A DNA stretch of 64,000 nucleotides from the NCBI GenBank assembly GCA_024405635.1, contig JAKSOL010000004.1, positions 32,001 through 96,000 of the forward strand, given 5' to 3'. Below the pieces are notes generated by a model. That model searched no databases. It saw only the letters and a program-made list of their open reading frames with translations, and was not told where the DNA came from. Origin of the DNA: Salinivirgaceae bacterium (GTDB taxonomy: Bacteria > Bacteroidota > Bacteroidia > Bacteroidales > SZUA-534). The stretch's first letter is position 1. Each line of letters starts with the position of its first letter. The position numbers were made by a program, and so were the translations under genes. Below, in pieces: positions 1 to 64,000 of this stretch.

Positions 1-502
1 GACGATTTTTTTCGGCCAACTCGCGGTGTTGCATGTTCAGGCTCGAGTCAAGTGCAATCAATGTTTCGTCGCGCTCGTCAAGTTCGTTTTGTTTCTTCTC
101 AAGTGCACGTTCTTTTTCAAGCAACTCTTGCTTTGTAACTTGTAGTTCGGTCATCAGTTGGCGAGTTTCGGCATCGTTGGCTTTAGCGGTTGCCTCGCTC
201 TCTTGGCTCATGTCTTCGTACATGGTTTTAAAAACCTTGTATTGCTTGCGGTAGTAGTTAGCCGAGTCTTTAAGCGTGGTTTTGGTGTCAGCCTCGCGTT
301 GCAGTTTTTTGTTTAGCTCTTCAACTTCGGCCTCAAGTTCGGTTGTTTTAACGGTAAGGTCTTCGTTTTGGCTTTTAACCGAGTCGCGTTCGGCCACAAT
401 GGCTTGGTTTTTCTCTTTCAGTTCCTGAAATTGTCGCGATGGTACGCAAGCTACCAAACTAGTGGCGGCTATTGCTATCAAAATCGATTTTCTGCTAATC
501 AT
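1..502 (-). CDS. Partial lipoprotein with long coiled coil, probably the N-terminus of a Bacteroidetes OmpA/MotB-family protein (runs off window)
   Basis: Manual translation from ATG at 502: MISRKSILIAIAATSLVACVPSRQFQELKEKNQ..., with lipobox LVAC followed by a heptad-rich E/K/Q region; open to window edge; not in ORF track. Confidence 0.6.
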   Translation of the reverse strand, partial: MISRKSILIAIAATSLVACVPSRQFQELKEKNQAIVAERDSVKSQNEDLTVKTTELEAEVEELNKKLQREADTKTTLKDSANYYRKQYKVFKTMYEDMSQESEATAKANDAETRQLMTELQVTKQELLEKERALEKKQNELDERDETLIALDSSLNMQHRELAEKNR

Positions 503-689
503 TTTTTTAAGCGGTTTATTTCAAATATATGTTGCGAATATGGCTTAAAATGATGCGATTAAAACGCATGTGAGGCAGCACTTTTCAACACTTGATTGTT
601 GTTAAAAAACGGTAGAAAACTGCGTTGGTCAAAATTGGCTAAACCGCGGGCTATTGGTTAGATTTGGCAATAATAAAAATCAAAAAAAA

Positions 690-3302
690 GTGGCTGCAGA
701 AAAAACACCATTAATGAGCCAGTATAACCAAATTAAGGCGGCTCATCCCGATGCTATTTTATTGTTCAGAGTAGGCGATTTTTACGAAACATTTGCCGAC
801 GATGCCATTAAAACATCGCGCATCTTGAATATTACACTTACCAAACGATCGAATGGTGGCGCAGCCGAAGTACCGTTGGCTGGTTTTCCGTATCATGCTC
901 TCGACACTTACTTGCCAAAACTTGTCCGCGCTGGCGAGCGTGTGGCTATTTGCGAGCAAATGGAAGATCCTAAACTGACCAAAACATTGGTTAAACGTGA
1001 GGTTACCGAACTGGTTACGCCGGGTGTCTCAACTAACGACAACATTCTTGAAAACCGCGAGAACAACTTCCTTGCATCGGTTTCGTTTAGCAAAACCGAC
1101 CTTGGGGTGGCTTTTCTTGATATTTCAACTGGCGAGTTTTATGCAGCCGAGGGTAGCGAAGATTACATTGTGAAACTGGTGCAAAGTTTCCGCCCAAAAG
1201 AGATTATTTACGAGCGAAGCCGCAAAACCAAAATGCAGGAATTGTTTGGTTTTGGTTACTACATTTATGCTATCGACGATTGGGTTTTTACTGAACAAGC
1301 TGCTACCGACCGACTACTGAAACATTTTCAAACACAGTCACTTAAAGGCTTTGGACTCGATAAACAAACCATGGCTGTGGTGGCTGCGGGAGCAGTGTTG
1401 CATTATCTTGACCAAACTCAACATACCCAAATAGGCAACATTACCAGTTTGAGCCGCATTGTCGAAAACGAGTACGTTTGGCTCGACCGTTTCACCATTC
1501 GCAACCTCGAGATTTTTAATCCACTTAACGAAGACGGCCACAGCCTTATCGACATTATCGACAACACCATTACGCCAATGGGTTCGCGTATGCTGAAACG
1601 CTGGGTGTCGTTGCCATTGCGCAACATTAAAGCTATAAACGAGCGCCTTGATGTTACTCGCTATTTTGTTGATAACGAGTTGGCTAAACAACAACTTGAA
1701 CCGCAACTTAAAAGCGTTGGCGACCTTGAGCGTTTGGTGTCAAAAGTGCCTTCGGGTCGCATCAATCCACGCGAAATGTTGGCGCTTAAACAAGCTTTAC
1801 ACGCTGTTGAGCCAATTCGCCAATTGTGCCTTCAATCGGGGCTAAATTCGCTAAAAGCCATAGGCGAACAACTAAATCCCTGCAGCTCAATTCTACAACG
1901 CATCGATAACGAAATTTGTGCCGATGCACCAATTCAAATTGCTAAAGGTCAGGTAATTAACACTGGTGTAAATGCCGAACTTGACGAGTTGCGTAACATT
2001 GCCTTTTCAAGTAAAGACTATTTGCTCGAAATTCAGCAACGCGAGAGTGTTAACACAGGAATATCTTCGCTAAAAATAAGCTACAACAACGTGTTTGGCT
2101 ACTACATTGAGGTTCGCAACACTTACAAAGATAAAGTGCCAGCCGATTGGATTCGCAAACAAACTCTTGCTAATGCCGAGCGTTACATCACCCCTGAGTT
2201 GAAAGAGTACGAGGACAAAATATTGGGTGCCGAGGAAAAGATTTTGGCTCTTGAAACAAAAATGTTTGCCGATTTGGTTTTTGCTGTTTCCGAATACATT
2301 TCGGCCATTCAGCTTGATGCCTCGCTTATTTCGCGGCTCGATTGCCTAATGTCGTTTGCTACAACTGCCAAACTGCACAACTATTGCCAACCTGTGGTTG
2401 ACGATAGCCGAACTTTTGAGATTGTTGAGGGTCGCCACCCAGTTATTGAAACTCAAATGCGCCCTGGTCAAGAGTATGTGTCAAACAACGTTATGCTTAA
2501 CGACGACGACCAACAGATTATTATTATAACTGGACCAAACATGGCTGGTAAATCGGCCTTGCTGCGACAAACGGCGCTTATAGTGTTGCTGGCGCAAGTT
2601 GGCTCGTTTGTGCCAGCGCAAGCAGTTCACATTGGCTACATTAACCGCATCTTTACGCGCGTTGGTGCATCCGATAACATATCGGTTGGCGAATCAACTT
2701 TTATGGTTGAGATGAACGAGGCGGCTAGCATTTTGAACAACATCGATGAGCGCAGCCTTATTCTGCTCGACGAACTTGGTAGAGGCACTTCAACCTACGA
2801 CGGAATAAGCATTGCGTGGGCCATTGTTGAGTTTATTCACGACCACCCTAAACATCGCGCTAAAACATTGTTTGCTACTCATTATCACGAACTTAACGAG
2901 ATGCAGGACCAGTTTGCCCGCATTAAAAACTTTAATGTTTCGGTTAAGGAGATTGATAACAAAGTGCTTTTCTTGCGCAAGTTGGTTCCCGGTGGAAGCG
3001 CTCACAGCTTTGGTATTCATGTGGCTCGAATGGCTGGCATGCCTCGCAGTGTGGTTAATAGAGCCGAAAAAATTCTACAATCGCTTGAGCAGTTGCACAA
3101 AGACGACAAGGCTACAGCTAACAGCAAAAAATCGCCATCAAATGTCAATTCGGCCGATGGAATGCAGCTGAGTTTCTTCCAACTCGATGACCCTGTTTTA
3201 AGTCAAATTCGTGACGAGATTCGCGACCTTGACATTAATAACCTCACACCTATTGAGGCTCTTAACAAACTAAACGACATAAAACGAATAACAGGTTTGT
3301 AA
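690..3302 (+). CDS. mutS: DNA mismatch repair protein MutS
   Basis: [16 protein letters not shown]-terminus, Walker [26 protein letters not shown]; probable start GTG 690 (ORF track starts at 654). Confidence 0.97.
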
Positions 3303-3338
3303 GCCTTTGCAAGCTGTTGAATTGTTAAACTACACAAA

Positions 3339-3379
3339 AAACCGCCAACAACCTCATTTTGCTCGGTTGCTGGCGGTTT
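3339..3379. terminator. Probable bidirectional intrinsic terminator between convergent mutS and symporter
   Basis: AAACCGCCAACAACC / GGTTGCTGGCGGTTT inverted repeat (14/15) flanked by A/T runs. Confidence 0.65.
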
Positions 3380-3536
3380 AAGTATTGTTATTTCTTCAAT
3401 ATCTGATTTTGAATTGCTATGCTTGCAAATACAAACTCAGAATACCGTTTTCTGCTTTCTTACATCTGTTGCACAAGTTCATACTCAACTTGGTGGGTTG
3501 GTTTTTGAGAAAATAGGCAGAATAAATAGGAGAATA

Positions 3537-5225
3537 CTATTCGTGAATTTTCCTAATCATCTTGCGCTCGTAAGTGTCAATTTCGTTCTTCATTTCGCGG
3601 TGAAGTATGAGCAAGCCAATTAAGTTTGGAACCGACATTAGAACAATGCCAATTGAAGCAATGCTCCACACAATGGTTGTATCGGTAAACGAGCCTACAA
3701 AAAATCCAGCAACATAAAGTAATCTAAAAGGCGTAATGGCCTTTGTGCCAAAAATGAACGATGCAGCGCGGTCGCCGTAGTAGCACCATGCAATGCTGGT
3801 TGAAAAAGCAAACAACAACAGCGACAGTGCAACAATAAATTCGCCTGCTTTGCCAAACCAACTTGAAGCAAAGGCGCGTATGGTAAGGGCTGCGCTATGC
3901 ACTAGCGATTTGCCGCGAAGTTTAATAATCTCGCCTTCGGTGGTGCGAAGGTGGGCTTTGCCATTTTTTACGGTTATTTCTCCAGTGTATGGTTTGTTGC
4001 GCAAAAGAGCATTTACGTTTTCGGCTACCGATTGGGCATGAATAAACGTAACGTTAGGTGTGCTTATTTGTCCGTTTTCAACCACAATGTTACCATTAAA
4101 AAGGTTGGTGCCGTTGCGCAAAACCTCGGCAGTTTGTTCGGTGTCAGAAAAATTTCCGTTAAGCACCAAAAGGTCGGTTTGCTGAAAAGTGTTTTCAAAC
4201 TTTTGTTTCCACACTCCCGACGACACAATCATTGTGCCTGTGAGCATGCAAATAATAATGGTGTCGATAAAAGGCTCTAACAAAGCTACCAGACCTTCGG
4301 CTGCTGGTTCGGTGCATCGTGCAGCAGCGTGCGCAATTGGTGCCGAACCTTGACCAGCTTCGTTGCTGAAAAGTCCGCGCGCTACTCCTTTGGTTAGTGC
4401 AAACGAAACCGATGCCCCTAAAAATCCGCCGCTTACTGCCGAACCGGTAAAAGCATCGGTAAAAATTGAGCAAATACCTGGAATTAAATTGTCGATGTGA
4501 TAAATAATAACCACCAGAGCACCAATGAAATAGGCTATGCCCATAAACGGTACAAGCTTTTCGGTAACCTGCACAATGCGCCTAATGCCGCCAAGCACAA
4601 CCACTGCAAGCAGGCAGGCTAGTACTGCGCCTACAAGCATTTCGGGCAAGTTAAAAGCATTTCGCATCGACGATGCTATGCTGTTTATTTGAGGTAAGCA
4701 ACCTGTGCCAAATGCGCCAATAAGTGTAAAAACCGAAAAGGCTATGGCTAGCCATTTACCAGTGTTTATGGTTCGCTTATTCAGTTTTATGTTCAATCGT
4801 TTTTGCATGTAGTACATTGGTCCACCAGCCATTGTGCCGTCGGGCAGTTTTTCGCGATACTTGTGCGATAGCGTAACTTCAACAAACTTGGTTGACATAC
4901 CAATGGCGGCTGTAATCATCATCCAAAATAATGCGGCTGGGCCTCCAAGGTGAATAGCCAAAGCAACGCCTGCAATGTTGCCTGTGCCAACTGTGCCCGA
5001 TAGGGCTGTTGTAAGTGCCTGGAAATGTGAAGCATCGCCGTCCGATTGCTCATTATCAAACCGCCCGCGTGCCACTTTTATCGCGTGTTTGAAATAGCGT
5101 ATTTGTGGAAATTTAAGGTAGATGGTAAAGAATAAGCCTGTTCCTATTAGTAATGCAATAAACAGAGGATGGCTACTTAAATAAGCATCGGTAGCGGTTA
5201 TAAAGTTGGCAATAAAGTGCATCAA
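3537..5225 (-). CDS. Alanine/glycine:cation symporter (AGCS/AlsT family)
   Basis: GTVGTGNIAGVA, GGPAALFWM, GGPMYY, RGLFSNEAGQGSAPIAHA motifs; many TM helices. Confidence 0.93.
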   Translation of the reverse strand: MMHFIANFITATDAYLSSHPLFIALLIGTGLFFTIYLKFPQIRYFKHAIKVARGRFDNEQSDGDASHFQALTTALSGTVGTGNIAGVALAIHLGGPAALFWMMITAAIGMSTKFVEVTLSHKYREKLPDGTMAGGPMYYMQKRLNIKLNKRTINTGKWLAIAFSVFTLIGAFGTGCLPQINSIASSMRNAFNLPEMLVGAVLACLLAVVVLGGIRRIVQVTEKLVPFMGIAYFIGALVVIIYHIDNLIPGICSIFTDAFTGSAVSGGFLGASVSFALTKGVARGLFSNEAGQGSAPIAHAAARCTEPAAEGLVALLEPFIDTIIICMLTGTMIVSSGVWKQKFENTFQQTDLLVLNGNFSDTEQTAEVLRNGTNLFNGNIVVENGQISTPNVTFIHAQSVAENVNALLRNKPYTGEITVKNGKAHLRTTEGEIIKLRGKSLVHSAALTIRAFASSWFGKAGEFIVALSLLLFAFSTSIAWCYYGDRAASFIFGTKAITPFRLLYVAGFFVGSFTDTTIVWSIASIGIVLMSVPNLIGLLILHREMKNEIDTYERKMIRKIHE

Positions 5226-5253
5226 TTACTTTTTTTATTAGTCAGCAAAACTG

Positions 5254-6684
5254 TTACATAATCAGTTCGTCGCGGTTTGCATCAAGTTTAATCAGGATAA
5301 AGAGTAGGAAAGTGAATCCCCAAAGTGACGAGCCTCCGTAACTGAAAAATGGCAACGGAATACCAATAACAGGCGCAATGCCAATAGTCATACCAACATT
5401 TATTGCAACGTGGAAAAAGAATATTGCGGCCACGCAGTAGGCATAAATACGGCTGAATTTTGATTTTTGGCGTTCGGCAATGGCTACAATTTTTAGCAAA
5501 AGCCATAAGAAAAGAAGCAACACTATTGTTGTGCCAACAAATCCCCATTCTTCGCCAATGGTGCAAAAAATAAAGTCGGTACTTTGCTCGGGCACAAATT
5601 TGAATTTGGTTTGTGTGCCTTGCAAAAATCCTTTGCCCGAAAAACCACCTGAGCCAATGGCAATTTTCGATTGATTTACGTTATATCCAGCGCCTTGTGG
5701 GTCAAATTCAATGCCCAACACGTGATTTATACGAGTGCGTTGGTGGGGCGCAAGTATGTTGTTAAATGCGTAATCGACTGAAAAAGCTAGTGCTATAGAA
5801 GCTATTGTGAGCAGTATTATTCTGTATGTGTGGTTTAACTTGTGTTTGTAAGCGTGAATTAGGAAATAAGGAATTGGAATGCCAATGCCAATAGTAAATG
5901 GTAGCCAAAGCGGAGTTTCGTCAAAGCCCATTATTTGGATCAAAACAAGTAACGCCGCTCCACTTATTACGCATACAATGCCCACTCCAATCAATGTTTC
6001 TTTAAGCCTGTTGTAGTAAATGTGAAACAATACAAAACCAAGTAGGCTTATGATGATAATTACCGTGTGCGTTTCGAGTAAAAGCGATAATATGAAGAGT
6101 AAAACAAACCAAACGGCTAAACCAACGTAAATAATAGGCATTCCCTCGCGGAAAAAAGCAAGGTAAAGAGCAAAAAATACCAAAGCCGAACCTGTGTCGT
6201 TTTGTAATAATATGAATAAAGGAGAAAGAATAATTACAGCGGTTACAGTAAATAGCGATTTGAACGATTCGGGCTGAAAATCGTATCGCGACATTACTTT
6301 TGATAACACTAGTGCTGTAGATATTTTGGCAAACTCGGCAGGTTGAATTTTTACTGGGCCAAGTTCAATCCACGATTTTGCTCCATTCACCTCGCCGCCA
6401 ATCACAAGCGTTACCATAAGTAGCACTATTGAAATAATGTAAAACATTTCGGCAAAGGCAGAGTAGAATTTGCTATCGAGAATAAGAGCCAAAGTGGCCA
6501 AACCAATGGCAGTGCCTATCCACACAAGTTGGCGAACGTAGCGAGCATCAAAACTAAATCCTAGCGACGACTCGCTGTTGTACGATGCCGAATAAATGTT
6601 TATCCAGCCCAAAAACACGAGTACAAAATAAATTGCAACGGTTAGCCAGTCAACGTTCTTCAAAAAACTACTTCTTCTTTCCAT
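5254..6684 (-). CDS. rodA: Rod shape-determining SEDS protein RodA
   Basis: GAKSWI, IQPAEFAK, GYNVNQSKIAIGSGG, PEQSTDFIF, LPFFSYGGSS; downstream of mrdA. Confidence 0.95.
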   Translation of the reverse strand: MERRSSFLKNVDWLTVAIYFVLVFLGWINIYSASYNSESSLGFSFDARYVRQLVWIGTAIGLATLALILDSKFYSAFAEMFYIISIVLLMVTLVIGGEVNGAKSWIELGPVKIQPAEFAKISTALVLSKVMSRYDFQPESFKSLFTVTAVIILSPLFILLQNDTGSALVFFALYLAFFREGMPIIYVGLAVWFVLLFILSLLLETHTVIIIISLLGFVLFHIYYNRLKETLIGVGIVCVISGAALLVLIQIMGFDETPLWLPFTIGIGIPIPYFLIHAYKHKLNHTYRIILLTIASIALAFSVDYAFNNILAPHQRTRINHVLGIEFDPQGAGYNVNQSKIAIGSGGFSGKGFLQGTQTKFKFVPEQSTDFIFCTIGEEWGFVGTTIVLLLFLWLLLKIVAIAERQKSKFSRIYAYCVAAIFFFHVAINVGMTIGIAPVIGIPLPFFSYGGSSLWGFTFLLFILIKLDANRDELIM

Positions 6685-8503
6685 CGAGCAAATCGGCGTT
6701 TAGTATTCGTTGCTCCATCCATTGACGGGTAACGGTGTCGGTTAGGTATTTTTCTATCATCAAACTAGCAATTGGTGCGGCCCACGAGGCTCCAAAACCT
6801 GCATTTTCAACGTAAACCGAAATAGCAATTTTTGGATTTTCGCGCGGTGCAAAGGCCATAAAAATTGAGTGGTCTTTTCCGTGTGGGTTTTCGGCTGTAC
6901 CAGTTTTGCCGCACACTTCAATTCCTTTAATGGCAGCAACACCAGCAGTTCCGCCAGCTGGCGAGTTTACAGCCATATACATACCATCAATCACAGGGGC
7001 AAAGGTAACCGAGTCAACCATAGTTTGAATTTTGGTGCGATATTGCTCAAGTTTGCTGTCGCCCTCGCCGTTTATTTCTTTCACCACATGTGGGCGGTAG
7101 TAATAACCTCGGTTGGCTATTATTGATGCAAGGTTTGCCATTTGTATTGGGGTAAGCAAAATTTCGCCCTGACCAATCGATAACGAGATGATGTTTAGTG
7201 ACTTAACGTGTCCTTTACCATACACGCGTTCGTAGTAGTTGAACGATGGAATGTATCCTTTAACCTCGTAAGGCATGTCAATACCAAGTTTTTCGCCAAA
7301 TCCGAACGACGAAACGTAGTTACGCCAATGGTTATATGCCGAATCGATGCCACGGTAGCGTGGATTGTCAAGCATGTCGCGAAAAGCATAGGCAAAATAA
7401 GCGTTGCACGAGTGCTGAATTGCTTGCCTAACATCAAGTGGCGAGGCGTGTCCGTGGCAACCCATGTGAAATCGTCCAGATGTGTAACCGTAGTGACAAG
7501 GATAATATGTGCTTGCTGGGTTTATGTTTTTTTCTTGTAGTCCAATAAGAGCGTTTACAGTTTTGAATGTTGAGCCCGGAGGGTAGCGAGCTTGCAACGG
7601 ACGGCAAAACAACGGATTAAGAGGGTCGTTGCGTAATGTTTTGTAATTGGCCGATCGTTCGCGTCCAACTAGCAAGTCGGGGTTGTATGTGGGAGCCGAC
7701 ACTATGGCTAAAACCTCGCCAGTGCTTGGTTCAATGGCAACAATGCTGCCTATTTTGTTTGTCATCAACTTTTCGCCGTAGGCTTGCAACTCAGCATCAA
7801 TAGTCAATGTTATGTCGTCGCCATTTATGGCTAAAGTATCGTATCGGCCATGTTTGTATTGTCCTTTAATACGGTTGTGTACGTCAACCATAAAAATCTC
7901 AACACCTTTCTTTCCTCGCAAATCTTCCTCATAAAGCTTTTCAATGCCACTAATGCCAATGTAGTCGCCTTGGTTATAGTATTTGTCGGCTTTTGTTGTT
8001 TTTTCGTCAACCTCGCCAACATAACCAAAAGTGTGAGCAGCCATGTTTTGTGGGTAGCGGCGCAAACTACGGGTTTGGGTGTAAAAGCCTTTAAATTGAA
8101 ATAGGTATTCTTGAAAAGCGCCATACTCTTCGGCTGAAATCTGCTCCAAAAACACCGACGATTTGTAGTACGAATAACGTTTAGCCTTGCGTAGGCGTTG
8201 GTCAACCTGTTGTTTTGTAATGTTTAGTAGTGAGCAAAATAGCGCAGTGTCAAACTCGTGCAATTGGTTTGGCGTTACCATAAGGTCGTAGGCTGCTTGG
8301 TTATAAACCAAAAGTTCGCCATTTCGGTCATACATCAGTCCACGAGCAGGGTATTGCGTTACTCGGCGTAGCACATTGTTTGATGCCGATACTTTATATG
8401 ATTGGTCAATAACTTGCAGAAAAAACAACTTAACAATGTATGTAAGTACCATAAGTACAAACACACCGCTAATAATCAGTTTTCGCTGCGAGAATGGATT
8501 CAT
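6668..8503 (-). CDS. mrdA: Penicillin-binding protein 2
   Basis: PARG, YPPGSTFK (SxxK), SCN (SxN), KTGTAE; mre operon context. Confidence 0.95.
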   Translation of the reverse strand: MNPFSQRKLIISGVFVLMVLTYIVKLFFLQVIDQSYKVSASNNVLRRVTQYPARGLMYDRNGELLVYNQAAYDLMVTPNQLHEFDTALFCSLLNITKQQVDQRLRKAKRYSYYKSSVFLEQISAEEYGAFQEYLFQFKGFYTQTRSLRRYPQNMAAHTFGYVGEVDEKTTKADKYYNQGDYIGISGIEKLYEEDLRGKKGVEIFMVDVHNRIKGQYKHGRYDTLAINGDDITLTIDAELQAYGEKLMTNKIGSIVAIEPSTGEVLAIVSAPTYNPDLLVGRERSANYKTLRNDPLNPLFCRPLQARYPPGSTFKTVNALIGLQEKNINPASTYYPCHYGYTSGRFHMGCHGHASPLDVRQAIQHSCNAYFAYAFRDMLDNPRYRGIDSAYNHWRNYVSSFGFGEKLGIDMPYEVKGYIPSFNYYERVYGKGHVKSLNIISLSIGQGEILLTPIQMANLASIIANRGYYYRPHVVKEINGEGDSKLEQYRTKIQTMVDSVTFAPVIDGMYMAVNSPAGGTAGVAAIKGIEVCGKTGTAENPHGKDHSIFMAFAPRENPKIAISVYVENAGFGASWAAPIASLMIEKYLTDTVTRQWMEQRILNADLLDGKKK

Positions 8504-9012
8504 TTTGTCTTTTTAGCGGTTAAAAATTGGCTAAGTACCACCAAAAGCATTGTAAAAATTACACTCATCAAAGTGCGCCACAGCACAATGTGTAGTGCGT
8601 TTAATTTGAACACATCAATCAAAAACAAAAAGATGTGGTGTATAAGCACCATTATGGCACTATAGTTAAAGAACCATGCAAAACCAAATACTCTGATGTT
8701 TGGGGTAACATCGGGTTCAACACCATCGCGGGGCAGCAATCCAGCAAGCAACCAAGGACGTATAAACGCAGCAAACACGGTTGCCGAAGCATGTATTCCT
8801 GGAGTGTTGCAAAACATATCGATGCTGATGCCCATAAAAAACGATAAAATAAGGGATAACCAACCTGGAGTACCAAATGGTAGCATAATTACAAACAGAA
8901 TGTACAAATATGGGTTGATGTATCCTCCAAACTGAATTTGGTTAAGCACACCAACTTGTAGCAAAAGTAGGGCTACAAACCGTAGTATGTTGAATAGCAG
9001 CACATTATTCAT
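8500..9012 (-). CDS. mreD: Rod shape-determining protein MreD
   Basis: Hydrophobic protein with INPYLYILF and GISIDMF..TPGIHA between mreC and mrdA; probable ATG at 9012. Confidence 0.88.
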   Translation of the reverse strand: MNNVLLFNILRFVALLLLQVGVLNQIQFGGYINPYLYILFVIMLPFGTPGWLSLILSFFMGISIDMFCNTPGIHASATVFAAFIRPWLLAGLLPRDGVEPDVTPNIRVFGFAWFFNYSAIMVLIHHIFLFLIDVFKLNALHIVLWRTLMSVIFTMLLVVLSQFLTAKKTK

Positions 9013-9835
9013 TTCCAGAGTGCATTTCAAGTTCTAGTTGTTCATCGCGAAGCAAGTTTTTTATCACTTGCACGTTGCCAACACGTTTAAAATCAACGCT
9101 CAACTTTACACTAGCTACCATGAAGCCATTGGTTCCAACATTAAGCACAGTGTCAATAGTACCAATAAGCATACCTTTTGGAAAAATAGCTGAGTATCCA
9201 CTTGTAATCACAGTGTCGCCGCTGTGTACTTCAATGTGACTAGGCAAATCGTTAATGGCAGCATATTGGTAATTGTAGCCTTCCCACGATAGCGAGCCAA
9301 AATAACCGTTGGCTTTTAGCATTGCGCTAATGTTAAGGTTGGGATTAAGTACGCTTATAACCGATGCAAAATTATCTGAAGTCTCTTTAACCACTCCAAT
9401 AACACCGCTGGCCGACACAACTCCCATGCCTCGCTCAACTCCGTGCTTTTTGCCAACGTTAATAGTCAAAAAGTTGTTTGAGTTGTTTACCGAGTTGCTA
9501 ATAACTTGGCAGGGAATGTATTCGTATTGCTGAATGTAATTAGGATCTTTAACCAATTGGGCACTTACTGTATCGACTTTGTACGATATAAGTTCAACTG
9601 AACGAGCTTTGGCCAATTCGGCATTCAAAGCCTCGTTTTTATCACGTAACCCAATGTAGTTGTTTACTACCGAAAAGGCTTGATTAATGTTGCCCGCAAT
9701 TTTGGCCGACGAGTTGAGCGCACAAGTATGCTGATAGTTGTTGTAATGAACAACCAATGCCAGCGAAAAGCTCTCAATCAGCAGAAAAAGAATCACATAG
9801 TGGTTCCTGATAATGAAGTAGAGAAGGTTTTTCAT
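9005..9835 (-). CDS. mreC: Rod shape-determining protein MreC
   Basis: N-terminal TM, coiled coil, GDTVITSGYSAIFPKG; operon position. Confidence 0.93.
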   Translation of the reverse strand: MKNLLYFIIRNHYVILFLLIESFSLALVVHYNNYQHTCALNSSAKIAGNINQAFSVVNNYIGLRDKNEALNAELAKARSVELISYKVDTVSAQLVKDPNYIQQYEYIPCQVISNSVNNSNNFLTINVGKKHGVERGMGVVSASGVIGVVKETSDNFASVISVLNPNLNISAMLKANGYFGSLSWEGYNYQYAAINDLPSHIEVHSGDTVITSGYSAIFPKGMLIGTIDTVLNVGTNGFMVASVKLSVDFKRVGNVQVIKNLLRDEQLELEMHSGNE

Positions 9836-9861
9836 TTGTTAGCCAAAGGGGCAAGTGTGAA

Positions 9862-9901
9862 AAAAGAGCGCCCACATTGAAAAAATGTGGGCACCTCTTT
9901 T
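9862..9901 (-). terminator. Intergenic hairpin between mreB and mreC (partial terminator or stability element)
   Basis: AAAAGAG-GCCCACATT / AATGTGGGC-CTCTTTT inverted repeat, with T-run on minus strand. Confidence 0.5.
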
Positions 9902-9906
9902 GTTTA

Positions 9907-10932
9907 TTATTTCATTAAGAATTTGAAACGATGTGAGTTTTTGAGCGAAATGCCAGTTCCGCGAACCACGCAGTGCAATGGGTCTTCTGCCACATGGAAT
10001 GGAATTTTGGTCTTTTCGGTCAAACGTTTGTCCAAACCTCTCAACAAAGCGCCACCGCCGGTAAGATAAATTCCTTTGCGGAAAATATCGGCATACAACT
10101 CAGGTGGAGTGTGCTCCAAGGTTTGCATAATAGCTGTTTCAATTTTGCTTATTGAGCGATCCAAGCAGTGCGCAATTTCTTGGTACGATACTGGAATCTC
10201 AATAGGTAGTGCAGTCATTTGGTGAGGGCCGCGCACAACAAAATCTACAGGTGGCTCATCAAGTTGAGTCAATGCCGAACCAACTTGAAGTTTAATTTGC
10301 TCTGCTGTACGTTCGCTAATCTTAATGTTGTGTTGGTGACGCATATACTCTTGAATATCGCGTGTAAACTCATCGCCCGCAATACGAACCGACTCGTTCC
10401 ATACAATACCACCAAGCGACACAACAGCAATTTCAGTAGTACCACCACCAATATCAACCACCATGTTGCCCTCTGGAGCTTCAACGTCAACTCCCATACC
10501 AATTGCAGCAGCCATTGGCTCGTATATCATTAGCACCTCGCGGCCACCTGCGTGCTCCGAAGAGTCGCGCACAGCACGCATCTCAACCTCAGTTGAACCT
10601 GATGGGATGCAGATAACAATCTTAAGTGCTGGTGTGAACAAAGGTGTTTTGTTTTTGTTCACCATTTTAATCATGCCGCGAATCATTTTTTCGGCAGCAT
10701 CAAAGTCGGCAATCACGCCATCGCGCAAAGGCCTAATGGTTTTTATGCCATCGTGTGTTTTGTCTTGCATCAACTTGGCCTCGTTACCAATGGCAATAAC
10801 CTTTCCGGTCATCGACTCAATGGCTACAATTGAAGGTTCGTCAACTACAATTTTATCGTTGTGTATAATAATTGTGTTGGCTGTTCCAAGGTCAATTGCA
10901 AGTTCCTGTGTTAGAAACGAAAACAATCCCAT
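9907..10932 (-). CDS. mreB: Rod shape-determining actin homolog MreB
   Basis: IDLGTANT, RPLRDGVIADF, EPMAAAIG, DIGGGTTE, LTGGGALL. Confidence 0.97.
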   Translation of the reverse strand: MGLFSFLTQELAIDLGTANTIIIHNDKIVVDEPSIVAIESMTGKVIAIGNEAKLMQDKTHDGIKTIRPLRDGVIADFDAAEKMIRGMIKMVNKNKTPLFTPALKIVICIPSGSTEVEMRAVRDSSEHAGGREVLMIYEPMAAAIGMGVDVEAPEGNMVVDIGGGTTEIAVVSLGGIVWNESVRIAGDEFTRDIQEYMRHQHNIKISERTAEQIKLQVGSALTQLDEPPVDFVVRGPHQMTALPIEIPVSYQEIAHCLDRSISKIETAIMQTLEHTPPELYADIFRKGIYLTGGGALLRGLDKRLTEKTKIPFHVAEDPLHCVVRGTGISLKNSHRFKFLMK

Positions 10933-10946
10933 TGCTATAAATTATT

Positions 10947-12530
10947 CTAGTGTTTAAAATGTCTTCTGCCAGTAAATACCATTGCTATACCATACTTGTT
11001 GCAAGCTTCAATAACCTCGTTGTCGCGAATGCTGCCACCTGGTTGTACAATGTATTTAATACCATATTCGTTGCAAACGTCAACGCTATCGCTGAATGGG
11101 AAGAATGCATCTGAAATCAAAACTGATTCAGCAATTGTGCAACCTTCTTTTAACTCAAAACGAGGAATGGTAAGGCGTTGCAAACTGTCGATGCGGTTTG
11201 GTTGTCCCATGCCTGCGCCTGTCAACCAGAACGATCCGTCTTCGGCTTGCGAAACAAGTCCCATTGCGTTGCTCTTAAGGTATTTGCATGCTTGAGTACC
11301 AAATGCTGCAAGGTCTAGTTGTGTTGCAGTAAATTTCTTTTCAGTAACTGCATTGTATTCGGTGTCAAGACCTTCGTCTTCGTCTTGAACCAACAAGCCA
11401 CCATTAATTGAGCGATAAAGTTTTTCGCCAGTGATTTGTGGTTTTACTGGGGTTACCAATACGCGCAAGTTCTTTTTGGCGCTCAAAATTTCCAATGCCT
11501 CTTTTGAGTACGATGGAGCGATGATTATTTCAATGAATTTTTTTGCAAAGAATTGTGCCACTTCGCCATCAACTTCGCTGGTAAAGCAAACAATGCCTCC
11601 GTAGGCGCTTACTGGGTCGCCTGCCCAAGCTAGTTCCAATGCTCGCATTGGTGTGTTTGCTACTGCAAGTCCGCATGGGTTAAGGTGTTTTACTACCGAT
11701 ACACCAACTTTGTTTGCTATTCCGTTTACTGAGTGGAATGCATCGCAAGCGGCTTTCCAAGCTGCATCGGCATCAAGCATGTTGTTGTACGATAGCTCTT
11801 TGCCTTGTAGAACTTGCGAGTTTGCAAGTGTTTTTTCTTGATTTGTGTTGTTGAATTGGTAGAATGTGGCTTTTTGGTGAGGGTTTTCGCCGTAACGAAG
11901 AACTTGTCCGTCAACCAAACTGATTTTTTCTGAACCAGCGTTGTCGCCGTTAAAGTAATTGAAGATGGCTGAATCGTAGTGCGACGATACGTTGAATGCA
12001 TCGCGTGCAAAGTCTTTGCGGTCTTCGATTGATGTGCAACCTTTCTTTTCGGTTAGTAGGTTGTCGAGTTTTGCATATTGTTGTTTTGAGGCAACAATAA
12101 CAACATCGGCAAAGTTTTTAGCGGCTGCACGAATAAGTGAAATGCCACCTATGTCAATTTTTTCAATAATGTCTTGTTCTGCGGCACCGCTTGCTACGGT
12201 TTGCTCAAATGGATAAAGGTCAACAATTACAAGGTCAATTTCTGGAATTTCAAATTGAGCCATTTGTTTTTGGTCGCTCTCGTTGCTGCGGCGAGCCAAA
12301 ATGCCACCAAATACTTTTGGGTGAAGGGTTTTAACACGGCCTCCTAAAATTGAAGGGTAACTAGTTAAATCTTCAACTGCATTTACCTCGCAACCAAGCG
12401 ATTCAAGAAAGGTTTGTGTGCCACCAGTTGAGTAAAGTTTTACTCCTAAATCTTTGAGTTTTAGCACAATACTATCTAATCCGTCTTTGTGAAAAACGGA
12501 AATAAGTGCACTTTTAATCTTTTTATCCAT
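10947..12530 (-). CDS. purH: Bifunctional AICAR transformylase/IMP cyclohydrolase
   Basis: ALISV, GGRVKTLHP, IDIGG, LRYGENPHQ, KHLNPCG, SDAFFPF, QPGGSIRD, RHFKH. Confidence 0.96.
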   Translation of the reverse strand: MDKKIKSALISVFHKDGLDSIVLKLKDLGVKLYSTGGTQTFLESLGCEVNAVEDLTSYPSILGGRVKTLHPKVFGGILARRSNESDQKQMAQFEIPEIDLVIVDLYPFEQTVASGAAEQDIIEKIDIGGISLIRAAAKNFADVVIVASKQQYAKLDNLLTEKKGCTSIEDRKDFARDAFNVSSHYDSAIFNYFNGDNAGSEKISLVDGQVLRYGENPHQKATFYQFNNTNQEKTLANSQVLQGKELSYNNMLDADAAWKAACDAFHSVNGIANKVGVSVVKHLNPCGLAVANTPMRALELAWAGDPVSAYGGIVCFTSEVDGEVAQFFAKKFIEIIIAPSYSKEALEILSAKKNLRVLVTPVKPQITGEKLYRSINGGLLVQDEDEGLDTEYNAVTEKKFTATQLDLAAFGTQACKYLKSNAMGLVSQAEDGSFWLTGAGMGQPNRIDSLQRLTIPRFELKEGCTIAESVLISDAFFPFSDSVDVCNEYGIKYIVQPGGSIRDNEVIEACNKYGIAMVFTGRRHFKH

Positions 12531-12687
12531 CTAAAAAACTATTCTAAATACTTTAATTTCAAAGGGTTTGCGACATAAAATCAATCGCGGCGCAAATATA
12601 TAACAAAATCACTTTTTTGCTTTGCGGCATTTGTTATTTGTAAACATAAAAAGGCAGAAAAAAGTGACTAATTTTTTTCAAAAAAAT

Positions 12688-12718
12688 TTTGCAGGTTAAA
12701 AAATACCTTCTACATTTG
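12688..12718 (+). promoter_or_regulatory. Bacteroidetes housekeeping-sigma promoter of tRNA-Asn
   Basis: TTTG (12688-12691), 19 nt spacer, TACATTTG (12711-12718): matches the -33/-7 consensus. Confidence 0.75.
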
Positions 12719-12758
12719 CACCGCATTTGAGAGGAATGCTAGAGTAATTAAAGTTTCT

Positions 12759-12832
12759 TCCTCCTTAGCTCAGTTGGTTAGAGCACCTGACTGTTAATCA
12801 GGGGGTCTTTGGTTCAAGTCCAAAAGGGGGAG
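12759..12832 (+). tRNA. tRNA-Asn (GTT)
   Basis: Acceptor TCCTCCT/AGGGGGA, D-arm AGCTCAGTTGGTTAGAGC, anticodon arm CCTGA-CTGTTAA-TCAGG, T-loop GGTTCAAGTCC; CCA not encoded. Confidence 0.96.
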
Positions 12833-12833
12833 C

Positions 12834-12862
12834 AAAAAGGTCAACGAAAGTTGGCCTTTTTT
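12834..12862 (+). terminator. Intrinsic terminator after tRNA-Asn
   Basis: AAAAAGGTCAAC-GAAA-GTTGGCCTTTTTTT hairpin with T-run. Confidence 0.8.
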
Positions 12863-13125
12863 GTTTTATACACCTAACAAATCATTGTGCTTCGTTTTTT
12901 TATTCCCTCGCTTTTAGGTTGTCGCAAATCGCTATTCTTTTTCAACGCTTTCCTTTTGGATTTTAATCTGCCTCTTTTTTATTGAAAAATGACAATGGTC
13001 TTTTATGTTTCGATAAGAGAAGTTTGTGCTTAATTTCTGAAAATCAGTCGTTTACAACATTTTCGATTTGTTTTATAAATATCTTACATTTGGTTTTTAT
13101 TAAACATCAGTAACTATTGTTTTTT

Positions 13126-14682
13126 ATGGCAGACAACAAGAAAGAACAGGAACGACAGGAGCTCCACAGAACCATCTGGGCAATAGCAGATGAGATGAGA
13201 GGTTCAGTGGATGGATGGGACTTTAAGTCCTATATCCTTGGTATGCTCTTTTACAGATACATCAGTGAGAACATCACCAACTACATCAACAAGGGTGAAT
13301 GGGAAAGTGGTAATGAGGACTTCAACTATGCTGACCTTGCTGATGACATAGCAGAGGATGCAAGGGAAGAGATGGTAAGTGTGAAGGGCTTCTTCATTCT
13401 CCCAAGCCAGTTGTTCAGCAATATCTGCAAGGTATGTGATAAGGATGACAATCTCAATGAAACTCTTGAACACATATTTACTGCCATTGAAGCCTCTGCC
13501 AAGGGAACAGAGAGTGAGGATGACTTCAAGGGATTGTTTGCTGACCTTGATGTGAACTCCAACAAACTAGGGGCTACTGTTGTCAAGAGAAATGAAAAAC
13601 TGGTCAAGCTGCTCAGAGGAATAGAGCAGATGCAGTTGGGTGATTACCAAGACAACACCATTGATGCCTTTGGTGATGCATACGAGTATCTGATGGCTAT
13701 GTATGCCTCAAATGCTGGTAAGAGTGGTGGTGAGTTTTATACACCACAAGAGGTTTCTGAACTGCTCACCAAGTTGGCTACCCTTGGTAAGACAGAAGTC
13801 AATAAAGTTTATGATCCTGCTTGTGGCTCTGGCTCACTGCTGTTGAAGGCTGCAAAGATACTGGGCAAGGAGAATGTAAGACAAGGCTTCTATGGTCAGG
13901 AAATCAACCTTACCACCTACAACCTTTGCAGAATTAACATGTTCCTTCATGACATTGACTATGATAAGTTTGACATAGCATGTGAGGACACACTGCTCAG
14001 TCCTATGCACTGGGATGATGAACCATTTGAAGTGATTGTCAGCAACCCACCATACTCTATCAAGTGGAAGGGTGATGATGACATTACTCTGATAAATGAC
14101 CCAAGATATGCACCTGCTGGTGTGCTTGCTCCCAAGAGTAAGGCTGACCTTGCTTTCATCATGCACTCTCTGGCTTGGTTGGCTACCAATGGCACTGCCT
14201 CAATAGTCTGCTTCCCTGGTGTGATGTATAGAGGTGGTGCTGAAAAGAAGATAAGGCAGTATCTCATTGACAACAACTATGTTGATTGTATCATACAACT
14301 GCCAGACAACCTATTCTTTGGAACATCCATAGCCACTTGCATTATGGTATTGAAGAAGGCAAAGATGGATAATTCAACCCTATTCATTGATGCCAGCAAG
14401 GAGTGTGTAAAGATTACAAATAACAACAAACTCACCCCAGAGAACATTGAGCATATTGTGAAGATGTTTGCTGACAGAATTGATGTTCAGTATCAGTGTA
14501 AGTTGGTAAGCAATGATACCATAGCAGAGGGTGATTACAACCTTTCTGTATCATCTTATGTTGAGCAAGAAGACACAAGGGAGAAGGTGGATATTGTTGA
14601 ACTCAATGCCAGACTGGAAAAGATTGTGGCTCATGAGCAGAAACTGCGCCAGCAGATAGATGAGATTATCAAAGAACTCTAA
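13126..14682 (+). CDS. hsdM: Type I R-M methyltransferase subunit
   Basis: GKSGGEFYTP, YDPACGSGSLL (motif I), NPPY (motif IV), GVMYRGGAE; probable ATG 13126; TACATTTG -7 box at 13085. Confidence 0.95.
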   Translation: MADNKKEQERQELHRTIWAIADEMRGSVDGWDFKSYILGMLFYRYISENITNYINKGEWESGNEDFNYADLADDIAEDAREEMVSVKGFFILPSQLFSNICKVCDKDDNLNETLEHIFTAIEASAKGTESEDDFKGLFADLDVNSNKLGATVVKRNEKLVKLLRGIEQMQLGDYQDNTIDAFGDAYEYLMAMYASNAGKSGGEFYTPQEVSELLTKLATLGKTEVNKVYDPACGSGSLLLKAAKILGKENVRQGFYGQEINLTTYNLCRINMFLHDIDYDKFDIACEDTLLSPMHWDDEPFEVIVSNPPYSIKWKGDDDITLINDPRYAPAGVLAPKSKADLAFIMHSLAWLATNGTASIVCFPGVMYRGGAEKKIRQYLIDNNYVDCIIQLPDNLFFGTSIATCIMVLKKAKMDNSTLFIDASKECVKITNNNKLTPENIEHIVKMFADRIDVQYQCKLVSNDTIAEGDYNLSVSSYVEQEDTREKVDIVELNARLEKIVAHEQKLRQQIDEIIKEL

Positions 14683-14688
14683 ACCCGT

Positions 14689-15807
14689 ATGGCAAAACAA
14701 CTATACATCGATTTTGACGAATATATCCGTCAGGGTGAACCTGAGGCTGCCATAAGTGCGGAGCAGTGGAAAACGGCAATAGGACTTCAGGCTGTAGATG
14801 GCATGAAGCCATCTCAATATCTCGTAGATATCGCGAAAAGAAATATTGAGGGTGACATTTCCATTGATGAAGTACAAGAGTTGCTGCGCTCATATTATGC
14901 CAGCGTAGCCAACAGGGATAAGATTAAAGAGAACTATGAAGAAGCCGATAAGGCATCGGCAAACATCAAGCGAATACTCTCCACAAACACTCTTGCATTC
15001 AACACTAACGGCTACATTGCCACACATCGTAGAATATTCGAAGGTGTGTTCAAGCATGCGGGCGAACTGCGTAAATATGATATTACGAAGAAGGAGTGGG
15101 TACTGCGAGGCAACACGGTCAACTATCTGAACTGGGAGGATTTGCGCCGCGCTCTTGACTATGACATCCAACAGGAAAAAGACTTCAGTTACAAAGGGCT
15201 CAGCGATGACGAGAAGATCAAGCACCTCTGCCGCTTTACGTCGGGATTGTGGCAGATACATCCTTTCTGCGAGGGCAACACACGTACTACCGCTGTGTTT
15301 CTCATCCAGTATCTGCGTTCTATTGGCTACAAGGTAACCAACGATATGTTTGCAGAACATTCGTGGTATTTCCGCAATGCCCTTGTTCGAGCCAACTACA
15401 AGAACTCTGAACTCGGCATAGATTACGACTACACATATCTTGAGCGTTTTTTCTTCAATCTCTTGTTAGGTGAAAAGAATGAACTAAAGAACCGTTTTCT
15501 GATTATTAATGCGCCCGATAATTGGAACGATATACAAAAAAGTACCCAAGAAAGTACAGATATTGCTAACAAAAGTACCCAAGAAACAGAACTTGGTACC
15601 CAAGAAAATAAGTTGAGTACCCAAGAAAAGATATTGGCGGAGATACGCAAAAACCCTTTTACTACTCGCGAACAACTTGCAATAGTGGTTGGAATAACAC
15701 CTGACGGCATAAAAAAACAGTTGGAAAAACTGAAAAGAACAAATACAATCAAGCATGTAGGACCTACAAAAGGCGGTCATTGGGAAATTTGTGAACAGGA
15801 GGACTGA
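14689..15807 (+). CDS. Fic/DOC protein with N-terminal VbhA-like helix and C-terminal winged HTH (fic1)
   Basis: HPFCEGNTRT Fic motif (non-canonical tail); N-terminal AIGLQAVDG; STQE repeats, then HTH ending GPTKGGHWEI. Confidence 0.85.
   Translation: MAKQLYIDFDEYIRQGEPEAAISAEQWKTAIGLQAVDGMKPSQYLVDIAKRNIEGDISIDEVQELLRSYYASVANRDKIKENYEEADKASANIKRILSTNTLAFNTNGYIATHRRIFEGVFKHAGELRKYDITKKEWVLRGNTVNYLNWEDLRRALDYDIQQEKDFSYKGLSDDEKIKHLCRFTSGLWQIHPFCEGNTRTTAVFLIQYLRSIGYKVTNDMFAEHSWYFRNALVRANYKNSELGIDYDYTYLERFFFNLLLGEKNELKNRFLIINAPDNWNDIQKSTQESTDIANKSTQETELGTQENKLSTQEKILAEIRKNPFTTREQLAIVVGITPDGIKKQLEKLKRTNTIKHVGPTKGGHWEICEQED
15541..15627 (+). repeat. Four copies of (A/G)GTACCCAAGAA encoding (S/G)TQE in the fic1 linker
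   Basis: Directly visible repeated 12-mer. Confidence 0.85.
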
Positions 15808-15810
15808 AGT

Positions 15811-16686
15811 ATGAGCAGGATTTCATTTAGGTTTTATAAAGACCATGAGGTAAGAGCTGTGTGGGATGCCATAACTGACAGATGGTTTTTCTCTGTCCTT
15901 GATGTGCTTGGTGCTATCAATGAGCAGGATGATTATACCAAGACAAGAAACTATTGGAAATATCTCAAAACCAAGTTGAAGAAGGAGCAGAATGAAGTGG
16001 TTAGTGCCACTAACCAGTTGAAACTTCTTGCTCCAGATGGTAAGAAAAGACTTACTGACACCCTTGATATGAAGGGCATTGAAGAACTTGCCAAGAACAT
16101 CCCCAATAGCAAGGCAATGGAGTTTCTTGACTGGCTTACATATAGTGAGAATACACTTGATGGCAAGAGTAAGCAAAAGGCTTATGAACTCTGGGAAAGT
16201 GGAATATTGGAAACCATTGAAGTTGGAACTGTCAAGGGGCTTCAGCAGATACACGCCTACATCTTTGCAGGCTTGTACGACTTTGCTGGTCAGGTTAGAA
16301 CAAAGACAATTTCTAAGGGTGGTTTTACCTTCTGCTTGGCACAATACCTGCCACAGCAATTAGGCATTATTGAAAAGATGCCAGAAGCAAGCATAGATGA
16401 CATCTTCGATAAGTATGTAGAGATGAATGTGGCCCACCCCTTCATGGAGGGTAATGGCAGAAGCACCAGAATATGGCTTGACCTCATGTTGAAAGCAAGA
16501 GCAGACAAATGTGTTGACTGGAGTCAGATAAACAAGAACGACTATCTGCAAGCCATGACACAGAGTGTTGCAGATGCTACTTTCATCAAGCAGTTGCTTG
16601 CCAATGCTCTCACTGACAACATCAATGACAGAGAACTCTTCATGAAGGGCATTGATTACTCTTATTATTATGAACAGGAGGATTAA
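15811..16686 (+). CDS. Fic adenylyltransferase (NmFic/class III-like) with BRO-like N-terminal domain (fic2)
   Basis: Canonical HPFMEGNGRSTR; C-terminal SYYYE autoinhibitory-type motif; N-terminal VRAVWD..WFFSVLDV..RNYWKYLK. Confidence 0.87.
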   Translation: MSRISFRFYKDHEVRAVWDAITDRWFFSVLDVLGAINEQDDYTKTRNYWKYLKTKLKKEQNEVVSATNQLKLLAPDGKKRLTDTLDMKGIEELAKNIPNSKAMEFLDWLTYSENTLDGKSKQKAYELWESGILETIEVGTVKGLQQIHAYIFAGLYDFAGQVRTKTISKGGFTFCLAQYLPQQLGIIEKMPEASIDDIFDKYVEMNVAHPFMEGNGRSTRIWLDLMLKARADKCVDWSQINKNDYLQAMTQSVADATFIKQLLANALTDNINDRELFMKGIDYSYYYEQED

Positions 16687-16689
16687 GGT

Positions 16690-17796
16690 ATGAGCAAGAT
16701 TGGAGAACTGATACAACAATATTGTCCAGAAGGGGTGGAGTATGTTAAGTTAGGAGATGTATGTAAAACAAAAACACCTCCTGCAAAACTCAAAACTGCA
16801 GACTACAAAGACCAAGGATTATATCAAATTATTGACCAAGGACAAAGTCAATATGCTGGATATACTGATGATGAAAGATATTTATTACCAGATGCAGAAT
16901 ATGTCCTTTATGGAGACCATACATGCATTGTAAAATACCATAAAGGATGTTTTGCACAAGGTGCAGATGGACTAAAAATACTTGTCCCAATAGGGCAGAA
17001 TATCAAATATGTCTTTTATGCATTGTCAGCATACAACTTAACAAGCACAGAATACAAAAGGCATTGGACACAGGCAAAGGAGATAGAAATCCCCCTTCCT
17101 CCTCTCCCAGTTCAAAAGGAGATAGTAAGGATATTAGATACATTTACAGAGCTGCAAGCGGAGCTGCAAGCGGAGCTGCAAGCAAGACAACTACAATTTG
17201 AATACTATCAAGATTTTCTTCTAAACAAATCACAATTCTCCAATCATCTTTCTATTAGAAATCTGTGTATTGTCAAAAAGGGAAAAACACCTATACAAAA
17301 AGCAAAAGAAGGAAAATATCCTTTGGTTGTTACTGCTATGGAAAGAAGGTCTAATGATGAGTATCAGTTTGATGCAAATGCTGTATGCATTCCTTTAATT
17401 TCTTCAAGAGGACATGGAGTAGCATCACTAAATCATGTATATTATCAAGAAGGGAAGTTTGCCTTGGGTAACATATTATGTGCAGTAATTCCAATGGATG
17501 AAAGTATACTTAAAGCAAAGTTTTTATACTATTACTTGGAGTATGCAAAAGATTACACTCTTGTGCCACTAATGAAAGGAGGGGCAAATGTTTCTATGCA
17601 TTGTTCAGATATAGAAAAAGTAAAGATACCAGTTCCATCCATAGAACAACAAGAGAAAATCATCTCCATTCTTGATAAGTTTGATGGACTTGTCAATGAC
17701 ATATCCCAAGGTCTGCCAGCAGAAATTGAGGCAAGAAAACAGCAGTATGAATACTATAGAGATAAACTCTTAACCTTCAAAAGAAAAGCAGAATAA
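16690..17796 (+). CDS. hsdS: Type I R-M specificity subunit (type IC-like)
   Basis: CPEGVEYVKLG start, IPLPPLPVQKEIVRILD and IPVPSIEQQEKI conserved regions, two TRDs, QYEYYRDKLLTF end. Confidence 0.93.
   Translation: MSKIGELIQQYCPEGVEYVKLGDVCKTKTPPAKLKTADYKDQGLYQIIDQGQSQYAGYTDDERYLLPDAEYVLYGDHTCIVKYHKGCFAQGADGLKILVPIGQNIKYVFYALSAYNLTSTEYKRHWTQAKEIEIPLPPLPVQKEIVRILDTFTELQAELQAELQARQLQFEYYQDFLLNKSQFSNHLSIRNLCIVKKGKTPIQKAKEGKYPLVVTAMERRSNDEYQFDANAVCIPLISSRGHGVASLNHVYYQEGKFALGNILCAVIPMDESILKAKFLYYYLEYAKDYTLVPLMKGGANVSMHCSDIEKVKIPVPSIEQQEKIISILDKFDGLVNDISQGLPAEIEARKQQYEYYRDKLLTFKRKAE
17149..17184 (+). repeat. 12-bp tandem repeat x3 (GAGCTGCAAGCG; ELQA) in HsdS central spacer
   Basis: Directly visible. 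Confidence 0.92.
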
Positions 17797-17802
17797 CCGC
17801 AC

Positions 17803-18903
17803 ATGGGTGATAATAAACCGAAATACATTGAAGGCGTGGGTTGGCGGTATGAGACGGTGCATAGCCAGAAACGACGCATGAAATCCCATCACTATAATGA
17901 GGTGGGCACATATCTCGTCACCGTCGTAGTGGAGGGGCGTAAGCCTGTCTTCGGGCATATCGCCGGCAACATTAAGGCATCACCTACTGCACCCGATTAT
18001 CCAGTCACTGTATTATCGCCGCTAGGCGAGAATCTGCTCCACGAGCAGCTTCCGAAGATACACGCTGTTTACCCGATGGTGGACGTGTGGCGCCTGTGTG
18101 TCATGCCCGACCATCTGCATATCATCATCCGCATCAACGCCACCTTGCCACCGAAGAAACACCTGGGCACCATCATAGGCGCTTTCAAGGGCGGCATAAG
18201 TCGAGCATGGGGAGGCGGCACTCTCTTCGAAGATAACTACAACGATCGCATCCTTATGCGCGATGGGCAGTTGGAGAACTGGAAGGCATACCTCGACGCT
18301 AATCCTTATCGCTGGCTCGTCAGGCATTCACGCCCAGAGCTGATGCAGAGAGCGCTGTGCCTCGTCATCAACGGTGTCAGGTATGGAGCCTTCGGTAATT
18401 TCATGCTGCTCAGGCACCCCGAGAAGGTGCAGGTCTTCTTTCACCGGAAGATGGTGGATGACAGGCTGACGCCTGACATACAGGGACCGCAAGCCACGAC
18501 GAGCATACAGGGGCAAGCCACGATGAGCGTATGGAGGCAGAAGATACCCACCGAGCAGACGCTTTTTTGGCAGAAGGAACACGCGAGGTTGATAGAGATG
18601 GCGGAGCAAGGCGATGTGATGGTGACACCAGGCATCAGTGAATGCGAGAAGCGAATAAAGAACGAGTGCCTCCAGCAGCACCATAGGATCATACACCTAC
18701 AGGCGGAGCCTATCGGCAGTTATTGGAAGCCAGAGCGCAGCCGTTTTGAGGCTTGCACAGCCGGTAGCCTCCTCATACTTGCTCCATGGGCGGAGGATCT
18801 GGAGGGAGACACCGACTATGACCGCTTTCATAATCTTAACACCCTCGCTGCGAGCATCTGCCAGCTGAATGTGCAGGCTGCTATGCAGATAACAACAGGC
18901 TGA
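17803..18903 (+). mobile_element. REP-associated tyrosine transposase (RAYT, Y1/IS200-like) with extra C-terminal domain
   Basis: YLVT, VMPDHLH (HUH), YNDRI..YLDANP (catalytic Tyr); GC- and CpG-rich relative to flanking hsd genes; REP-like hairpins inside and downstream. Confidence 0.75.
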
Positions 18904-18960
18904 CGCCTGCCGCACAGGGACCGCAAACCACGGCACAGGGGCTGCAAACCGCCCCTATGT
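18895..18960. repeat. REP-like hairpin cluster (second copy at 18461-18530)
   Basis: CAGGC-TGAC-GCCTG and AGGGGC-N8-GCCCCT hairpins; 38-bp unit matches 18461-18498 at 34/38. Confidence 0.7.
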
Positions 18961-19011
18961 CAATGGCGTTAGCTTTTGATGATACCAACAAGAACAACAA
19001 AACAACAAACT

Positions 19012-22000
19012 ATGGCACAATACAATATCATAGCAGAGCAAGAAGAATATACTGTAGTCAGTGAGTATGAAGCAGAGTATGGCAGACCAGACAAGTATCA
19101 GTCAGAGGCTATGCTTGAAAAGGACTTCATCAAGGCACTCACAGAACAAGGCTATGAATACCTTCCTATTCATGAGGAAAAAGACCTTGTGGATAACCTC
19201 AGAGTTCAGCTGCAGAAACTGAACAACTACACATTTACTGATGGTGAATGGGAAAGATTTTTCAGAGAGAACCTTGCCAATAAGAATGATGATATTGTAG
19301 CCAAGACCACCAAGATACAAGAGGATTATATCCAAGTCCTAAAATGTGATAGTGGTGAAAGCAAGAACATCTACCTCATAGACAAGAAGAACATCCACAA
19401 CAATTACCTGCAAGTCATCAACCAATATGAAGAAGGTGGTGGTGTCCATGACACAAGATATGATGTCAGCATATTGGTGAATGGTCTGCCATTGGTTCAT
19501 GTGGAACTGAAAAGAAGGGGTGTTCAACTAAAAGAGGCTTTCAACCAGATAAACAGATATCAAAGAGATAGTTTCTGGGCTGGCTGTGGATTGTATGAGT
19601 ATGTGCAGATTTTCATTATCAGCAATGGCACAAACACCAAGTATTACAGCAATACCACCAGAGCCAACCACTTGAAGGAGCAACAGCAAGGTTCGGCAAA
19701 GCTCACCAACCGGAAGAAGACGAGCAACTCATTTGAGTTTTCATCATTCTGGACTGACAGCAACAACAAGGCTATCCTTGACCTCATAGACTTTACCAAG
19801 ACCTTCCTCTGCAAGCATACACTGCTGAATGTGCTGACCAAGTATTGTGTCTTTACAACAGAGAGGATGCTGATGGTGATGAGGCCTTATCAGATAGCAG
19901 CCACAGAAAGAATTATACAGAGGATAAACATAGCCAACAACTATAAGCAGTGGGGTAAGATTGAAGGTGGTGGCTACATTTGGCACACCACTGGCTCTGG
20001 TAAGACATTGACCTCATTCAAGACTGCTCAACTGGCATCAAGACTGGACTACATAGACAAGGTGCTGTTTGTGGTAGATAGAAAAGACCTGGACTACCAG
20101 ACTATGAAGGAGTATAACAGATTTGAGGAAGGTGCTGCTGACAGCAATTCTTCAACATCTGTATTACAGAGGCAGTTGGAGAACAAGGACAAGAATGGGG
20201 CTTACCACAACTATAAGATTATTATTACCACCATACAGAAACTCTCCATCTTTGTGCAGAAGAACAAGGGGCATGAGATTTTCCAGAAAAGGGTTGTCAT
20301 TATCTTTGATGAATGTCATAGAAGCAACTTTGGCGAAATGCATACAGCCATCACCAAGAACTTCAAGAAGTATCATCTGTTTGGTTTTACTGGCACACCT
20401 ATCTTTGCACAGAATGCTCCTTCGACAGGCTCAGGAACCGCCATGAAGACAACACAGCAAGCCTTTGGTGACAAACTGCATACTTACACCATTGTTGATG
20501 CCATAAATGATGAGAATGTCCTTCCATTCAGAATAGACTATGTGAACACATTGAAGCAGAAGGAGGACATCAAGGATAAGCAGATTTCAGCCATTGACAG
20601 AGAAAGGATTATGTCTGCTCCAGAGAGGGTTGAAGAAGTGGTGAAGTATATTCTTGAACACTTTGACCAGAAGACAAAGAGAAGTTCCTACTACTCATTC
20701 AGAACAACACAGAACATTGGTGAAGTGGCAAGTGCTGGTAAGGGCAAGGAAATTAAGGAAAAGAAACTGGCACAGAAGTTGGCTGGTTTCAATGCTATGT
20801 TTGCTGTGGCATCCATCCCAATGGCAAAGGCTTACTACAATGAGTTCAAGAAACAACAAGCCTCACTGCCAGAAGCCCAGAGATTGAAGGTAGCCACTAT
20901 CTATTCCTATGGAGCAAATGAAGAAGAAGTTGATGGTATTTTGGCAGAAGAAAATCCAGAGAGCACAACAAGCCTTGACCAGCAGTCAAGAGATTTCCTT
21001 GAAGGTGCTATCAAGGATTACAACCAGATGTTCAATACCAACTATGACACCAGCAATGACAAGTTCCAGAACTACTACAAGGATTTGTCATTGAGAATGA
21101 AGAACAGACAGGTTGATTTGCTGATTGTGGTGAATATGTTCCTTACTGGCTTTGATGCTACTACACTGAACACTCTGTTTGTAGATAAGAACCTCAAACA
21201 GCATGGATTGATACAAGGTTATAGCAGAACCAACAGAATATTGAACTCCATAAAGACCTTTGGCAATATAGTCTGTTTCCGCAACCTTCAACAAGAAACC
21301 GACGATGCTATCGCTCTCTTTGGCGACAAAGACGCAAGCAGTATAGTCCTTTTAAAAGACTTTAAATCCTACTACAACGGATACGACACCGCGAAGGGCA
21401 AGCACTGCTATGGATATGTCGAATTAGTGGAGCAGCTGAAGCAGGAGTTCCCTGACGGCAGACCCACTATGGGTGAGCAAGAAGAAAGAAGGTTCATCAG
21501 TCTGTTTGGTAGTCTGTTGAAATCTATAAATGTGCTTCAAGCCTTTGACCAGTTTGAAGGAAAGGAACTGCTCACTGATGGTCAGATGCAGGACTATCAG
21601 AGCCATTACCTTGATTTGAGGGATAAGTGGAGAAAGAGAACTCATGCAGACAAGGAGGTTGTGAATGATGACCTTATCTTTGAAACAGAACTCATAAGAC
21701 AAGTAGAAATCAACATTGACTACATCCTCATGTTGGTGAAGCAGTATCATGACAGCAACTGCAAGAACAAGGAACTGCTGGTGAACATCAGCAAGGCAAT
21801 AGGTGCAAGTATGAACCTCAGAAGTAAGAAGGAACTTATTGAAAGTTTTATTGCAACAATCAACAGTGGCGTGGATGTGAATGGAGCGTGGGAGGAATAT
21901 GTGAAGCTTAAAAAGCAAGAGGAACTAAACACCATAATACAAGAAGAGAAGTTGAAGGCGACCGAGACCAAGAAGTTTGTTGAGAACGCCTTCCGCGACG

Positions 22001-22143
22001 GACAACTGCGAACCACAGGAACCGACATAGACAAGATACTGCCTGCAATGTCTCGCTTTGGTGGAGGCGGAGACAGGAGTCAGAAGAAGACGTCTGTTAT
22101 TCAAAGATTGAAGGATTTCTTTGAGAAATACTTTGGACTGTAA
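19012..22143 (+). CDS. hsdR: Type I R-M restriction subunit (EcoR124-like)
   Basis: RYDV..LVNGLPLVHVELK nuclease motif, QINRY, HTTGSGKT, DECH, FTGTP, MFLTGFD; probable ATG 19012. Confidence 0.95.
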   Translation: MAQYNIIAEQEEYTVVSEYEAEYGRPDKYQSEAMLEKDFIKALTEQGYEYLPIHEEKDLVDNLRVQLQKLNNYTFTDGEWERFFRENLANKNDDIVAKTTKIQEDYIQVLKCDSGESKNIYLIDKKNIHNNYLQVINQYEEGGGVHDTRYDVSILVNGLPLVHVELKRRGVQLKEAFNQINRYQRDSFWAGCGLYEYVQIFIISNGTNTKYYSNTTRANHLKEQQQGSAKLTNRKKTSNSFEFSSFWTDSNNKAILDLIDFTKTFLCKHTLLNVLTKYCVFTTERMLMVMRPYQIAATERIIQRINIANNYKQWGKIEGGGYIWHTTGSGKTLTSFKTAQLASRLDYIDKVLFVVDRKDLDYQTMKEYNRFEEGAADSNSSTSVLQRQLENKDKNGAYHNYKIIITTIQKLSIFVQKNKGHEIFQKRVVIIFDECHRSNFGEMHTAITKNFKKYHLFGFTGTPIFAQNAPSTGSGTAMKTTQQAFGDKLHTYTIVDAINDENVLPFRIDYVNTLKQKEDIKDKQISAIDRERIMSAPERVEEVVKYILEHFDQKTKRSSYYSFRTTQNIGEVASAGKGKEIKEKKLAQKLAGFNAMFAVASIPMAKAYYNEFKKQQASLPEAQRLKVATIYSYGANEEEVDGILAEENPESTTSLDQQSRDFLEGAIKDYNQMFNTNYDTSNDKFQNYYKDLSLRMKNRQVDLLIVVNMFLTGFDATTLNTLFVDKNLKQHGLIQGYSRTNRILNSIKTFGNIVCFRNLQQETDDAIALFGDKDASSIVLLKDFKSYYNGYDTAKGKHCYGYVELVEQLKQEFPDGRPTMGEQEERRFISLFGSLLKSINVLQAFDQFEGKELLTDGQMQDYQSHYLDLRDKWRKRTHADKEVVNDDLIFETELIRQVEINIDYILMLVKQYHDSNCKNKELLVNISKAIGASMNLRSKKELIESFIATINSGVDVNGAWEEYVKLKKQEELNTIIQEEKLKATETKKFVENAFRDGQLRTTGTDIDKILPAMSRFGGGGDRSQKKTSVIQRLKDFFEKYFGL

Positions 22144-22229
22144 CCGCAATTTACAAAAGCCGGTAGCAAAATAGCTATCAATGAGGTTATTGAAGCTTGC
22201 TTGTGATTGATAAGCAGCCCGATTTTAGC

Positions 22230-25200
22230 CTATTCTTCTTCGCTCTCAACGCTTGGCGAGTCTTCTTTTTTTGCTTCGGCTTTGCTTTCTTTTTTCTGTT
22301 GGCGGCGGGCAAAAATCTTGCTGCGAAGGTGCTTCAGGTCGTTAAACTCTTCGGTGTAAAGGAAACCTACGCCACGAGTGTAAGGTGCATCGTAAATCAA
22401 GTCGTCGTTCACTTTTTGGAAAGCGCGTAAGCGTAAGTTGCCGGCTTTGTTCACCTTAAGTTCGGCCGAGATGTCGGTGGTGAATTGCGAGTTGTTGTTG
22501 GTAGTGGCGGTGTTGTTTTGCTGTCCGCTCATGCCAAGGTTGCTATTTATTATAAGTCGGTCGTTCCAAAGAGTGGTTGACAAAGCAAGTTCGTATTCTT
22601 CGTTGCTTATGTCGGTTTCGGGACGGTAGGCAAAACCAAGGTCAAAGTCGTTGCTAATTTGGCTAATCCATTTGCTAAGTTGGTTCGATAGCACTTCGCT
22701 GGCGGTGGTGGCGGTTGAGTTGGTACCCGACGAGTTGTTACTGCTTTGTGCTGTGGCGTTTGGCAGAGGCGCAAATTTGTTAAGCACAAGCAGGTAAATA
22801 ATTTGTTGGTTAAGGTTTTCCTCGGGCAGGTTGTTCAGTTGTTCAACAACTTCGTTGTTTGAGGTAGTTGAAGGTACTTCAACCGAGAATTTTATTGAAG
22901 GCGATTCAAGTTTGCCCGTCATTAGTAGGTGGCAGTTTACAGGCACGCGTTTTTCGCGGTCTTCTTCGTCTTTTGTAAGGTCGAAAATGGGCACGCGTCG
23001 CAGTTTGTACACAGCATCAATGTCAACAATGGCGTCGCTAGGTTTGCCGTTCAGAGTAACCGAACTTCCGCTTTGTATGTCGAGTTTTTTGCTAATAACG
23101 TTGCTCATGGTAAAAGTAAAGCTTCCTTTGTCGATAAGGTAAGTGCCGTAAATGTCGTAGTCGTCGTTGGTTGCGCTAATGCTAAGGTCGGCGCTACCGT
23201 TGGCCCAAAGAGCATCGCCAATTTTAGGGTCAAGCACAATTTGAACTTCGGCATCGGGTGTTACTTTTAAGTTTAGGTTTATGTTAACCTTGGTTTTTGG
23301 ACCGCTCAAAATTTCGTCTTCGTTAGTGGCTTTGTGAGCCAGTTCGTCGTCAATGGCATTGTGCGCTACAAATGAGAGGAAGTCGTTTTCGGCAAGGTCA
23401 GATCGGCCCTCAAGTGAAATAACGTATTTTGATTGTGGTAGCGATGTGGCGCCAATGTCGATGGTGATGGTTTGCTGCGATGCACCGTAAATGTTTGCCA
23501 TTCCGCTTGCGTAGATTTTGCCGTAGTGAATGGGCGATTGTGTGCTTTTGGTATCGATACCTATTATTTTGTCAGTAGTAGCTTTTAAGTCGATGTTGAA
23601 TATCGATAGGTTTGAGTGCCAAATGTTACCATTGATTTTAAGAGTGTTACCTTCTTTATCAACTCCAGTGGTGTTGTGGAATTGTATGGTTCGGTCTGAA
23701 AGGTAAACGGTGTCGGTTAACCAATATGGTACGTTGGTTGATGCGAGATGCAGTTTTAGGTTGCTGCTCCATAGTTTGCCGTCCCAATGTAAATCGGGCA
23801 GTTCGCCTGAAAGATGAAGTTGGCCATCGGCTTGGCCGTCGATGTCAGAAAAAATGCCATCGAGGAACATCATCAGGAATGCCATTTCTTGCTTTTGAGC
23901 ATCAACGTCAATGTCAATTTCGGCATTTTGAGGGTTTACGCTGCCGTTGAATTGCGTAAACGACTGCTCGCTGCTTCGAATGTTGCCGTCAACCAGAATA
24001 AGTTTGCGGTCGGTGTCCCAAGCGGTTGAAGCCTCAACGTTGCCAATGTGCGTTTGGTTTATCAATAGAGTATCGACATTGAGATTGCCTTTAATAATGC
24101 GTTGGTTTTTAAGGTCGCGCAACACGGCGTTGGCTGTAAGATTGCCACCAAATTGAGTGCCCAAACTAAGCAGTTGACTGGTTTTGTCGAGATTAATGTT
24201 TCGCAGTTTTATGTCAACGCTATCGGTTGGGTTGGCAGAAATAATTCCGTTCATTTTGAAGAACGACTGTGCATCGCCAATGGCAAGATGATTTACAATT
24301 ATGCTCGAGTCGCGAATGATAATTGTGGCGGGCTCGATAGATTTGGGTTGGTTCATTATAAGGTATTCCGATCGCTCGATGCTGAATACCATTTGCGAGT
24401 CTTGTTTTACAAACGAAGTGATAACGTCGCCGCTGTTGTTAATCATTTGGCGGTTGTCCCAACTTATATTTGTATCGATGCTATCGGCATGAAAGTACGA
24501 GTCGATGCGCAAGTTGCTGGCCAAACCTATGTTGCCGAAAAACAGCGAGTCGGAAGCTAACCGAAGCATAAAGAAACGTTTGTCGTTAAATACTCGCATC
24601 TGCAAGTTTTCGGCCGATACGCCATAAGCATCAACATCAAAAAAGTTGCAAAACACATCAACCTCGCCACTAGCACCATCAAACTCGCCGCTTATGCTCG
24701 ATCCTGATGCTATTTGCAGTTTGGGCATAAACATGTCGGTTATGGGCTGAGGATAGTCGGCCAAAACAGTAAAGTTAAAGTGGCTTGAGGTGTCGGGCGC
24801 AACGCCTTTGTGAGCTATGGTTTTGGGCATAAATCGGTGCCCGTAGTTTACTATTCCGCTTGCAATGTGCGATAGTTTGTATTTTCCGTCAATGGTGGCG
24901 GTTAAGAATTCTGAATTCAGTTTGATGCAACTATTGCTGTCGGCCGACTGAGTTTCGAGTTTAATAGTATCGGTTGCAAAATAGGCGCTATCGGTGTAAT
25001 AGTAAAGGTTTGTAAGTTCAAGCAAGCCGTCGGTATGGTCAATGTCGAGGTTTTGCATATTGGCAGCAAGGTCAAACTGCAAGTTGGCGGCTTTTTTGTT
25101 AGGCGAAAGGCCCAAAGCAAGCAAGTTTGCATTGTAGAGCGATGCCTTAAAGTTAGCCGACGACGAGTCGCCTAAGTTAACTTGACCATTGAAGTCGAAA

Positions 25201-26651
25201 CGCAGGTTTTGGTCAAACGAACTAATGTTGCCCACAAATTCTTTGCCTTTGTATTGCCCGTTAATGCGCATCGAGTCAATAGAGTAGTGGTTGTATTGAA
25301 TGTGGCAAATTGTGCCGTTGACAATTACGTTAGAGCGAAAGTTGTTTGCAATTAAACCTTTGGTAGTAATGTCGATGCGAGCTTTGGCGTTGTTGCCAGC
25401 GTAGGCGTTAAGGTTAATATCGGTTGAGCGTAGGCTGCCATCTATTCTGAGTCCGTTGGTTTTTTTGTCGTTTTGCAGTTGGCTATGCATCAGCAAATTG
25501 CCAATAGCAGTGCTTAGTTTGCCATCGATGCGAATATTGTGAAGCGAACCTTTTGCTTGTCCCACAAAGTTAAACTTGCCAATGGGCGCCAAGTTGGCCG
25601 ACAAGCGAGCGGCGTCGTCTTTTGAGTATTTGTTTATAATTGAAAGAATTTTGTTGGCACTACTGCGCGCTTCGGTAACACTTATGTTAAAGTCCAGGTC
25701 TTGCAGATTGTTAATGTTGTTTAGGTGAAAGTTTGTAGCCAACGATGCCGAGGTGTCAATTGAAATGGCAATGTTGTTTCCTGTGAGTGAGGAACTTGTT
25801 CCGCTAACATCGCCACTTGCTTTTATTATGTCGGTTTGGCCTTCCAAAAAATTGGCAAATGCGGCAAAATCGTTGGGGCAGAAGTATGCTCGGCTCAAAT
25901 TGGCCGAATAGGCAAACTGCTGGTTGTTGCCAAAACTTAATGATGCCAACGGAATGTTAACCCCCGAGTTGTTAAGTTTAAGTCGAAGGTTGTTTATCTT
26001 TATTTCGTTTGACGAGTAAACAAATTCAGCCGAAGCGCGTTTGGCAAAAGGTTGTCCGTTAAGATTAAAACTCAAACTATCTAAACTGGCACTTGCCGAA
26101 AGTTCGCCCCAATGCACGTTGTTAATGCAAAGGTTAAATTGGTCAACCTCGTGGCGCGTTTGGTCCGATTTGTAGTGAACCAAGCCATCTTCAATAATAA
26201 TAGAGTTTACATTGATGTTGAAAGGAAGACGAACCGAGTCGGGCGAAAAGGCAACAGTGTCTTTTTTGTTTTCGGTTAAAAAGGAAAAATTGAATGAACT
26301 ATCGGTTCGCTCAACAAAAAACTCGGGTTCAATTAAAGTAACGCTTCGCAGAATAACAATGCGCTCGTTGAAACTTATGGCGCGCAAACCAGTTGCAAAT
26401 TGGTTTATATGCGCCAAAGTATCGCCATTTGGGCAATGCAGGGTAATGTCGTGAATGGTAAGACCGCGCCTAAGATTAAACCTAAACTTGCCCACAACAA
26501 CTTTGCTGCCCAAGGTTTGACTGGCAAAGGAGGCAATGCTGTTTCCCATTAAGGTTTGCACCGCTGGCGACCGCATTATTGCCCATCCGAGCAACAATGT
26601 CCCCACGCCCACCAGAGCAAAAATGGATAGTATTTTTAGGGCTTTTTTGAT
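22230..26651 (-). CDS. tamB: Translocation and assembly module TamB (AsmA-like)
   Basis: ~1470 aa, N-terminal anchor ..PAVQT, beta-taco-like body, DUF490-like C-terminus; start may be ATC 26651 rather than GTG 26612. Confidence 0.8.
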   Translation of the reverse strand: MKKALKILSIFALVGVGTLLLGWAIMRSPAVQTLMGNSIASFASQTLGSKVVVGKFRFNLRRGLTIHDITLHCPNGDTLAHINQFATGLRAISFNERIVILRSVTLIEPEFFVERTDSSFNFSFLTENKKDTVAFSPDSVRLPFNINVNSIIIEDGLVHYKSDQTRHEVDQFNLCINNVHWGELSASASLDSLSFNLNGQPFAKRASAEFVYSSNEIKINNLRLKLNNSGVNIPLASLSFGNNQQFAYSANLSRAYFCPNDFAAFANFLEGQTDIIKASGDVSGTSSSLTGNNIAISIDTSASLATNFHLNNINNLQDLDFNISVTEARSSANKILSIINKYSKDDAARLSANLAPIGKFNFVGQAKGSLHNIRIDGKLSTAIGNLLMHSQLQNDKKTNGLRIDGSLRSTDINLNAYAGNNAKARIDITTKGLIANNFRSNVIVNGTICHIQYNHYSIDSMRINGQYKGKEFVGNISSFDQNLRFDFNGQVNLGDSSSANFKASLYNANLLALGLSPNKKAANLQFDLAANMQNLDIDHTDGLLELTNLYYYTDSAYFATDTIKLETQSADSNSCIKLNSEFLTATIDGKYKLSHIASGIVNYGHRFMPKTIAHKGVAPDTSSHFNFTVLADYPQPITDMFMPKLQIASGSSISGEFDGASGEVDVFCNFFDVDAYGVSAENLQMRVFNDKRFFMLRLASDSLFFGNIGLASNLRIDSYFHADSIDTNISWDNRQMINNSGDVITSFVKQDSQMVFSIERSEYLIMNQPKSIEPATIIIRDSSIIVNHLAIGDAQSFFKMNGIISANPTDSVDIKLRNINLDKTSQLLSLGTQFGGNLTANAVLRDLKNQRIIKGNLNVDTLLINQTHIGNVEASTAWDTDRKLILVDGNIRSSEQSFTQFNGSVNPQNAEIDIDVDAQKQEMAFLMMFLDGIFSDIDGQADGQLHLSGELPDLHWDGKLWSSNLKLHLASTNVPYWLTDTVYLSDRTIQFHNTTGVDKEGNTLKINGNIWHSNLSIFNIDLKATTDKIIGIDTKSTQSPIHYGKIYASGMANIYGASQQTITIDIGATSLPQSKYVISLEGRSDLAENDFLSFVAHNAIDDELAHKATNEDEILSGPKTKVNINLNLKVTPDAEVQIVLDPKIGDALWANGSADLSISATNDDYDIYGTYLIDKGSFTFTMSNVISKKLDIQSGSSVTLNGKPSDAIVDIDAVYKLRRVPIFDLTKDEEDREKRVPVNCHLLMTGKLESPSIKFSVEVPSTTSNNEVVEQLNNLPEENLNQQIIYLLVLNKFAPLPNATAQSSNNSSGTNSTATTASEVLSNQLSKWISQISNDFDLGFAYRPETDISNEEYELALSTTLWNDRLIINSNLGMSGQQNNTATTNNNSQFTTDISAELKVNKAGNLRLRAFQKVNDDLIYDAPYTRGVGFLYTEEFNDLKHLRSKIFARRQQKKESKAEAKKEDSPSVESEEE

Positions 26652-26728
26652 ATTTTTGCGCGTTTAAGAACAACTGCCAAAATTATTGTTTTTGGCAAAC
26701 ATTAAAAAGCCTTTGCGGCATAGGTTTT

Positions 26729-27748
26729 ATGAGCGTAACAATATTAGGAATTGAGTCGTCGTGCGACGATACATCGGCTGCAATTATTCGCGACGGTGTT
26801 ATTTTATCAAACGTTATTTCGAGTCAAAAAGTTCACGAGCAATATGGCGGTGTGGTGCCCGAATTAGCATCGCGTGCGCATCAGCAAAACATTATTCCAA
26901 CCGTTGATACAGCTATAAAACGCGCTGGAATAACAGCCGAAGACATAAATGCCGTAGCTTTTACTCGTGGACCAGGTTTGCTTGGCTCGTTGTTGGTTGG
27001 AACATCGTTTGCCAAAGGCTTTGCGCTAGGCCGAAACATTCCGCTTATTGAGGTTAATCACCTTCAAGGTCATGTGTTGGCATTGTTTGCTCGTTCGGTT
27101 GAGGACCAACAACCCCTGCCGCAATTTCCGTTTATATGCTTGCTAGTGTCGGGCGGTAACTCGCAACTGCTTGTGGTGCGCGACTATTTAGACATGCAAA
27201 TGATGGGCACAACTATTGACGATGCAGCGGGCGAAGCATTTGACAAGTGCGCCAAGATTATGGAACTGCCTTATCCCGGCGGCCCACTCATCGACAAGAA
27301 CGCAAAACTAGGCAACCCCGATGCTATTAAGTTTGCCAAACCTAACATCGAAGGGTATAACTACAGCTTTAGTGGACTAAAAACCAGCTTTTTATACCAC
27401 TTGCGCGACCAGCTAAAACTTAATCCAAACTACGTGCAAGACAACATGAACGACCTTTGCGCATCGTTGCAAAGCACCATCATAAGCATACTAATGGGCA
27501 AGTTGCATAAGTTGGTAAAAGACACCGGAATACGCCACGTTGGTGTAGCTGGTGGTGTGAGCGCCAATTCGGGTTTGCGCCAAGCTTTGATTGATTATGG
27601 TCAAAAACATAACATTGACATTTACATACCAAAATTTGAATACACAACCGACAATGCAGCCATGGTAGCTGTGGCAGGTTACTATAAATATTTGGGCAAT
27701 CAGTTTACCACTCACGATGTTGCACCACTTGCACGAATGGAAATGTAA
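26729..27748 (+). CDS. tsaD: tRNA N6-threonylcarbamoyladenosine transferase TsaD
   Basis: LGIESSCDDT, GGVVPELASRAH, HLQGH, DDAAGEAFDK, FSGLKT, TDNAAM. Confidence 0.97.
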   Translation: MSVTILGIESSCDDTSAAIIRDGVILSNVISSQKVHEQYGGVVPELASRAHQQNIIPTVDTAIKRAGITAEDINAVAFTRGPGLLGSLLVGTSFAKGFALGRNIPLIEVNHLQGHVLALFARSVEDQQPLPQFPFICLLVSGGNSQLLVVRDYLDMQMMGTTIDDAAGEAFDKCAKIMELPYPGGPLIDKNAKLGNPDAIKFAKPNIEGYNYSFSGLKTSFLYHLRDQLKLNPNYVQDNMNDLCASLQSTIISILMGKLHKLVKDTGIRHVGVAGGVSANSGLRQALIDYGQKHNIDIYIPKFEYTTDNAAMVAVAGYYKYLGNQFTTHDVAPLARMEM

Positions 27749-27780
27749 TTAACTAATTGATAAACATTTAACTTAACAAT

Positions 27781-28638
27781 ATGTCAGAAATAACCAACCT
27801 TCAAGCCATAATAATAGCCATTGTTGAGGGCTTGACCGAGTTTTTGCCAGTGTCGTCAACCGGACACATGATAATAACCCAAGGCATTTTGGGCGTTGAT
27901 AGTACCGAATTTGTAAAAGCATTTACCGTAATTATTCAATTTGGCGCCATTCTGTCGGTTATTTGTTTGTATTGGCAACGTTTTTTTAAGCTCAACAACG
28001 AACCAGTGCCACAAGGCAGCGGTTGGTTAAAAGCGTTATTACACAAGTTCGATTTTTATTGGAAACTGCTAGTTGCGTTTATTCCAGCGGGCGTTATTGG
28101 TTTGGCTTGCAGCGACTACATCGATGCCTTGCTTGAAAGCGTGGGTGTGGTTGCAGTTATGCTTATAATTGGTGGTGTGTTTATGTTGTTTTGCGACCGC
28201 ATTTTCAATCAAGGTTCTGACAATACTGAACTTACTGAGAGTCGTGCATTCAAAATTGGTCTTTTTCAGTGCATTGCAATGATTCCGGGCGTGTCGCGAT
28301 CAATGGCTACTATTGTTGGTGGTATGCAACAAAAGTTGAGCCGTAAAAAGGCTGCCGAATTCTCGTTCTTTTTGGCAGTTCCAACCATGGCTGCAGCTAC
28401 TGGCTACAAACTGCTTAAATTGTTGCTCGCCGATGGTGGCATGCAACTATTGGCCGATAATTTATGGGTGCTTATTATAGGCAATGTGGTAGCATTTGTT
28501 GTAGCACTTGCTGCCATTAAATTCTTTATAGGATTTGTTACAAAATACGGTTTTAAGGCCTTTGGATGGTATCGCATCGTTGCAGGTGCGCTTATTCTTT
28601 TGCTTATGGCTTTGGGCGTAAATCTTACTATTGCTTAA
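27781..28638 (+). CDS. uppP: Undecaprenyl-diphosphate phosphatase
   Basis: EGLTEFLPVSSTGH, PGVSRS, AAEFSFFLAVP. Confidence 0.96.
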   Translation: MSEITNLQAIIIAIVEGLTEFLPVSSTGHMIITQGILGVDSTEFVKAFTVIIQFGAILSVICLYWQRFFKLNNEPVPQGSGWLKALLHKFDFYWKLLVAFIPAGVIGLACSDYIDALLESVGVVAVMLIIGGVFMLFCDRIFNQGSDNTELTESRAFKIGLFQCIAMIPGVSRSMATIVGGMQQKLSRKKAAEFSFFLAVPTMAAATGYKLLKLLLADGGMQLLADNLWVLIIGNVVAFVVALAAIKFFIGFVTKYGFKAFGWYRIVAGALILLLMALGVNLTIA

Positions 28639-28641
28639 CGT

Positions 28642-29439
28642 ATGGAACAATTTTTTAATCAAATAGGTCAATTCAAGAAAAACGCGCAAGGCAAAATCCC
28701 TTCGCTTGCAATTAGCAATGCTTTGTTGCAAAAAATAATCGGTTTGCTTTTCCCCATTTTAATTGAAGACCAAGAAGAAACGTCAGTTGAAAAAAAAGCT
28801 GAAGATGTTAGCGCACTTTTGGCAAAAACACTTGAGCAGCTATCGTATTCGGCAGTTGAGGTTGAGGAAAAAACCCGCGAGTTTATGAGTGCATTGCCAA
28901 GCATATACCAAAACATTTTGCTCGATGCCGAGGCAATTTACATGGGCGACCCTGCAGCCGAGTCGGTTGAAGAAGTGGTGGTTACCTATCCCGGATTTTA
29001 TACCATTATGGTGCATCGCATTGCACATCAACTTTACTTGCAACGCATACCAATTTTGCCACGTTTGTTTTCAGAGCACGCTCATGGCAAAACAGGCATC
29101 GACATTCACCCTGCAGCACAAATAGGCAAATCGTTTTGCATCGACCACGGAACAGGCATTGTGATTGGCGAAACAACCACCATTGGCAACAACGTAAAAC
29201 TATATCAAGGAGTTACACTTGGTGCATTGAGCGTTGACAAAGCCGAGGCAGGAACAAAACGCCACCCATCGATTGAAGATAATGTTACTATTTATGCCGG
29301 AGCAACCATTTTGGGCGGTAAAACTTTGGTTGGGCACAATTCGGTTATTGGCGGCAACGTGTGGCTTACCAGCAGCGTTGAACCATATTCAACAGTATTG
29401 AACCAAAGTGCAGTGTCGGTAAGAAATAAAAAGAAATAA
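28642..29439 (+). CDS. cysE: Serine O-acetyltransferase (CysE/EpsC type)
   Basis: GDPAA, YPG, TGIDIHPAAQIG, IDHGTGIVIGET, KRHP hexapeptide region. Confidence 0.9.
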   Translation: MEQFFNQIGQFKKNAQGKIPSLAISNALLQKIIGLLFPILIEDQEETSVEKKAEDVSALLAKTLEQLSYSAVEVEEKTREFMSALPSIYQNILLDAEAIYMGDPAAESVEEVVVTYPGFYTIMVHRIAHQLYLQRIPILPRLFSEHAHGKTGIDIHPAAQIGKSFCIDHGTGIVIGETTTIGNNVKLYQGVTLGALSVDKAEAGTKRHPSIEDNVTIYAGATILGGKTLVGHNSVIGGNVWLTSSVEPYSTVLNQSAVSVRNKKK

Positions 29440-29469
29440 ACTGCTGACAATAAGTTATCTTCTAGTAAT

Positions 29470-29976
29470 ATGACTCCACGTTTTCAACGGATATTTATTG
29501 CAGTGCGTTTCACTCCCGAATTTTGTGATGCACTACAAGAAACCCAGCAACGTTTGCAGCAACGCGGAGTGCGCGGCACTTATTGCTCAAGGCAAAATTT
29601 GCATCTTACCCTTGCATTTGTTGGCGAAACCACTCAGATTGATGCGATAAGAGCCGCAGTGAGCCGCATTCAGTTTACTCCATTTGACATAGCAACAAGC
29701 AAACTTGGAGTCTTTGGCAACAGCAGTAAAGTTATTTGGGCAGGCATTGAAGGCGAACAACTGGTTGAGTCCATTGCCAACCAACTTCGTGCCGAACTAG
29801 AGGCAAATGGTGTAAAATTCGACTCCAGACCATTTAAAGCTCATGTGTCATTATTACGCCAACCCTCGTTGCTCATTACCAACGTTGAGGTGCCCCGCGC
29901 AACCATGACCGTAACCCACATCAGCATTATGAAATCGGAGCGCATAAACGGCCAACTGATTTATACCGAGATTTAG
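29470..29976 (+). CDS. thpR: RNA 2',3'-cyclic phosphodiesterase (2H family)
   Basis: RIFIAV, two HxT/S motifs (HLTLAF, HVSL), Y near C-terminus. Confidence 0.88.
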   Translation: MTPRFQRIFIAVRFTPEFCDALQETQQRLQQRGVRGTYCSRQNLHLTLAFVGETTQIDAIRAAVSRIQFTPFDIATSKLGVFGNSSKVIWAGIEGEQLVESIANQLRAELEANGVKFDSRPFKAHVSLLRQPSLLITNVEVPRATMTVTHISIMKSERINGQLIYTEI

Positions 29977-30062
29977 TTTTGCTTTAGCAAATAAGTGCAA
30001 AACATTAAAAACAAACAGTTTCCTTAATTATCCGACAAAGGCGTGGTGGCCAATAGTATGGC

Positions 30063-30088
30063 TTGTTTATGTAGTTTTTCTACATTTG
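30063..30088 (+). promoter_or_regulatory. Candidate promoter upstream of the YhcG array
   Basis: TACATTTG at 30081-30088 (Bacteroidetes -7 consensus), ~50 bp upstream of the first repeat core. Confidence 0.5.
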
Positions 30089-30120
30089 TAACAATTGTGC
30101 AACGTAATTTGATACTTATA

Positions 30121-30181
30121 CAAAACCAGAAATAGATTTTTAAACTAACATATTATTAATCACAGCGTTTGCTTATTATTC
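30121..30181 (+). repeat. Array direct repeat copy 1
   Basis: Core AAACTAACATATTATTAATCACAGCGTTTGCT 30142-30173. Confidence 0.9.
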
Positions 30182-30191
30182 GGATAGCCTA

Positions 30192-31316
30192 ATGAATTTC
30201 GACATATTAGTACATAAGATTTCAGTAGTTGAACAAGTTATGCTAAATGAAGTTGTTCATGCTATTAATGTGTCATTAACAGTGCGAAATTGGATATTAG
30301 GCTATTACATTGTAGAATTTGAGCAAAACGGCGAAGACAGAGCTGCTTACGGCCAAAATCTTTTGAAAAATCTTGAACAAAGATTACAGAAAAAGGGATT
30401 GACGGAAAGACGCTTTAGGGAGTTTCGGAAATTTTATTTGACCTATCCTCTATTAGAGTCAGAAATAAGATTGTACGTCGGAACAAATCTAAATCATGAG
30501 ATTCGGCAGATAGCATCCGCCGAATTGGATAGCCTTGGAAATCAAGATGATATGATCCGGCGGACGGCATCCGCCGAATTGGAACAATGGCAAACTGATC
30601 CACACAAAATCTTGTATAAAATTCCTTTTTCGCATTTGTTGATTTTGTGCAAGATTGAAGATCCTTTGAAAAGAGCTTTTTATGAAAGCGAAATCATAAA
30701 AGGATGTTGGTCGTGCTCTGAACTTGAAAGACAAGTAAACTCGCTTTATTTTGAGAGAACCGGATTATCGAAAGACAAAAACAGACTTTCTGAGATTGTC
30801 AATCAAAAGTCAGTTTCTCTACGCCCCAAAGACATAGTGAAGAATCCTCTGACGCTTGAGTTTCTAGGTTTGCAGGAGTCAAATGTTGTTATGGAAAATG
30901 ATTTAGAGAATGCTATTATAAATCATTTGCAGCATTTCCTTCTCGAACTGGGTGACGGATTCTGTTATGAAGCAACTCAAAAACGAATTCTTATCGACGA
31001 CGAATACTTTAAGATAGACTTGGTATTTTACCATCGTATTTTGCATTGCCACGTTTTGGTAGAGTTGAAGACGGATAAGTTTAGGCATGAATATGCTTCG
31101 CAGTTGAACTTGTACCTGAATTATTACAAGAACGAAATTATGCAATCTTCCGACAATCCTCCTATAGGATTGTTGTTGTGTACTGATTACGGTGAAACAA
31201 CTGTACAGTATGCAACCGCAGGATTAGATGAAAACTTGTTTGTTTCAAAATATTTGGTAAAGTTGCCGAGTGTAGATGAAATAAAGAAGTATATTATTGA
31301 AATAAATAAACGGTAA
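30192..31316 (+). CDS. YhcG/DUF1016 PD-(D/E)XK nuclease family protein 1
   Basis: WILGYYIVEFEQNGEDRAAYG, IDLVFYHRILHCHVLVELK, QLNLY, DNPPIGLLLC. Confidence 0.92.
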   Translation: MNFDILVHKISVVEQVMLNEVVHAINVSLTVRNWILGYYIVEFEQNGEDRAAYGQNLLKNLEQRLQKKGLTERRFREFRKFYLTYPLLESEIRLYVGTNLNHEIRQIASAELDSLGNQDDMIRRTASAELEQWQTDPHKILYKIPFSHLLILCKIEDPLKRAFYESEIIKGCWSCSELERQVNSLYFERTGLSKDKNRLSEIVNQKSVSLRPKDIVKNPLTLEFLGLQESNVVMENDLENAIINHLQHFLLELGDGFCYEATQKRILIDDEYFKIDLVFYHRILHCHVLVELKTDKFRHEYASQLNLYLNYYKNEIMQSSDNPPIGLLLCTDYGETTVQYATAGLDENLFVSKYLVKLPSVDEIKKYIIEINKR

Positions 31317-31325
31317 AACGATATA

Positions 31326-31379
31326 CAAGAAATAAATTTAAACTAACATGATTATTAATCATAGCGTTTGCTGATATTC
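31326..31379 (+). repeat. Array direct repeat copy 2
   Basis: Core AAACTAACATGATTATTAATCATAGCGTTTGCT 31340-31372. Confidence 0.9.
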
Positions 31380-31391
31380 TGAAATCATTAC

Positions 31392-32420
31392 ATGGATAAG
31401 AAACCACAAATACAAGATTCTCGTTACGATGCTCTAGTAAAGCAAATCTCGGAGTTAGTTGCATTATCGAAGCAAAAGGCTATGCATGCAGTTAATTCTG
31501 CCTTGGTGGAGATGAATTGGAATATTGGAAAATATATTGTGGAGTTTGAACAGAACGGTAACGCAAGGGCGGAATATGGTGCAAAACTGATACCTCAGCT
31601 TTCAAGAGACTTGACGCTTCTATTAGGAAACGGTTATTCAAAAAGTAACTTGGCAAATATGAGGCTGTTATATCTTCGATTTCCAATTTTCCAAGCAGTG
31701 CTTGGAAAATTAAGCTGGACTCAATTGCTTGAAATCATTCCAATAGATAATGAGTTAGAAAGGAATTTCTATACTATTGAAGCTATAAATAGAAATTGGA
31801 GTTACAGACAAATACACGAACAAAAAACTCGTGGCCTTTTTTATCAGTTGGCAACATCAAAAGAGGCATGTGATATTCTTTCTCTTTCCAATAATGGATT
31901 ACAGATAACACAACCAAAGGATGTAGTCAAGGATACTTATTTCTTTGATTTCCTAAGTCTCAAGACTCCCGATTATAGCGAAGGAGATTTAGAAGATGCT
32001 CTTATCAAGCACATGGAAGATTTCCTTCTGGAGTTAGGTAAAGGATTTGCTTTTATTGGTCGCCAGTATCGGTTGACCATAGACAATGACGACTATTATG
32101 CCGACCTTGTATTTTATCATGTCATACTTAAATGCTATGTGATCATTGATTTAAAACGTGGTAAAGTAAAGCATGAGGATATTGGGCAGATGAATATGTA
32201 TTTGGGTTATTTTGCGATGGACAAGAATACAGAAGGAGACAATCCTCCCATTGGCATTATCCTTGCTGCCGACAAAAACGATGTGATGGTGCAATATGCC
32301 ACATACGGCATGGATGCTAATTTATTCGTCGCAAAATATCAACTCTATTTGCCAGAAATTAACGAATTAAAAAGGCTGGTTCAAGCAGAACTTGACAGAC
32401 TTAACAATAAAACTGAATAA
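31392..32420 (+). CDS. YhcG/DUF1016 PD-(D/E)XK nuclease family protein 2
   Basis: WNIGKYIVEFEQ, LSWTQ, ELGKGFAFIGRQ, DLVFYH..IDLK, GQMNMY, DNPPIGI. Confidence 0.93.
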   Translation: MDKKPQIQDSRYDALVKQISELVALSKQKAMHAVNSALVEMNWNIGKYIVEFEQNGNARAEYGAKLIPQLSRDLTLLLGNGYSKSNLANMRLLYLRFPIFQAVLGKLSWTQLLEIIPIDNELERNFYTIEAINRNWSYRQIHEQKTRGLFYQLATSKEACDILSLSNNGLQITQPKDVVKDTYFFDFLSLKTPDYSEGDLEDALIKHMEDFLLELGKGFAFIGRQYRLTIDNDDYYADLVFYHVILKCYVIIDLKRGKVKHEDIGQMNMYLGYFAMDKNTEGDNPPIGIILAADKNDVMVQYATYGMDANLFVAKYQLYLPEINELKRLVQAELDRLNNKTE

Positions 32421-32436
32421 TACTTTAATAGATAAT

Positions 32437-32500
32437 AAAACAGAAAAATAGATTTTTAAAACTAACATAGTATTAATCATAGCGTTTGCTATTTATTCGG
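32437..32500 (+). repeat. Array direct repeat copy 3
   Basis: Core AAACTAACATAGTATTAATCATAGCGTTTGCT 32459-32490. Confidence 0.9.
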
Positions 32501-32875
32501 ATGAATACGGAGAACTATAAAATACAAAATATCGATGATTATGCTGAGTTGCTTAAGCAAGTCAAGCATCGCATTGGTCTTGCCCAAAAAAGAGCCATCT
32601 ATTCTGCGAATGGAGAGATGTTGCACATGTATTGGGATATAGGGAAACTCCTTCAGAATAAAATAGATGAAGCAAATTGGGGAGATAAACTGTTAGAGAG
32701 ACTCTCCATTGATTTAAAAAACGAGTATCCAACAGTAAAAGGGTTTACAACACGTAACTGCCGATATATGATGCAGTTTTATCGTGAATATAATCAAGAA
32801 CTTACATTTGTGAAACTGCCCGTTTCACAAATTGAAGGTTCGAATGAAAATGTGAAACCAATCATTTTAAATTAA
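32501..32875 (+). pseudogene. Truncated YhcG/DUF1016 gene 3 (N-terminal domain only)
   Basis: MYWDIGK, WGDKLLERLSIDLK, GFTTRNCRYMMQFY; stops before LSW motif and nuclease domain; ATG 32501. Confidence 0.8.
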
Positions 32876-32888
32876 ATAAGTAGTTTTA

Positions 32889-32939
32889 CAAAACAGAAAT
32901 AAATTTTAAACTAAAATATTATTAATCATAGCGTTTGCT
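32889..32939 (+). repeat. Array direct repeat copy 4
   Basis: Core AAACTAAAATATTATTAATCATAGCGTTTGCT 32908-32939. Confidence 0.9.
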
Positions 32940-32949
32940 GCAATTTGAG

Positions 32950-33981
32950 ATGAAAGAAAAAAAAGACATAATACATATTCCTGTTGACACATCCTTTCTT
33001 GCGGAGGTGAAAAACATTGTTGAGCAAGGTCGCCAACAAGCATACGCTTCTGTAAGTCAACTGATGATTGAAACTTATTGGAAGATAGGTGAACGTATTG
33101 TGTTACAAGAACAGAAAGGTAAAGACCGTGCAGATTACGGTACGCAACTCATTGAAGTGCTTTCAGAAGAATTGACCCGAACTTACGGGAAAGGATTCAG
33201 TAAAAGAAATCTCCAGTATTTTCGTGCGTTTTATTTGAGTTTCAATGATTTAGAAATTGTGCACACGCGTGTGCACAATTTATCTTGGTCACACATACGA
33301 ACTGTTTTACGAGTGGATGACATAACAGCGGCTCGTTGGTATTTGTTAACCGCCTCCCAAGAAATGTGGAGTGTGCGAACACTTGATAGAAATATTTCTA
33401 CACAATATTATGAACGTCATTTTAAGCAACCACAAATAGTAGAAAATACCCAAGAGGTGGTTGCACCCAACAAGTTGGAACTTCTGAAAAGTCCAATTGT
33501 TGCAGAATTTTTAGGATTCAAGAAAGATGACAGTTATAGCGAATCCGATATTGAAAGTGCCATTATCTCTCATTTGCAGGAGTTCATCATGGAAATGGGA
33601 CGTGGCTTTGCATTTATGGGTCGTCAAGAGATGATAAGAACAGCAAATAACGACTATTTCATTGATTTGGTATTCTATAATGTTGTGCTGAAATGTTATG
33701 TGCTTATTGATTTGAAAATAGGAAAGATTACCCATCAGGATGTTGGTCAGATGGATATGTACGTAAGAATGTATGATGACCTGAAACGTACTGAAGGCGA
33801 TAATCCTACAATAGGAATAGTATTATGCAGTGAAACTGATGCTGATATTGCGAAATACTCTATTCTTAAGGGTAACGAGCAACTGTTTGCTTCAAAATAC
33901 AAACTTTATTTACCTACGGAGCAGGAACTTCGCAGGGAAATAGAGGCTCAAAAAGAATTGTTCAACTTACAAAATAACTGA
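32950..33981 (+). CDS. YhcG/DUF1016 PD-(D/E)XK nuclease family protein 4
   Basis: YWKIGERIV, GFSKRNL, LSWSH, EMGRGFAF, IDLVFYN..IDLK, GQMDMY, DNPTIGI; ATG 32950. Confidence 0.93.
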   Translation: MKEKKDIIHIPVDTSFLAEVKNIVEQGRQQAYASVSQLMIETYWKIGERIVLQEQKGKDRADYGTQLIEVLSEELTRTYGKGFSKRNLQYFRAFYLSFNDLEIVHTRVHNLSWSHIRTVLRVDDITAARWYLLTASQEMWSVRTLDRNISTQYYERHFKQPQIVENTQEVVAPNKLELLKSPIVAEFLGFKKDDSYSESDIESAIISHLQEFIMEMGRGFAFMGRQEMIRTANNDYFIDLVFYNVVLKCYVLIDLKIGKITHQDVGQMDMYVRMYDDLKRTEGDNPTIGIVLCSETDADIAKYSILKGNEQLFASKYKLYLPTEQELRREIEAQKELFNLQNN

Positions 33982-33983
33982 AA

Positions 33984-34039
33984 AAAACAAAAATAATTTT
34001 AGACTAACATATTAATTAACAAGCGTTTGCTTATTATTC
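33984..34039 (+). repeat. Array direct repeat copy 5 (most diverged core)
   Basis: Core AGACTAACATATTAATTAACAAGCGTTTGCT 34001-34031; shares TTATTATTC tail with copy 1. Confidence 0.85.
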
Positions 34040-34043
34040 TAAA

Positions 34044-34209
34044 ACGTCCTTAAAACTTGGCGGTTTGAAGATGTAATTGGGGAATAATAAAGCAGGTGCT
34101 CACGTGTATACGTGGGTACTTGATTTATCTCTAATTACGGGTTCCGCCAAGTACCCAAGGACGTGGATAAATTGAGTATCCACGTTTTTTATTAGGTACT
34201 TGGCGGAAC
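34044..34209 (+). ncRNA. Putative structured leader RNA/attenuator upstream of the R-M-like genes
   Basis: Nested and mutually exclusive stems with G-U pairs; terminator-like hairpin 34161-34190. Confidence 0.55.
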
Positions 34210-34256
34210 AGAAGGTTTTATTACTAATATGCTAACGCGTTAGTAATAAAACAATT

Positions 34257-35294
34257 ATGACTAGCGCTGACATTATTGGCGTTGTAGATATTAGTGAAGA
34301 TGAAATCAAAAATTGGATTCCAGATTTATTAAATGTTCTACTGCGCGATCATTCTGCAAAACATGATGCTAAAATCGGGTCAAGCAATCCAGATGAACAT
34401 CATATCATTTGGGCGACTGATAGTTACGAGACTCTCGGTAATTGCTACAACAAACGTGCTCAAATTAGAGCTGAACTTATAACTGGCAAAAACGGACGAG
34501 TAATCCGCCCGCGTGCTGTAAAAACAAAAGTTGAGCAGCAAACTCGTACACGCAACAAAGCCGAGGTTTTTACGCCATCATGGGTTTGTAATGCCCAAAA
34601 CAATTTAATTGATAACGAATGGTTTGGTCGCATTGGAGTTTTCAATACGGAAAATAACGACAAAACCTGGACCACTAATCCGGAAAAAATAACCTTTCCA
34701 GAGGGTAAAACATGGATTGACTATGTAAAAGATTGCCGCCTTGAGATAACATGTGGCGAAGCTCCTTACTTAGTTAGTCGATATGATACCGTAACGGGCG
34801 AATATATTCCAGTTGAGAAACGAATAGGCCTACTTGACCGTAAGTTGCGAGTGGTGAACGAAAACACCTCTACGCCCGACGAATGGGTACCTTATGCTCA
34901 TTTGGCACTAGCATCTGTTTATGGCTACGAGTGGCAAGGCGATAGTTTGCTATTGGCCCGGGAGGCTGCGCTATGCACATTCATGGACCATTTTTGGCAA
35001 AAATTCCCCAACGAAAATCTATTTGACAAAACCATTATCAAGTCAGCTTATATCATAAGCTGGAACTTGTGGCAAATGGATGGCCTAAAAGGAAAAATCC
35101 CTTATTCTGAAAAAGTAGTTATTAACACAGACCTTTATGGTTCAGAAGAAAAAACCATAGAAGAAGGAGTTTACTGCGAGATTCTCTCATGGAAGTTAGA
35201 GCCTAATAAAAAAGGCATACTCAATTTAAGAAAGGACAAAAAAAGTCAATTTTTCTCTACAAGTCTTTGTCTCTCAAAAAAATACAAAAAATAA
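34257..35294 (+). CDS. MTase-like accessory subunit (SAM-binding half, no NPPY), partner of Eco57I-like fusion
   Basis: KAEVFTPSW (motif X-like), LEITCGEAPYL (motif I-like), YGYEWQGD, WQMDGL; no motif IV seen. Confidence 0.7.
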   Translation: MTSADIIGVVDISEDEIKNWIPDLLNVLLRDHSAKHDAKIGSSNPDEHHIIWATDSYETLGNCYNKRAQIRAELITGKNGRVIRPRAVKTKVEQQTRTRNKAEVFTPSWVCNAQNNLIDNEWFGRIGVFNTENNDKTWTTNPEKITFPEGKTWIDYVKDCRLEITCGEAPYLVSRYDTVTGEYIPVEKRIGLLDRKLRVVNENTSTPDEWVPYAHLALASVYGYEWQGDSLLLAREAALCTFMDHFWQKFPNENLFDKTIIKSAYIISWNLWQMDGLKGKIPYSEKVVINTDLYGSEEKTIEEGVYCEILSWKLEPNKKGILNLRKDKKSQFFSTSLCLSKKYKK

Positions 35295-35316
35295 TCTCTT
35301 AAATATTTCATACACT

Positions 35317-38300
35317 ATGGCAAGTATTGAATTTGAAAATGTTAGTAGTTGGCATATCATTTATTTATACACAATAGATGATGAGCAACATAAAGATCTT
35401 GTTAAGGTTGGAAAAACAAGTACCAACGAACTAGACCCAACCGATGACGACATAAAAAATGCAGCAATTGTCTGTATTCGGGGTCAGTTGAGCCGAGCAG
35501 GCATGTCATACAAAGATTTTTATGCAGAAAAGGCAATTTGTAGAGACAAAGATGGTAGTATAATAAACTTTTGGGACTACGATGTTCATGATGTTCTTGA
35601 ACGCTCAGGAATAAAAAACAAAAAGTTCAAAGGAAGTTCAGGCCGAGAGTGGTACGAGTGTTCAATGGAAACTGCCAAGGCCGCAATTAAAGCAGTAAAA
35701 GAAGGCAGACAATCGTTAAATGACAACGAAATCCGTGCTGACGTTAAACCAATTGTGTTTCGCGAGGAACAGCGTCGAGCAATTGATCAAACAAAGAAGG
35801 CTTTCGTAAATCACCAAGAAATGCTTTGGAACGCAAAAATGCGGTTCGGAAAAACTGTGTCAGCCTTGCAAGTGGTAAAAGAAATGAAATTCAACCGCAC
35901 ACTTATTGTTACTCATCGTCCTGTGGTTATTGATGGCTGGTTTAAGGACTTTGGTTGGATTTTTCACGACTGCACAAATTTTCAGTTCGGTTCAAAAAAA
36001 GATTATGGCTCTGACTACAATAAATGCGAAAGCGATTTGAAGAAAAAAGGAATCAATTATGTTTTTTTCGCATCAATACAAGACTTGCGCGGTTCGGATA
36101 AAGTTGGTGGTAATTATGAAAAAAATACCGAATTGTTCAGCACCAAATGGGATTTGCTAATAGTTGATGAAGCTCACGAAGGAACTTTAACCGCATTGGG
36201 TGATAATGTGTTGAGCGAATTGATAAAAACTAAAACCAAAGTGCTGAAACTCAGCGGTACTCCATATAATCTTATTGACAAATTCGACAAAGAGGCAACA
36301 TTTACGTGGGATTATGTGATGGAGCAACGCGCTAAAGTAAATTGGGAAAACGAACATCATGGAGAACCCAACCCTTACGCGTGTTTGCCTTCAATGTGTA
36401 TTTACACTTACGACTTGCCTGCGCTTATGAATCCTTCAATTGAAGCAGATAGCATGTCGTTTAATTTTCGCGAATTTTTCAAAACCGATGGAGACTTTGA
36501 CGATAAGTTTGTTCATGAGGATTCGGTAAAAGCCTTTCTTGATTTGTTGGTTGAAAATGATGCAAATAGTACTTATCCTTTTTGCACTGACCGCTTCATA
36601 AATACTTTCCGCCATACGCTTTGGATGCTGCCAGGTGTTAAAGCCGCTAAGGCAATGAGTAAGTTGTTAAAGAGTCATAAAACATTTAACCAATACGAGA
36701 TTTTAAACGTGGCTGGTAACGGTGACGAAGACGAAGAAAATGAAGAAGCATTGCAAAAGGTAAAAAATGCTATAGGCAACAATCCTCTTACATCAAAAAC
36801 CATCACTTTGTCATGTGGCCGTTTAACAACTGGTGTAAGTGTTCCTGCGTGGACAGGTGTCCTTATGCTTGCAGGTACAGCAACCACTTCGGCAAGCGGT
36901 TATATGCAAACTATTTTCCGAGTGCAAACACCTTGCAACCTTGGCGGAATGCAAAAAGAACAATGCTTTGTGTTTGACTTTGCGCCCGACCGTACACTAC
37001 AAGTACTTGCTGACGTAGCTCATATTGAAAGTGTAGGTAAAGGAACTACCGAGAGTCAACGCCAAACTTTAACCCAATTCCTAAACTTTTGCCCTGTTAT
37101 TTCGCTTAACGGATCTACTATGCAAGAGTACAATGTTGACTCCTTGTTTACCAAACTTAAACGTGTATTCATAGAACGCGTTGTTCAAAGCGGATTTGAG
37201 GACGAACACATTTTCAACCAAAAATCGTTGCAAGGATTAAGCGGCTCCGAACTTAAAATGTTTGATAAACTACATTCAATTATCGGCTCAACCAAGGCAA
37301 TGCCAAAAACCAAAAACATTGACATTAATAAAAAGGGATTAACAGAAGAAGAACAAGAACTTGTTAGTGAAATAGAAAATAAAAAACGTGGCGGGAAAAA
37401 ACTTACTAAAGAAGAACAAGAACTACTTGAACGCCATAAAGCCGAACTTGAACAGATGCATGCGGCTGCAAGCATTTTGCGAGGAATTGCAATACGAATG
37501 CCGTTAATGATTTTTGGTGCTAATGTGAAAGAAGGAGAAGAAGAAAAGGAATTTACCATTGATAATTTTGACAATTTGGTTGACGATGAATCGTGGAAAG
37601 AGTTTATGCCAAAAGACGTAAGTAAAAAGCTATTCCGCGATTTTAAAAAATACTTTGACAAAGACATTTTTACAGCAGCCAGCCGCCGCATTCGTGAATT
37701 AACAAAGGAGGCCGACTCTATGAGCATTGAAGAACGTATGGAACAAATCCATACAATCTTTAACTATTTCCGTAATCCAGATAAAGAAACAGTTCTTACT
37801 CCGCCACGAGTGGTAAATATGCACATGAGCAATACTTTGGGTGGATATTGTTTCTACGACGAAGATTTTGAAGAAATGCTTACGAAGGACCCTTGTTTTG
37901 TTAACCACAGCGAAGTAACAAAACAAGTTTTTTCAGCTCAAAGCCAAATTCTAGAAATAAACTCAAAAAGCGGACTATATCCGCTATATGCCGCATACTC
38001 AATATATAGGAGCCGTTGCTCAATAGCTCGCGAGAAAAACCAAAAACTTACACTCGCTCAGCAACAAACAATTTGGGACACTGTGCTTGCCGAAAACATT
38101 TTTGTGTTGTGCAAAATACCAATGGCAGAGTTCATTACAAAACGTACACTTGGCGGATTTCGCAAAGTGGCATTCAATGTGGCTTATTATAAAAATTTGC
38201 TCGTTGAGATTAAAAATTCACCCGATAAATTGATTAAAGCCCTTTCTAACTCAAAAACTTACAAATCAGCTAAAAACAATTCTAATATGATATTTGATGC

Positions 38301-39324
38301 AATTATAGGAAACCCTCCATATCAAGAAAACGATGGTAGTGGCGCTGCTGGTGATGCCGCTATGCCGATATATAACAAATTTGTTGACTTAGCTCTATTG
38401 TTAAAACCTACATATATTACAATCATTATGCCGTCAAAGTGGATGATTGGTGGTAGAGGTTTGGATAAATTCCGAACAAGTATGGTTGAGGACCATCATT
38501 TAGCTAAGTTTTTTGACTATGAAGACGACTCCTACATTTTCCCTAATACACACATAGATGGCGGTATTTGTTATTTCTTATGGGATAAAAAGCATAATGA
38601 CAAAATGCAATATTCATATCGTACTAAAGATGGTGATGTTATTAATACTGTCAGATTCTTGAACAATGACACTTCATCTTTTATCATTCGTGATTTTAGG
38701 CGTCAATCAATTATTGAGAAAGTCACTAAAAGAGCGTCTTTTAAAGAAATTGTATCATCATCGCGTCCATTCGGAATTAGAAAAGATCTGTTTAATTCTC
38801 CAGAACGCTATCCTGATTCTAGACTTTCAGAAAAAATGTTTGAAAACGCAATTCAAATTCATGGAGTAAAAGGAGTAAAGGGCGGAGCTAGAAGACAATT
38901 AGGTTTTATTAATTCAAGTGTAATAACACAAAATGTACAATGGATACCTCTTTATAAATTGTTCTTTACGACCACTTATTCTACAGGTGCTATTAATTTT
39001 CCTGAAATCATAGTTGCAGATTCGAATGTTGTATGTACAGAGACCTTTTTGGTTATAGGTCCATTTAATACGAAACTCGAACAGCAAAATTGTTTGAAGT
39101 ATACCAAAACTAGTTTCTTCAAAACACTATTGTTTTTTGGTAAGGGATCAATGCAAGTAACACAAGAAGTTTTTTGTTATGTTCCTCTCCAAGATTTTAC
39201 CTCAAATAGTGATATTGATTGGAGTCTAAGTGTTGAGGAAATTGACAATCAACTATATAAAAAGTACAACCTTACAAATGATGAAATTGCGTTTATAGAT
39301 GTTTTGATAAATCCAAAGGAGTAA
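35317..39324 (+). CDS. Fused nuclease (T5orf172/GIY-YIG-like)-SF2 helicase-N6 adenine MTase-TRD R-M enzyme (Eco57I-domain/ISP-like)
   Basis: IYLY..VKVGKT..REWY N-terminus; NAKMRFGKT, DEAH, LSGTP, QTIFRVQ; IIGNPPYQ; C-terminal TRD-like region ending VPLQDF. Confidence 0.82.
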   Translation: MASIEFENVSSWHIIYLYTIDDEQHKDLVKVGKTSTNELDPTDDDIKNAAIVCIRGQLSRAGMSYKDFYAEKAICRDKDGSIINFWDYDVHDVLERSGIKNKKFKGSSGREWYECSMETAKAAIKAVKEGRQSLNDNEIRADVKPIVFREEQRRAIDQTKKAFVNHQEMLWNAKMRFGKTVSALQVVKEMKFNRTLIVTHRPVVIDGWFKDFGWIFHDCTNFQFGSKKDYGSDYNKCESDLKKKGINYVFFASIQDLRGSDKVGGNYEKNTELFSTKWDLLIVDEAHEGTLTALGDNVLSELIKTKTKVLKLSGTPYNLIDKFDKEATFTWDYVMEQRAKVNWENEHHGEPNPYACLPSMCIYTYDLPALMNPSIEADSMSFNFREFFKTDGDFDDKFVHEDSVKAFLDLLVENDANSTYPFCTDRFINTFRHTLWMLPGVKAAKAMSKLLKSHKTFNQYEILNVAGNGDEDEENEEALQKVKNAIGNNPLTSKTITLSCGRLTTGVSVPAWTGVLMLAGTATTSASGYMQTIFRVQTPCNLGGMQKEQCFVFDFAPDRTLQVLADVAHIESVGKGTTESQRQTLTQFLNFCPVISLNGSTMQEYNVDSLFTKLKRVFIERVVQSGFEDEHIFNQKSLQGLSGSELKMFDKLHSIIGSTKAMPKTKNIDINKKGLTEEEQELVSEIENKKRGGKKLTKEEQELLERHKAELEQMHAAASILRGIAIRMPLMIFGANVKEGEEEKEFTIDNFDNLVDDESWKEFMPKDVSKKLFRDFKKYFDKDIFTAASRRIRELTKEADSMSIEERMEQIHTIFNYFRNPDKETVLTPPRVVNMHMSNTLGGYCFYDEDFEEMLTKDPCFVNHSEVTKQVFSAQSQILEINSKSGLYPLYAAYSIYRSRCSIAREKNQKLTLAQQQTIWDTVLAENIFVLCKIPMAEFITKRTLGGFRKVAFNVAYYKNLLVEIKNSPDKLIKALSNSKTYKSAKNNSNMIFDAIIGNPPYQENDGSGAAGDAAMPIYNKFVDLALLLKPTYITIIMPSKWMIGGRGLDKFRTSMVEDHHLAKFFDYEDDSYIFPNTHIDGGICYFLWDKKHNDKMQYSYRTKDGDVINTVRFLNNDTSSFIIRDFRRQSIIEKVTKRASFKEIVSSSRPFGIRKDLFNSPERYPDSRLSEKMFENAIQIHGVKGVKGGARRQLGFINSSVITQNVQWIPLYKLFFTTTYSTGAINFPEIIVADSNVVCTETFLVIGPFNTKLEQQNCLKYTKTSFFKTLLFFGKGSMQVTQEVFCYVPLQDFTSNSDIDWSLSVEEIDNQLYKKYNLTNDEIAFIDVLINPKE

Positions 39325-39346
39325 CACATATAAACAACCCTCCCCC

Positions 39347-39377
39347 AAAAGCCTCCGTCACCAACGGAGGCTTTTTT
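39347..39377. terminator. Intrinsic terminator at right end of island 2
   Basis: AAAAGCCTCCGT-CACCA-ACGGAGGCTTTTTT perfect 12-bp stem. Confidence 0.85.
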
Positions 39378-39533
39378 GTTGTTTTTCCACATCCTAAAAC
39401 TTTCCTACTGAAAACTTTTGCGCATTTTGGTCAAAAGTTTAAAGTACAGGCGAAAACTATTTGCTTGGTGTGGAATAACGTTTTGGCAATGCGTTAGTTA
39501 GGATTGAATATTTTCAAAACGCTGGAATTTGTT

Positions 39534-40352
39534 CTATTTCAGCAAGTTGTAAACATATTGCACGCTGTTGGCGTATTCCTCGTCGGTGGTTAGGTGCTCA
39601 ATAATCATTGGCATGTTGGCGTTTTCTTTTTCGGCTAACCCAATGTATCGTTTAATGTCGAGCGAGCCATCGCCACAGGCACATTCCTGAAGTTGAAAGG
39701 TGTATTCTTCTTTTAGTTTGATGTCTTTCAAGTGGCAACTGCAAATGTGGCCTTTCAGTTTGGCAAAACACTCGTCAAGAAAGCGGTCGTTGAAGAAATA
39801 GCGTTCGGGCGAGGTTATCATGTTCACCACATCGAGGTGCGCTCCAAATTGAGGACGGTTAACATCGCTAATCAGGCGAAGGTATTCGTCGGGGTTGCTT
39901 GGAATCATCCAAGGCATTGATTCGATGCAGAATTTGGTGTGTTGAGGTTGGGCAGTGTCAATAATCTGGCGAATCATGTCAACGGCCATTTTCCACAATT
40001 CTGTGCTGAAATTTTGGCGATAACCGCCATCCCAACGAGGTCCGTAGGGAGTGCCCACTACATTTACGCAACATGTGGCGCCAATGCGGTCGGCCATGCG
40101 CAATTGGTTAATGGCATAGTCAATCCAGTGGGCGCGTTCGTCAAGATTGGCCGCAAGGGTATTGCGCCAAATGCCCACTTCGGCAATTAGTAAACCGGCT
40201 TTGTCGGCTGCATCTTTGTAAGCCATATAAACATTTTCGCCAGCCAAATAATCAACAGGAAAATTTATGCTTTTCAGTCCAAGGGCTTTGTGTTTGGAGG
40301 CCCAATCGGTGGGAGACGAATGCTCTAAACAAGAAGAAATTCCGAGTAACAT
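39534..40352 (-). CDS. Sugar phosphate isomerase/epimerase (xylose isomerase-like TIM barrel)
   Basis: IESMP, HLDVVN, CHLKD, IIEH metal-binding pattern. Confidence 0.8.
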   Translation of the reverse strand: MLLGISSCLEHSSPTDWASKHKALGLKSINFPVDYLAGENVYMAYKDAADKAGLLIAEVGIWRNTLAANLDERAHWIDYAINQLRMADRIGATCCVNVVGTPYGPRWDGGYRQNFSTELWKMAVDMIRQIIDTAQPQHTKFCIESMPWMIPSNPDEYLRLISDVNRPQFGAHLDVVNMITSPERYFFNDRFLDECFAKLKGHICSCHLKDIKLKEEYTFQLQECACGDGSLDIKRYIGLAEKENANMPMIIEHLTTDEEYANSVQYVYNLLK

Positions 40353-40379
40353 GGGTGAGTGGGTGTTTGGTTGTTTTTA

Positions 40380-41294
40380 TTAAAAATTACGATGATGCAA
40401 CACTGTGGAGTCCATTTCGTTTAGGTTATGCACACCAGTGCGGGCCATTGTGCTTGCAAGTTCGGCAGTCATGTCGTTGATGCGTTGCGACACTGCGTCG
40501 GAGCCTTTTTTTAGCAAAGGCATCAAATGTCGGCCTACTGAAACAGCTTTGGCTCCAAGTGCCAGACATTTATAGGCATCGATGCCGCTTATTATGCCGC
40601 AATCGACAAACACATCGACGTTGTTGCCTACGGCTTTAAGTATATCGCCAATAACCATTAATGGCGGAACTGCATATTGCATAATGCCATGGTGATGCGA
40701 CACAACTATTGCCTTGCAGCCGGCTTTGGCACATTTTTCGGCATCAAAAGCGCTCAACACGCCTTTAACAACAAAAGGAACGCTTGCGGCTTGTACAAAC
40801 TCTGATATTTCGGCTATCGATTTTGGTCGTAAAGGAATATCAAAGCAACTATCGTATCCGCCATTACCATTAAAGGCGTGGTCGATGTCCATGCCCACAG
40901 CCACGCAGCCAGCGTTAACGGCATGTTCAATCTTGCGGAACACCTCGCGGTTGTCGGCATAAGGTTTAACAACTTTAACCGATTTGGCGCCAGTAGCAAT
41001 AATATCTTCTAACTCTTGGTCGTCGCCCATGCCAACCCAGTGTAGAGTGTTGCTTTTAGCGGCGGCCTCGGCATATACAATCATTCCGTTAGTGGCTTTT
41101 TCCTCAATAAAACTTGCGCTCTCTTTGCCTCGCGAACCAAGATGTGAGAGTGCGGCTGTCATAATAGGAGTTGAGAATTGATGTCCAAAAATCTCAATGT
41201 TGGTAGATGGAAGGTCAGAGTCGATGTAGCGAGGTTCGATAAGAAGCGAATCGAAAAAATCGCGGGTTATTTTATCGGAAGATGAGGTGTACAT
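40380..41294 (-). CDS. FMN-dependent alpha-hydroxy acid oxidase/dehydrogenase family protein
   Basis: TPIMTAALS, PFVVKGVLS, IVVSHHHG, VDCGIISGIDAYKCLALGAKAVSVGR. Confidence 0.85.
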   Translation of the reverse strand: MYTSSSDKITRDFFDSLLIEPRYIDSDLPSTNIEIFGHQFSTPIMTAALSHLGSRGKESASFIEEKATNGMIVYAEAAAKSNTLHWVGMGDDQELEDIIATGAKSVKVVKPYADNREVFRKIEHAVNAGCVAVGMDIDHAFNGNGGYDSCFDIPLRPKSIAEISEFVQAASVPFVVKGVLSAFDAEKCAKAGCKAIVVSHHHGIMQYAVPPLMVIGDILKAVGNNVDVFVDCGIISGIDAYKCLALGAKAVSVGRHLMPLLKKGSDAVSQRINDMTAELASTMARTGVHNLNEMDSTVLHHRNF

Positions 41295-41318
41295 AAGTCA
41301 ATTCTTTTTATAAAGAAC

Positions 41319-41347
41319 AACCCGTTGCGCATAATACACAACGGGTT
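41319..41347 (-). terminator. Hairpin after beta-barrel gene
   Basis: AACCCGTTG / CAACGGGTT perfect 9-bp stem. Confidence 0.55.
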
Positions 41348-41372
41348 ATTATAGTACTTTGACGATAGTTAT

Positions 41373-42251
41373 TTAAAATTTTCTGACGCTTTTAACGTGC
41401 AACATTTGGTGCAACTTGTCGAAGTTGATCATCAAACTGGCTTTAACACCAAATTGTAGAGGATTGGCGTGTTTGCATTGGTTTGAAGCAAGCGAGCCGT
41501 TGTAGGTCCCATCGAACGACACAATAGGTTGGTTGCTTTTGTTGGCAATGCTGATAAGGCTGTAGCCAAAGTAGGCACCGCCATACACAAACGTACCTTT
41601 GCTTATTTGGTATGATAAACCAGCCTCGCCGCAAAGAGAAAGGCTAAACGATTTGCAATCGGCAGGTTTCTTTAGTTTGTTTAGTTCAATGGCCGAAAAA
41701 CCATGGTTAGGCAACGAGTCGTAAACCTCGCCAGTTGAAGGGTAGAATCCTTGGGTTTCGTACGAGCCTTCTTTCAGTTTGTACTTCTTAACAATAGGAA
41801 CACCAATCTTTAGGCCAACACCACCAATAAAGTTCACTCCGCGCGATATGTTTGGAATTTGGTAAAGTCCCATGATAGGAATTTCGAGTTGAGTAACTTT
41901 TTGTTTTTCAACAAAATTGGTAAACACAGTTCGCAACTCAAACTCTTCGCCTTCGGGGCTTACTTCGGCATCGAAAGCAGAGCTGCGTTCAATAAAATTG
42001 AAGGTTGTTTTGGCGCCATAGGTTGAAAAGCCAATGCCAGTGCCAACTCCCCAATTGTCATCGATAAAGTAGCGATAACCAAGGTTGAAGGTGATGCCCA
42101 TTTGAGGACCATGGTCGCCGTTGGAAGTTTTGCCTTGCAGAGTGTGCAGTCCGCTACCAAGGTCAACATGTAGCAGTTGGTTTTCTTGAGCAAAAGAGGT
42201 TGCTGCAACAAATAAAAAGGCAGCCGAGAGAAATATCTTGTTCATTTTCAT
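41373..42251 (-). CDS. Outer-membrane beta-barrel protein (OmpA-TM/PorT-like), paralog A
   Basis: Signal peptide, alternating aromatic/Gly strands (NLGYRYFI, WGVGTGIGF, LEIP, YGGAYFGY). Confidence 0.7.
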   Translation of the reverse strand: MKMNKIFLSAAFLFVAATSFAQENQLLHVDLGSGLHTLQGKTSNGDHGPQMGITFNLGYRYFIDDNWGVGTGIGFSTYGAKTTFNFIERSSAFDAEVSPEGEEFELRTVFTNFVEKQKVTQLEIPIMGLYQIPNISRGVNFIGGVGLKIGVPIVKKYKLKEGSYETQGFYPSTGEVYDSLPNHGFSAIELNKLKKPADCKSFSLSLCGEAGLSYQISKGTFVYGGAYFGYSLISIANKSNQPIVSFDGTYNGSLASNQCKHANPLQFGVKASLMINFDKLHQMLHVKSVRKF

Positions 42252-42255
42252 TGCA

Positions 42256-45200
42256 TTACTGTTTTACTACGTTAACCGATTGATTGCCAACCATAATCAG
42301 GTAAGCGCCTTGTGGCAAAGCCGAAAGGTCAATTTGCATGTTGTTGTCAACGGTTTGTTGCAATAGCAGTTGGCCGTTGGCGTCAAACACTTTTATGCTT
42401 TGTCCAGCTTCAATGTTGCCGCCACGTATGGTCACTAGGTTAAGCGTTGGGTTTGGATAAGCGGTTAGTTCAATGGTAGGTCCAAAATCCATGCTGCACG
42501 AGTAATAAGTTTGACCGTCTTTGTTGGTAGCAATAAGGTAGTAGGTGCCAGATAGTCCGCCTACCTCGTTGTAGTAAGCATTGGTGCAAACTTGCTTGTC
42601 GTTGTGCATCCACACGTAGTTATTAAACTGATGTTCAACATCGACAATAGAAACAACGTCGTCCCACATTTTTCTGATAAAGCGTTTGCGAACTTGGTAG
42701 TCAATTTGTTTGGTCAAATGGCTTGAACCAAGTTGGGCGGTTATGCCAATCACACCTTGAGCCGATGCGGAGTCGGGTATGGTGTAAGTGATTCCGTTTT
42801 GGCTGTTGTCGGCAGTTCCGTTTATGGTGTAACTGTAGTTAACGTTGTATAAGGCGCTCGATTTGGTTACTGAAATTTCAAGATCGTCGTCGTTTTCGCA
42901 AGTTACAAACGGATTAGGAGCATCAAAATCGATAAGCGCTTTAATGTCGGTAATGTTTTTGTCGGCAATGCCGTCGCCATCGGTGTCGATGTTGAGGTCG
43001 GGGTTGCCGTCGCCGTCAATGTCGCAGTTAAGGTTGCAAATGCCGTCGTCGGTAAAGTCAACGTTTATTTCGGTGTTCTGTTGCCAAGTAGCAACAAATG
43101 TCAAATTGTGGCTTGGCATTGTGCCAAAGTTGGTAACTAATGTGCCGTTATCGGTTGCCCAACCAGTGAATTTAAATCCAGCTTGGGTTGGAGTGTATGC
43201 AACAATTGGCTCGCCAAACAAAATGCTGTCAACTTTTGAAGTGGTTTCGGTTTCGGCCCAAGTAATGGCGTATTTGTTTTTGTTCCACAAACCAAAGAAT
43301 TCAACAGTGTCGGTAGCAGAGCCAAAGTCGGAAATGGCAACGTTGCTGTTTTGTGAGTTAGACCAACCTGCAAATGAGTAACCGTCGAGCGAAGGATTGG
43401 CGGGAGCTACAATAGGTTCGCCGCGCATCAGTTCAACGGTTGTGGTAATGTCGCCGTTGTTTGGAGTCCAGCTAATAAGCAAATGATTTTCGGTCCAAAG
43501 AGCAAACAAAGTATCGCCAAGTTCGGTCATGGTACCAAATTGGGTTTCAGCATCACCATCGGCAGCATGGCTCCAACCTGCAAAGGTGAATCCATATCGG
43601 CTTGGGTTGGTGGCAGGAGCAACAATTTCGTCGCCAAAATTGAGCGACTTGCTGAAGAATACGCTATCGGTGCCGTCGTTCATCAACCAAACGCTAGCAT
43701 ATTGTTTAACCGACCATATAGCGGTAAACGAAATGTCGTTGGCGGGCATTGTGTTAACCTCGGGAGCCCATGTGTAGTCAAAACCATCGCGCAAAAGAGT
43801 AGGAGCAACAATGGGGCTTTGGTACATGGCTGAGGTGTGAGTGTAAGGCATGTTTAGGTTTATAATGCCATCGCCAATGTTCCAAGTAACGGAGTATGAG
43901 TTTCGGCTATAGAAAACATCTTGCACCGATGAGCCGTCGCCAGCAATGGTTCCAGCCTCAAAAGCGTTAAGAGTAAAGCCGGTGTAGTTATTAGGAATAA
44001 CCTCCATAAGGTCGCCTGTTTTACCGGTGTTGGTAGTTGATTCGGCAAGAGTGTAAGAGCCGTCAAGTTCTTGAGTAAAGTGGCGAACGGTGTAGATTAT
44101 ACCATCGCTTGCCTCCCAAACAACGGTGTAGGTAGCATCGGAGTTAGGCATAGTGGCTGGCACTTGTGGCGACCATGTGTAAGTGAAACCATTGCGGTTT
44201 AATGTTGGAGCAACAAGAGGAGTTCCGTAGTAAACCAATCCATCTTCGGTGTAAGCTGATGCTTCAACCAAGCCTTGAGTAGTAATCCAAGCAAGTGAGT
44301 GTTGGTTGCGAGCGTAGTCGATGCGAACAACTGTTGAGCCATCGCCGTTTATGGTGCTTTGGCTGAAGTTTGCGGTAAAACCAACGGTGTCTTTAGCCAC
44401 TGCAACTGTAGCAGCATCGGCTAAACCCGAAAGAGTTTGAGAGTAAGTGGCGGTTGCGGGATAAGTGCCATCAAGTTGCATAAAGTAATGCTCAACGGTG
44501 TAGTTGGTTGCGCCTGCAGTCCAAACAGCGTTGTAGGTTAGCGCGTTGGCAGGCATTGTGGTAGCAGGTGTTGCGTCCCAAGAGTAACTATATCCAGCCT
44601 TGTAAAGTTGAGGTGCTGTGATGCTAGCGCCATAAACCACCGAACCGCTGGTGTAGCTGTTGGTTGCTGTTCCTCCGTTAAGATTCCAAGTTAAATCGTA
44701 ACTATTGCGGTTGTAGAAAATGTCAATGTCGTTGTTGGCATTGGCGGTAATGGTTTTTTGGCTGAAGGTTTGGCTTGTGAAACCAGTGTACGATTTTGCC
44801 TCGGCAGCAGTAGGAGCATCGGTTTTGCCGCTCAACTGTTGTGTGCTTGATGCGTCAACAGTATAGGTGCCATCAATATTTTGAAGGTTGTGGCGCACAG
44901 TGTAAAGGTTGTCGTTAGCCACCCAAACCGAAGTGAAGGTGGTGTTGGTAGCCGGCATGTTGGATATCACGTTGTCCCACGATCCTGTGTATCCAGCACG
45001 AACAAGCGTAGGAGCGGTAATAGGCGCATCAAAGTAGATGCTGCCAGCAGCAGTGTATGAACCAGTTGCAGAACCTCCGTTGGTAATGTTCCAAGTTAGG
45101 GTGTATTGGTTGCGAGTGTAGTTGATGGTTATTACAGTGCCACCGTTGCCGTTAATAGTGCTTTGGCTTATGCTTTGAGCAGTAAATCCTTCGTATGTTT

Positions 45201-48200
45201 TGGCGGTAGCAGCAGTCGTGCTGCCAGTGGTGCCGTATTTGGTTTCAACATTAGCTTCGGTATAAGTTGAACCATCAAGATTCATTTTGTAGTGTTTAAC
45301 AGTGTAAGGAGTACCTGATGCGGCGGTCCAAATGGCGTAGTAAGTAACGTTGTTTGCAGGCATGGTGCTTATGGTTGCCACAGCGCCTGTTGCCGAAGTT
45401 GACCAACCTGCAAGTTCGTAGCCCGAGTTGGTTACATCGGGAGTAAGAATGGTTGTTCCGTAAGCAATGCTGCCACTTGTGTGTGTGGTGCTAGTTATAC
45501 TTGCTGATGCACCATTATGGCTAGCGTTTAGGTCCCATGTTAAAGTATAGTTGTTAACTGTCCATTTTGCGAACAATGTTCCGTTAGCACTAAACGCTGT
45601 GTTATCGGCAGTGGTGGTAATAAATCCGTTTGCGTCAATCATTTGAGTGCCGTTGCCGTTAACAGCGGTGTAGTAACCGCCAAAGGTGTAGCCTGTTTTG
45701 GTTGGAACGGTGATGGCGTTTGCGCTTGCGGTCATGGCAGCGCCGCCGTTTGTTAGCGCAAATTTGTTGCCGTAAGTTTCGTAAACAGCAGCAGTACCAG
45801 CCGATGTTGCTCCTTGGTTGTCAAGCGTAATGGCATAAGTGTTAGCAGTCCATTTTGCATAAATGGTAACAATGTTTCCGTTGCTTGTAGTAAGGTTAGT
45901 AACACTTTGGCTGTTGGTGTAGTTAGTGCCCGAACCATCGGCATTTGCGGTCCAACCAGCAAATGTGTAACCAGTGCGGGAAAAGGCGTTCGCCGAAAGA
46001 GTTTTAGCAACGTTGTAAGTGTGGCTGCTATTGGTCATTGTGCCATTTGTAGCGCCGTTGCCGTTGTAAGCTACTTCGTAGGTTATGGCAGTCCATTTTG
46101 CATACAAAGTGCCATTAGCGCTAAAGTTGGTATTGCTAGCGTTGGTGGTAATAAATCCGTTTGCATCAATATATTGTGTTCCTGCACCGTTTGCAGCAGT
46201 GTAGTAACCTCCAAAAATGTAACCAGTTTTGGTAGGAACGGTAATGGCGTTTGCACTTGCGGTCATGGCAGCACCGCCATCGGTTAGCGAGTAGTTTTTG
46301 CCAAAGGTTAAATAAATGGTTTGTGTGCCAGCGGTAGTTGCGCTTGCGTTATTAAGAGTAATGGTGTAACTGTTAGCGCTCCATTGAGCGTAAAGGTCAA
46401 CAATTGCGCCATTGGTGTTGCTTAGGTTAGTAACACTTTGGCTGTTTGTGTAGTTAACACCGCTACCATTTGCAGCAGTGTTCCAACCAGTAAAGGTGTA
46501 ACCTGTGCGGGTGAAGGAGTTTGCCGAAAGAGTTTTAGCAGCGTTGTAAGTGTGGCTGCTATTGGTCATTGTGCCACTGCCGTTGTTGGCATTATATCGA
46601 ACTTGGTAAGTGTTGGCAGTCCATTTTGCGTACAAAGTTCCAGCCTCGCTGAATGCAGTGTTGCTTGCATCGGTGGTTAAAAATCCGTCAGCTCCAATAA
46701 ACTGAGTGCCCTCGCCATCTTGTTCGGTGTAGTAGCCGCCAAAGGTGTAGCCTGTTTTGGTTGGAACGGTAATGGCGTTTGCACTTGCGGTCATGGCAGC
46801 ACCGCCGTTTGTAAGAGCAAATTTGCTACCAAATGTTTCGTAAATGGTTGCGCTACCAGTAGTGGTTGCGCTTTGGTTATCGAGCGTAATAGCGTAAGTA
46901 TTGGCGCTCCATTGAGCATAAATGGTGTAAGAACCGTTATTAGCACTAACTAAGTTCGAAACCAAAACTTTATCGGCATACGATGTTCCGCTACCGTTTT
47001 CTTTGGTGTTCCAATTGCTGAATGTGTAACCAGTGCGAGTGAAAGCGTTGGCGCGTAAGTTGCCAGCCACTCCGTAGGTCATGTAACTAGGTGCCATTGT
47101 ACCACTACCGCCATTTGGTTGGTAGCTGATAGTGTACGAATTGGCTGTCCATTTAGCATAAAGAGTGGTGTTAGAAGTAAAGGTAGTTGAGGTTGCCAAA
47201 ATGGTTCCCGATGCATTTACATATTGAGTGCCACCACCATTTATAGCAGTGTAGTAACCGCCAAAGGTGTAACCAGTGCGAGTAGGAATGGTTACGCTTG
47301 CAGGACTATAAGCATTAGCGTAGGTTAGCAACAACGAAGCGGTGCCTGCAGTAGTTGCTCCTTGATTATCAAGAGTTATGGTGTATGTTTTGGCTGTCCA
47401 ATTGGCATACAAAGTAATGTTGGCAGTTGTGGCAGTGTTGCTAGCTACAATTTTACCTGTAGCATCAATATACTTAGTGCCACCGCCGTTTGTAGCAGTG
47501 TAATAACCGTCAAAGTCGTATCCAGTTTTGGTTGGAACGGTAATGGTTGTAACGGCAGCACCTCCATTTGTGGTAGCAAATTTGGTTGCATAGGTCAAGT
47601 ACAAAGTGTTAACCGATTGTGTGCCGCCTTGAGCATTTAATGAAATGGTGTAGGTATTAGCAGTGGCTATTACATAAAGTGTTTTGTTAGTAGCATCGTT
47701 AGCACTAGGAGTAAATGCTGCGCCTGCCTCGTAATTTGTTCCGCTACCATTTGCGGCAGTGTTCCATTTACAAGAGTAACCAGTTTTGCTGATGCTTGGC
47801 AGAGTGAAAGTTGGTGCGGTCCAAGTGGCAGTTAGTGCTACCGAAGCACCATTTGTGCTTGCTAAATTCTTAAAGTATTGTGCTGTTGATGCAGTGCCAG
47901 TCCAGCTTGTGGTAACGTTGGTGCTTGCAGTTCCACTTAATGCCGACGAAGCCAACCCTGTTGCTGTCCATCCAGCAAATGATGCAGCTTTGCTATCAGT
48001 TGTTTTGCCAATGGTGGCGCCAGTGCTATTAGCATTGTATGCCATTGTAAAGGTTTTGGTTGGGTTGCTTATGTTTTTCACTTCGTCAAACAAAGCCGAA
48101 GTTGGCGCACTTGAACCCGCAGTGCCATTGTTAAGCGAGTACGAAATGGTGTAACTATTAGCTGTCCATTTAGCATACAAGGTTGCACTAGCGTTAAAGT

Positions 48201-51200
48201 AAGTGTTGGCTGGTAGAGCGCCATTGGTGCCAATAACTTGTGTGCCGCCACCATTTGCAGCGGTGTAGTATCCGCCAAAAGTGTAGCCAGTGCGTGTAGG
48301 AACGGTTATGCTTGTAACTGCAGTGCCGTTGCTGGTAAGCGCATATTTGCTACCGTAAGTTTCGTAAACCACATCAGTGCCGTTGGTAGCACCAGCGCGG
48401 TCAAGAGTAATGGTGTACTCGTTAACTGTCCAGTTGGCGTACAAAGTTGTGTTTGCGCTAAATTGGGTGTTTGCAACGGTAATAACACCAGTTGCGCTAA
48501 TGCATTGTGTGCCACCACCATTTGCAGCAGTGTAGTAACCGCCAAAGTTGTAACCTGTTTTGGTAGGAATAGTTATGCTGCTTGGACTGAAACTATCGCC
48601 ATAAACCTCGGTTATGCTAGCAGTTCCTGCTGTAGTGGCACTTTGATTGTTAAGGGTGATGGTGTAGCTATTTGGGCTCCAAATGGCGTAGAATTTATTT
48701 CCGCCCACAGCCACAGTGCCGTAGCTTGATATTGTACTGCCGTTATTGGAAGCACTCCAACCCTTAAACGTGTAACCTGTTCTGCTAGGATTAGCTGGAG
48801 CGCTAATGCTGCTGCCAAATGCTGCGCTATTGCTTTCAACGGTTGTACTTGTTCCATCGTTTTTGTACCACACCACATCGTAGTTGTTTACTGACCATTG
48901 TGCGTACAAAGCACCATTTGCACTAAAGTTGGTGCTGCTAGCGTTTGCGGTAATGTAGCCGTTAGCATCAATGTATTGCGAGCCACCACTTGCAGCAGTG
49001 TAAAATCCGTTAAACGTGTAACCGGTGCGAGTTGGCACCGTTATGGCGTTGGTGGTTACAGTCATTTTGTTGCTTACAACGCCCGATGTGTTGGTTAGAT
49101 AAAAACCGTTGTTGTAATTTTCGTAAATGGTTGAGGTTTCAAGGTTGCCACCTTCGGCACTTAAACTGATGCTATAGGTCAAAGGAGTCCAAATAGCATA
49201 ATAGGTTAAGTCTGATGCGGGCATTGTGCTTGCTACTGAGCCTGTTACAGCATCGGCGTTAGTGCTCCAAGTAAGTAAGTAGCCTGTTTTTGTAGGACTT
49301 GGAGCGGTAATGTTGCTTTGGTATTTGGTGCTGATTGTGGTAGTGTTGCCATCGTTAACCCAATTCAAATTGTAGCTGTTGCGTGTGTATAGGTATTTTA
49401 CCACGCTTGTTCCATCGCCAGCAATGGCTACGTTTTGTACTTCGCTGAAAGTAAAACCAGTAACGGTTTTTTTAGCTGAAGCAGGTTCAGTTGTCATTGT
49501 TCCGGTTGTTCCAGTTTTGTTTTCGGCAGTGGCAAACAATTCGGTATAAGTTCCAGCAGTGGCAAGGCTTTCGCCTAAGTGCTGAACTTGATAAGGTGTG
49601 TTGGTGTTTGGATTCCAAAATGCATACAATGTGTTTGATGCACTATATGTGCTGAATAAATAGCTTCCACCTAAATCCCAAGTTTTGACGTTACTGTTGG
49701 CATCTTGTGCCCAACCTTGCAGCGTGTATCCAACTCGTGTAAATCCGCCCCTTGGCAAAGTGATTGACGAACTTGTGGTGCTACCTGTCATTGCATCAAT
49801 GGTTCCTGTACCTCCGTTGGCATTAAAACTGATGTTGTAACCTATTAGAGCTAGCACATTAAACGATACCGATTTTTCGTCGTTTTCGGCATCGTTGTCG
49901 CAACTAATGCGAGCCATGTAGTTGTAGGTGCCTTGTGCATTTGGGTTAATGGTGAATTTGAGTGTGGCTGTGCTGCCTGAGGCAAGTGTGCCCACAGTCC
50001 AAATGCCAGAGTTGAATGTTCCTGCTGTTGGGAACCCGCTTACTGCTGTTGGTGTGCTACTGCTCGAAATGGATGTAGGGAACACAACTTGTACGTTTTC
50101 GGCATTGGTTGGATTTAAGTTTTGTACTACTATCTCAACATTAACCAAGTCGCCCTCGGTTATTTTTTTGCCCGAAATGCTTGTGCCGTTTTTGTCGGTT
50201 AGCGTAAGTGTTTTTATAGTTGCATCAAAACCAGCGTAGCAACCTGCATTCTTTGCAAAGGTTAGTGCTTGCTTAACGTTTATTGTTTGGTTTTGCCCCG
50301 ATGTAAAGTTGTAAGCTACACCCGATGCCGAGTTTGACGAGTATTTTATTTGATAGTTTATGTTCCCTCCTTTGGGGTAAGGTACCGCCGACATGCAGAA
50401 TAAACCACTGCCGTTGGTAACCGCACTAAATGGTTCGTTGTTGCCGTCAAGAATTTGCGAACTTCCATCGGCATTCCAAAGTGTTACAGTTATTCCTGCC
50501 AATCCCAGTTCGCTTGCGTCCCAAGTTTGGTTTTGGTTGTTGTCAAAATATACTTTACCTTGAATAATGCCATAGTTATATATTGCATCGGCATCGTCAA
50601 CTGCTATCTCGCTTATTTTAACATAGTCGTCGCCTTCTTGGGTTTTGTAGGCCCAAAAGTCAAGTATAGAGTTATTGCCAAGGCTGTTTGCATTGTATGA
50701 AAATTTTAATGCACCGCCACTTGATTGGTTAGAGTAGTATGGATTACCAGCTGTAAAAGTGCCAGGATTTGGAGTACGATTGGCTACATTAACGTATGTT
50801 CCGTTGTAGGTGGTGTAACTACCGCCATCAAAATAAACGGCATATTGCTCGTTGCTGTTAAGCGATGTGCTACCAGTAGCAAGTGCATTCATCAGTTTCA
50901 AAATACAGCCGTTAGGGTTTCCTTCAACGTCAAACATTGGCAAGTGAACCTCGCCTCCGTGAACTCGCAACTGAACTTCGTACTTGTCGGCATCTTTGGT
51001 AACAGCATTGCCTTGGGCATCGGTTCCGTCCCAAATAATGTAATTCTGCCCTTTTGATGCTGCGTTCATAATAACCTTGTCGCGGTAGTCAAATACTACA
51101 ACATCGTTACCAAAGTTGTCAACATCGCGGTTGGTGTTTATAATAAGTTCGTAGGTGCATTGTTGGTCAAAATTCATGGTAAACATGCCGCCACTGCCTT

Positions 51201-52338
51201 GGTTTGCAATGCCTATGTTACCTGGATTTCCGTTTTCGTCATTTTTGTTGCTGCGGTTGCCAATAAAAGTTAGCGAACCATCGGTAGCCTTGGCAAATTC
51301 TTTGGGTTTGGTTGGAAATTTGCTCATTATTTGGCTAATGCCTTTGCCAGAACCAATTTGGGTAACTGTATCGGGATAGTTTAGGAAAATGGCATGGGTA
51401 ACCACAGTTTGGTCGTTTTGCCAGTCGGGCTGTGGAAATGTTACGTTACCCATCAACGGATTAGTGTCGAGGTTTGGGCTACTGCTCGATGCACTAGTAA
51501 TGCCGTGTTTGTAAAGTGTTTGGTTCGATGTGCCGTCAATCAAACCCACGTTGTTTGAGTAGAATTGAAACGCGCGAGGATCCATTCCGTTAGGCAAAAA
51601 GTTATAAACGTAGCCGTCTTTGGTTAGTATGTAAAGATCAGCAAACCAGTTTAAGTTAGCTCCATTTTCTGCAAGGTCGAGTGCGGCAGCGTAAAAGAAT
51701 ACACGGCCATCAATTGGTTTTTGTTTGTCAATGCCAAATACTGTAATGTCCCAAGCGCCAGTAACTGTATTGCATTCTGAAATGTTATCGTTCCAATTGC
51801 TTGCAGTTCCATACCCTCCAGTGGCTTCGCTTTGTGAGTAAAAACGGAACTCGTAAATACCATCTTCGGGCACAGTGAATGTGAGAGGAATGTAATAATT
51901 ATCAGGGCTCTGACTTGCGTTTATGCCATACCGTGGACCGTTCTTCTCTTTGGTACGAGTGTTAATGTAGCCTATGCAATTTGTGGAGTTAACGGTGCCT
52001 CGATTGTTTGTGCTTTTTGTAACGTTATATTTCCACTCAGTACCAGTCGATTGACGCACAATTGATATGTTGCAACCATATTTAGTGCTTTTAGTTGCGT
52101 TACTCGAACCAAAGCAAATGGTTTCGTCTTTGCGAGCAATAACCATAAGGGTAGTTTGCATTTCGCGACCAGCTTTTTTCCAAGAACTGGTGTAGTGTAG
52201 ATATGCACGTTTTGCGTTTGCGCTGGCATTCTTGGGGTTCATATTAAGTTTGTACGAACCTTCGGCCATGCTAAGCATTGGTAATAGAAACAAAGCTGCA
52301 AATAACATTGCCGCTTTGCAAAGTCTTGACTTTGTCAT
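42256..52338 (-). CDS. Giant (3360 aa) T9SS type A CTD surface protein with SdrD-B-like, DUF11-like and many InlB-B/Listeria-Bacteroides repeats
   Basis: Signal peptide; repeated PTKTGYTFGGYY..LYAKW units; DxDGDG Ca-binding-like motif; C-terminal AYPNPT..VFDANGQ..LSALPQGAYLI..VVKQ. Confidence 0.88.
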   Translation of the reverse strand: MTKSRLCKAAMLFAALFLLPMLSMAEGSYKLNMNPKNASANAKRAYLHYTSSWKKAGREMQTTLMVIARKDETICFGSSNATKSTKYGCNISIVRQSTGTEWKYNVTKSTNNRGTVNSTNCIGYINTRTKEKNGPRYGINASQSPDNYYIPLTFTVPEDGIYEFRFYSQSEATGGYGTASNWNDNISECNTVTGAWDITVFGIDKQKPIDGRVFFYAAALDLAENGANLNWFADLYILTKDGYVYNFLPNGMDPRAFQFYSNNVGLIDGTSNQTLYKHGITSASSSSPNLDTNPLMGNVTFPQPDWQNDQTVVTHAIFLNYPDTVTQIGSGKGISQIMSKFPTKPKEFAKATDGSLTFIGNRSNKNDENGNPGNIGIANQGSGGMFTMNFDQQCTYELIINTNRDVDNFGNDVVVFDYRDKVIMNAASKGQNYIIWDGTDAQGNAVTKDADKYEVQLRVHGGEVHLPMFDVEGNPNGCILKLMNALATGSTSLNSNEQYAVYFDGGSYTTYNGTYVNVANRTPNPGTFTAGNPYYSNQSSGGALKFSYNANSLGNNSILDFWAYKTQEGDDYVKISEIAVDDADAIYNYGIIQGKVYFDNNQNQTWDASELGLAGITVTLWNADGSSQILDGNNEPFSAVTNGSGLFCMSAVPYPKGGNINYQIKYSSNSASGVAYNFTSGQNQTINVKQALTFAKNAGCYAGFDATIKTLTLTDKNGTSISGKKITEGDLVNVEIVVQNLNPTNAENVQVVFPTSISSSSTPTAVSGFPTAGTFNSGIWTVGTLASGSTATLKFTINPNAQGTYNYMARISCDNDAENDEKSVSFNVLALIGYNISFNANGGTGTIDAMTGSTTSSSITLPRGGFTRVGYTLQGWAQDANSNVKTWDLGGSYLFSTYSASNTLYAFWNPNTNTPYQVQHLGESLATAGTYTELFATAENKTGTTGTMTTEPASAKKTVTGFTFSEVQNVAIAGDGTSVVKYLYTRNSYNLNWVNDGNTTTISTKYQSNITAPSPTKTGYLLTWSTNADAVTGSVASTMPASDLTYYAIWTPLTYSISLSAEGGNLETSTIYENYNNGFYLTNTSGVVSNKMTVTTNAITVPTRTGYTFNGFYTAASGGSQYIDANGYITANASSTNFSANGALYAQWSVNNYDVVWYKNDGTSTTVESNSAAFGSSISAPANPSRTGYTFKGWSASNNGSTISSYGTVAVGGNKFYAIWSPNSYTITLNNQSATTAGTASITEVYGDSFSPSSITIPTKTGYNFGGYYTAANGGGTQCISATGVITVANTQFSANTTLYANWTVNEYTITLDRAGATNGTDVVYETYGSKYALTSNGTAVTSITVPTRTGYTFGGYYTAANGGGTQVIGTNGALPANTYFNASATLYAKWTANSYTISYSLNNGTAGSSAPTSALFDEVKNISNPTKTFTMAYNANSTGATIGKTTDSKAASFAGWTATGLASSALSGTASTNVTTSWTGTASTAQYFKNLASTNGASVALTATWTAPTFTLPSISKTGYSCKWNTAANGSGTNYEAGAAFTPSANDATNKTLYVIATANTYTISLNAQGGTQSVNTLYLTYATKFATTNGGAAVTTITVPTKTGYDFDGYYTATNGGGTKYIDATGKIVASNTATTANITLYANWTAKTYTITLDNQGATTAGTASLLLTYANAYSPASVTIPTRTGYTFGGYYTAINGGGTQYVNASGTILATSTTFTSNTTLYAKWTANSYTISYQPNGGSGTMAPSYMTYGVAGNLRANAFTRTGYTFSNWNTKENGSGTSYADKVLVSNLVSANNGSYTIYAQWSANTYAITLDNQSATTTGSATIYETFGSKFALTNGGAAMTASANAITVPTKTGYTFGGYYTEQDGEGTQFIGADGFLTTDASNTAFSEAGTLYAKWTANTYQVRYNANNGSGTMTNSSHTYNAAKTLSANSFTRTGYTFTGWNTAANGSGVNYTNSQSVTNLSNTNGAIVDLYAQWSANSYTITLNNASATTAGTQTIYLTFGKNYSLTDGGAAMTASANAITVPTKTGYIFGGYYTAANGAGTQYIDANGFITTNASNTNFSANGTLYAKWTAITYEVAYNGNGATNGTMTNSSHTYNVAKTLSANAFSRTGYTFAGWTANADGSGTNYTNSQSVTNLTTSNGNIVTIYAKWTANTYAITLDNQGATSAGTAAVYETYGNKFALTNGGAAMTASANAITVPTKTGYTFGGYYTAVNGNGTQMIDANGFITTTADNTAFSANGTLFAKWTVNNYTLTWDLNASHNGASASITSTTHTSGSIAYGTTILTPDVTNSGYELAGWSTSATGAVATISTMPANNVTYYAIWTAASGTPYTVKHYKMNLDGSTYTEANVETKYGTTGSTTAATAKTYEGFTAQSISQSTINGNGGTVITINYTRNQYTLTWNITNGGSATGSYTAAGSIYFDAPITAPTLVRAGYTGSWDNVISNMPATNTTFTSVWVANDNLYTVRHNLQNIDGTYTVDASSTQQLSGKTDAPTAAEAKSYTGFTSQTFSQKTITANANNDIDIFYNRNSYDLTWNLNGGTATNSYTSGSVVYGASITAPQLYKAGYSYSWDATPATTMPANALTYNAVWTAGATNYTVEHYFMQLDGTYPATATYSQTLSGLADAATVAVAKDTVGFTANFSQSTINGDGSTVVRIDYARNQHSLAWITTQGLVEASAYTEDGLVYYGTPLVAPTLNRNGFTYTWSPQVPATMPNSDATYTVVWEASDGIIYTVRHFTQELDGSYTLAESTTNTGKTGDLMEVIPNNYTGFTLNAFEAGTIAGDGSSVQDVFYSRNSYSVTWNIGDGIINLNMPYTHTSAMYQSPIVAPTLLRDGFDYTWAPEVNTMPANDISFTAIWSVKQYASVWLMNDGTDSVFFSKSLNFGDEIVAPATNPSRYGFTFAGWSHAADGDAETQFGTMTELGDTLFALWTENHLLISWTPNNGDITTTVELMRGEPIVAPANPSLDGYSFAGWSNSQNSNVAISDFGSATDTVEFFGLWNKNKYAITWAETETTSKVDSILFGEPIVAYTPTQAGFKFTGWATDNGTLVTNFGTMPSHNLTFVATWQQNTEINVDFTDDGICNLNCDIDGDGNPDLNIDTDGDGIADKNITDIKALIDFDAPNPFVTCENDDDLEISVTKSSALYNVNYSYTINGTADNSQNGITYTIPDSASAQGVIGITAQLGSSHLTKQIDYQVRKRFIRKMWDDVVSIVDVEHQFNNYVWMHNDKQVCTNAYYNEVGGLSGTYYLIATNKDGQTYYSCSMDFGPTIELTAYPNPTLNLVTIRGGNIEAGQSIKVFDANGQLLLQQTVDNNMQIDLSALPQGAYLIMVGNQSVNVVKQ

Positions 52339-52382
52339 ATTGTTTGGTTTTTATTAAGTCTTAAAAAGTTTTTTCTAAACTA

Positions 52383-52417
52383 CAAAACTAATACTTATTA
52401 ACAAATTGTTGATAAGT
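52383..52417 (-). promoter_or_regulatory. Candidate promoter with adjacent palindromic operator
   Basis: TAGTTTTG (-7, minus strand, 52383-52390) next to ACTTATTAACA-AAT-TGTTGATAAGT (10/11 IR). Confidence 0.45.
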
Positions 52418-52596
52418 GTAAACGTTGATAATGGCTAAAAATCAGTCAAATACATCATTTAGCATGTGGTTGCAGTTTTTTTATTGATAAATAGAAGAGA
52501 AAAATGCTGAAGGGAAACGAGCATTCAGTAAAAAAAGCGCAGCAACATGGGCTTTTTTGCGCTGAAAATAAAAGTGCTGATTAGTGTAATTTGAAC

Positions 52597-53901
52597 TTAA
52601 ACAATAAGTTCTGACAATAGTTTAACTTGTTTTTCTCTTGAGAATTGTTCACTATTCTGGCAGTTGCAAGCAATTTCGCCACACTGAAATTGTGTATATA
52701 ATGTAGGTAATAGTTCCAAAAGATGTTGCTTGTTGCGTACAATAGTTCCAGCTTTTGCAGTTTCTATAATTTCTTTCTGCGGATTTAAGTTGCAATCTTC
52801 TTTCCCAAAATGACTTTGCTTTAATAGTAAAGCTTCATTGTCGTTGTCGTAACAAAACAAAATGTGCCTTTGCAATGCAACATAGTCGTAGATTTTTGTG
52901 CCTACTATAGAGTAATAATTGAACAAAAGCAAAATGTTATGCTTGGCAAGTTCCTTTAGTAAGTCTTTATTATTTAATTGGGGAACGATGTTTACGTATG
53001 GTTTTAATTGAGGATACTTTGCATCTAAAAGATGTTCAATTCCAATAAAGTCGCGAATGCCGAAGAAATTTATTTCAAAATTGTCAATTTGCTTTTTTGT
53101 TACAACTTGACAGAAACAATCGAGTACGCTATCTAACGGGTGATATTTGTAAATGGTACCAACGTAGGCAAACCTAAGTTTGTCTGATTGCTGTTGTATG
53201 TTCTTAATTGCGTTTATGGCGTCGGGGTCGTAGCCGTTGGCAATAACAAAAGCATCGTTTTTAACAAGGCTTTTGATTTTTGAAACAAAATAATCGTTAA
53301 CGGTGGTAACGAATTTTGCATTTGAGGTAAACTTTTTTTCAAAAAACGTGTTTCTCCAAAGCAGAAACCTGTTTTTACTTCTGGTAGGATCTTGAGTCCA
53401 TGGGTCTCTGTAGTCGGCAATCCATGGAATGTTATGCAATCTGCTTAATTCAGATGCGTATTTAAAAAGAACAAAAGGTTCGCCAGTTGCTATAATGTAA
53501 TCAACCGAATTGTGCTGCAAGTACTTTTTGGCGCCCTTATATATGCCCGCTTTTGGTCCTATGTTAAAAATGTATTGAACATTGTCGAAAAACGCACTGA
53601 TGGCTTTACGTATAAAAGCATATTTGTTTTTTCCGTGTTTAAGCAGAATCTTGTTTGCAATATTGGGTTTATAAGGTGTACGTATTATGGTGCCATATTC
53701 GGTTTCTTCAACAATAGTTTCTTGTGTTGCCGAAGGGGCAATGTAGTCTAATTCGTTACCATATTTGTTTTCCCATTGGCGCGTAACAACAATAGGGTAA
53801 ACTCCATTTTTTTTAAGGTACTTATACCAGGCAAATGGGCGCAATCCTCCAACTGAAACATAAGGAGGAAAGTCGTATGCCAGGATAAGTAATCGTTTCA
53901 T
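52597..53901 (-). CDS. Glycosyltransferase, GT-B/GT4-like
   Basis: LILAYDFPP..GGLR, IATGEPF, PWIADYRDPW, IANGYD, YVGTIY, TKIYDY. Confidence 0.85.
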   Translation of the reverse strand: MKRLLILAYDFPPYVSVGGLRPFAWYKYLKKNGVYPIVVTRQWENKYGNELDYIAPSATQETIVEETEYGTIIRTPYKPNIANKILLKHGKNKYAFIRKAISAFFDNVQYIFNIGPKAGIYKGAKKYLQHNSVDYIIATGEPFVLFKYASELSRLHNIPWIADYRDPWTQDPTRSKNRFLLWRNTFFEKKFTSNAKFVTTVNDYFVSKIKSLVKNDAFVIANGYDPDAINAIKNIQQQSDKLRFAYVGTIYKYHPLDSVLDCFCQVVTKKQIDNFEINFFGIRDFIGIEHLLDAKYPQLKPYVNIVPQLNNKDLLKELAKHNILLLFNYYSIVGTKIYDYVALQRHILFCYDNDNEALLLKQSHFGKEDCNLNPQKEIIETAKAGTIVRNKQHLLELLPTLYTQFQCGEIACNCQNSEQFSREKQVKLLSELIV

Positions 53902-53926
53902 TTTTGTATCAATTTTACCGCCATTC

Positions 53927-54535
53927 TTACTCCAACTCGCCCTTTCCTTCGCGAATTATCTCAAAGTCGTTTGTAGTGCAATCAACTACTGTTGAGGGTT
54001 GGTTGTCGCCATAGCCGCCATCAATAACAAAATCGACTAAGTGACCGTACTTTTCGTTTATCAGTTCGGGGTCGGTAATGTATTCTTCAATGTCGTTGTC
54101 GGCATGAATGGAGCTTGATAGCATTGGGTTGCCCAATTGTGCAATAATGGCTTGCAGTATGTTGTTGTTGGGTATGCGAACTCCAACTGTTTTGCGTCGC
54201 ATTTTAAATTGGCGAGGAATGTTGCTATTTGCCTCAAGCACAAAAGTAAAAGGACCTGGGGTGTTGCGTTTTATCAACTTAAAGGCAGGTGTTGGCAGTT
54301 TGGTGTAGTCCGATACGTGCGATATGTCGCTAAAAACAAAAGAAAAAAAGGCTTTGTTCATATCTACGCCTTGTATTTTTGCCAAGCGTTCAACGGCCTT
54401 GTGTTGGTTAATGTCGCAACCAATACCATATATAGTGTCGGTTGGGTATATAATAACTCCGCCGTTTTTCAGCACTTCAACCACGCGGTCAATCTCGCGT
54501 TTGTTAGGATTGTCGGGGTGAATTTTCAGTATCAT
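53927..54535 (-). CDS. Sua5/YciO/YrdC family threonylcarbamoyl-AMP synthase-like protein
   Basis: GGVIIYPTDTIYGIGC, PGPFTF, VGVRIP, PSTVVD; probable ATG 54535. Confidence 0.9.
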   Translation of the reverse strand: MILKIHPDNPNKREIDRVVEVLKNGGVIIYPTDTIYGIGCDINQHKAVERLAKIQGVDMNKAFFSFVFSDISHVSDYTKLPTPAFKLIKRNTPGPFTFVLEANSNIPRQFKMRRKTVGVRIPNNNILQAIIAQLGNPMLSSSIHADNDIEEYITDPELINEKYGHLVDFVIDGGYGDNQPSTVVDCTTNDFEIIREGKGELE

Positions 54536-54581
54536 AGTTGTTTGTTTTTGGTTTGCCAAAAGGGGCTAATTACTAAAACAA

Positions 54582-55268
54582 TTATTTGTTATAGGGTTTG
54601 TGTATGGTATGCCACAACTTTTCAAATTCGGTTTTGTATTGCTGAACTAGCGCATAGTTGCTGGTAACCAAAAGGTTTTCTTGGTTGTGCTTTATTGCGG
54701 TGTATGTCCAGTTAAAACTGCCAGTAAATAGCAACCTTGAGTCAATAATACCAAATTTGTTGTGCATCAGGTGTTGCGAGTGGTTTGTTCGTAACGGAAT
54801 GTGCTTTTTCTGCAAGAAACTTATCATTGAGCCTGTGTCGGTGGTTTTGTTTATGTCCGACACCAATCGCACTTTAATCCCACGGTTGCGCGCCTCAACC
54901 AATTCGGTAGCAAGCGGCTTGTAACTTATTGTGTATATGCACACATCGATGCTGCGGTGTGCGTGCCTAATCAAATCAAGAATGGTTGTGGGAATGTCGT
55001 CGCTTGGGCTAAAGTAAGCGTGGTGAAAACGAAAAGTGTAGCGGTCAATGGTGTCGAAACAGTTTTCGAGCCATATAAGTGTGTCAAGCTCGGGGCGGCG
55101 AACCGACAACCGATGCGCATAATTAAACAGCAGTTTCTTCATGTCGCCGCGGCCCACTCGGTCTATTTGGTTTATCTTGTCAATAATCTCTTGCGGTATT
55201 TGATCTTGAAACCGTTCGCCAATGTGCTTCACAAAGTATTCGGCTATTTCGTATTTCACTTTATTCAT
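54582..55268 (-). CDS. Single-HKD phospholipase D-like (Nuc-type) protein
   Basis: MHNKFGIID..TGSFNWT..NQEN motif. Confidence 0.85.
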   Translation of the reverse strand: MNKVKYEIAEYFVKHIGERFQDQIPQEIIDKINQIDRVGRGDMKKLLFNYAHRLSVRRPELDTLIWLENCFDTIDRYTFRFHHAYFSPSDDIPTTILDLIRHAHRSIDVCIYTISYKPLATELVEARNRGIKVRLVSDINKTTDTGSMISFLQKKHIPLRTNHSQHLMHNKFGIIDSRLLFTGSFNWTYTAIKHNQENLLVTSNYALVQQYKTEFEKLWHTIHKPYNK

Positions 55269-55617
55269 TCCTGCTGAAATTTGCCGTAAGATAAGGCTTT
55301 AACGTAATATGAAGTGATGCTTTGTGGCGATTTTTATAAAAATGTAGGTTTATGTATCGGCCATTTGCATCAAAATATATTGCCTACTTGCTATAACACT
55401 AATAGTAGTGTGCCTTTTGTGCAGTTTTGGATCTTTGCAATCGGTTGTAAATGAGTGCGTAAATGCCAATATGTGGCACTTTATTAACATGTTTATTAAC
55501 CGTTCGCGTGGCAAATGTTGCATCTTATATAGTTTCAATGTGCACTGGTGTAAAAAAAAATACAGTTGGCATTTAACTATATACGTTTGTGCACTAGAAT
55601 CAAAAAACCATACTCAA

Positions 55618-58600
55618 ATGAATTTGAAAAACAAACTGGTATTTGCGTTGATGCTGTGTGCATCGGCAGTATTTGCACAGGTTGAAGAAAGTAGTACCGA
55701 TTTTGGTGAGGGTATTGCTTACGACTACGATTATTATAGCAATGGAGAAGAGGCTGGTGGAGTTTATTTTAAACTCGATGCTTCAACATTACAGGCTACA
55801 GTTGTTGCTGGTCCGTTCCAATATCGTGGCGATGTTGTAATTCCTGCAACTGTTACGGTTGATGGAAAAACCTACGCTGTTACTACTATTGGTAAAATGG
55901 CGTTTTGTAACTGCTTGGAATTGAATTCAGTTAAGTTGGGCGACAATGTTGAAACCATTAAAACACAGGCTTTTTACATTGCCGACAATGCTACAAGTGG
56001 TTCAGCTCGTCCGTTTTTTATGGACCTCGATGCTCCAAAACTTAAAACTCTTGAGTCTAACTGCTTTTATTCAACTTATGTTATTGGTAATACCGACATT
56101 AACGGCAACGCTGTAACAAGCAATACCGCTACCAATTCAGTAATTAAAATTGGTAAAAACGTACAGACTATTGGTAGTGGTATTTGGCAATGGGGCGGCG
56201 GCAACTATGCGCAAAAATTTGTGGTTGACCCCGAAAACCAATACTACTGCACCGACGAGTATGGCATTCTATATAGCAAAGACAAAAAAACATTGGTAAT
56301 TGCTCCACGCTATTTGAAACTAGCAATGGGCAACCCAACAACCTTTGAATATAACATTCCCGAAACCGTGACATTGGTTCACAGTTTTGCTTTTTATTTT
56401 GTATCAACCAACAACTGGCTTAGTCTTACTGGTCTCGATGGCATTTCATCAATAACCAGTTGTACAGTTGGTAGCGCAATTAAGTCGCTCAACATTGGTC
56501 GCAATGTTAAAACAGTAAACATTGGTGGTATTATGTATTCAGGCTATACCGATTACACAGTATCGGAAGGTAGCCCATATTTCACTGTTATTGACCACGT
56601 GCTTTACAAGTTGAACAGCAGCGGTCAACCATCGGAACTTGTTCATGTATCGCGCGCAAGCCGCAGCGACACTGTTCGCCTTCCTGCAACTGTTACATCA
56701 ATCGGAACGTATGCTTTTTACAGCAACCAATATGTTAAAGGAATTGACTGCTCAAAAGCAACAAACCTAACCTCCATTGCCGAAACTGCAGCTCATGGCG
56801 CAAAATTTGAGATTGAGTATTCTAATCTTCCTCCGGGCGACAATTCGCCTATTTATGTTGACCAATACGGTATTCAATATTCAAAAGACCGAAAGAAAAT
56901 GTTGCTTTGGAGTTCAAACGTCAAAGCCGATACTGTTATTCTGCCTGTTGAATTAACAACAATTTCGGTTTCGGCATTGCGCGAAAACAATTACATTCAG
57001 CACATTGTGATGGGAAAGAATGTGAGCAGCATTGCCGACCAAACATTTAATCATCGCTTTGCCAATCTTAAGAGTTTTAGTGTTGATCCAAATAACAAAA
57101 ACTTTAAAAACGACGAAAGCGGTGCTCTTTACTCAAAAGATGGCAAAAAACTTCGTTGTTTCCCTCGTGGCAACGATAGCTTAACTTACAAGGTACTACA
57201 AGGCACTACCGAGTTGCCTCGTTATAAAGTTTTTTCGGGTAACAAAAACTTGCAGATTATTGACCTTGGTAACACAATGACCAAAGTTGATGAGCAAACC
57301 ATTACCGATATACCAAACTTGAGTCTTATTCGTGTGGGAACTAAAAACCCACCTCACGCATATCTAAGCTCGTTCTCTTCAAACATGTATGGACGTGTGC
57401 GTTTGTATGTGCCAAAAGAATTTGAGAGATACTACGAAACTGCATCAATTTGGAACAAGTTTGTGATTATTAAAGACTTGGCAGAGTATGAAAAAGACGT
57501 TGAAACTCTTGAAATTGAAGTTCCTGTTGAAATTTACGAGGAGAATATTGACGACAACGACTATACTTTTGCATCAACCAAAAACGGTTACAAAGTAGTC
57601 TTTAGAGAGTGGACTAACTACGACATGGAAACCTACAAAGAGGGTTTCACTATTAAACGTCCAATACAGCAAAAACAAATCAACCGCGGCGGTCAAGCTA
57701 TATCGATTTATGCAATCCGTAATCGTTACAATGTATCGTGGAAGGTTGGCGACACCGAAGTTTCTTCAGCTTCGTTAAAATATGGTGCGCAAATTTATCC
57801 TCCTGTTGATCCTGCTGCTCCAGTTGACTACAAATTCATTGGTTGGAGCACCAATGCTTCGGCTACATCGGCAATAAACTTTAGCGATGTTTACACCGTG
57901 CCAGCAAACAACATTACTTTCTATGCAATTTTTGTAAAGAAAGATGCTGCAAACTACACAGTGAACCACTACAAACAAGACCTTGGAGCCAAAACATACA
58001 CTTTGGTTAGCACACAAACAGGTTCCGATATTCAAGACCGTAACACCAATGCCGTTGCCGAGTCGTATGAAGGATTTACCGTTGTACCATTTAGCCAAAA
58101 GGTTATTGCAGGCGATGGCTCAACTGTGGTGAATATTTATTACAACCGCAACAGTTACAGCCTAGGTTGGAATTTTGCCGACGGAACACCTTCTGATCAA
58201 AACTACACCAAATCGGGTAGTGTACAATATGGCGCAGCTCTTGTTGCTCCAACTCTTTTGCGAACCGGCTACGACATGGCTTGGGAAACAACTATTCCAA
58301 GCACAATGCCTGCTCAAGATGTTACTTACACAGCAGTTTGGACAGCAAAAGAATATCCAATTAAATGGATGATGAACGACGGCACCGATGTTGTTTACTC
58401 ATCGGGCAATGTGAATTATGGTACCGACATTGTTGCTCCTGCAGTTAATCCATCGCGTGTGGGTTACACTTTTGAAGGTTGGAGCGATTCGGAAAATGGT
58501 GCTGTTATTGCAAATCTTGGTAAAATGAACACTACAAGCCAAGTAACTTACTACGCAGTGTGGACAATAAAACAATACACCGCAACTTGGCATCTTAACA

Positions 58601-61600
58601 ATGGTAGTGGCACTGATCAAACAACCACCATTACTTATGGTCAGCCAATAAGCCCAATTGCCAATCCAACTGCTCCAGCCGATTACGACTTTGTAGGTTG
58701 GAACACCAACGCATCGGCAACTTCGGCCATTACATTTGACAATAATTACACAGCACCTGCTTCAAATGTCGATTTTTACGCCATTTATGCAATGAAAGGT
58801 GCTGCACAATACACTGTTAATCATTACAAACAAGACCTTGGCGCAACAACCTATACTTTGGCAAACTCGCAAACAGGTTCCGATATTCAAGACCGTTTGA
58901 CAAATGCAGTGGCCGAATCGTACGAGGGTTTTGCAGTTCAACCATTTGACCAAAAAACCATTACAGCCGATGGCAAAACAGTAGTTGACATTTACTACAA
59001 TCGCATTAGCTACAACCTAACTTGGGATTTTGCTGGTGGCACTTCAACCAACAACAACTACACCCAAGCAGGTGCTGTGCAATATGGCGCAACCATTGTT
59101 GCACCAACCCTAAGCCGCACAGGTTACGAAATGAGTTGGGCTACTCCTATTGCTAGTACCATGCCAGCCGAAAATGTTACATACACAGCAAGCTGGAATG
59201 CTAATAGCTACACCATTAGTTGGTTGATGAACGACGGAACAAACGATGCGTTTACTTCAACCTCAGTTAAATTTGACAACGATATTACTGCTCCAGCAAC
59301 AACTCCAACTCGCACTGGATACAACTTCAATGGTTGGGCTTCGTCTTCAAACGGCGCAGTGATTTCCAACTTTGGCAAACTTGCCACCACAAACGCAGTT
59401 TCGTACTACGCAGTGTGGTCAGCTAAACAATTTACTGCAACTTGGCACAAAAACGACGGCTCAAATGCTACTTCAACCACAAGCATAGTATTTGGACAAA
59501 CTGTTGAGCCAATTGCCAATCCAACTGCACCAACCGACTATCGTTTTGTAGGTTGGGGAACTTCAGCCGATGCAACTATTGCTATAAACTTTAACAATTA
59601 CACAGCATCAACCGACGTCGATTTCTATGCTATTTATGCAATGAAAGATGCTGCACAATACACAGTTAACCATTATCAGCAAGACCTTGGCAAAACAACA
59701 TACACTTTGCACCGCACTCAAACTGGTTCCGATATTCAAGACCGTTTGACCAACGCTGTTGCAGAGTCGTACGATGGCTTTGCAGTTCAACCGTTTAGTC
59801 AAAAAACTATTGCAGGCGATGGTTCAACTGTGGTTGACATTTACTACAACCGCATTAGTTACAACTTGGCTTGGGAGTTTGCAGGTGGAACACCAACAAA
59901 CAACAAATATACTCAAGCGGGAAGCATTCAATATGGTGCTGTAATTACCGCTCCAACTCTAAAACGCACAGGCTATTCTATGGTTTGGAACAATCCTATT
60001 GCTGCAACTATGCCTGCTGCCGATGTAACATACACTGCCGAGTGGAGTGCAAACGAGTATTCGGTTAAATGGATGATGAACGATGGAACAAACGATGTTC
60101 ACACTACATCGTATGTTTTGTTTAACGACAACATTGTGGTTCCTTCGGGTATCCCAAGTCGCGATGGTTATACTCACGCTGGTTGGAGCGATAGCAAAAC
60201 AGGCTCTGCTCTTACCGATTTTGGTAAACTAACAACTGCTGCCGACAAATCGTTTTATGCCGTTTGGGCTCCAAACCAATACACCGCAACTTGGCATTTG
60301 AATAATGGTTCTGACGAAACACAAACTAGTACAATAGTTTATGGTCAGCCAATTAGCCCTATTGCTAATCCAGCTGCGCCAACCGACTATGTTTTTGTAG
60401 GTTGGAATACCACCGCATCGGCTACAACAGCCATCACATTTAACGAGAGTTATGTTGCTCCTGCTTCAAACGTCGATTTTTACGCCGTTTATGCAATGAA
60501 AGGATCAGCGCAATACACAATTAACCATTATAAACAAGATTTAGGAGCCGATACCTACACCTTGGTAAGCACCGAAAAAGGTTCCGACATTCAAGACCGT
60601 TTGACAAGTGCACAAGCCGAATCGTTTGAAGGATTTGCAGCTCAAGACTTCGATCAACAACTAATTGCTGGCGACGGAACTACAGTGGTTAATATTTACT
60701 ACAATCGTATAAACTACAGCTTGACTTGGGATTTTGCCAATGGCACTCCAGTTGATGACAATTACACCAAATCGGGCAATGTGCAATATGGTGCAGCCAT
60801 TGTTGCTCCAACACTAAACCGCGTAGGTTATTCAATGGAATGGGATTCCCCAATTGCCGAAACAATGCCATCAAGCGATGTTTACTACACTGCACAATGG
60901 ACAGCTAATAACTACTCTGTCGATTGGATGTATAACGATGGAACTAGCCAACTATTCACAACAACAAATGTTGACTTTGACGAAAACATTGTAGCTCCAA
61001 CCGAACAACCAAGCCGCTTGGGTTACACTTTTGCTGGTTGGTCAAACACTCAAGACGGCGAGGCTGTAACCGACTTCGGAAAACTTACAACAACCAATCA
61101 AGTGTCGTTATATGCTACTTGGACAGCCAATAGCTACACCGCAACTTGGTTCAATAACGATGGTACCGATGACCAAACAACCACTCAAGTTGAATTTGGC
61201 CAATCTATTGTTGAGGTTGCTTCTCCTTCTCGCGAGGGTTACACCTTTGCAGGCTGGGGCGATGCAGCTAATGCTGAAACTGCCATTTCTGACTTTGGTA
61301 CAATGACAGTTGACGGTGCCGAATTCTTCGCTTTGTGGACAGCAAACAACTACGAAGCAAACTGGTACAACAACGATGGAACCGACAATAAAACAACCAC
61401 TCAAGTGGCATACGGACAACCAATTGAGCCAATTGCCGACTTGGAGCGCGAGGGATTCGCATTTATTGGCTGGGGACACGAACTTACTAGCGTAAGCAGC
61501 ACTATTGTAACCGATTTCGGTACAATGACTACCAACGGCGCTGATTTCTATGCAGTTTGGGAAAAGAACATTTACACCATCTCATGGTTTATAAACGATG

Positions 61601-63246
61601 CAGCCGGCTCAATGGTCGAAAGCAAAGCAAGTTTCAACGACGAAATAGTAGCGCCTATCACACCAATGATTACAGGATTTGCCTTTAATGGTTGGAGCAA
61701 GAGCGTAAGCGGAACAGTGGTTGATCTTTCGCAAGAGCGCATGCCAAGCCACAACGTGTCGTACTATGCAAGTTGGACTCCATGCAACTACACCATTAAT
61801 TGGTACAACAACGATGGAACCGACGATGTTCTAATCACCGAATTTGAATTTGGTCAACAAATTATAGCTCCTGAAAGCCCTACTCGCAAAGGTTACTTGT
61901 TCGCCGGTTGGGGAACCTCTGCCGATGCAGTTGAACCTCTTGCCGATTTGGGTACAGTAACCGTAAATGGTGCCGATTTTTATGCCATCTGGACTGCAAA
62001 TAGCTTTGCTGCAGTTTGGAACCTTAACAATGGTACCGACAGTTGCATAGTCAATACCGTAAACTTTGGCGATATTATTGTTGCTCCTGCTAATCCAATC
62101 CGCACAGGCTACAATTTTGTTGGTTGGGGCATATCTGCCGATGATTCTGAGCCACTTGCAAACTTTGGTACAATGACAACCAACGGTGCAACATTCTACG
62201 GCATTTGGACCAAAAACTCATACAATGTCGAATGGATGTTTAACGACGGAACCGACAATAAACTACAAACCGCAGTTGCATTTGGCGACAAAATTATAGC
62301 ACCAGCTAATCCTTCGCGCGACAATTACGTGTTTGCCGGTTGGAGCAACAGCGCTAATGGCAATGTGATAACCGACTTTGGAACAATGCAAGCCGACCAC
62401 TTAACATTCTACGCTAAATGGACCTTTGCTAACTCCGACTTTGACGACGACGGCATTTGCGACCTAAACTGCGATATTGATGGTGACGGTATTCCTGACC
62501 TTAACATCGATACCGACGGCGACGGAAAAGCCGACAAAAACATTGTCGATATTAAAGAATTGCTAACCTTCGACGTGGTTGACTATTTCACAACCTGCGA
62601 GTTTGAAGATGATATTGAATTGACTCCAGTAAGCGATTCAAAATACATGAACTACGTTGATTACACCTTCTCAATTGGCGATGCAAATTGTAGTGCAAAT
62701 GGTACAAGCATCAGTTTGCCAAGCGATGCAAACATTAACGACACCGTTACCATTACTTCGCAAATTGGTACCAGCCACTTGAGCAAACAAGTTGCTTACT
62801 CAATCAAACAACGCATTATAGCTACCATGTGGGACGATGTTGTAAGCGTAATCAACACTAACCATCAGTTTAACTCATACGTTTGGATGCACAATGGTAA
62901 AGAGGTTGGCACCAAACCGTTCTATCAAGAAGTGGGCGGTATAACCGGTCAATATTCGCTTGTGGCAACCAAAACCGATGGCAGCGTAGTTTACTCGTGC
63001 GACGAAAACTTTGGCTCAGCTCAACAACTAGTTGCTTATCCAAACCCTGTTGTCGATGTAGTTACCATTGCTGGTGGAACTTGGCATAGCGACCAAATAA
63101 TTAAAGTGTACAGCGCTAGCGGTGAGTTGGTTCTTGAACAACAAGCAACCGATGGTGAAGAACAAAAAATCGACCTATCGTCGTTGCCTCAAGGATCGTA
63201 CTTAATAATGATTGGAAACAAATCGGTTAACGTTGTAAAACAATAA
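55618..63246 (+). CDS. Giant (~2540 aa) T9SS type A CTD surface protein with BspA-like LRRs and InlB-B-type repeats
   Basis: ATG 55618 with signal peptide MNLKNKLVFALMLCASAVFA; IPATVT..IG..AF LRRs, LYSKDKK; GW/YAVW repeats; AYPNP..LSSLPQGSYLI..VVKQ; TACGTTTG -7 box at 55582. Confidence 0.88.
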   Translation: MNLKNKLVFALMLCASAVFAQVEESSTDFGEGIAYDYDYYSNGEEAGGVYFKLDASTLQATVVAGPFQYRGDVVIPATVTVDGKTYAVTTIGKMAFCNCLELNSVKLGDNVETIKTQAFYIADNATSGSARPFFMDLDAPKLKTLESNCFYSTYVIGNTDINGNAVTSNTATNSVIKIGKNVQTIGSGIWQWGGGNYAQKFVVDPENQYYCTDEYGILYSKDKKTLVIAPRYLKLAMGNPTTFEYNIPETVTLVHSFAFYFVSTNNWLSLTGLDGISSITSCTVGSAIKSLNIGRNVKTVNIGGIMYSGYTDYTVSEGSPYFTVIDHVLYKLNSSGQPSELVHVSRASRSDTVRLPATVTSIGTYAFYSNQYVKGIDCSKATNLTSIAETAAHGAKFEIEYSNLPPGDNSPIYVDQYGIQYSKDRKKMLLWSSNVKADTVILPVELTTISVSALRENNYIQHIVMGKNVSSIADQTFNHRFANLKSFSVDPNNKNFKNDESGALYSKDGKKLRCFPRGNDSLTYKVLQGTTELPRYKVFSGNKNLQIIDLGNTMTKVDEQTITDIPNLSLIRVGTKNPPHAYLSSFSSNMYGRVRLYVPKEFERYYETASIWNKFVIIKDLAEYEKDVETLEIEVPVEIYEENIDDNDYTFASTKNGYKVVFREWTNYDMETYKEGFTIKRPIQQKQINRGGQAISIYAIRNRYNVSWKVGDTEVSSASLKYGAQIYPPVDPAAPVDYKFIGWSTNASATSAINFSDVYTVPANNITFYAIFVKKDAANYTVNHYKQDLGAKTYTLVSTQTGSDIQDRNTNAVAESYEGFTVVPFSQKVIAGDGSTVVNIYYNRNSYSLGWNFADGTPSDQNYTKSGSVQYGAALVAPTLLRTGYDMAWETTIPSTMPAQDVTYTAVWTAKEYPIKWMMNDGTDVVYSSGNVNYGTDIVAPAVNPSRVGYTFEGWSDSENGAVIANLGKMNTTSQVTYYAVWTIKQYTATWHLNNGSGTDQTTTITYGQPISPIANPTAPADYDFVGWNTNASATSAITFDNNYTAPASNVDFYAIYAMKGAAQYTVNHYKQDLGATTYTLANSQTGSDIQDRLTNAVAESYEGFAVQPFDQKTITADGKTVVDIYYNRISYNLTWDFAGGTSTNNNYTQAGAVQYGATIVAPTLSRTGYEMSWATPIASTMPAENVTYTASWNANSYTISWLMNDGTNDAFTSTSVKFDNDITAPATTPTRTGYNFNGWASSSNGAVISNFGKLATTNAVSYYAVWSAKQFTATWHKNDGSNATSTTSIVFGQTVEPIANPTAPTDYRFVGWGTSADATIAINFNNYTASTDVDFYAIYAMKDAAQYTVNHYQQDLGKTTYTLHRTQTGSDIQDRLTNAVAESYDGFAVQPFSQKTIAGDGSTVVDIYYNRISYNLAWEFAGGTPTNNKYTQAGSIQYGAVITAPTLKRTGYSMVWNNPIAATMPAADVTYTAEWSANEYSVKWMMNDGTNDVHTTSYVLFNDNIVVPSGIPSRDGYTHAGWSDSKTGSALTDFGKLTTAADKSFYAVWAPNQYTATWHLNNGSDETQTSTIVYGQPISPIANPAAPTDYVFVGWNTTASATTAITFNESYVAPASNVDFYAVYAMKGSAQYTINHYKQDLGADTYTLVSTEKGSDIQDRLTSAQAESFEGFAAQDFDQQLIAGDGTTVVNIYYNRINYSLTWDFANGTPVDDNYTKSGNVQYGAAIVAPTLNRVGYSMEWDSPIAETMPSSDVYYTAQWTANNYSVDWMYNDGTSQLFTTTNVDFDENIVAPTEQPSRLGYTFAGWSNTQDGEAVTDFGKLTTTNQVSLYATWTANSYTATWFNNDGTDDQTTTQVEFGQSIVEVASPSREGYTFAGWGDAANAETAISDFGTMTVDGAEFFALWTANNYEANWYNNDGTDNKTTTQVAYGQPIEPIADLEREGFAFIGWGHELTSVSSTIVTDFGTMTTNGADFYAVWEKNIYTISWFINDAAGSMVESKASFNDEIVAPITPMITGFAFNGWSKSVSGTVVDLSQERMPSHNVSYYASWTPCNYTINWYNNDGTDDVLITEFEFGQQIIAPESPTRKGYLFAGWGTSADAVEPLADLGTVTVNGADFYAIWTANSFAAVWNLNNGTDSCIVNTVNFGDIIVAPANPIRTGYNFVGWGISADDSEPLANFGTMTTNGATFYGIWTKNSYNVEWMFNDGTDNKLQTAVAFGDKIIAPANPSRDNYVFAGWSNSANGNVITDFGTMQADHLTFYAKWTFANSDFDDDGICDLNCDIDGDGIPDLNIDTDGDGKADKNIVDIKELLTFDVVDYFTTCEFEDDIELTPVSDSKYMNYVDYTFSIGDANCSANGTSISLPSDANINDTVTITSQIGTSHLSKQVAYSIKQRIIATMWDDVVSVINTNHQFNSYVWMHNGKEVGTKPFYQEVGGITGQYSLVATKTDGSVVYSCDENFGSAQQLVAYPNPVVDVVTIAGGTWHSDQIIKVYSASGELVLEQQATDGEEQKIDLSSLPQGSYLIMIGNKSVNVVKQ
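57950..61100 (+). repeat. About four tandem ~850-bp (~285 aa) super-repeats inside the LRR giant protein
   Basis: YT(V/I)NHY(K/Q)QDLG..GSDIQDR recurs at ~57951, 58807, 59656, 60511. Confidence 0.85.
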
Positions 63247-63250
63247 GACA

Positions 63251-64000
63251 ATGAAAATGAATAAGATTATACTTTCGGTTGCATTGTTTTTTATAGCAGC
63301 AACCATCAGTGCTCAAGAAAACCAATTGTTGCACGTCGATTTAGGAACCGGACTACACACCTTGCAAGGTAAAGCCGCCGATGGCGACCATGGTCCACAA
63401 ATGGGCTACACCTTTAATCTTGGTTATCGCTATTTTATCGATGCCAATTGGGGCGTTGGCGCTGGCTTAGGCTTATCGAGCTACGCGGGAAAAACAACAT
63501 TTAACTTTGTTGAGCAAAGCGAGGCTTTTGACCCAAATGTATGGGTAGGTGGATCAAACTATTCGTTTAATACTTACTACAAAAACTTTGTTGAAAAACA
63601 GAGAGTTACTCAACTCGAAATTCCAATTGTTGCATACTACCGCATGCGCGACATTTCGCGTGGCTGGGACTTTGTAAGTAACATAGGCTTTAAGATAGGA
63701 GTGCCTGTTGTTAAAAAGTACAAACTTAAAGATGGAATGTACGAAACAAAAGGATATTACGATTCAGTTTTTGTAGAGCTCGACACATTGCCAAATCATG
63801 GTTTTTATGTGGTTGAGGCCAATAAACAGAAAATAAAGAGCCAATGCAAAAACTTTAGTCTATCCATTTGTGGCGAGGCTGGATTGCAACGTGTAATTAG
63901 CAAAGGAGTTTATGTTTATGGTGGCGTTTATTTTAGCTACAGCTTGTTAAGCTTGGCACAAAACAACAACAAACCACTTGTGTCGCCCAATGGAACATAC
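63251..64000 (+). CDS. Outer-membrane beta-barrel protein, paralog B (partial, runs off window)
   Basis: Manual translation MKMNKIILSVALFFIAATISAQENQLLHVDLGTGLHTLQGK..., clearly paralogous to 41373-42251; not in ORF track. Confidence 0.85.
   Translation, partial: MKMNKIILSVALFFIAATISAQENQLLHVDLGTGLHTLQGKAADGDHGPQMGYTFNLGYRYFIDANWGVGAGLGLSSYAGKTTFNFVEQSEAFDPNVWVGGSNYSFNTYYKNFVEKQRVTQLEIPIVAYYRMRDISRGWDFVSNIGFKIGVPVVKKYKLKDGMYETKGYYDSVFVELDTLPNHGFYVVEANKQKIKSQCKNFSLSICGEAGLQRVISKGVYVYGGVYFSYSLLSLAQNNNKPLVSPNGTY

Follow-up and report, generated by a model that had tools for sequence, protein, structure and literature searches.

A conserved ~55-nt element before YhcG nuclease genes and restriction-modification operons of Bacteroidales as a candidate portable 5' expression module

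In a 64,000-nt stretch of a Salinivirgaceae genome (contig JAKSOL010000004.1; hereafter the window) we found five same-direction copies of a ~55-nt element, four of them directly before YhcG/DUF1016 nuclease genes and the fifth before the leader of a restriction-modification (R-M) operon. Comparison of these sequences with those of relatives leads us to favour, with a probability of about 0.62, the reading that the ~55-nt repeat serves defence units as a portable 5' expression module and that cassettes are exchanged via its copies. The module is most likely a promoter, possibly with an operator included, and would head two types of unit: one in which it is followed by a structured, terminator-containing leader of ~185-260 nt and usually a methyltransferase gene of an R-M or other defence operon, and one in which only the first ~10-15 nt of the leader separate it from a single satellite gene encoding a YhcG nuclease or RhuM. 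On this reading, the R-M unit of the window is preceded by a stack of four satellite cassettes, of which one has decayed, and the cassettes would be old, distinct YhcG lineages moving between genomes. Because every unit starts with the same ~55 nt, recombination could add, delete or re-order units, homologous recombination being the simplest candidate for the enzymatic step, and gene conversion between copies could give mosaic cores.

The five copies, which like all features of the window given below lie on the + strand, occupy positions 30120..30173, 31322..31372, 32436..32490, 32885..32939 and 33977..34031, with cores at 30142, 31340, 32459, 32908 and 34001, as an earlier sequence-only reading had placed them. 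Copies 1-4 form one 51-nt family in a repeat search of the window. Copy 1 consists of an AT-rich upstream part, the AACATATTATTAATCA block and AGCGTTTGCT, and leads into the 5' UTR TATTATTCGGATAGCCTA. The pattern A.ACTAA.AT...AGCGTTTGCT is invariant across the five aligned copies; the 32-nt consensus finds 3 matches with up to 3 mismatches (0.00 expected), and the 18-nt TTAATCAYAGCGTTTGCT has 4 exact matches (0.23 expected; 4 reached in 0/100 shuffles). The core does vary in length, as had been remarked: copy 2 carries one extra base, in the middle block, and copy 5 is one base shorter, with a variant core, TTAATTAACA-AGCG, of the type found before leaders in the loci L042, L071 and L014. From the GCT end of copies 1, 2, 3 and 4 it is 18, 19, 10 and 10 nt to the ATGs at 30192, 31392, 32501 and 32950, in agreement with the 10-19 nt given before, and the GCT end of copy 5 at 34031 is followed by the 225-nt leader of a methyltransferase plus Type IIG R-M operon. 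The canonical TAnnTTTG box that had been proposed as a promoter upstream of copy 1 exists (TACATTTG, 30081..30088), but TANNTTTG occurs in the window at chance level (71 occurrences versus 76.5 ± 7.5 expected), and we do not count this box as part of the system.

The first four copies head YhcG1 (30192..31316, 374 aa), YhcG2 (31392..32420, 342 aa), YhcG3' (32501..32875, 124 aa) and YhcG4 (32950..33981, 343 aa). All four genes are YhcG/DUF1016 by Pfam, as claimed, but the third is an N-terminal fragment (positions 1-92 of the 137 of DUF1016_N) that misses the C-terminal nuclease domain; related DNA is present in L032. YhcG1, YhcG2 and YhcG4 combine DUF1016_N with a YhcG_C PD-(D/E)XK domain (Pfam E 1e-22 to 1e-59) and are scored by PADLOC as candidate system PDC-S02. 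The YhcG1 gene contains a 54-nt tandem duplication. Protein identity to YhcG1 is 26-39%, far below the similarity of the repeats, which bears out the observation that the repeats are much more alike than the genes that they separate. In a YhcG tree the three full-length paralogues fall into three separate, well-supported clades, and each has an orthologue in another MAG (83-94% identity: YhcG1, 91% in L042; YhcG2, 94% in L086; YhcG4, 83% in L039), supporting the proposed cassette-like array over local tandem duplication. A fifth YhcG gene of the genome, on contig C7, is without the element. A scan of the array found no terminator-like sites between the cassettes.

Behind copy 5, the structured 5' leader of the R-M operon (34032..34256) contains helix P3 and hairpin H (34093-34122), supported by family alignment and covariation, a terminator-like hairpin (34160-34186) with a T-run to 34190, and another hairpin just before the ATG; the RNA fold has -95.3 kcal/mol (z -11.4), and leader model R1 matches the sequence at E 2.7e-9. 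A Type II DNA methyltransferase gene (34257..35294, 345 aa; PADLOC MTase_II, E 5.6e-100; no Pfam match) and a Type IIG restriction enzyme-methyltransferase gene (35317..39324, 1335 aa; T5orf172, ResIII and Eco57I domains) follow, and the operon is closed by an intrinsic-terminator-like hairpin with T-run found in a terminator scan (39347..39375) and by the 3' boundary motif CTACTGAAAACTTTTG, whose second arm is degenerate (39405..39450). In a motif search of this genome, CTACTGAAAACTTTTG turned up nowhere but where the three islands headed by the element end on their 3' side, and a pure promoter reading does not account for this shared rare hairpin motif. In relatives, one copy of the 3' hairpin lies on either side of a DUF4143 ATPase gene, an arrangement reminiscent of target duplication.

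Across the leader family, 91.4% of the P3+H cells are paired, compared with 35-53% when the helix is slid, and 43 cells show double changes versus 13.7 ± 5.4 in shuffles (reached in 0/500). Helix P1, which uses leader bases ~5-10, is 87% paired and places the start of the structured RNA directly after the box. A crude scan of 64 leaders picked a hairpin with T-run at positions 122-174 in 37, hairpin H in 20 and none in 7, and long-range alternative pairings with z < -2 were seen in 14/54 (C:D) and 7/54 (A:B) leaders. A cmscan of 11 loci, both own leaders included, gave no Rfam match on any leader at E ≤ 1, and the leader RNA and the 3' hairpin ending all three islands appear to be undescribed so far.

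An nhmmer search added two copies elsewhere in the genome, C23:141526 (E 6e-12) and C1:236924 (E 2e-8). They stand before a DpnII-like cassette and a methyltransferase plus S-like pair and bring the total to seven copies on three contigs, each oriented toward the next gene. Only three of ~9 methyltransferase loci in this genome use the element module, which, like the YhcG gene on C7, weighs against our reading. Beyond it, the element occurs in at least 137 stretches of Bacteroidales genomes and is conserved over genera and families; a search of viral contigs and plasmids did not find it. A downstream ORF is present for 116 of 157 unique element instances (none for 41), and the distance to its ATG is bimodal (n=116): 34 instances lie 1-25 nt and 63 lie 178-238 nt away, which leaves 13 at intermediate and 6 at greater distances. 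The usual next gene is either that of a DNA methyltransferase, separated from the element by the conserved structured leader, or that of YhcG/RhuM, with no more than a short 5' UTR in between: a manual tally of 83 ORFs behind the element yielded 40 with DNA methyltransferase domains, covering all R-M types, 17 YhcG/DUF1016, 3 RhuM, 2 with HSDR_N_2 only, 2 helicases, 1 DarT, 2 HAD, 1 generic SAM methyltransferase and 15 without a family, and the genes behind the element in relatives give the same picture. We also approached the association from the leader, using a covariance model of the leader alone, with the element not part of the query. Matches were obtained in 16/16 genomes of the sister genus g5 and in G000, and in 0/16 genomes of six other genera, and the element lay directly upstream of the leader in 28 of the 30 matches examined. 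In these 28, AGCGTTTG is almost invariant but sits at a variable distance (-2 to +1 nt) from the upstream block. Of 28 ORFs behind the leader, 6 have no Pfam family.

Comparison with other MAGs revealed that blastn blocks begin and end at the elements and that cassette content, combination and order vary between genomes. In L042, YhcG1-YhcG2 at 90% identity are followed directly by a leader and a different R-M system, with 40/40 nt identical to the window up to 32453, inside copy 3, and a switch of core type thereafter. A contig from an RNA-library run (X1) joins 32453 straight to 33997; the RNA runs are assembled contigs that break at the repeat and may contain DNA. Orthologous YhcG1 cassettes are preceded by cores of different types, and to the left as well as to the right of the element's variable middle the core types form a mosaic. 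These data fit modular cassettes re-sorted by recombination between promoter copies, a step that we infer from the mosaic junctions. The same comparisons make it unlikely that the repeats are mere duplicated promoters of a static array, kept alike by selection and without a role in its assembly. Conservation over genera and families does mean that selection alone can account for repeats more similar to each other than the genes are, and the serial insertion with site duplication that had been proposed is not needed for this similarity. However, such an array is at odds with the variable content and order, with YhcG paralogues that do not form a locus-specific clade, with truncated cassettes next to intact elements (YhcG3' and L040, L042, L084, L086 and L112), and with the 94% protein identity of YhcG2 to the copy in a MAG named Candidatus Colimorpha pelethequi, where the 85% DNA identity ends at the elements.

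The first copies stand directly behind unrelated genes, among them guaA, thpR, a PFOR-like gene and one for a peptidase, and no sequence further upstream is conserved; the conserved block itself should therefore contain a promoter. Its fixed part would be AGCGTTTG(C), as a variant -7 box of the Bacteroidetes type, with the AACATATTATTAATCA block and an A/T-rich stretch ahead of it and transcription predicted to start a few bases past the GCT. The Bacteroidetes sigma-AB consensus is TAnnTTTG at -7 and TTTG at -33, some 19-21 nt upstream. The element shows a partial resemblance to it, in a TTTG that is invariant and lies a few bases ahead of where the conserved RNA or the short 5' UTR begins, and in a T-rich stretch ~21 nt upstream, and the likeness of AGCGTTTG to the -7 box was the best-fitting remark of the sequence-only reading; unlike the consensus, it has AG for TA, and GCG is fixed at the consensus nn. 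With a box of AGnnTTTG, and TTTA/TTTT instead of a conserved TTTG at the -33 position of the window copies, it is therefore not a canonical sigma-AB promoter. Its ~30 contiguous conserved bases exceed the need of a promoter alone, although this is in part an effect of ascertainment, the contig scan having required 22 of them, and the further fixed block of ~16 nt suggests an added operator or another sigma factor. The variable spacing between box and block is promoter-like and unlike a recombinase core. This spacing, together with the first copies behind unrelated genes, also tells against an element that works in RNA transcribed from upstream, where it would mark each cistron for the start of translation, for processing or, in the manner of ops/put or the UpxY leaders of Bacteroides, for antitermination. 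Read-through transcripts should include the inner copies, given that no terminators lie between the cassettes, the ~55 nt of conservation run on into the leader start, and RNA-library contigs pass through the element, but these contigs possibly hold DNA and break at repeats, and we give an RNA-level role little credence.

The sequence-only reading had favoured a Xer dif-like or integron-like capture site. The dif site has 28 bp, with two inverted 11-bp arms around a 6-bp spacer, and occurs once per replicon near the terminus; a match to the XerD arm of E. coli at 8/11 positions had been noted in that reading. As with Xer/dif and IMEX, the site is short, AT-rich and conserved, with no dedicated recombinase nearby, but it lacks inverted arms with a 6-bp spacer (neither the repeat search nor the folds revealed an internal inverted repeat), differs between copies by -2 to +1 nt in length and is present in seven co-oriented copies, tied to gene starts, on three contigs. 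Integron arrays likewise line up unrelated cassettes of one gene each in the same orientation, with a conserved repeat at every boundary and with content varying between genomes, and sedentary integrons can carry defence genes; here, however, each cassette has its own promoter-like repeat copy instead of a single Pc, a role for which the chance-level box upstream of copy 1 was rejected. Folding both strands of the seven copies as ssDNA gave MFE values of -1.6 to -6.0 kcal/mol, with z from +1.0 to -2.1 relative to mononucleotide shuffles, and revealed neither a stable attC-type fold nor a palindrome. The element sits at a fixed short distance 5' of its gene or leader, before methyltransferase operons of every R-M type as well, whereas attC lies 3' of its cassette. 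No IntI-type recombinase lies beside the array, as the earlier reading had noted: of four PF00589 matches in the genome, those on C5 and C36 are full-length tyrosine recombinases and those on C23 and C21 are fragments, none of them lies on the array's contig and none on C31 or C1, and the C23 match is 27 kb from the C23 element copy. The L042 and X1 junctions coincide at 32453/32454, where the recombined copies share only ~5 nt, which could hint at a specific crossover point. Insertion of single cassettes by site-specific recombination, be it integron-like, Xer/IMEX-like or through a trans-acting recombinase, would profit from this junction common to two independent comparisons, from the element being the cassette boundary and from the defined 3' hairpin end of the islands with its bracketing of the DUF4143 ATPase gene, but the mosaic cores on either side of the variable middle fit scattered crossovers and the search of viral contigs and plasmids yielded no copy, and we consider such insertion very improbable.

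The portable expression module that we prefer also has parallels in known control regions. In the capsular polysaccharide loci of Bacteroides, promoters are related to each other and UpxY antiterminators read the long 5' leaders; there, as here, many variable operons per genome share one promoter-plus-leader family, allowing common control, whereas the cargo here is R-M/defence, no NusG-like gene was noticed beside the loci inspected and no inverted repeats surround the promoter, hence no sign of inversion. The known means of R-M control named in a review (PMC12707154) are C proteins, promoter methylation, methyltransferase-repressor fusions and antisense RNA. Control there also sits 5' of the methyltransferase or operon, but in the module one host-lineage unit would be common to Type I, II, IIG and III systems and include a terminator-bearing structured leader. 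With the leader, a structured attenuator-type RNA would be on record before R-M operons for the first time; a word search of the text of this 2025 review to which we had access returned neither "riboswitch" nor "attenuat-". DUF1016 and RhuM genes are described in PMC9881135 beside or inside R-M operons and as enriched near programmed-inversion targets; in contrast to the satellites covered there, up to four stand here in tandem before the operon, each with a copy of the operon's promoter.

More tentatively, and with less than even odds, the module may amount to a lineage-wide expression platform in gut Bacteroidales, in which one promoter/operator and a new class of structured, terminator-bearing leader RNA would let a common signal govern all types of R-M system as well as DarT and helicase systems, its leaderless form would drive YhcG/RhuM satellites, the promoter itself would be the integrase-free exchange joint and the rare AT-rich hairpin would mark the 3' end of islands. 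The arrays would mean that defence cassettes can be stacked and swapped by a repeated expression signal alone, as an alternative to integrons. The 55-nt element and the leader model may serve as markers for unknown defence genes, given the 15/83 and 6/28 ORFs without a Pfam family behind them. Should the element prove to be a shared promoter/operator, the defence loci behind its copies could all switch together, as a host-level regulon for restriction and satellite nucleases, and such a regulon would offer a handle on gene flow and phage resistance in abundant bacteria of the herbivore gut.

Direct reading of the region and alignment confirmed the five co-oriented copies of the element, a conserved ~55-nt 5' repeat, that the sequence-only reading had reported with cores at 30142, 31340, 32459, 32908 and 34001, each in front of a YhcG gene or the leader of the R-M operon. 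A repeat search grouped copies 1 to 4 into one 51-nt family, and the A.ACTAA.AT and AGCGTTTGCT blocks are unvarying across all five copies. A 32-nt consensus (≤3 mismatches) matched three times versus 0.00 expected, and the exact 18-mer TTAATCAYAGCGTTTGCT four times versus 0.23 expected. From the GCT end of copies 1, 2, 3 and 4 it is 18, 19, 10 and 10 nt, respectively, to the ATGs at 30192, 31392, 32501 and 32950, and the genes that follow encode DUF1016_N and YhcG_C (Pfam), the third being a 124-aa N-terminal fragment only; the YhcG proteins of the window share 26-39% identity with YhcG1. Behind copy 5 come a 225-nt non-coding stretch (the leader, 34032..34256), the gene for a Type II methyltransferase (PADLOC, E 5.6e-100) and that for a Type IIG enzyme of 1335 aa. 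The TACATTTG box that had been proposed as a promoter does exist 5' of copy 1, but TANNTTTG occurs in the window at chance level (71 versus 76.5 ± 7.5 expected). Within the N-terminal domain of YhcG1 we also observed a 54-nt tandem duplication (30485-30583; 45-nt copies, 80% alike) that lengthens the protein to 374 aa, a long form likewise present in loci L042 and L071 from other genomes. Downstream of the island lie two giant ORFs of 3360 aa (42256-52338, minus strand) and 2612 aa (55408-63246, plus strand).

A profile of the five window copies detected exactly two further copies in the 2.66-Mb genome, bringing the total to seven, each pointing toward a gene. The copy at C23:141526 lies behind guaA and is followed by a ~190-nt leader, a 686-aa N6 methyltransferase and an S-like gene, while 31 nt separate the copy at C1:236924 from a downstream D12 (Dam-type) methyltransferase gene, the first of a four-gene cluster that includes a second (N6/N4) methyltransferase and was read as DpnII-like. 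Thus, the element is confined neither to YhcG nor to the window locus. Pattern searches found it in 6/41 relatives and in 12/33 family genomes, these being 11/16 genomes of the sister genus g5 plus the genome under study, and in none of six other genera. Public Bacteroidales genomes contain it in at least 137 stretches, mostly from herbivore-gut MAGs. Conservation of the middle block in these stretches is partly circular as the scan pattern demanded that block, making a leader-based sample (see below) the fair one. The element pattern was absent from viral contigs (0 matches) and the element plus leader from plasmids, and in phage records the only similarity, at 68-70%, fell within YhcG coding regions on four unannotated faecal contigs. 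The genome has about 9 methyltransferase loci, of which only 3 carry the module. A fifth YhcG gene (C7:7681-10109) directly 5' of a C5 methyltransferase heads that operon without an element, and at C4:70151-71497 a YhcG fragment lies upstream of a C5 methyltransferase fragment, again with the element absent, indicating that linkage of YhcG to methyltransferases occurs independently of the module. Similarly, a Type I R-M operon between purH and tamB (13117-22143; hsdM, two Fic/DOC genes, hsdS, an unknown 366-aa gene and hsdR) lacks the element; the module is therefore not used by every R-M locus here. In three sister-genus loci we noted paired matches to the Acido-Lenti-1 RNA (RF01687) above the gathering score (L005:1716-1898, L006:1137-1318 and L012:1135-1315), on opposite strands and about 200-350 nt 5' of the element.

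Assembled loci yielded 157 unique instances of the element, 116 with a downstream ORF and 41 without one, the latter loci being short. The distance from GCT to ATG in the 116 instances is 1-25 nt (n=34), 73-160 nt (n=13), 178-238 nt (n=63) or longer (n=6). Pfam was applied to the 83 ORFs behind the element that lie outside the first 14 loci and were long enough to scan, and by our own tally 40 encode DNA methyltransferase domains (N6_N4, N6_Mtase/Eco57I/MmeI, D12, C5, Type III mod, HsdM), 17 YhcG/DUF1016, three RhuM, two HSDR_N_2 only, two helicase/ResIII, two HAD, one DarT and one a generic SAM methyltransferase, with no family for the remaining 15. Nineteen element-flanking ORFs from relatives agree with this tally, and the unit of element, leader and methyltransferase often has a YhcG or RhuM gene immediately 5'. 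The general layout, therefore, is a core gene, then zero to several units of element plus YhcG or RhuM, and then element, leader and R-M operon. Arrays of elements spaced by ~1.1 kb were found in other MAGs too (for example L085, L086 and L105).

To place the YhcG proteins of the window, a tree was built from 29 full-length, non-identical proteins (300-420 aa) of 64 profile matches. YhcG1, YhcG2 and YhcG4 fall into three separate, strongly supported clades rather than a locus-specific one, which upholds the proposal that the array is cassette-like; their closest relatives reside in other MAGs (91% in L042, 94% in L086 from Candidatus Colimorpha pelethequi and 83% in L039, respectively). Blastn of the window against assembled loci revealed homology blocks that start and stop at elements: 30161-32500 in L042 (90% identity), 30134-31379 in L071, about 31329-32500 in L074 and L086, 32849-34042 in L055, 32897-34069 in L039, and 32884/32890-33520 in L040 and L112, which have a truncated YhcG4-type fragment in common. 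This 195-aa N-terminal fragment (L040:4658-5242 and L112:3536-4120, from unrelated MAGs) has an identical end point followed by another element, and represents either one deletion disseminated by transfer or a DUF1016_N protein in its own right. In L042, a leader and then a Type IIG system unlike that of the window come immediately after YhcG1 and YhcG2: 40/40 nt are identical to the window up to 32453, and the sequence then switches to the copy-5 core type. The same 32453-to-33997 join appears in a 733-nt contig from an RNA-library run, which differs from the window at a single position over 374 nt of YhcG2; as repeats can cause mis-joins during assembly, this evidence is weak. Around orthologous YhcG1 genes, the core behind matches the downstream unit, while the cores in front differ in type and the YhcG1-specific 5' UTR is retained, pointing therefore to crossovers on both sides of the variable middle of the core. 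These junctions would be easier to reconcile with homologous recombination or gene conversion than with one invariant crossover point. The right-flank gene occurs in a single other family genome (G022, 87% identity), where the island side holds unrelated sequence and no element, and scanning metagenomes with ThpR revealed no relative.

An AT-rich hairpin motif leaves room for a site-specific component in island insertion. The genome contains only four copies of CTACTGAAAAYTTTT, and each lies where one of the three element-headed islands ends on its 3' side (window 39405, C23:145081 and C1:241646/241673), the C1 copies forming an inverted pair that yields a 16-bp hairpin. The complete motif, CTACTGAAAAYTTTT...AAAARTTTTCAGTAG, spans 39405-39450 in the window and C1:241646-241687, and is also present in L052 (two hairpins of this type after the element-leader unit), L211, L214, L216 and L218. 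The genus distribution of CTACTGAAAAYTTTT equals that of the element (11/16 g5 genomes plus the genome under study, 0/16 others). In the g5 genomes that carry it, it is mostly apart from leaders, either alone between core genes or flanking an ATPase gene (398 aa, AAA_14/DUF4143) that is bracketed on both sides. The motif could be the target or end of some insertion process.

Serial capture of YhcG genes by a Xer/dif- or integron-like mechanism, as the sequence-only reading had proposed for the array, is not supported. The element has no internal palindrome, its single strand does not fold (MFE -1.6 to -6.0 kcal/mol, z +1.0 to -2.1), it varies in length and all seven copies point toward genes. 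Moreover, the tyrosine recombinases of the genome (two full-length and two fragments) are encoded neither on the contig of the window nor on that of the C1 copy. The features by which dif/Xer sites and integrons are defined are thus missing. A CTnDOT attachment site was dropped, since the by-eye match to its consensus extended to TTTGC only.

A covariance model (R1) built from the leader alone provided an unbiased view of the element. R1 matched 16/16 g5 genomes (2-11 copies each), the genome under study (2 copies) and 0/16 genomes of six other genera, and across the order 24/151 sampled genomes at E ≤ 1e-6. For the 30 of about 80 matches that had loci we inspected the upstream sequence and found the element directly 5' of the leader in 28. 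The other two leaders, L208 (G009:C11) and L209 (G045:C37), have the non-element upstream sequence TTTTGATTTAAAGACATATTGACATTAGTC..., perhaps an alternative type of promoter for the leader, and precede 180-186-aa ORFs without a Pfam family. Behind 28 leaders from other genomes, 19 of the first ORFs encode a DNA methyltransferase or Type IIG enzyme, one each DUF7149/DUF7814, a helicase and DarT, and six belong to no family. In this sample AGCGTTTG is almost unvarying, with spacing to the AACATATTATTAATCA block that shifts by -2, -1, 0 or +1 nt. Bacteroidetes promoters carry a consensus -7 element, and the placement of the element directly 5' of leaders together with the near-invariance of AGCGTTTG indicates that the conserved RNA starts right after a TTTG-containing box that is placed like this -7 element. 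First element copies follow unrelated core genes with no conserved sequence farther upstream. On sequence grounds, the element would best be read as a promoter that may also contain an operator. A promoter of the ECF type (AAC-N16-CGT) was not favoured, the AAC-to-CGT distance of 14 to 17 in unbiased copies being too loose. Four RNA-library runs, all in the form of Logan contigs, gave no start site: contig ends cluster at 31337-31355 solely as a result of the assembly graph breaking at the repeat. Of a sigma-70 scan, which is inapplicable to Bacteroidetes, just the terminator part was used.

The leader is a conserved structured RNA. Of 62 distinct leaders remaining after removal of two outliers, 51 were aligned, near-duplicates being excluded by eye. 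RNAalifold recovered hairpin H and a flanking helix, and just 14 pairs from a full-length MAFFT alignment. When the first ~125 nt were re-aligned, 91.4% of cells in helices P3+H were paired versus 35-53% with the partner slid, and 43 double-change cells were counted versus 13.7 ± 5.4 in shuffles (0/500 reached 43); helix P1 is 87% paired. The leader of the window folds at -95.3 kcal/mol versus -48.2 ± 4.1 for shuffles (z -11.4) and, at 34160-34190, has a hairpin followed by a T-run. Across 64 leaders, a crude scan placed such a site at leader positions 122-174 in 37, picked hairpin H in 20 and found none in seven. Competing long-range pairings spotted by eye are weakly supported (14/54 and 7/54 leaders), and the C:D pairing is absent from the window's own leader. 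No Rfam family matched the leader at E ≤ 1.

Literature searches on the element, R-M operon leaders and DUF1016 arrays returned no description. DUF1016 and RhuM are enriched beside programmed-inversion targets and inside R-M loci, according to the accessible part of one study (PMC9881135). The accessible part of a 2025 review (PMC12707154) lists C proteins, promoter methylation, MTase-repressor fusions and antisense RNA as modes of R-M control, and by word counts in that part "riboswitch" and "attenuat-" do not occur. The reading that best fits the array is one of stacked defence cassettes that pass horizontally between genomes and all begin with a copy of a promoter-like module found clade-wide; in its full form this module would also comprise a new structured leader 5' of R-M operons.

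Follow-up and report, generated by a model that had tools for sequence, protein, structure and literature searches.

Related systems

Several described systems share features with the in-gene palindrome of YhcG/DUF1016, a widespread, uncharacterised gene family (Pfam PF17761 plus PF06250; COG4804). ParB/Spo0J, Noc, KorB and SopB are palindrome binders, dimers that read an inverted repeat (parS, NBS, OB and sopC) through a helical helix-turn-helix, and the same arrangement is predicted for YhcG. However, YhcG has neither the N-terminal CTPase domain of ParB nor a sequence-level relationship to it, its effector is a PD-(D/E)XK nuclease, and its site sits at one fixed codon position adjoining the helix, varies from gene to gene, forces the encoded peptide, and has no other copies in the genome. 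In toxin-antitoxin systems, and in the controller (C) proteins of restriction-modification systems, the system's own helix-turn-helix dimer binds a palindromic promoter operator, expression of a toxic enzyme is thereby limited, and specificities diverge between systems. By analogy, the YhcG palindrome may also be bound by its own helix-turn-helix dimer, but it lies mid-ORF, where it doubles as coding sequence, and so would act independently of any promoter.

Quasi-palindromes at which template switching occurs (the Ripley model, and reporter work in E. coli) are transient mutational hotspots. The YhcG sites resemble them in the joint changes of both arms, in imperfect copies becoming perfect, and in deletions and rearrangements at the site, but are fixed at one position across phyla and co-vary with a protein helix encoded upstream. 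REP/REPIN elements with their RAYT genes are comparable in that a short palindrome is specific to an associated nuclease-type gene, and in E. coli a loose copy of the YhcG palindrome lies near its gene. In contrast to these, YhcG palindromes are not dispersed (no further copy of any window palindrome at up to five substitutions in the 2.66-Mb genome). They are internal to the gene instead of bordering it, and no HUH enzyme is involved.

In the Thermus thermophilus megaplasmid, a 14-bp palindrome that is regarded as the ParB site lies inside the coding sequence of parBm (PMC4409726), so that a parS-like site is found within a parB gene itself. Numerous perfect inverted repeats of up to 284 bp were described in 2019 from conserved regions of many mitochondrial genes (PMC6649704). 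Like the YhcG palindromes, they lie inside functional coding genes and have to reconcile protein sequence with DNA symmetry, but they have no known reader protein, whereas YhcG genes have a single short site each, placed in a variable linker and tied to a putative DNA-binding helix. No published description of the YhcG in-gene palindrome was found in the literature. With a probability of about one half, we consider this palindrome to be the binding site of the YhcG protein itself, probably serving feedback on expression, with template switching keeping its arms alike.

The YhcG array and its palindromes

The window (the whole 64-kb stretch of DNA analysed) holds a tandem array of four YhcG/DUF1016 genes at 30192-33981, all on the forward strand: gene 1 (30192..31316, 374 aa), gene 2 (31392..32420, 342 aa), gene 3 (32486..32875, 129 aa) and gene 4 (32935..33981, 348 aa). 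The DUF1016_N domain was detected in all of them (79.7, 130, 81.8 and 152.9 bits for genes 1 to 4, gathering cut-off 32.8), and the YhcG_C PD-(D/E)XK nuclease domain in genes 1, 2 and 4 (166.9, 198.9 and 181.9 bits). Gene 3 is without YhcG_C because it is truncated, covering profile positions 1-92 of 137. Genes 1, 2 and 4 also match the profiles of PDC-S02, a candidate defence family of PADLOC (E 3e-115 to 2e-131).

Each gene carries a different palindrome of 25-28 nt at an identical codon position, flanked by the 'FY' and 'LSW[ST]H' motifs of DUF1016_N and homologous for all five palindromes. Gene 1 has a first copy, ATTCGGCAGATAGCATCCGCCGAAT, at 30501..30525 (9 of 10 arm pairs matched, G at half-site position 6), and a tandem second copy 54 nt 3' of it at 30555..30579 (also 9 of 10). 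The palindrome of gene 2, AATTTTCCAAGCAGTGCTTGGAAAATT (31685..31711), matches in 13 of 13 pairs and has C at half-site 6; that of gene 3, ATTTGTGAAACTGCCCGTTTCACAAAT (32806..32832), in 11 of 11 around a 5-nt centre; and that of gene 4, AAATTGTGCACACGCGTGTGCACAATTT (33254..33281), in 14 of 14, without a centre and with G at half-site 6. A first-pass annotation, made from the sequence alone, had placed these five palindromes and their encoded peptides correctly. It rightly described them as differing between genes, but calling their sequences unrelated was an overstatement, as family members share the outer ATT...AAT as well as parts of the core.

Only 14 hairpin-like palindromes (at least 10 matching arm pairs, at most one mismatch, loop up to 8) were present in the whole window, four of them those of YhcG and one in a Bro-N/Fic gene. 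The 2.66-Mb genome contained 93 palindromes with a score of at least 11 and a loop of up to 3, nearly all terminator-like; 15 fell in frames of at least 150 codons, including YhcG genes 2 and 4 and a RhuM gene. Host and viral DNA had been suggested as places where further copies might be sought, and a search of the genome allowing up to five substitutions returned only the gene-internal copies of the window palindromes, while viral contigs gave none.

Spread through the family

In a sample of 239 distinct homologues from several phyla, skewed towards relatives of gene 4 (80 of roughly 250 genes), 194 of the 239 distinct linkers contained a palindrome in which 8 or more of the 10 outer pairs were complementary. 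Among 227 control segments of equal length, taken 40 codons downstream, 22 reached this level. With at least 9 of 10 pairs, the counts were 143 linkers and 4 controls. The palindrome is also present in yhcG of E. coli K-12. The family-wide comparison with synonymous-codon shuffles that the first-pass annotation had proposed revealed enrichment: in 63 of 80 relatives of gene 4, the highest-scoring palindrome anywhere in the ORF exceeded all 20 shuffles, with a mean score of 12.2 versus 7.3 for the shuffles.

Symmetry and evolution of the arms

The symmetry of the palindrome is a property of the DNA, not of the peptide. When the two innermost pairs were disregarded in setting the axes, even-type sites proved complementary at pair 1 in 51 of 61 cases and at pair 2 in 60 of 61; for odd-type sites the counts were 90 and 125 of 133. 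The codon left of the axis was NCG in 49 of 60 cases; elsewhere in the same genes, 19.1% of codons of this type end in G. Peptides are wholly different between classes (EIVHTRVHNL, IFQAVLGKL and EIWKSRFPNL), with the symmetry kept. Counted along nearest-neighbour edges, which are non-independent events, mirrored double changes exceeded one-sided ones (75 versus 36 for the even type, 93 versus 48 for the odd type), and 72 of the 75 and 67 of the 93 were transversions, which makes passage through wobble intermediates impossible. Symmetry at the axis, fixed synonymous positions and mirrored transversions bear out the earlier view that symmetry is maintained in the nucleic acid even as the peptide varies, and the mirrored transversions also back template switching, which had been raised as part of a diversification hotspot, as the process that makes the arms alike.

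An alternative explanation is a quasi-palindrome that perpetuates itself without serving the cell and whose only effects are rearrangements. Arm-to-arm templated correction, by template switching at the fork, would outpace erosion by point mutation in a permissive linker, so the palindrome would persist and drag the peptide along. The predominance of mirrored changes, mostly transversions, and symmetry reaching the axis are in keeping with this explanation, as are the tandem copies and junctions at palindromes described below, and the lower confidence of the encoded segment in the structural model (block pLDDT 81-84, versus 91-94 in its neighbours). It is nevertheless unlikely, as it leaves unaccounted that helix residues 12-17 codons upstream track half-site bases of the palindrome in about 18 independent lineages and in one direction, while positions -10 and -2 do not. 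It also does not account for the restriction to few gene families, with few coding palindromes genome-wide outside YhcG, RhuM and Bro-N, or for the conservation of the outer ATT...AAT across phyla.

Selection for the structure alone of an RNA or single-stranded DNA hairpin, such as a protector of transcript 3' ends, a site of processing or pausing, or a point between sub-domains at which ribosomes pause, is improbable. RNA folding is far better than that of shuffled sequences (z of -3.0, -3.5, -5.1 and -4.6 for genes 1 to 4), the arms vary with pairing retained, as in structured RNAs, and E. coli K-12 has a hairpin just after gltD with arms identical to those of the first palindrome of O157. 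However, the two innermost pairs are complementary though unable to form in a hairpin, rare NCG codons being used, and the co-variation consists mostly of transversions. Mismatches showed no clear excess of G:T over A:C (19 versus 11 of 70), and none of the Rfam 15 covariance models run against 29000-35500 hit a palindrome with an E value of 5 or less. Nor would base-by-base co-variation with a helix encoded upstream be expected of an element selected only for structure. The mRNA hairpin or guide suggested in the first-pass annotation gained no favouring signal, wobble pairs not being in excess and the symmetry running through the would-be loop.

Cassettes and rearrangement junctions

Five copies of a conserved upstream element of about 50 nt, all on the forward strand, lie at 30129..30179 (5' of gene 1, and a cassette junction in other strains), 31328..31378, 32446..32496, 32895..32945 and 33981..34039, the last an orphan ahead of restriction-modification genes. 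In contigs of four runs the third copy is fused directly to this fifth copy. The contig joints at these elements connect 32453 to 33997 (the four runs) and 30129 to 32446 (one run). A repeated junction element between cassettes, with content varying between strains, is an integron-like trait; no recombinase domain was found in the neighbouring ORFs scanned, which were part of those in the window.

Deletion, replacement and IS junctions were located at the palindromes. Gene 3 loses its homology to full-length genes exactly where its palindrome ends on the 3' side, and an E. coli allele carried by 718 of 5426 genomes likewise loses homology exactly at the palindrome's outer edge. In other E. coli alleles the arms of two palindromes are joined or IS1 abuts. 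Tandem copies of the palindrome occur in gene 1 and in E. coli, and mosaic YhcG genes exist, the clearest case being L014 versus L017.

Such junctions might point to a cruciform or four-way-junction site for the Hjc/NucS-like nuclease of YhcG itself, or for recombination, by which the array is diversified or switched. The modelled C-domain resembles NucS/EndoMS (2vld: Z 8.4, 96 aligned, rmsd 3.3, Foldseek E 2.5e-4) and archaeal Holliday-junction resolvases (1gef: Z 5.6, 84 aligned, rmsd 3.1), a likeness for which Kosinski 2005 can be cited (PMC1189080), and the homology ends of gene 3 and the common E. coli allele, the joined arms, the IS1 insertions and the mosaic genes would all be accommodated. 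But the breakpoint between L014 and L017 lies 50-75 nt upstream of the palindrome rather than inside it, and natural gain and loss of cassettes proceeds via the upstream elements, with no joint at a palindrome seen. Junctions at a hairpin base are expected of any palindrome, and the few events seen were inactivating. This explanation is improbable.

Co-variation of the upstream helix and the half-site

A helix encoded 5-10 codons upstream of the palindrome has three residues on one face that co-vary with three half-site bases, in an Arg-to-G fashion. In the window, the putative recognition helices, all encoded on the forward strand, are ERRFREFRKFY in gene 1 (30405..30437, Arg at -9 and at -6), KSNLANMRLLY in gene 2 (31641..31673, Ser at -9), TRNCRYMMQFY in gene 3 (32750..32782, Arg at -9) and KRNLQYFRAFY in gene 4 (33202..33234, residues 90-100 of a modelled helix 90-102, Arg at -9). 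Co-variation was assessed in 194 sequences (102 clusters at 70% identity), the 45 weakest palindromes being excluded because no half-site could be defined in them. Mutual information relative to entropy peaked at helix positions -9, -6 and -5 (1.22, 0.86 and 0.90), compared with 0.53-0.68 at -10, -4, -3 and -2.

All 48 clusters with Arg at -9 had G at half-site 6, and 50 of the 54 with another residue there had C or T. C at half-site 8 accompanied Arg at -5 in 15 of 16 cases. Glu at -6 was found with C at half-site 5 in five of five, while T at half-site 5 always accompanied Trp, Tyr, His or Ala at -6, and Phe in 7 of 8. Independent pairs were taken on a tree built without helix or linker. For Arg-9/G6 (21 pairs), 17.9 changed in the same direction, 0 in the opposite one and 3.1 were unchanged (p 7.6e-6), the corresponding values being 18.3, 0 and 7.7 for Arg or Lys at -6 with G5 (26 pairs; p 7.6e-6) and 6.7, 0 and 2.3 for Arg-5/C8 (9 pairs; p 0.016); these p-values are post hoc, since the positions were picked from the mutual information map of the same data, and after rough correction for about 1,800 possible tests the two best survive and the others fail. 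The control helix positions -10 and -2 showed no link in independent pairs (p 0.51, 0.29 and 1).

The helix residue appears to be linked to the DNA base and not to a peptide residue. Where a Val codon occupies half-site 4-6, it is GTG in all 23 clusters with Arg at -9, and GTC (12), GTT (2) or GTG (2) in those without. The peptide residue belonging to the Arg-9/G6 pair (residue 7) is A, S or T in odd-type sites and H, P or Q in even-type sites. A cause at the protein level, with the peptide a selected motif and the helix/site link a residue-residue co-evolution within the fold, is very improbable and already disfavoured: in the model the peptide lies close behind the helix, the I-x-Q-T-x-S-A-x-L units repeated in some genes resemble a peptide repeat, and residue-residue coupling may still contribute in part because every arm base sits in a codon, but the peptides differ wholly between classes with symmetry kept, a synonymous Val codon tracks the helix residue, and the partner residue of Arg -9 shifts with the reading frame while the base pair stays constant.

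Genes 1, 2 and 4 of the window obey the helix/base rule, as does gene 3 in the axis register; in E. coli K-12, the rule of Lys at -9 with C at 6 holds for the first palindrome only, of three. The first-pass annotation had listed a specificity or self-recognition element, for example an intragenic operator, among its options, and this option fits best, given that many independent lineages show half-site bases co-varying with residues of the helix encoded before them. Its further idea, that the array stocks different specificities, is plausible, since the four genes do have four different helix/site pairs.

Predicted fold and dimer

The N-domain of gene 4 (model pLDDT 83.8) appears to resemble ParB/KorB-type helix-turn-helix proteins, with fold scores that are weak for a helical domain (Z below 8), the best matches being ParB-parS 6s6h_B (Z 7.6, 107 aligned, rmsd 4.8), Spo0J 1vz0_A (Z 6.7, 91 aligned, rmsd 2.9), KorB-operator 1r71_A (Z 5.5, 95 aligned, rmsd 3.3) and SopB (Z 4.6, 104 aligned, rmsd 4.6). 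The whole-protein model also matches ParB, Spo0J and KorB, and among the Foldseek matches listed for the N-domain down to rank 22 (15 rows), all were ParB, Spo0J or Noc (E 0.2-1.3). No ParB relative was found by phmmer or by a 40-sequence profile against PDB sequences, and Pfam recognised only DUF1016_N in the N-terminal part of the genes.

A symmetric dimer is predicted. The homodimer model scored 0.73, against 0.00 for the best control, a mark reached by 20 of 30 proteins solved as one-chain pairs and 1 of 23 solved as single chains. Contact agreement between runs was at least 84%, partner pLDDT was at least 64, and the modelled interface (residues 17-84) leaves helix 90-102 free.

Proposed role of the palindrome

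The palindrome changes in step with the preceding DNA-reading helix, which argues that the protein probably binds its own gene. We propose that it is the cognate double-stranded DNA site of YhcG's own N-terminal domain, which would be a ParB/KorB-like helical helix-turn-helix module acting as a two-fold symmetric dimer. The recognition helix (G-x-G-F-S-x-R-N-L-x-x-x-R-x-F-Y, corresponding to gene 4 residues 90-102) would be encoded 5-10 codons 5' of the site, so that each gene carries a linked pair of helix and site. A shift of specificity would require one amino-acid change and a mirrored change in both arms, and template switching could supply the latter in a single event. Since a helix-turn-helix dimer needs no symmetry at the axis, template switching would also have to act under this proposal. 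More tentatively still, we infer that binding within the ORF would most likely exert promoter-independent negative feedback on a potentially toxic nuclease, either through a block to transcription or through retention of the protein at the gene that encodes it. If so, such feedback would suit genes that ride as passengers in other operons.

Surroundings of the array

A Type II methyltransferase gene (34257-35294) and a gene for a 1335-aa helicase/Eco57I-type methylase fusion (35317-39324), both on the forward strand, lie 3' of the array. The Bro-N/Fic gene (15811-16686) belongs to the Type I R-M operon of the window, and its coding palindrome, at 15995..16019, is the same kind of feature in a different gene family.

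Coding palindromes in the YhcG array and elsewhere in the genome

A domain search placed four YhcG (DUF1016) genes in tandem on one strand of the window, at 30192-33981 (genes 1 to 4, at 30192-31316, 31392-32420, 32486-32875 and 32935-33981 of the forward strand). The YhcG genes of the array correspond to Pfam DUF1016_N plus the YhcG_C PD-(D/E)XK nuclease domain, and to PADLOC candidate PDC-S02. Pairwise identity among the four is only 26-38%, gene 3 is a stump of 129 residues, and additional YhcG copies are present on two further contigs of the same genome. The palindromes reported by the first-pass annotation were confirmed in position, all of them within the N-terminal domain, in the linker between its 'FY' and 'LSW[ST]H' motifs. 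Complementary arm pairs numbered 9/10 at 30501-30525 in gene 1 and again 9/10 in its tandem copy at 30555-30579, 13/13 in gene 2 (31685-31711), 11/11 in gene 3 (32806-32832) and 14/14 in gene 4 (33254-33281).

Palindromes of this kind are rare: the whole window held 14 and the whole genome 93, nearly all terminator-like; 15 of the 93 lay within frames of at least 150 codons, including those of YhcG genes 2 and 4 and of one RhuM gene. No window palindrome had a copy elsewhere in the genome, even with up to five substitutions allowed, exact matches to a gene 4 24-mer and a gene 2 25-mer were not found in viral_contigs, and no Rfam family matched at the window palindromes. The RhuM gene (locus L127 of this genome, contig C35, 84419-85454, reverse strand) carries a palindrome of 29 nt, with 13-nt arms and one mismatch, about 8 residues past a helix-turn-helix-like stretch, and is flanked by hsdM-like and hsdS-like ORFs. 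A comparable coding palindrome (15995-16019, 11/12 arm pairs) directly follows a helix-turn-helix-like stretch in a Bro-N/Fic gene (15811-16686, PADLOC PDC-S04). That gene is one of two Fic-domain passengers in a Type I restriction-modification operon (hsdM, hsdS, hsdR) at 13117-22143. In gene 3, the palindrome arms include the heptamers GTGAAAC and GTTTCAC, the half-sites of the parS common on chromosomes; their order is reversed in gene 3, and coincidence is possible.

A family-wide feature

Homologues were collected from the best 80 of 583 confirmed gene 4 relatives (contigs from one genome per species), from the phylum to which the window belongs (401 genomes), that of genome G706 (351 genomes) and that of genome G001 (299 scored genomes), and from five genomes reached via loci. 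Of 256 ORFs that matched our own profile, 250 had both anchor motifs placed by it, giving 239 distinct linkers; this set excludes loci that duplicate the window as well as the RhuM, Bro-N and E. coli loci, and is skewed towards gene 4 relatives and high-scoring Pfam matches. With the symmetry axis chosen blind to the two innermost pairs, at least 8 of the 10 outer pairs were complementary in 194 of the 239 linkers and at least 9 in 143, against 22 and 4, respectively, of 227 control segments of equal length taken 40 codons downstream in the same genes. The 45 weaker linkers belonged mostly to one subfamily, and their arms were shorter. Comparison with codon-shuffled sequences, proposed when the palindromes were first noticed, bore out the enrichment, the best whole-ORF palindrome exceeding all 20 synonymous shuffles in 63 of 80 gene 4 relatives. 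The yhcG gene of E. coli K-12 has three palindrome copies in tandem. The palindrome is a family-wide feature of YhcG, and the family itself is very widespread: in the three sampled phyla it was present, at set E-value limits, in 127 of 401, 78 of 351 and 38 of 299 genomes.

Symmetry resides in the DNA

Between classes, the encoded peptides were wholly different while the DNA symmetry was retained, as had been claimed for the array, and the symmetry of the palindrome is a property of the DNA. The two innermost pairs, which a hairpin could not form, were also complementary: among the 61 even-type sites, pair 1 matched in 51 and pair 2 in 60, and among the 133 odd-type sites, pair 1 matched in 90 and pair 2 in 125. 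At even-type sites the axis always fell on a codon boundary, and the codon to its left was NCG in 49 of 60 cases and never NCT or NCC, while G is the last base of only 19.1% of all Thr, Ser (TCN) and Ala codons in these genes.

Along nearest-neighbour edges, both arms changed in mirrored fashion more often than one arm changed alone (75 vs 36, and 93 vs 48), and 72 of the 75 and 67 of the 93 mirrored changes were transversions. Evolution as an RNA stem through G:U intermediates is a misfit with changes that are mirrored and mostly transversions; the mismatches themselves (n = 70) gave no clear wobble bias, with 19 G:T or T:G and 11 A:C or C:A, and were not decisive. Binding by a helix-turn-helix alone leaves the symmetry at the axis unaccounted for. 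Templated copying from arm to arm, which the first-pass annotation had put forward as template switching, agrees with the mirrored, transversion-rich pattern.

Co-variation of a putative recognition helix with the half-site

The decisive result on what reads the palindrome is the co-variation of its half-site with a putative recognition helix encoded 5-10 codons upstream. Numbering of helix residues runs backwards from the Tyr in 'FY', and the half-site is counted from the outer ATT, its position 1 opening a codon in 192 of 194 cases; sites too weak for definition of a half-site were excluded. MI relative to entropy was highest at helix positions -9 (1.22), -5 (0.90) and -6 (0.86), which share one face of the helix, and was 0.53-0.68 at -10, -4, -3 and -2, although the last three are nearer to the site; the co-varying positions were picked after inspection of this map. 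Counting one sequence per 70% cluster, Arg at -9 was paired with G at position 6 without exception (48 of 48), and any other residue there with C or T in 50 of 54. Position 8 was C (G on the opposite strand) in 15 of 16 cases with Arg at -5. Position 5 was C in 5 of 5 with Glu at -6, always T with Trp, Tyr, His or Ala at -6, and T in 7 of 8 with Phe. An earlier candidate rule, in which residue -6 alone fixed the outer half-site, gave way to a many-to-many table in the larger sample and to the strongest link at -9 in the MI map.

The associations held in phylogenetically independent pairs taken on a tree built from the flanks only. For Arg at -9 with G6, 21 pairs gave 17.9 changes in the same direction, 0 opposite and 3.1 unchanged (p 7.6e-6); for Arg or Lys at -6 with G5, 26 pairs gave 18.3, 0 and 7.7 (p 7.6e-6); and for Arg at -5 with C8, nine pairs gave 6.7, 0 and 2.3 (p 0.016). 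The control positions -10 and -2 gave p values of 0.51, 0.29 and 1. Residue-residue coupling within the protein is an unlikely source of co-variation of this kind, and what bears on it is codon choice: a Val codon at half-site positions 4-6 was GTG in all 23 clusters that have Arg at -9, and without that Arg was GTC in 12, GTT in 2 and GTG in 2. The residue encoded opposite depended on the reading frame, being A, S or T in one and H, P or Q in the second. The link from the helix runs to the base, not to the peptide. Within the window, gene 1 (Arg/G), gene 2 (Ser/C) and gene 4 (Arg/G) fit the rule, and gene 3, with Arg at -9, fits only in the axis register; in E. coli K-12, which has Lys at -9, only the first of the three palindromes obeys the rule for that residue.

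A predicted dimeric reader

The structural model of the gene 4 N-domain (residues 1-170, pLDDT 83.8) is all-helical, with the putative recognition helix at residues 90-102 followed by the palindrome-encoded residues 107-116. Neither gene 4 nor the N-domain profile had a sequence-level relative among solved structures. Two independent structure searches ranked the DNA-binding domains of ParB/Spo0J, Noc, KorB and SopB at the top, with weak scores. Z was 7.6 for 6s6h_B (107 residues aligned at an rmsd of 4.8), 6.7 for 1vz0_A (91 at 2.9) and 5.5 for 1r71_A (95 at 3.3), while each Foldseek row listed down to rank 22 (15 rows) was ParB, Spo0J or Noc, at E 0.2-1.3. These proteins are dimers on palindromes, and the YhcG N-domain resembles them by this weak fold match. 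Homodimer prediction scored 0.73 against 0.00 for the best control. Of proteins solved as one-chain pairs, 20 of 30 attained this mark, as did 1 of 23 solved as single chains; contact agreement between runs was at least 84% and partner pLDDT at least 64. The predicted symmetric interface comprises residues 17-84 and leaves helix 90-102 free. Kosinski et al. 2005 (PMC1189080) termed the YhcG N-domain unknown.

It is predicted that a dimer of the N-domain binds the palindrome of its own gene, in which case helix residues -9, -6 and -5 would read half-site positions 6, 5 and 8, respectively. Since template switching would supply mirrored changes in both arms, a new specificity would call for one such event plus one residue change. 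As to function, promoter-independent negative feedback on, or tethering of, a potentially toxic nuclease is favoured, speculatively, and would fit genes that travel as passengers in restriction operons. One report (PMC4409726) provides a precedent for a presumed ParB site within its own gene.

A more far-reaching reading is judged unlikely: a portable, re-keyable helix/palindrome module, arrays with orthogonal keys, and a self-site that serves as reference copy. Recognition helix and cognate palindrome would be encoded within about 60 bp and re-keyed by one templated arm-to-arm event and one amino-acid change, and tandem arrays like that of the window would carry mutually orthogonal keys. The chromosomal self-site would be more than an operator, the nuclease dimer using it as a reference copy to tell self from non-self, for instance with the site in the role of an allosteric second site like that of two-site restriction enzymes; alternatively, the dimer would use it to keep out incoming DNA with the same module. 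RhuM and Bro-N genes would obey the same logic.

In the open literature covered on DUF1016, YhcG, PDC-S02 and coding palindromes, this palindrome was not found described; new here are the proposals of a ParB-like fold, of a dimer and of a helix/half-site code. If true, site and reader in one coding stretch would give the YhcG family its first testable mechanism, a natural protein-DNA recognition code with many helix/site pairs readable from sequence alone, and regulation that travels with the gene and makes a promoter of its own unnecessary. More generally, a DNA site can mould a coding sequence as strongly as the encoded protein does.

Cassette turnover at the upstream elements, breakage at the palindromes

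The YhcG array (30129-34039) is cassette-like. A conserved repeat of about 50 nt, with the core AAACTAACAT...AGCGTTTGCT, lies upstream of each array gene; its second copy includes a small palindrome of its own, ATGATTATTAATCAT. A fifth copy, an orphan (33981-34039), stands ahead of the genes for a Type II methyltransferase and for a 1335-residue helicase/Eco57I-type methylase. Contigs from all four runs joined copy 3 to copy 5 (32453 to 33997), skipping genes 3 and 4, contigs from one run joined copy 1 to copy 3 (30129 to 32446), and in further contigs from other samples different sequences flanked the element, before or after it. Turnover of cassettes in natural populations goes via these upstream elements, not via the palindromes, at which no joints were found among the contigs of the four runs. 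Contig ends near palindromes, for example where pieces X7 and X10 overlap at 31683-31726, are most simply read as assembly breaks. According to PMC9881135, DUF1016 is enriched beside restriction and phase-variable defence loci and loci with programmed inversions, and the window array has the same kind of neighbourhood. The Rfam DUF3800-I RNA motif matches weakly (34085-34196, forward strand; 34.9 bits against a gathering score of 44.2, E 0.015) in the leader that separates the orphan element from the methyltransferase gene, and the match lies among inverted repeats at 34141-34158/34192-34209 and 34215-34227/34240-34252. Farther along, the window has a 3360-residue ORF on the reverse strand (42256-52338).

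The palindrome is a fragile site in nature. Homology of gene 3 to full-length genes stops exactly at the 3' edge of its palindrome. Among complete E. coli genomes, 3973 of 5426 matched the yhcG linker, and only 2858 with at least 80% of it covered. The O157:H7 gene, annotated as frameshifted, has an 80-nt deletion that removes two palindrome units, in agreement with the yhcG length marker of LSPA-6 typing (PMC3514354); palindrome-unit loss would explain that length polymorphism. In 718 of the 5426 genomes, yhcG homology breaks off precisely where the third palindrome has its outer edge, the 3' two-thirds of the gene being swapped for about 400 nt containing a 101-aa ORF annotated 'transposase', as seen at locus L251 (2765-3070). 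A tie of this allele to hairpin-seeking insertion sequences was dropped because the ORF had no Pfam match. Another deletion fuses two successive palindromes, left arm of the first to right arm of the second, and in a further allele an IS1 end abuts a palindrome arm; the junction variants examined in E. coli were few and gene-inactivating. Discordance between N- and C-terminal halves was rejected as evidence that recombination is concentrated at the palindrome: mosaic genes do occur, but their sharpest breakpoint lies upstream of the helix. The yhcG gene comes immediately after gltD in O157 and other strains, while in K-12 the gltF-yhcF cluster intervenes, and a hairpin right after gltD in the K-12 locus (L129, 8633-8657) has arms identical to those of the first yhcG palindrome of O157:H7.
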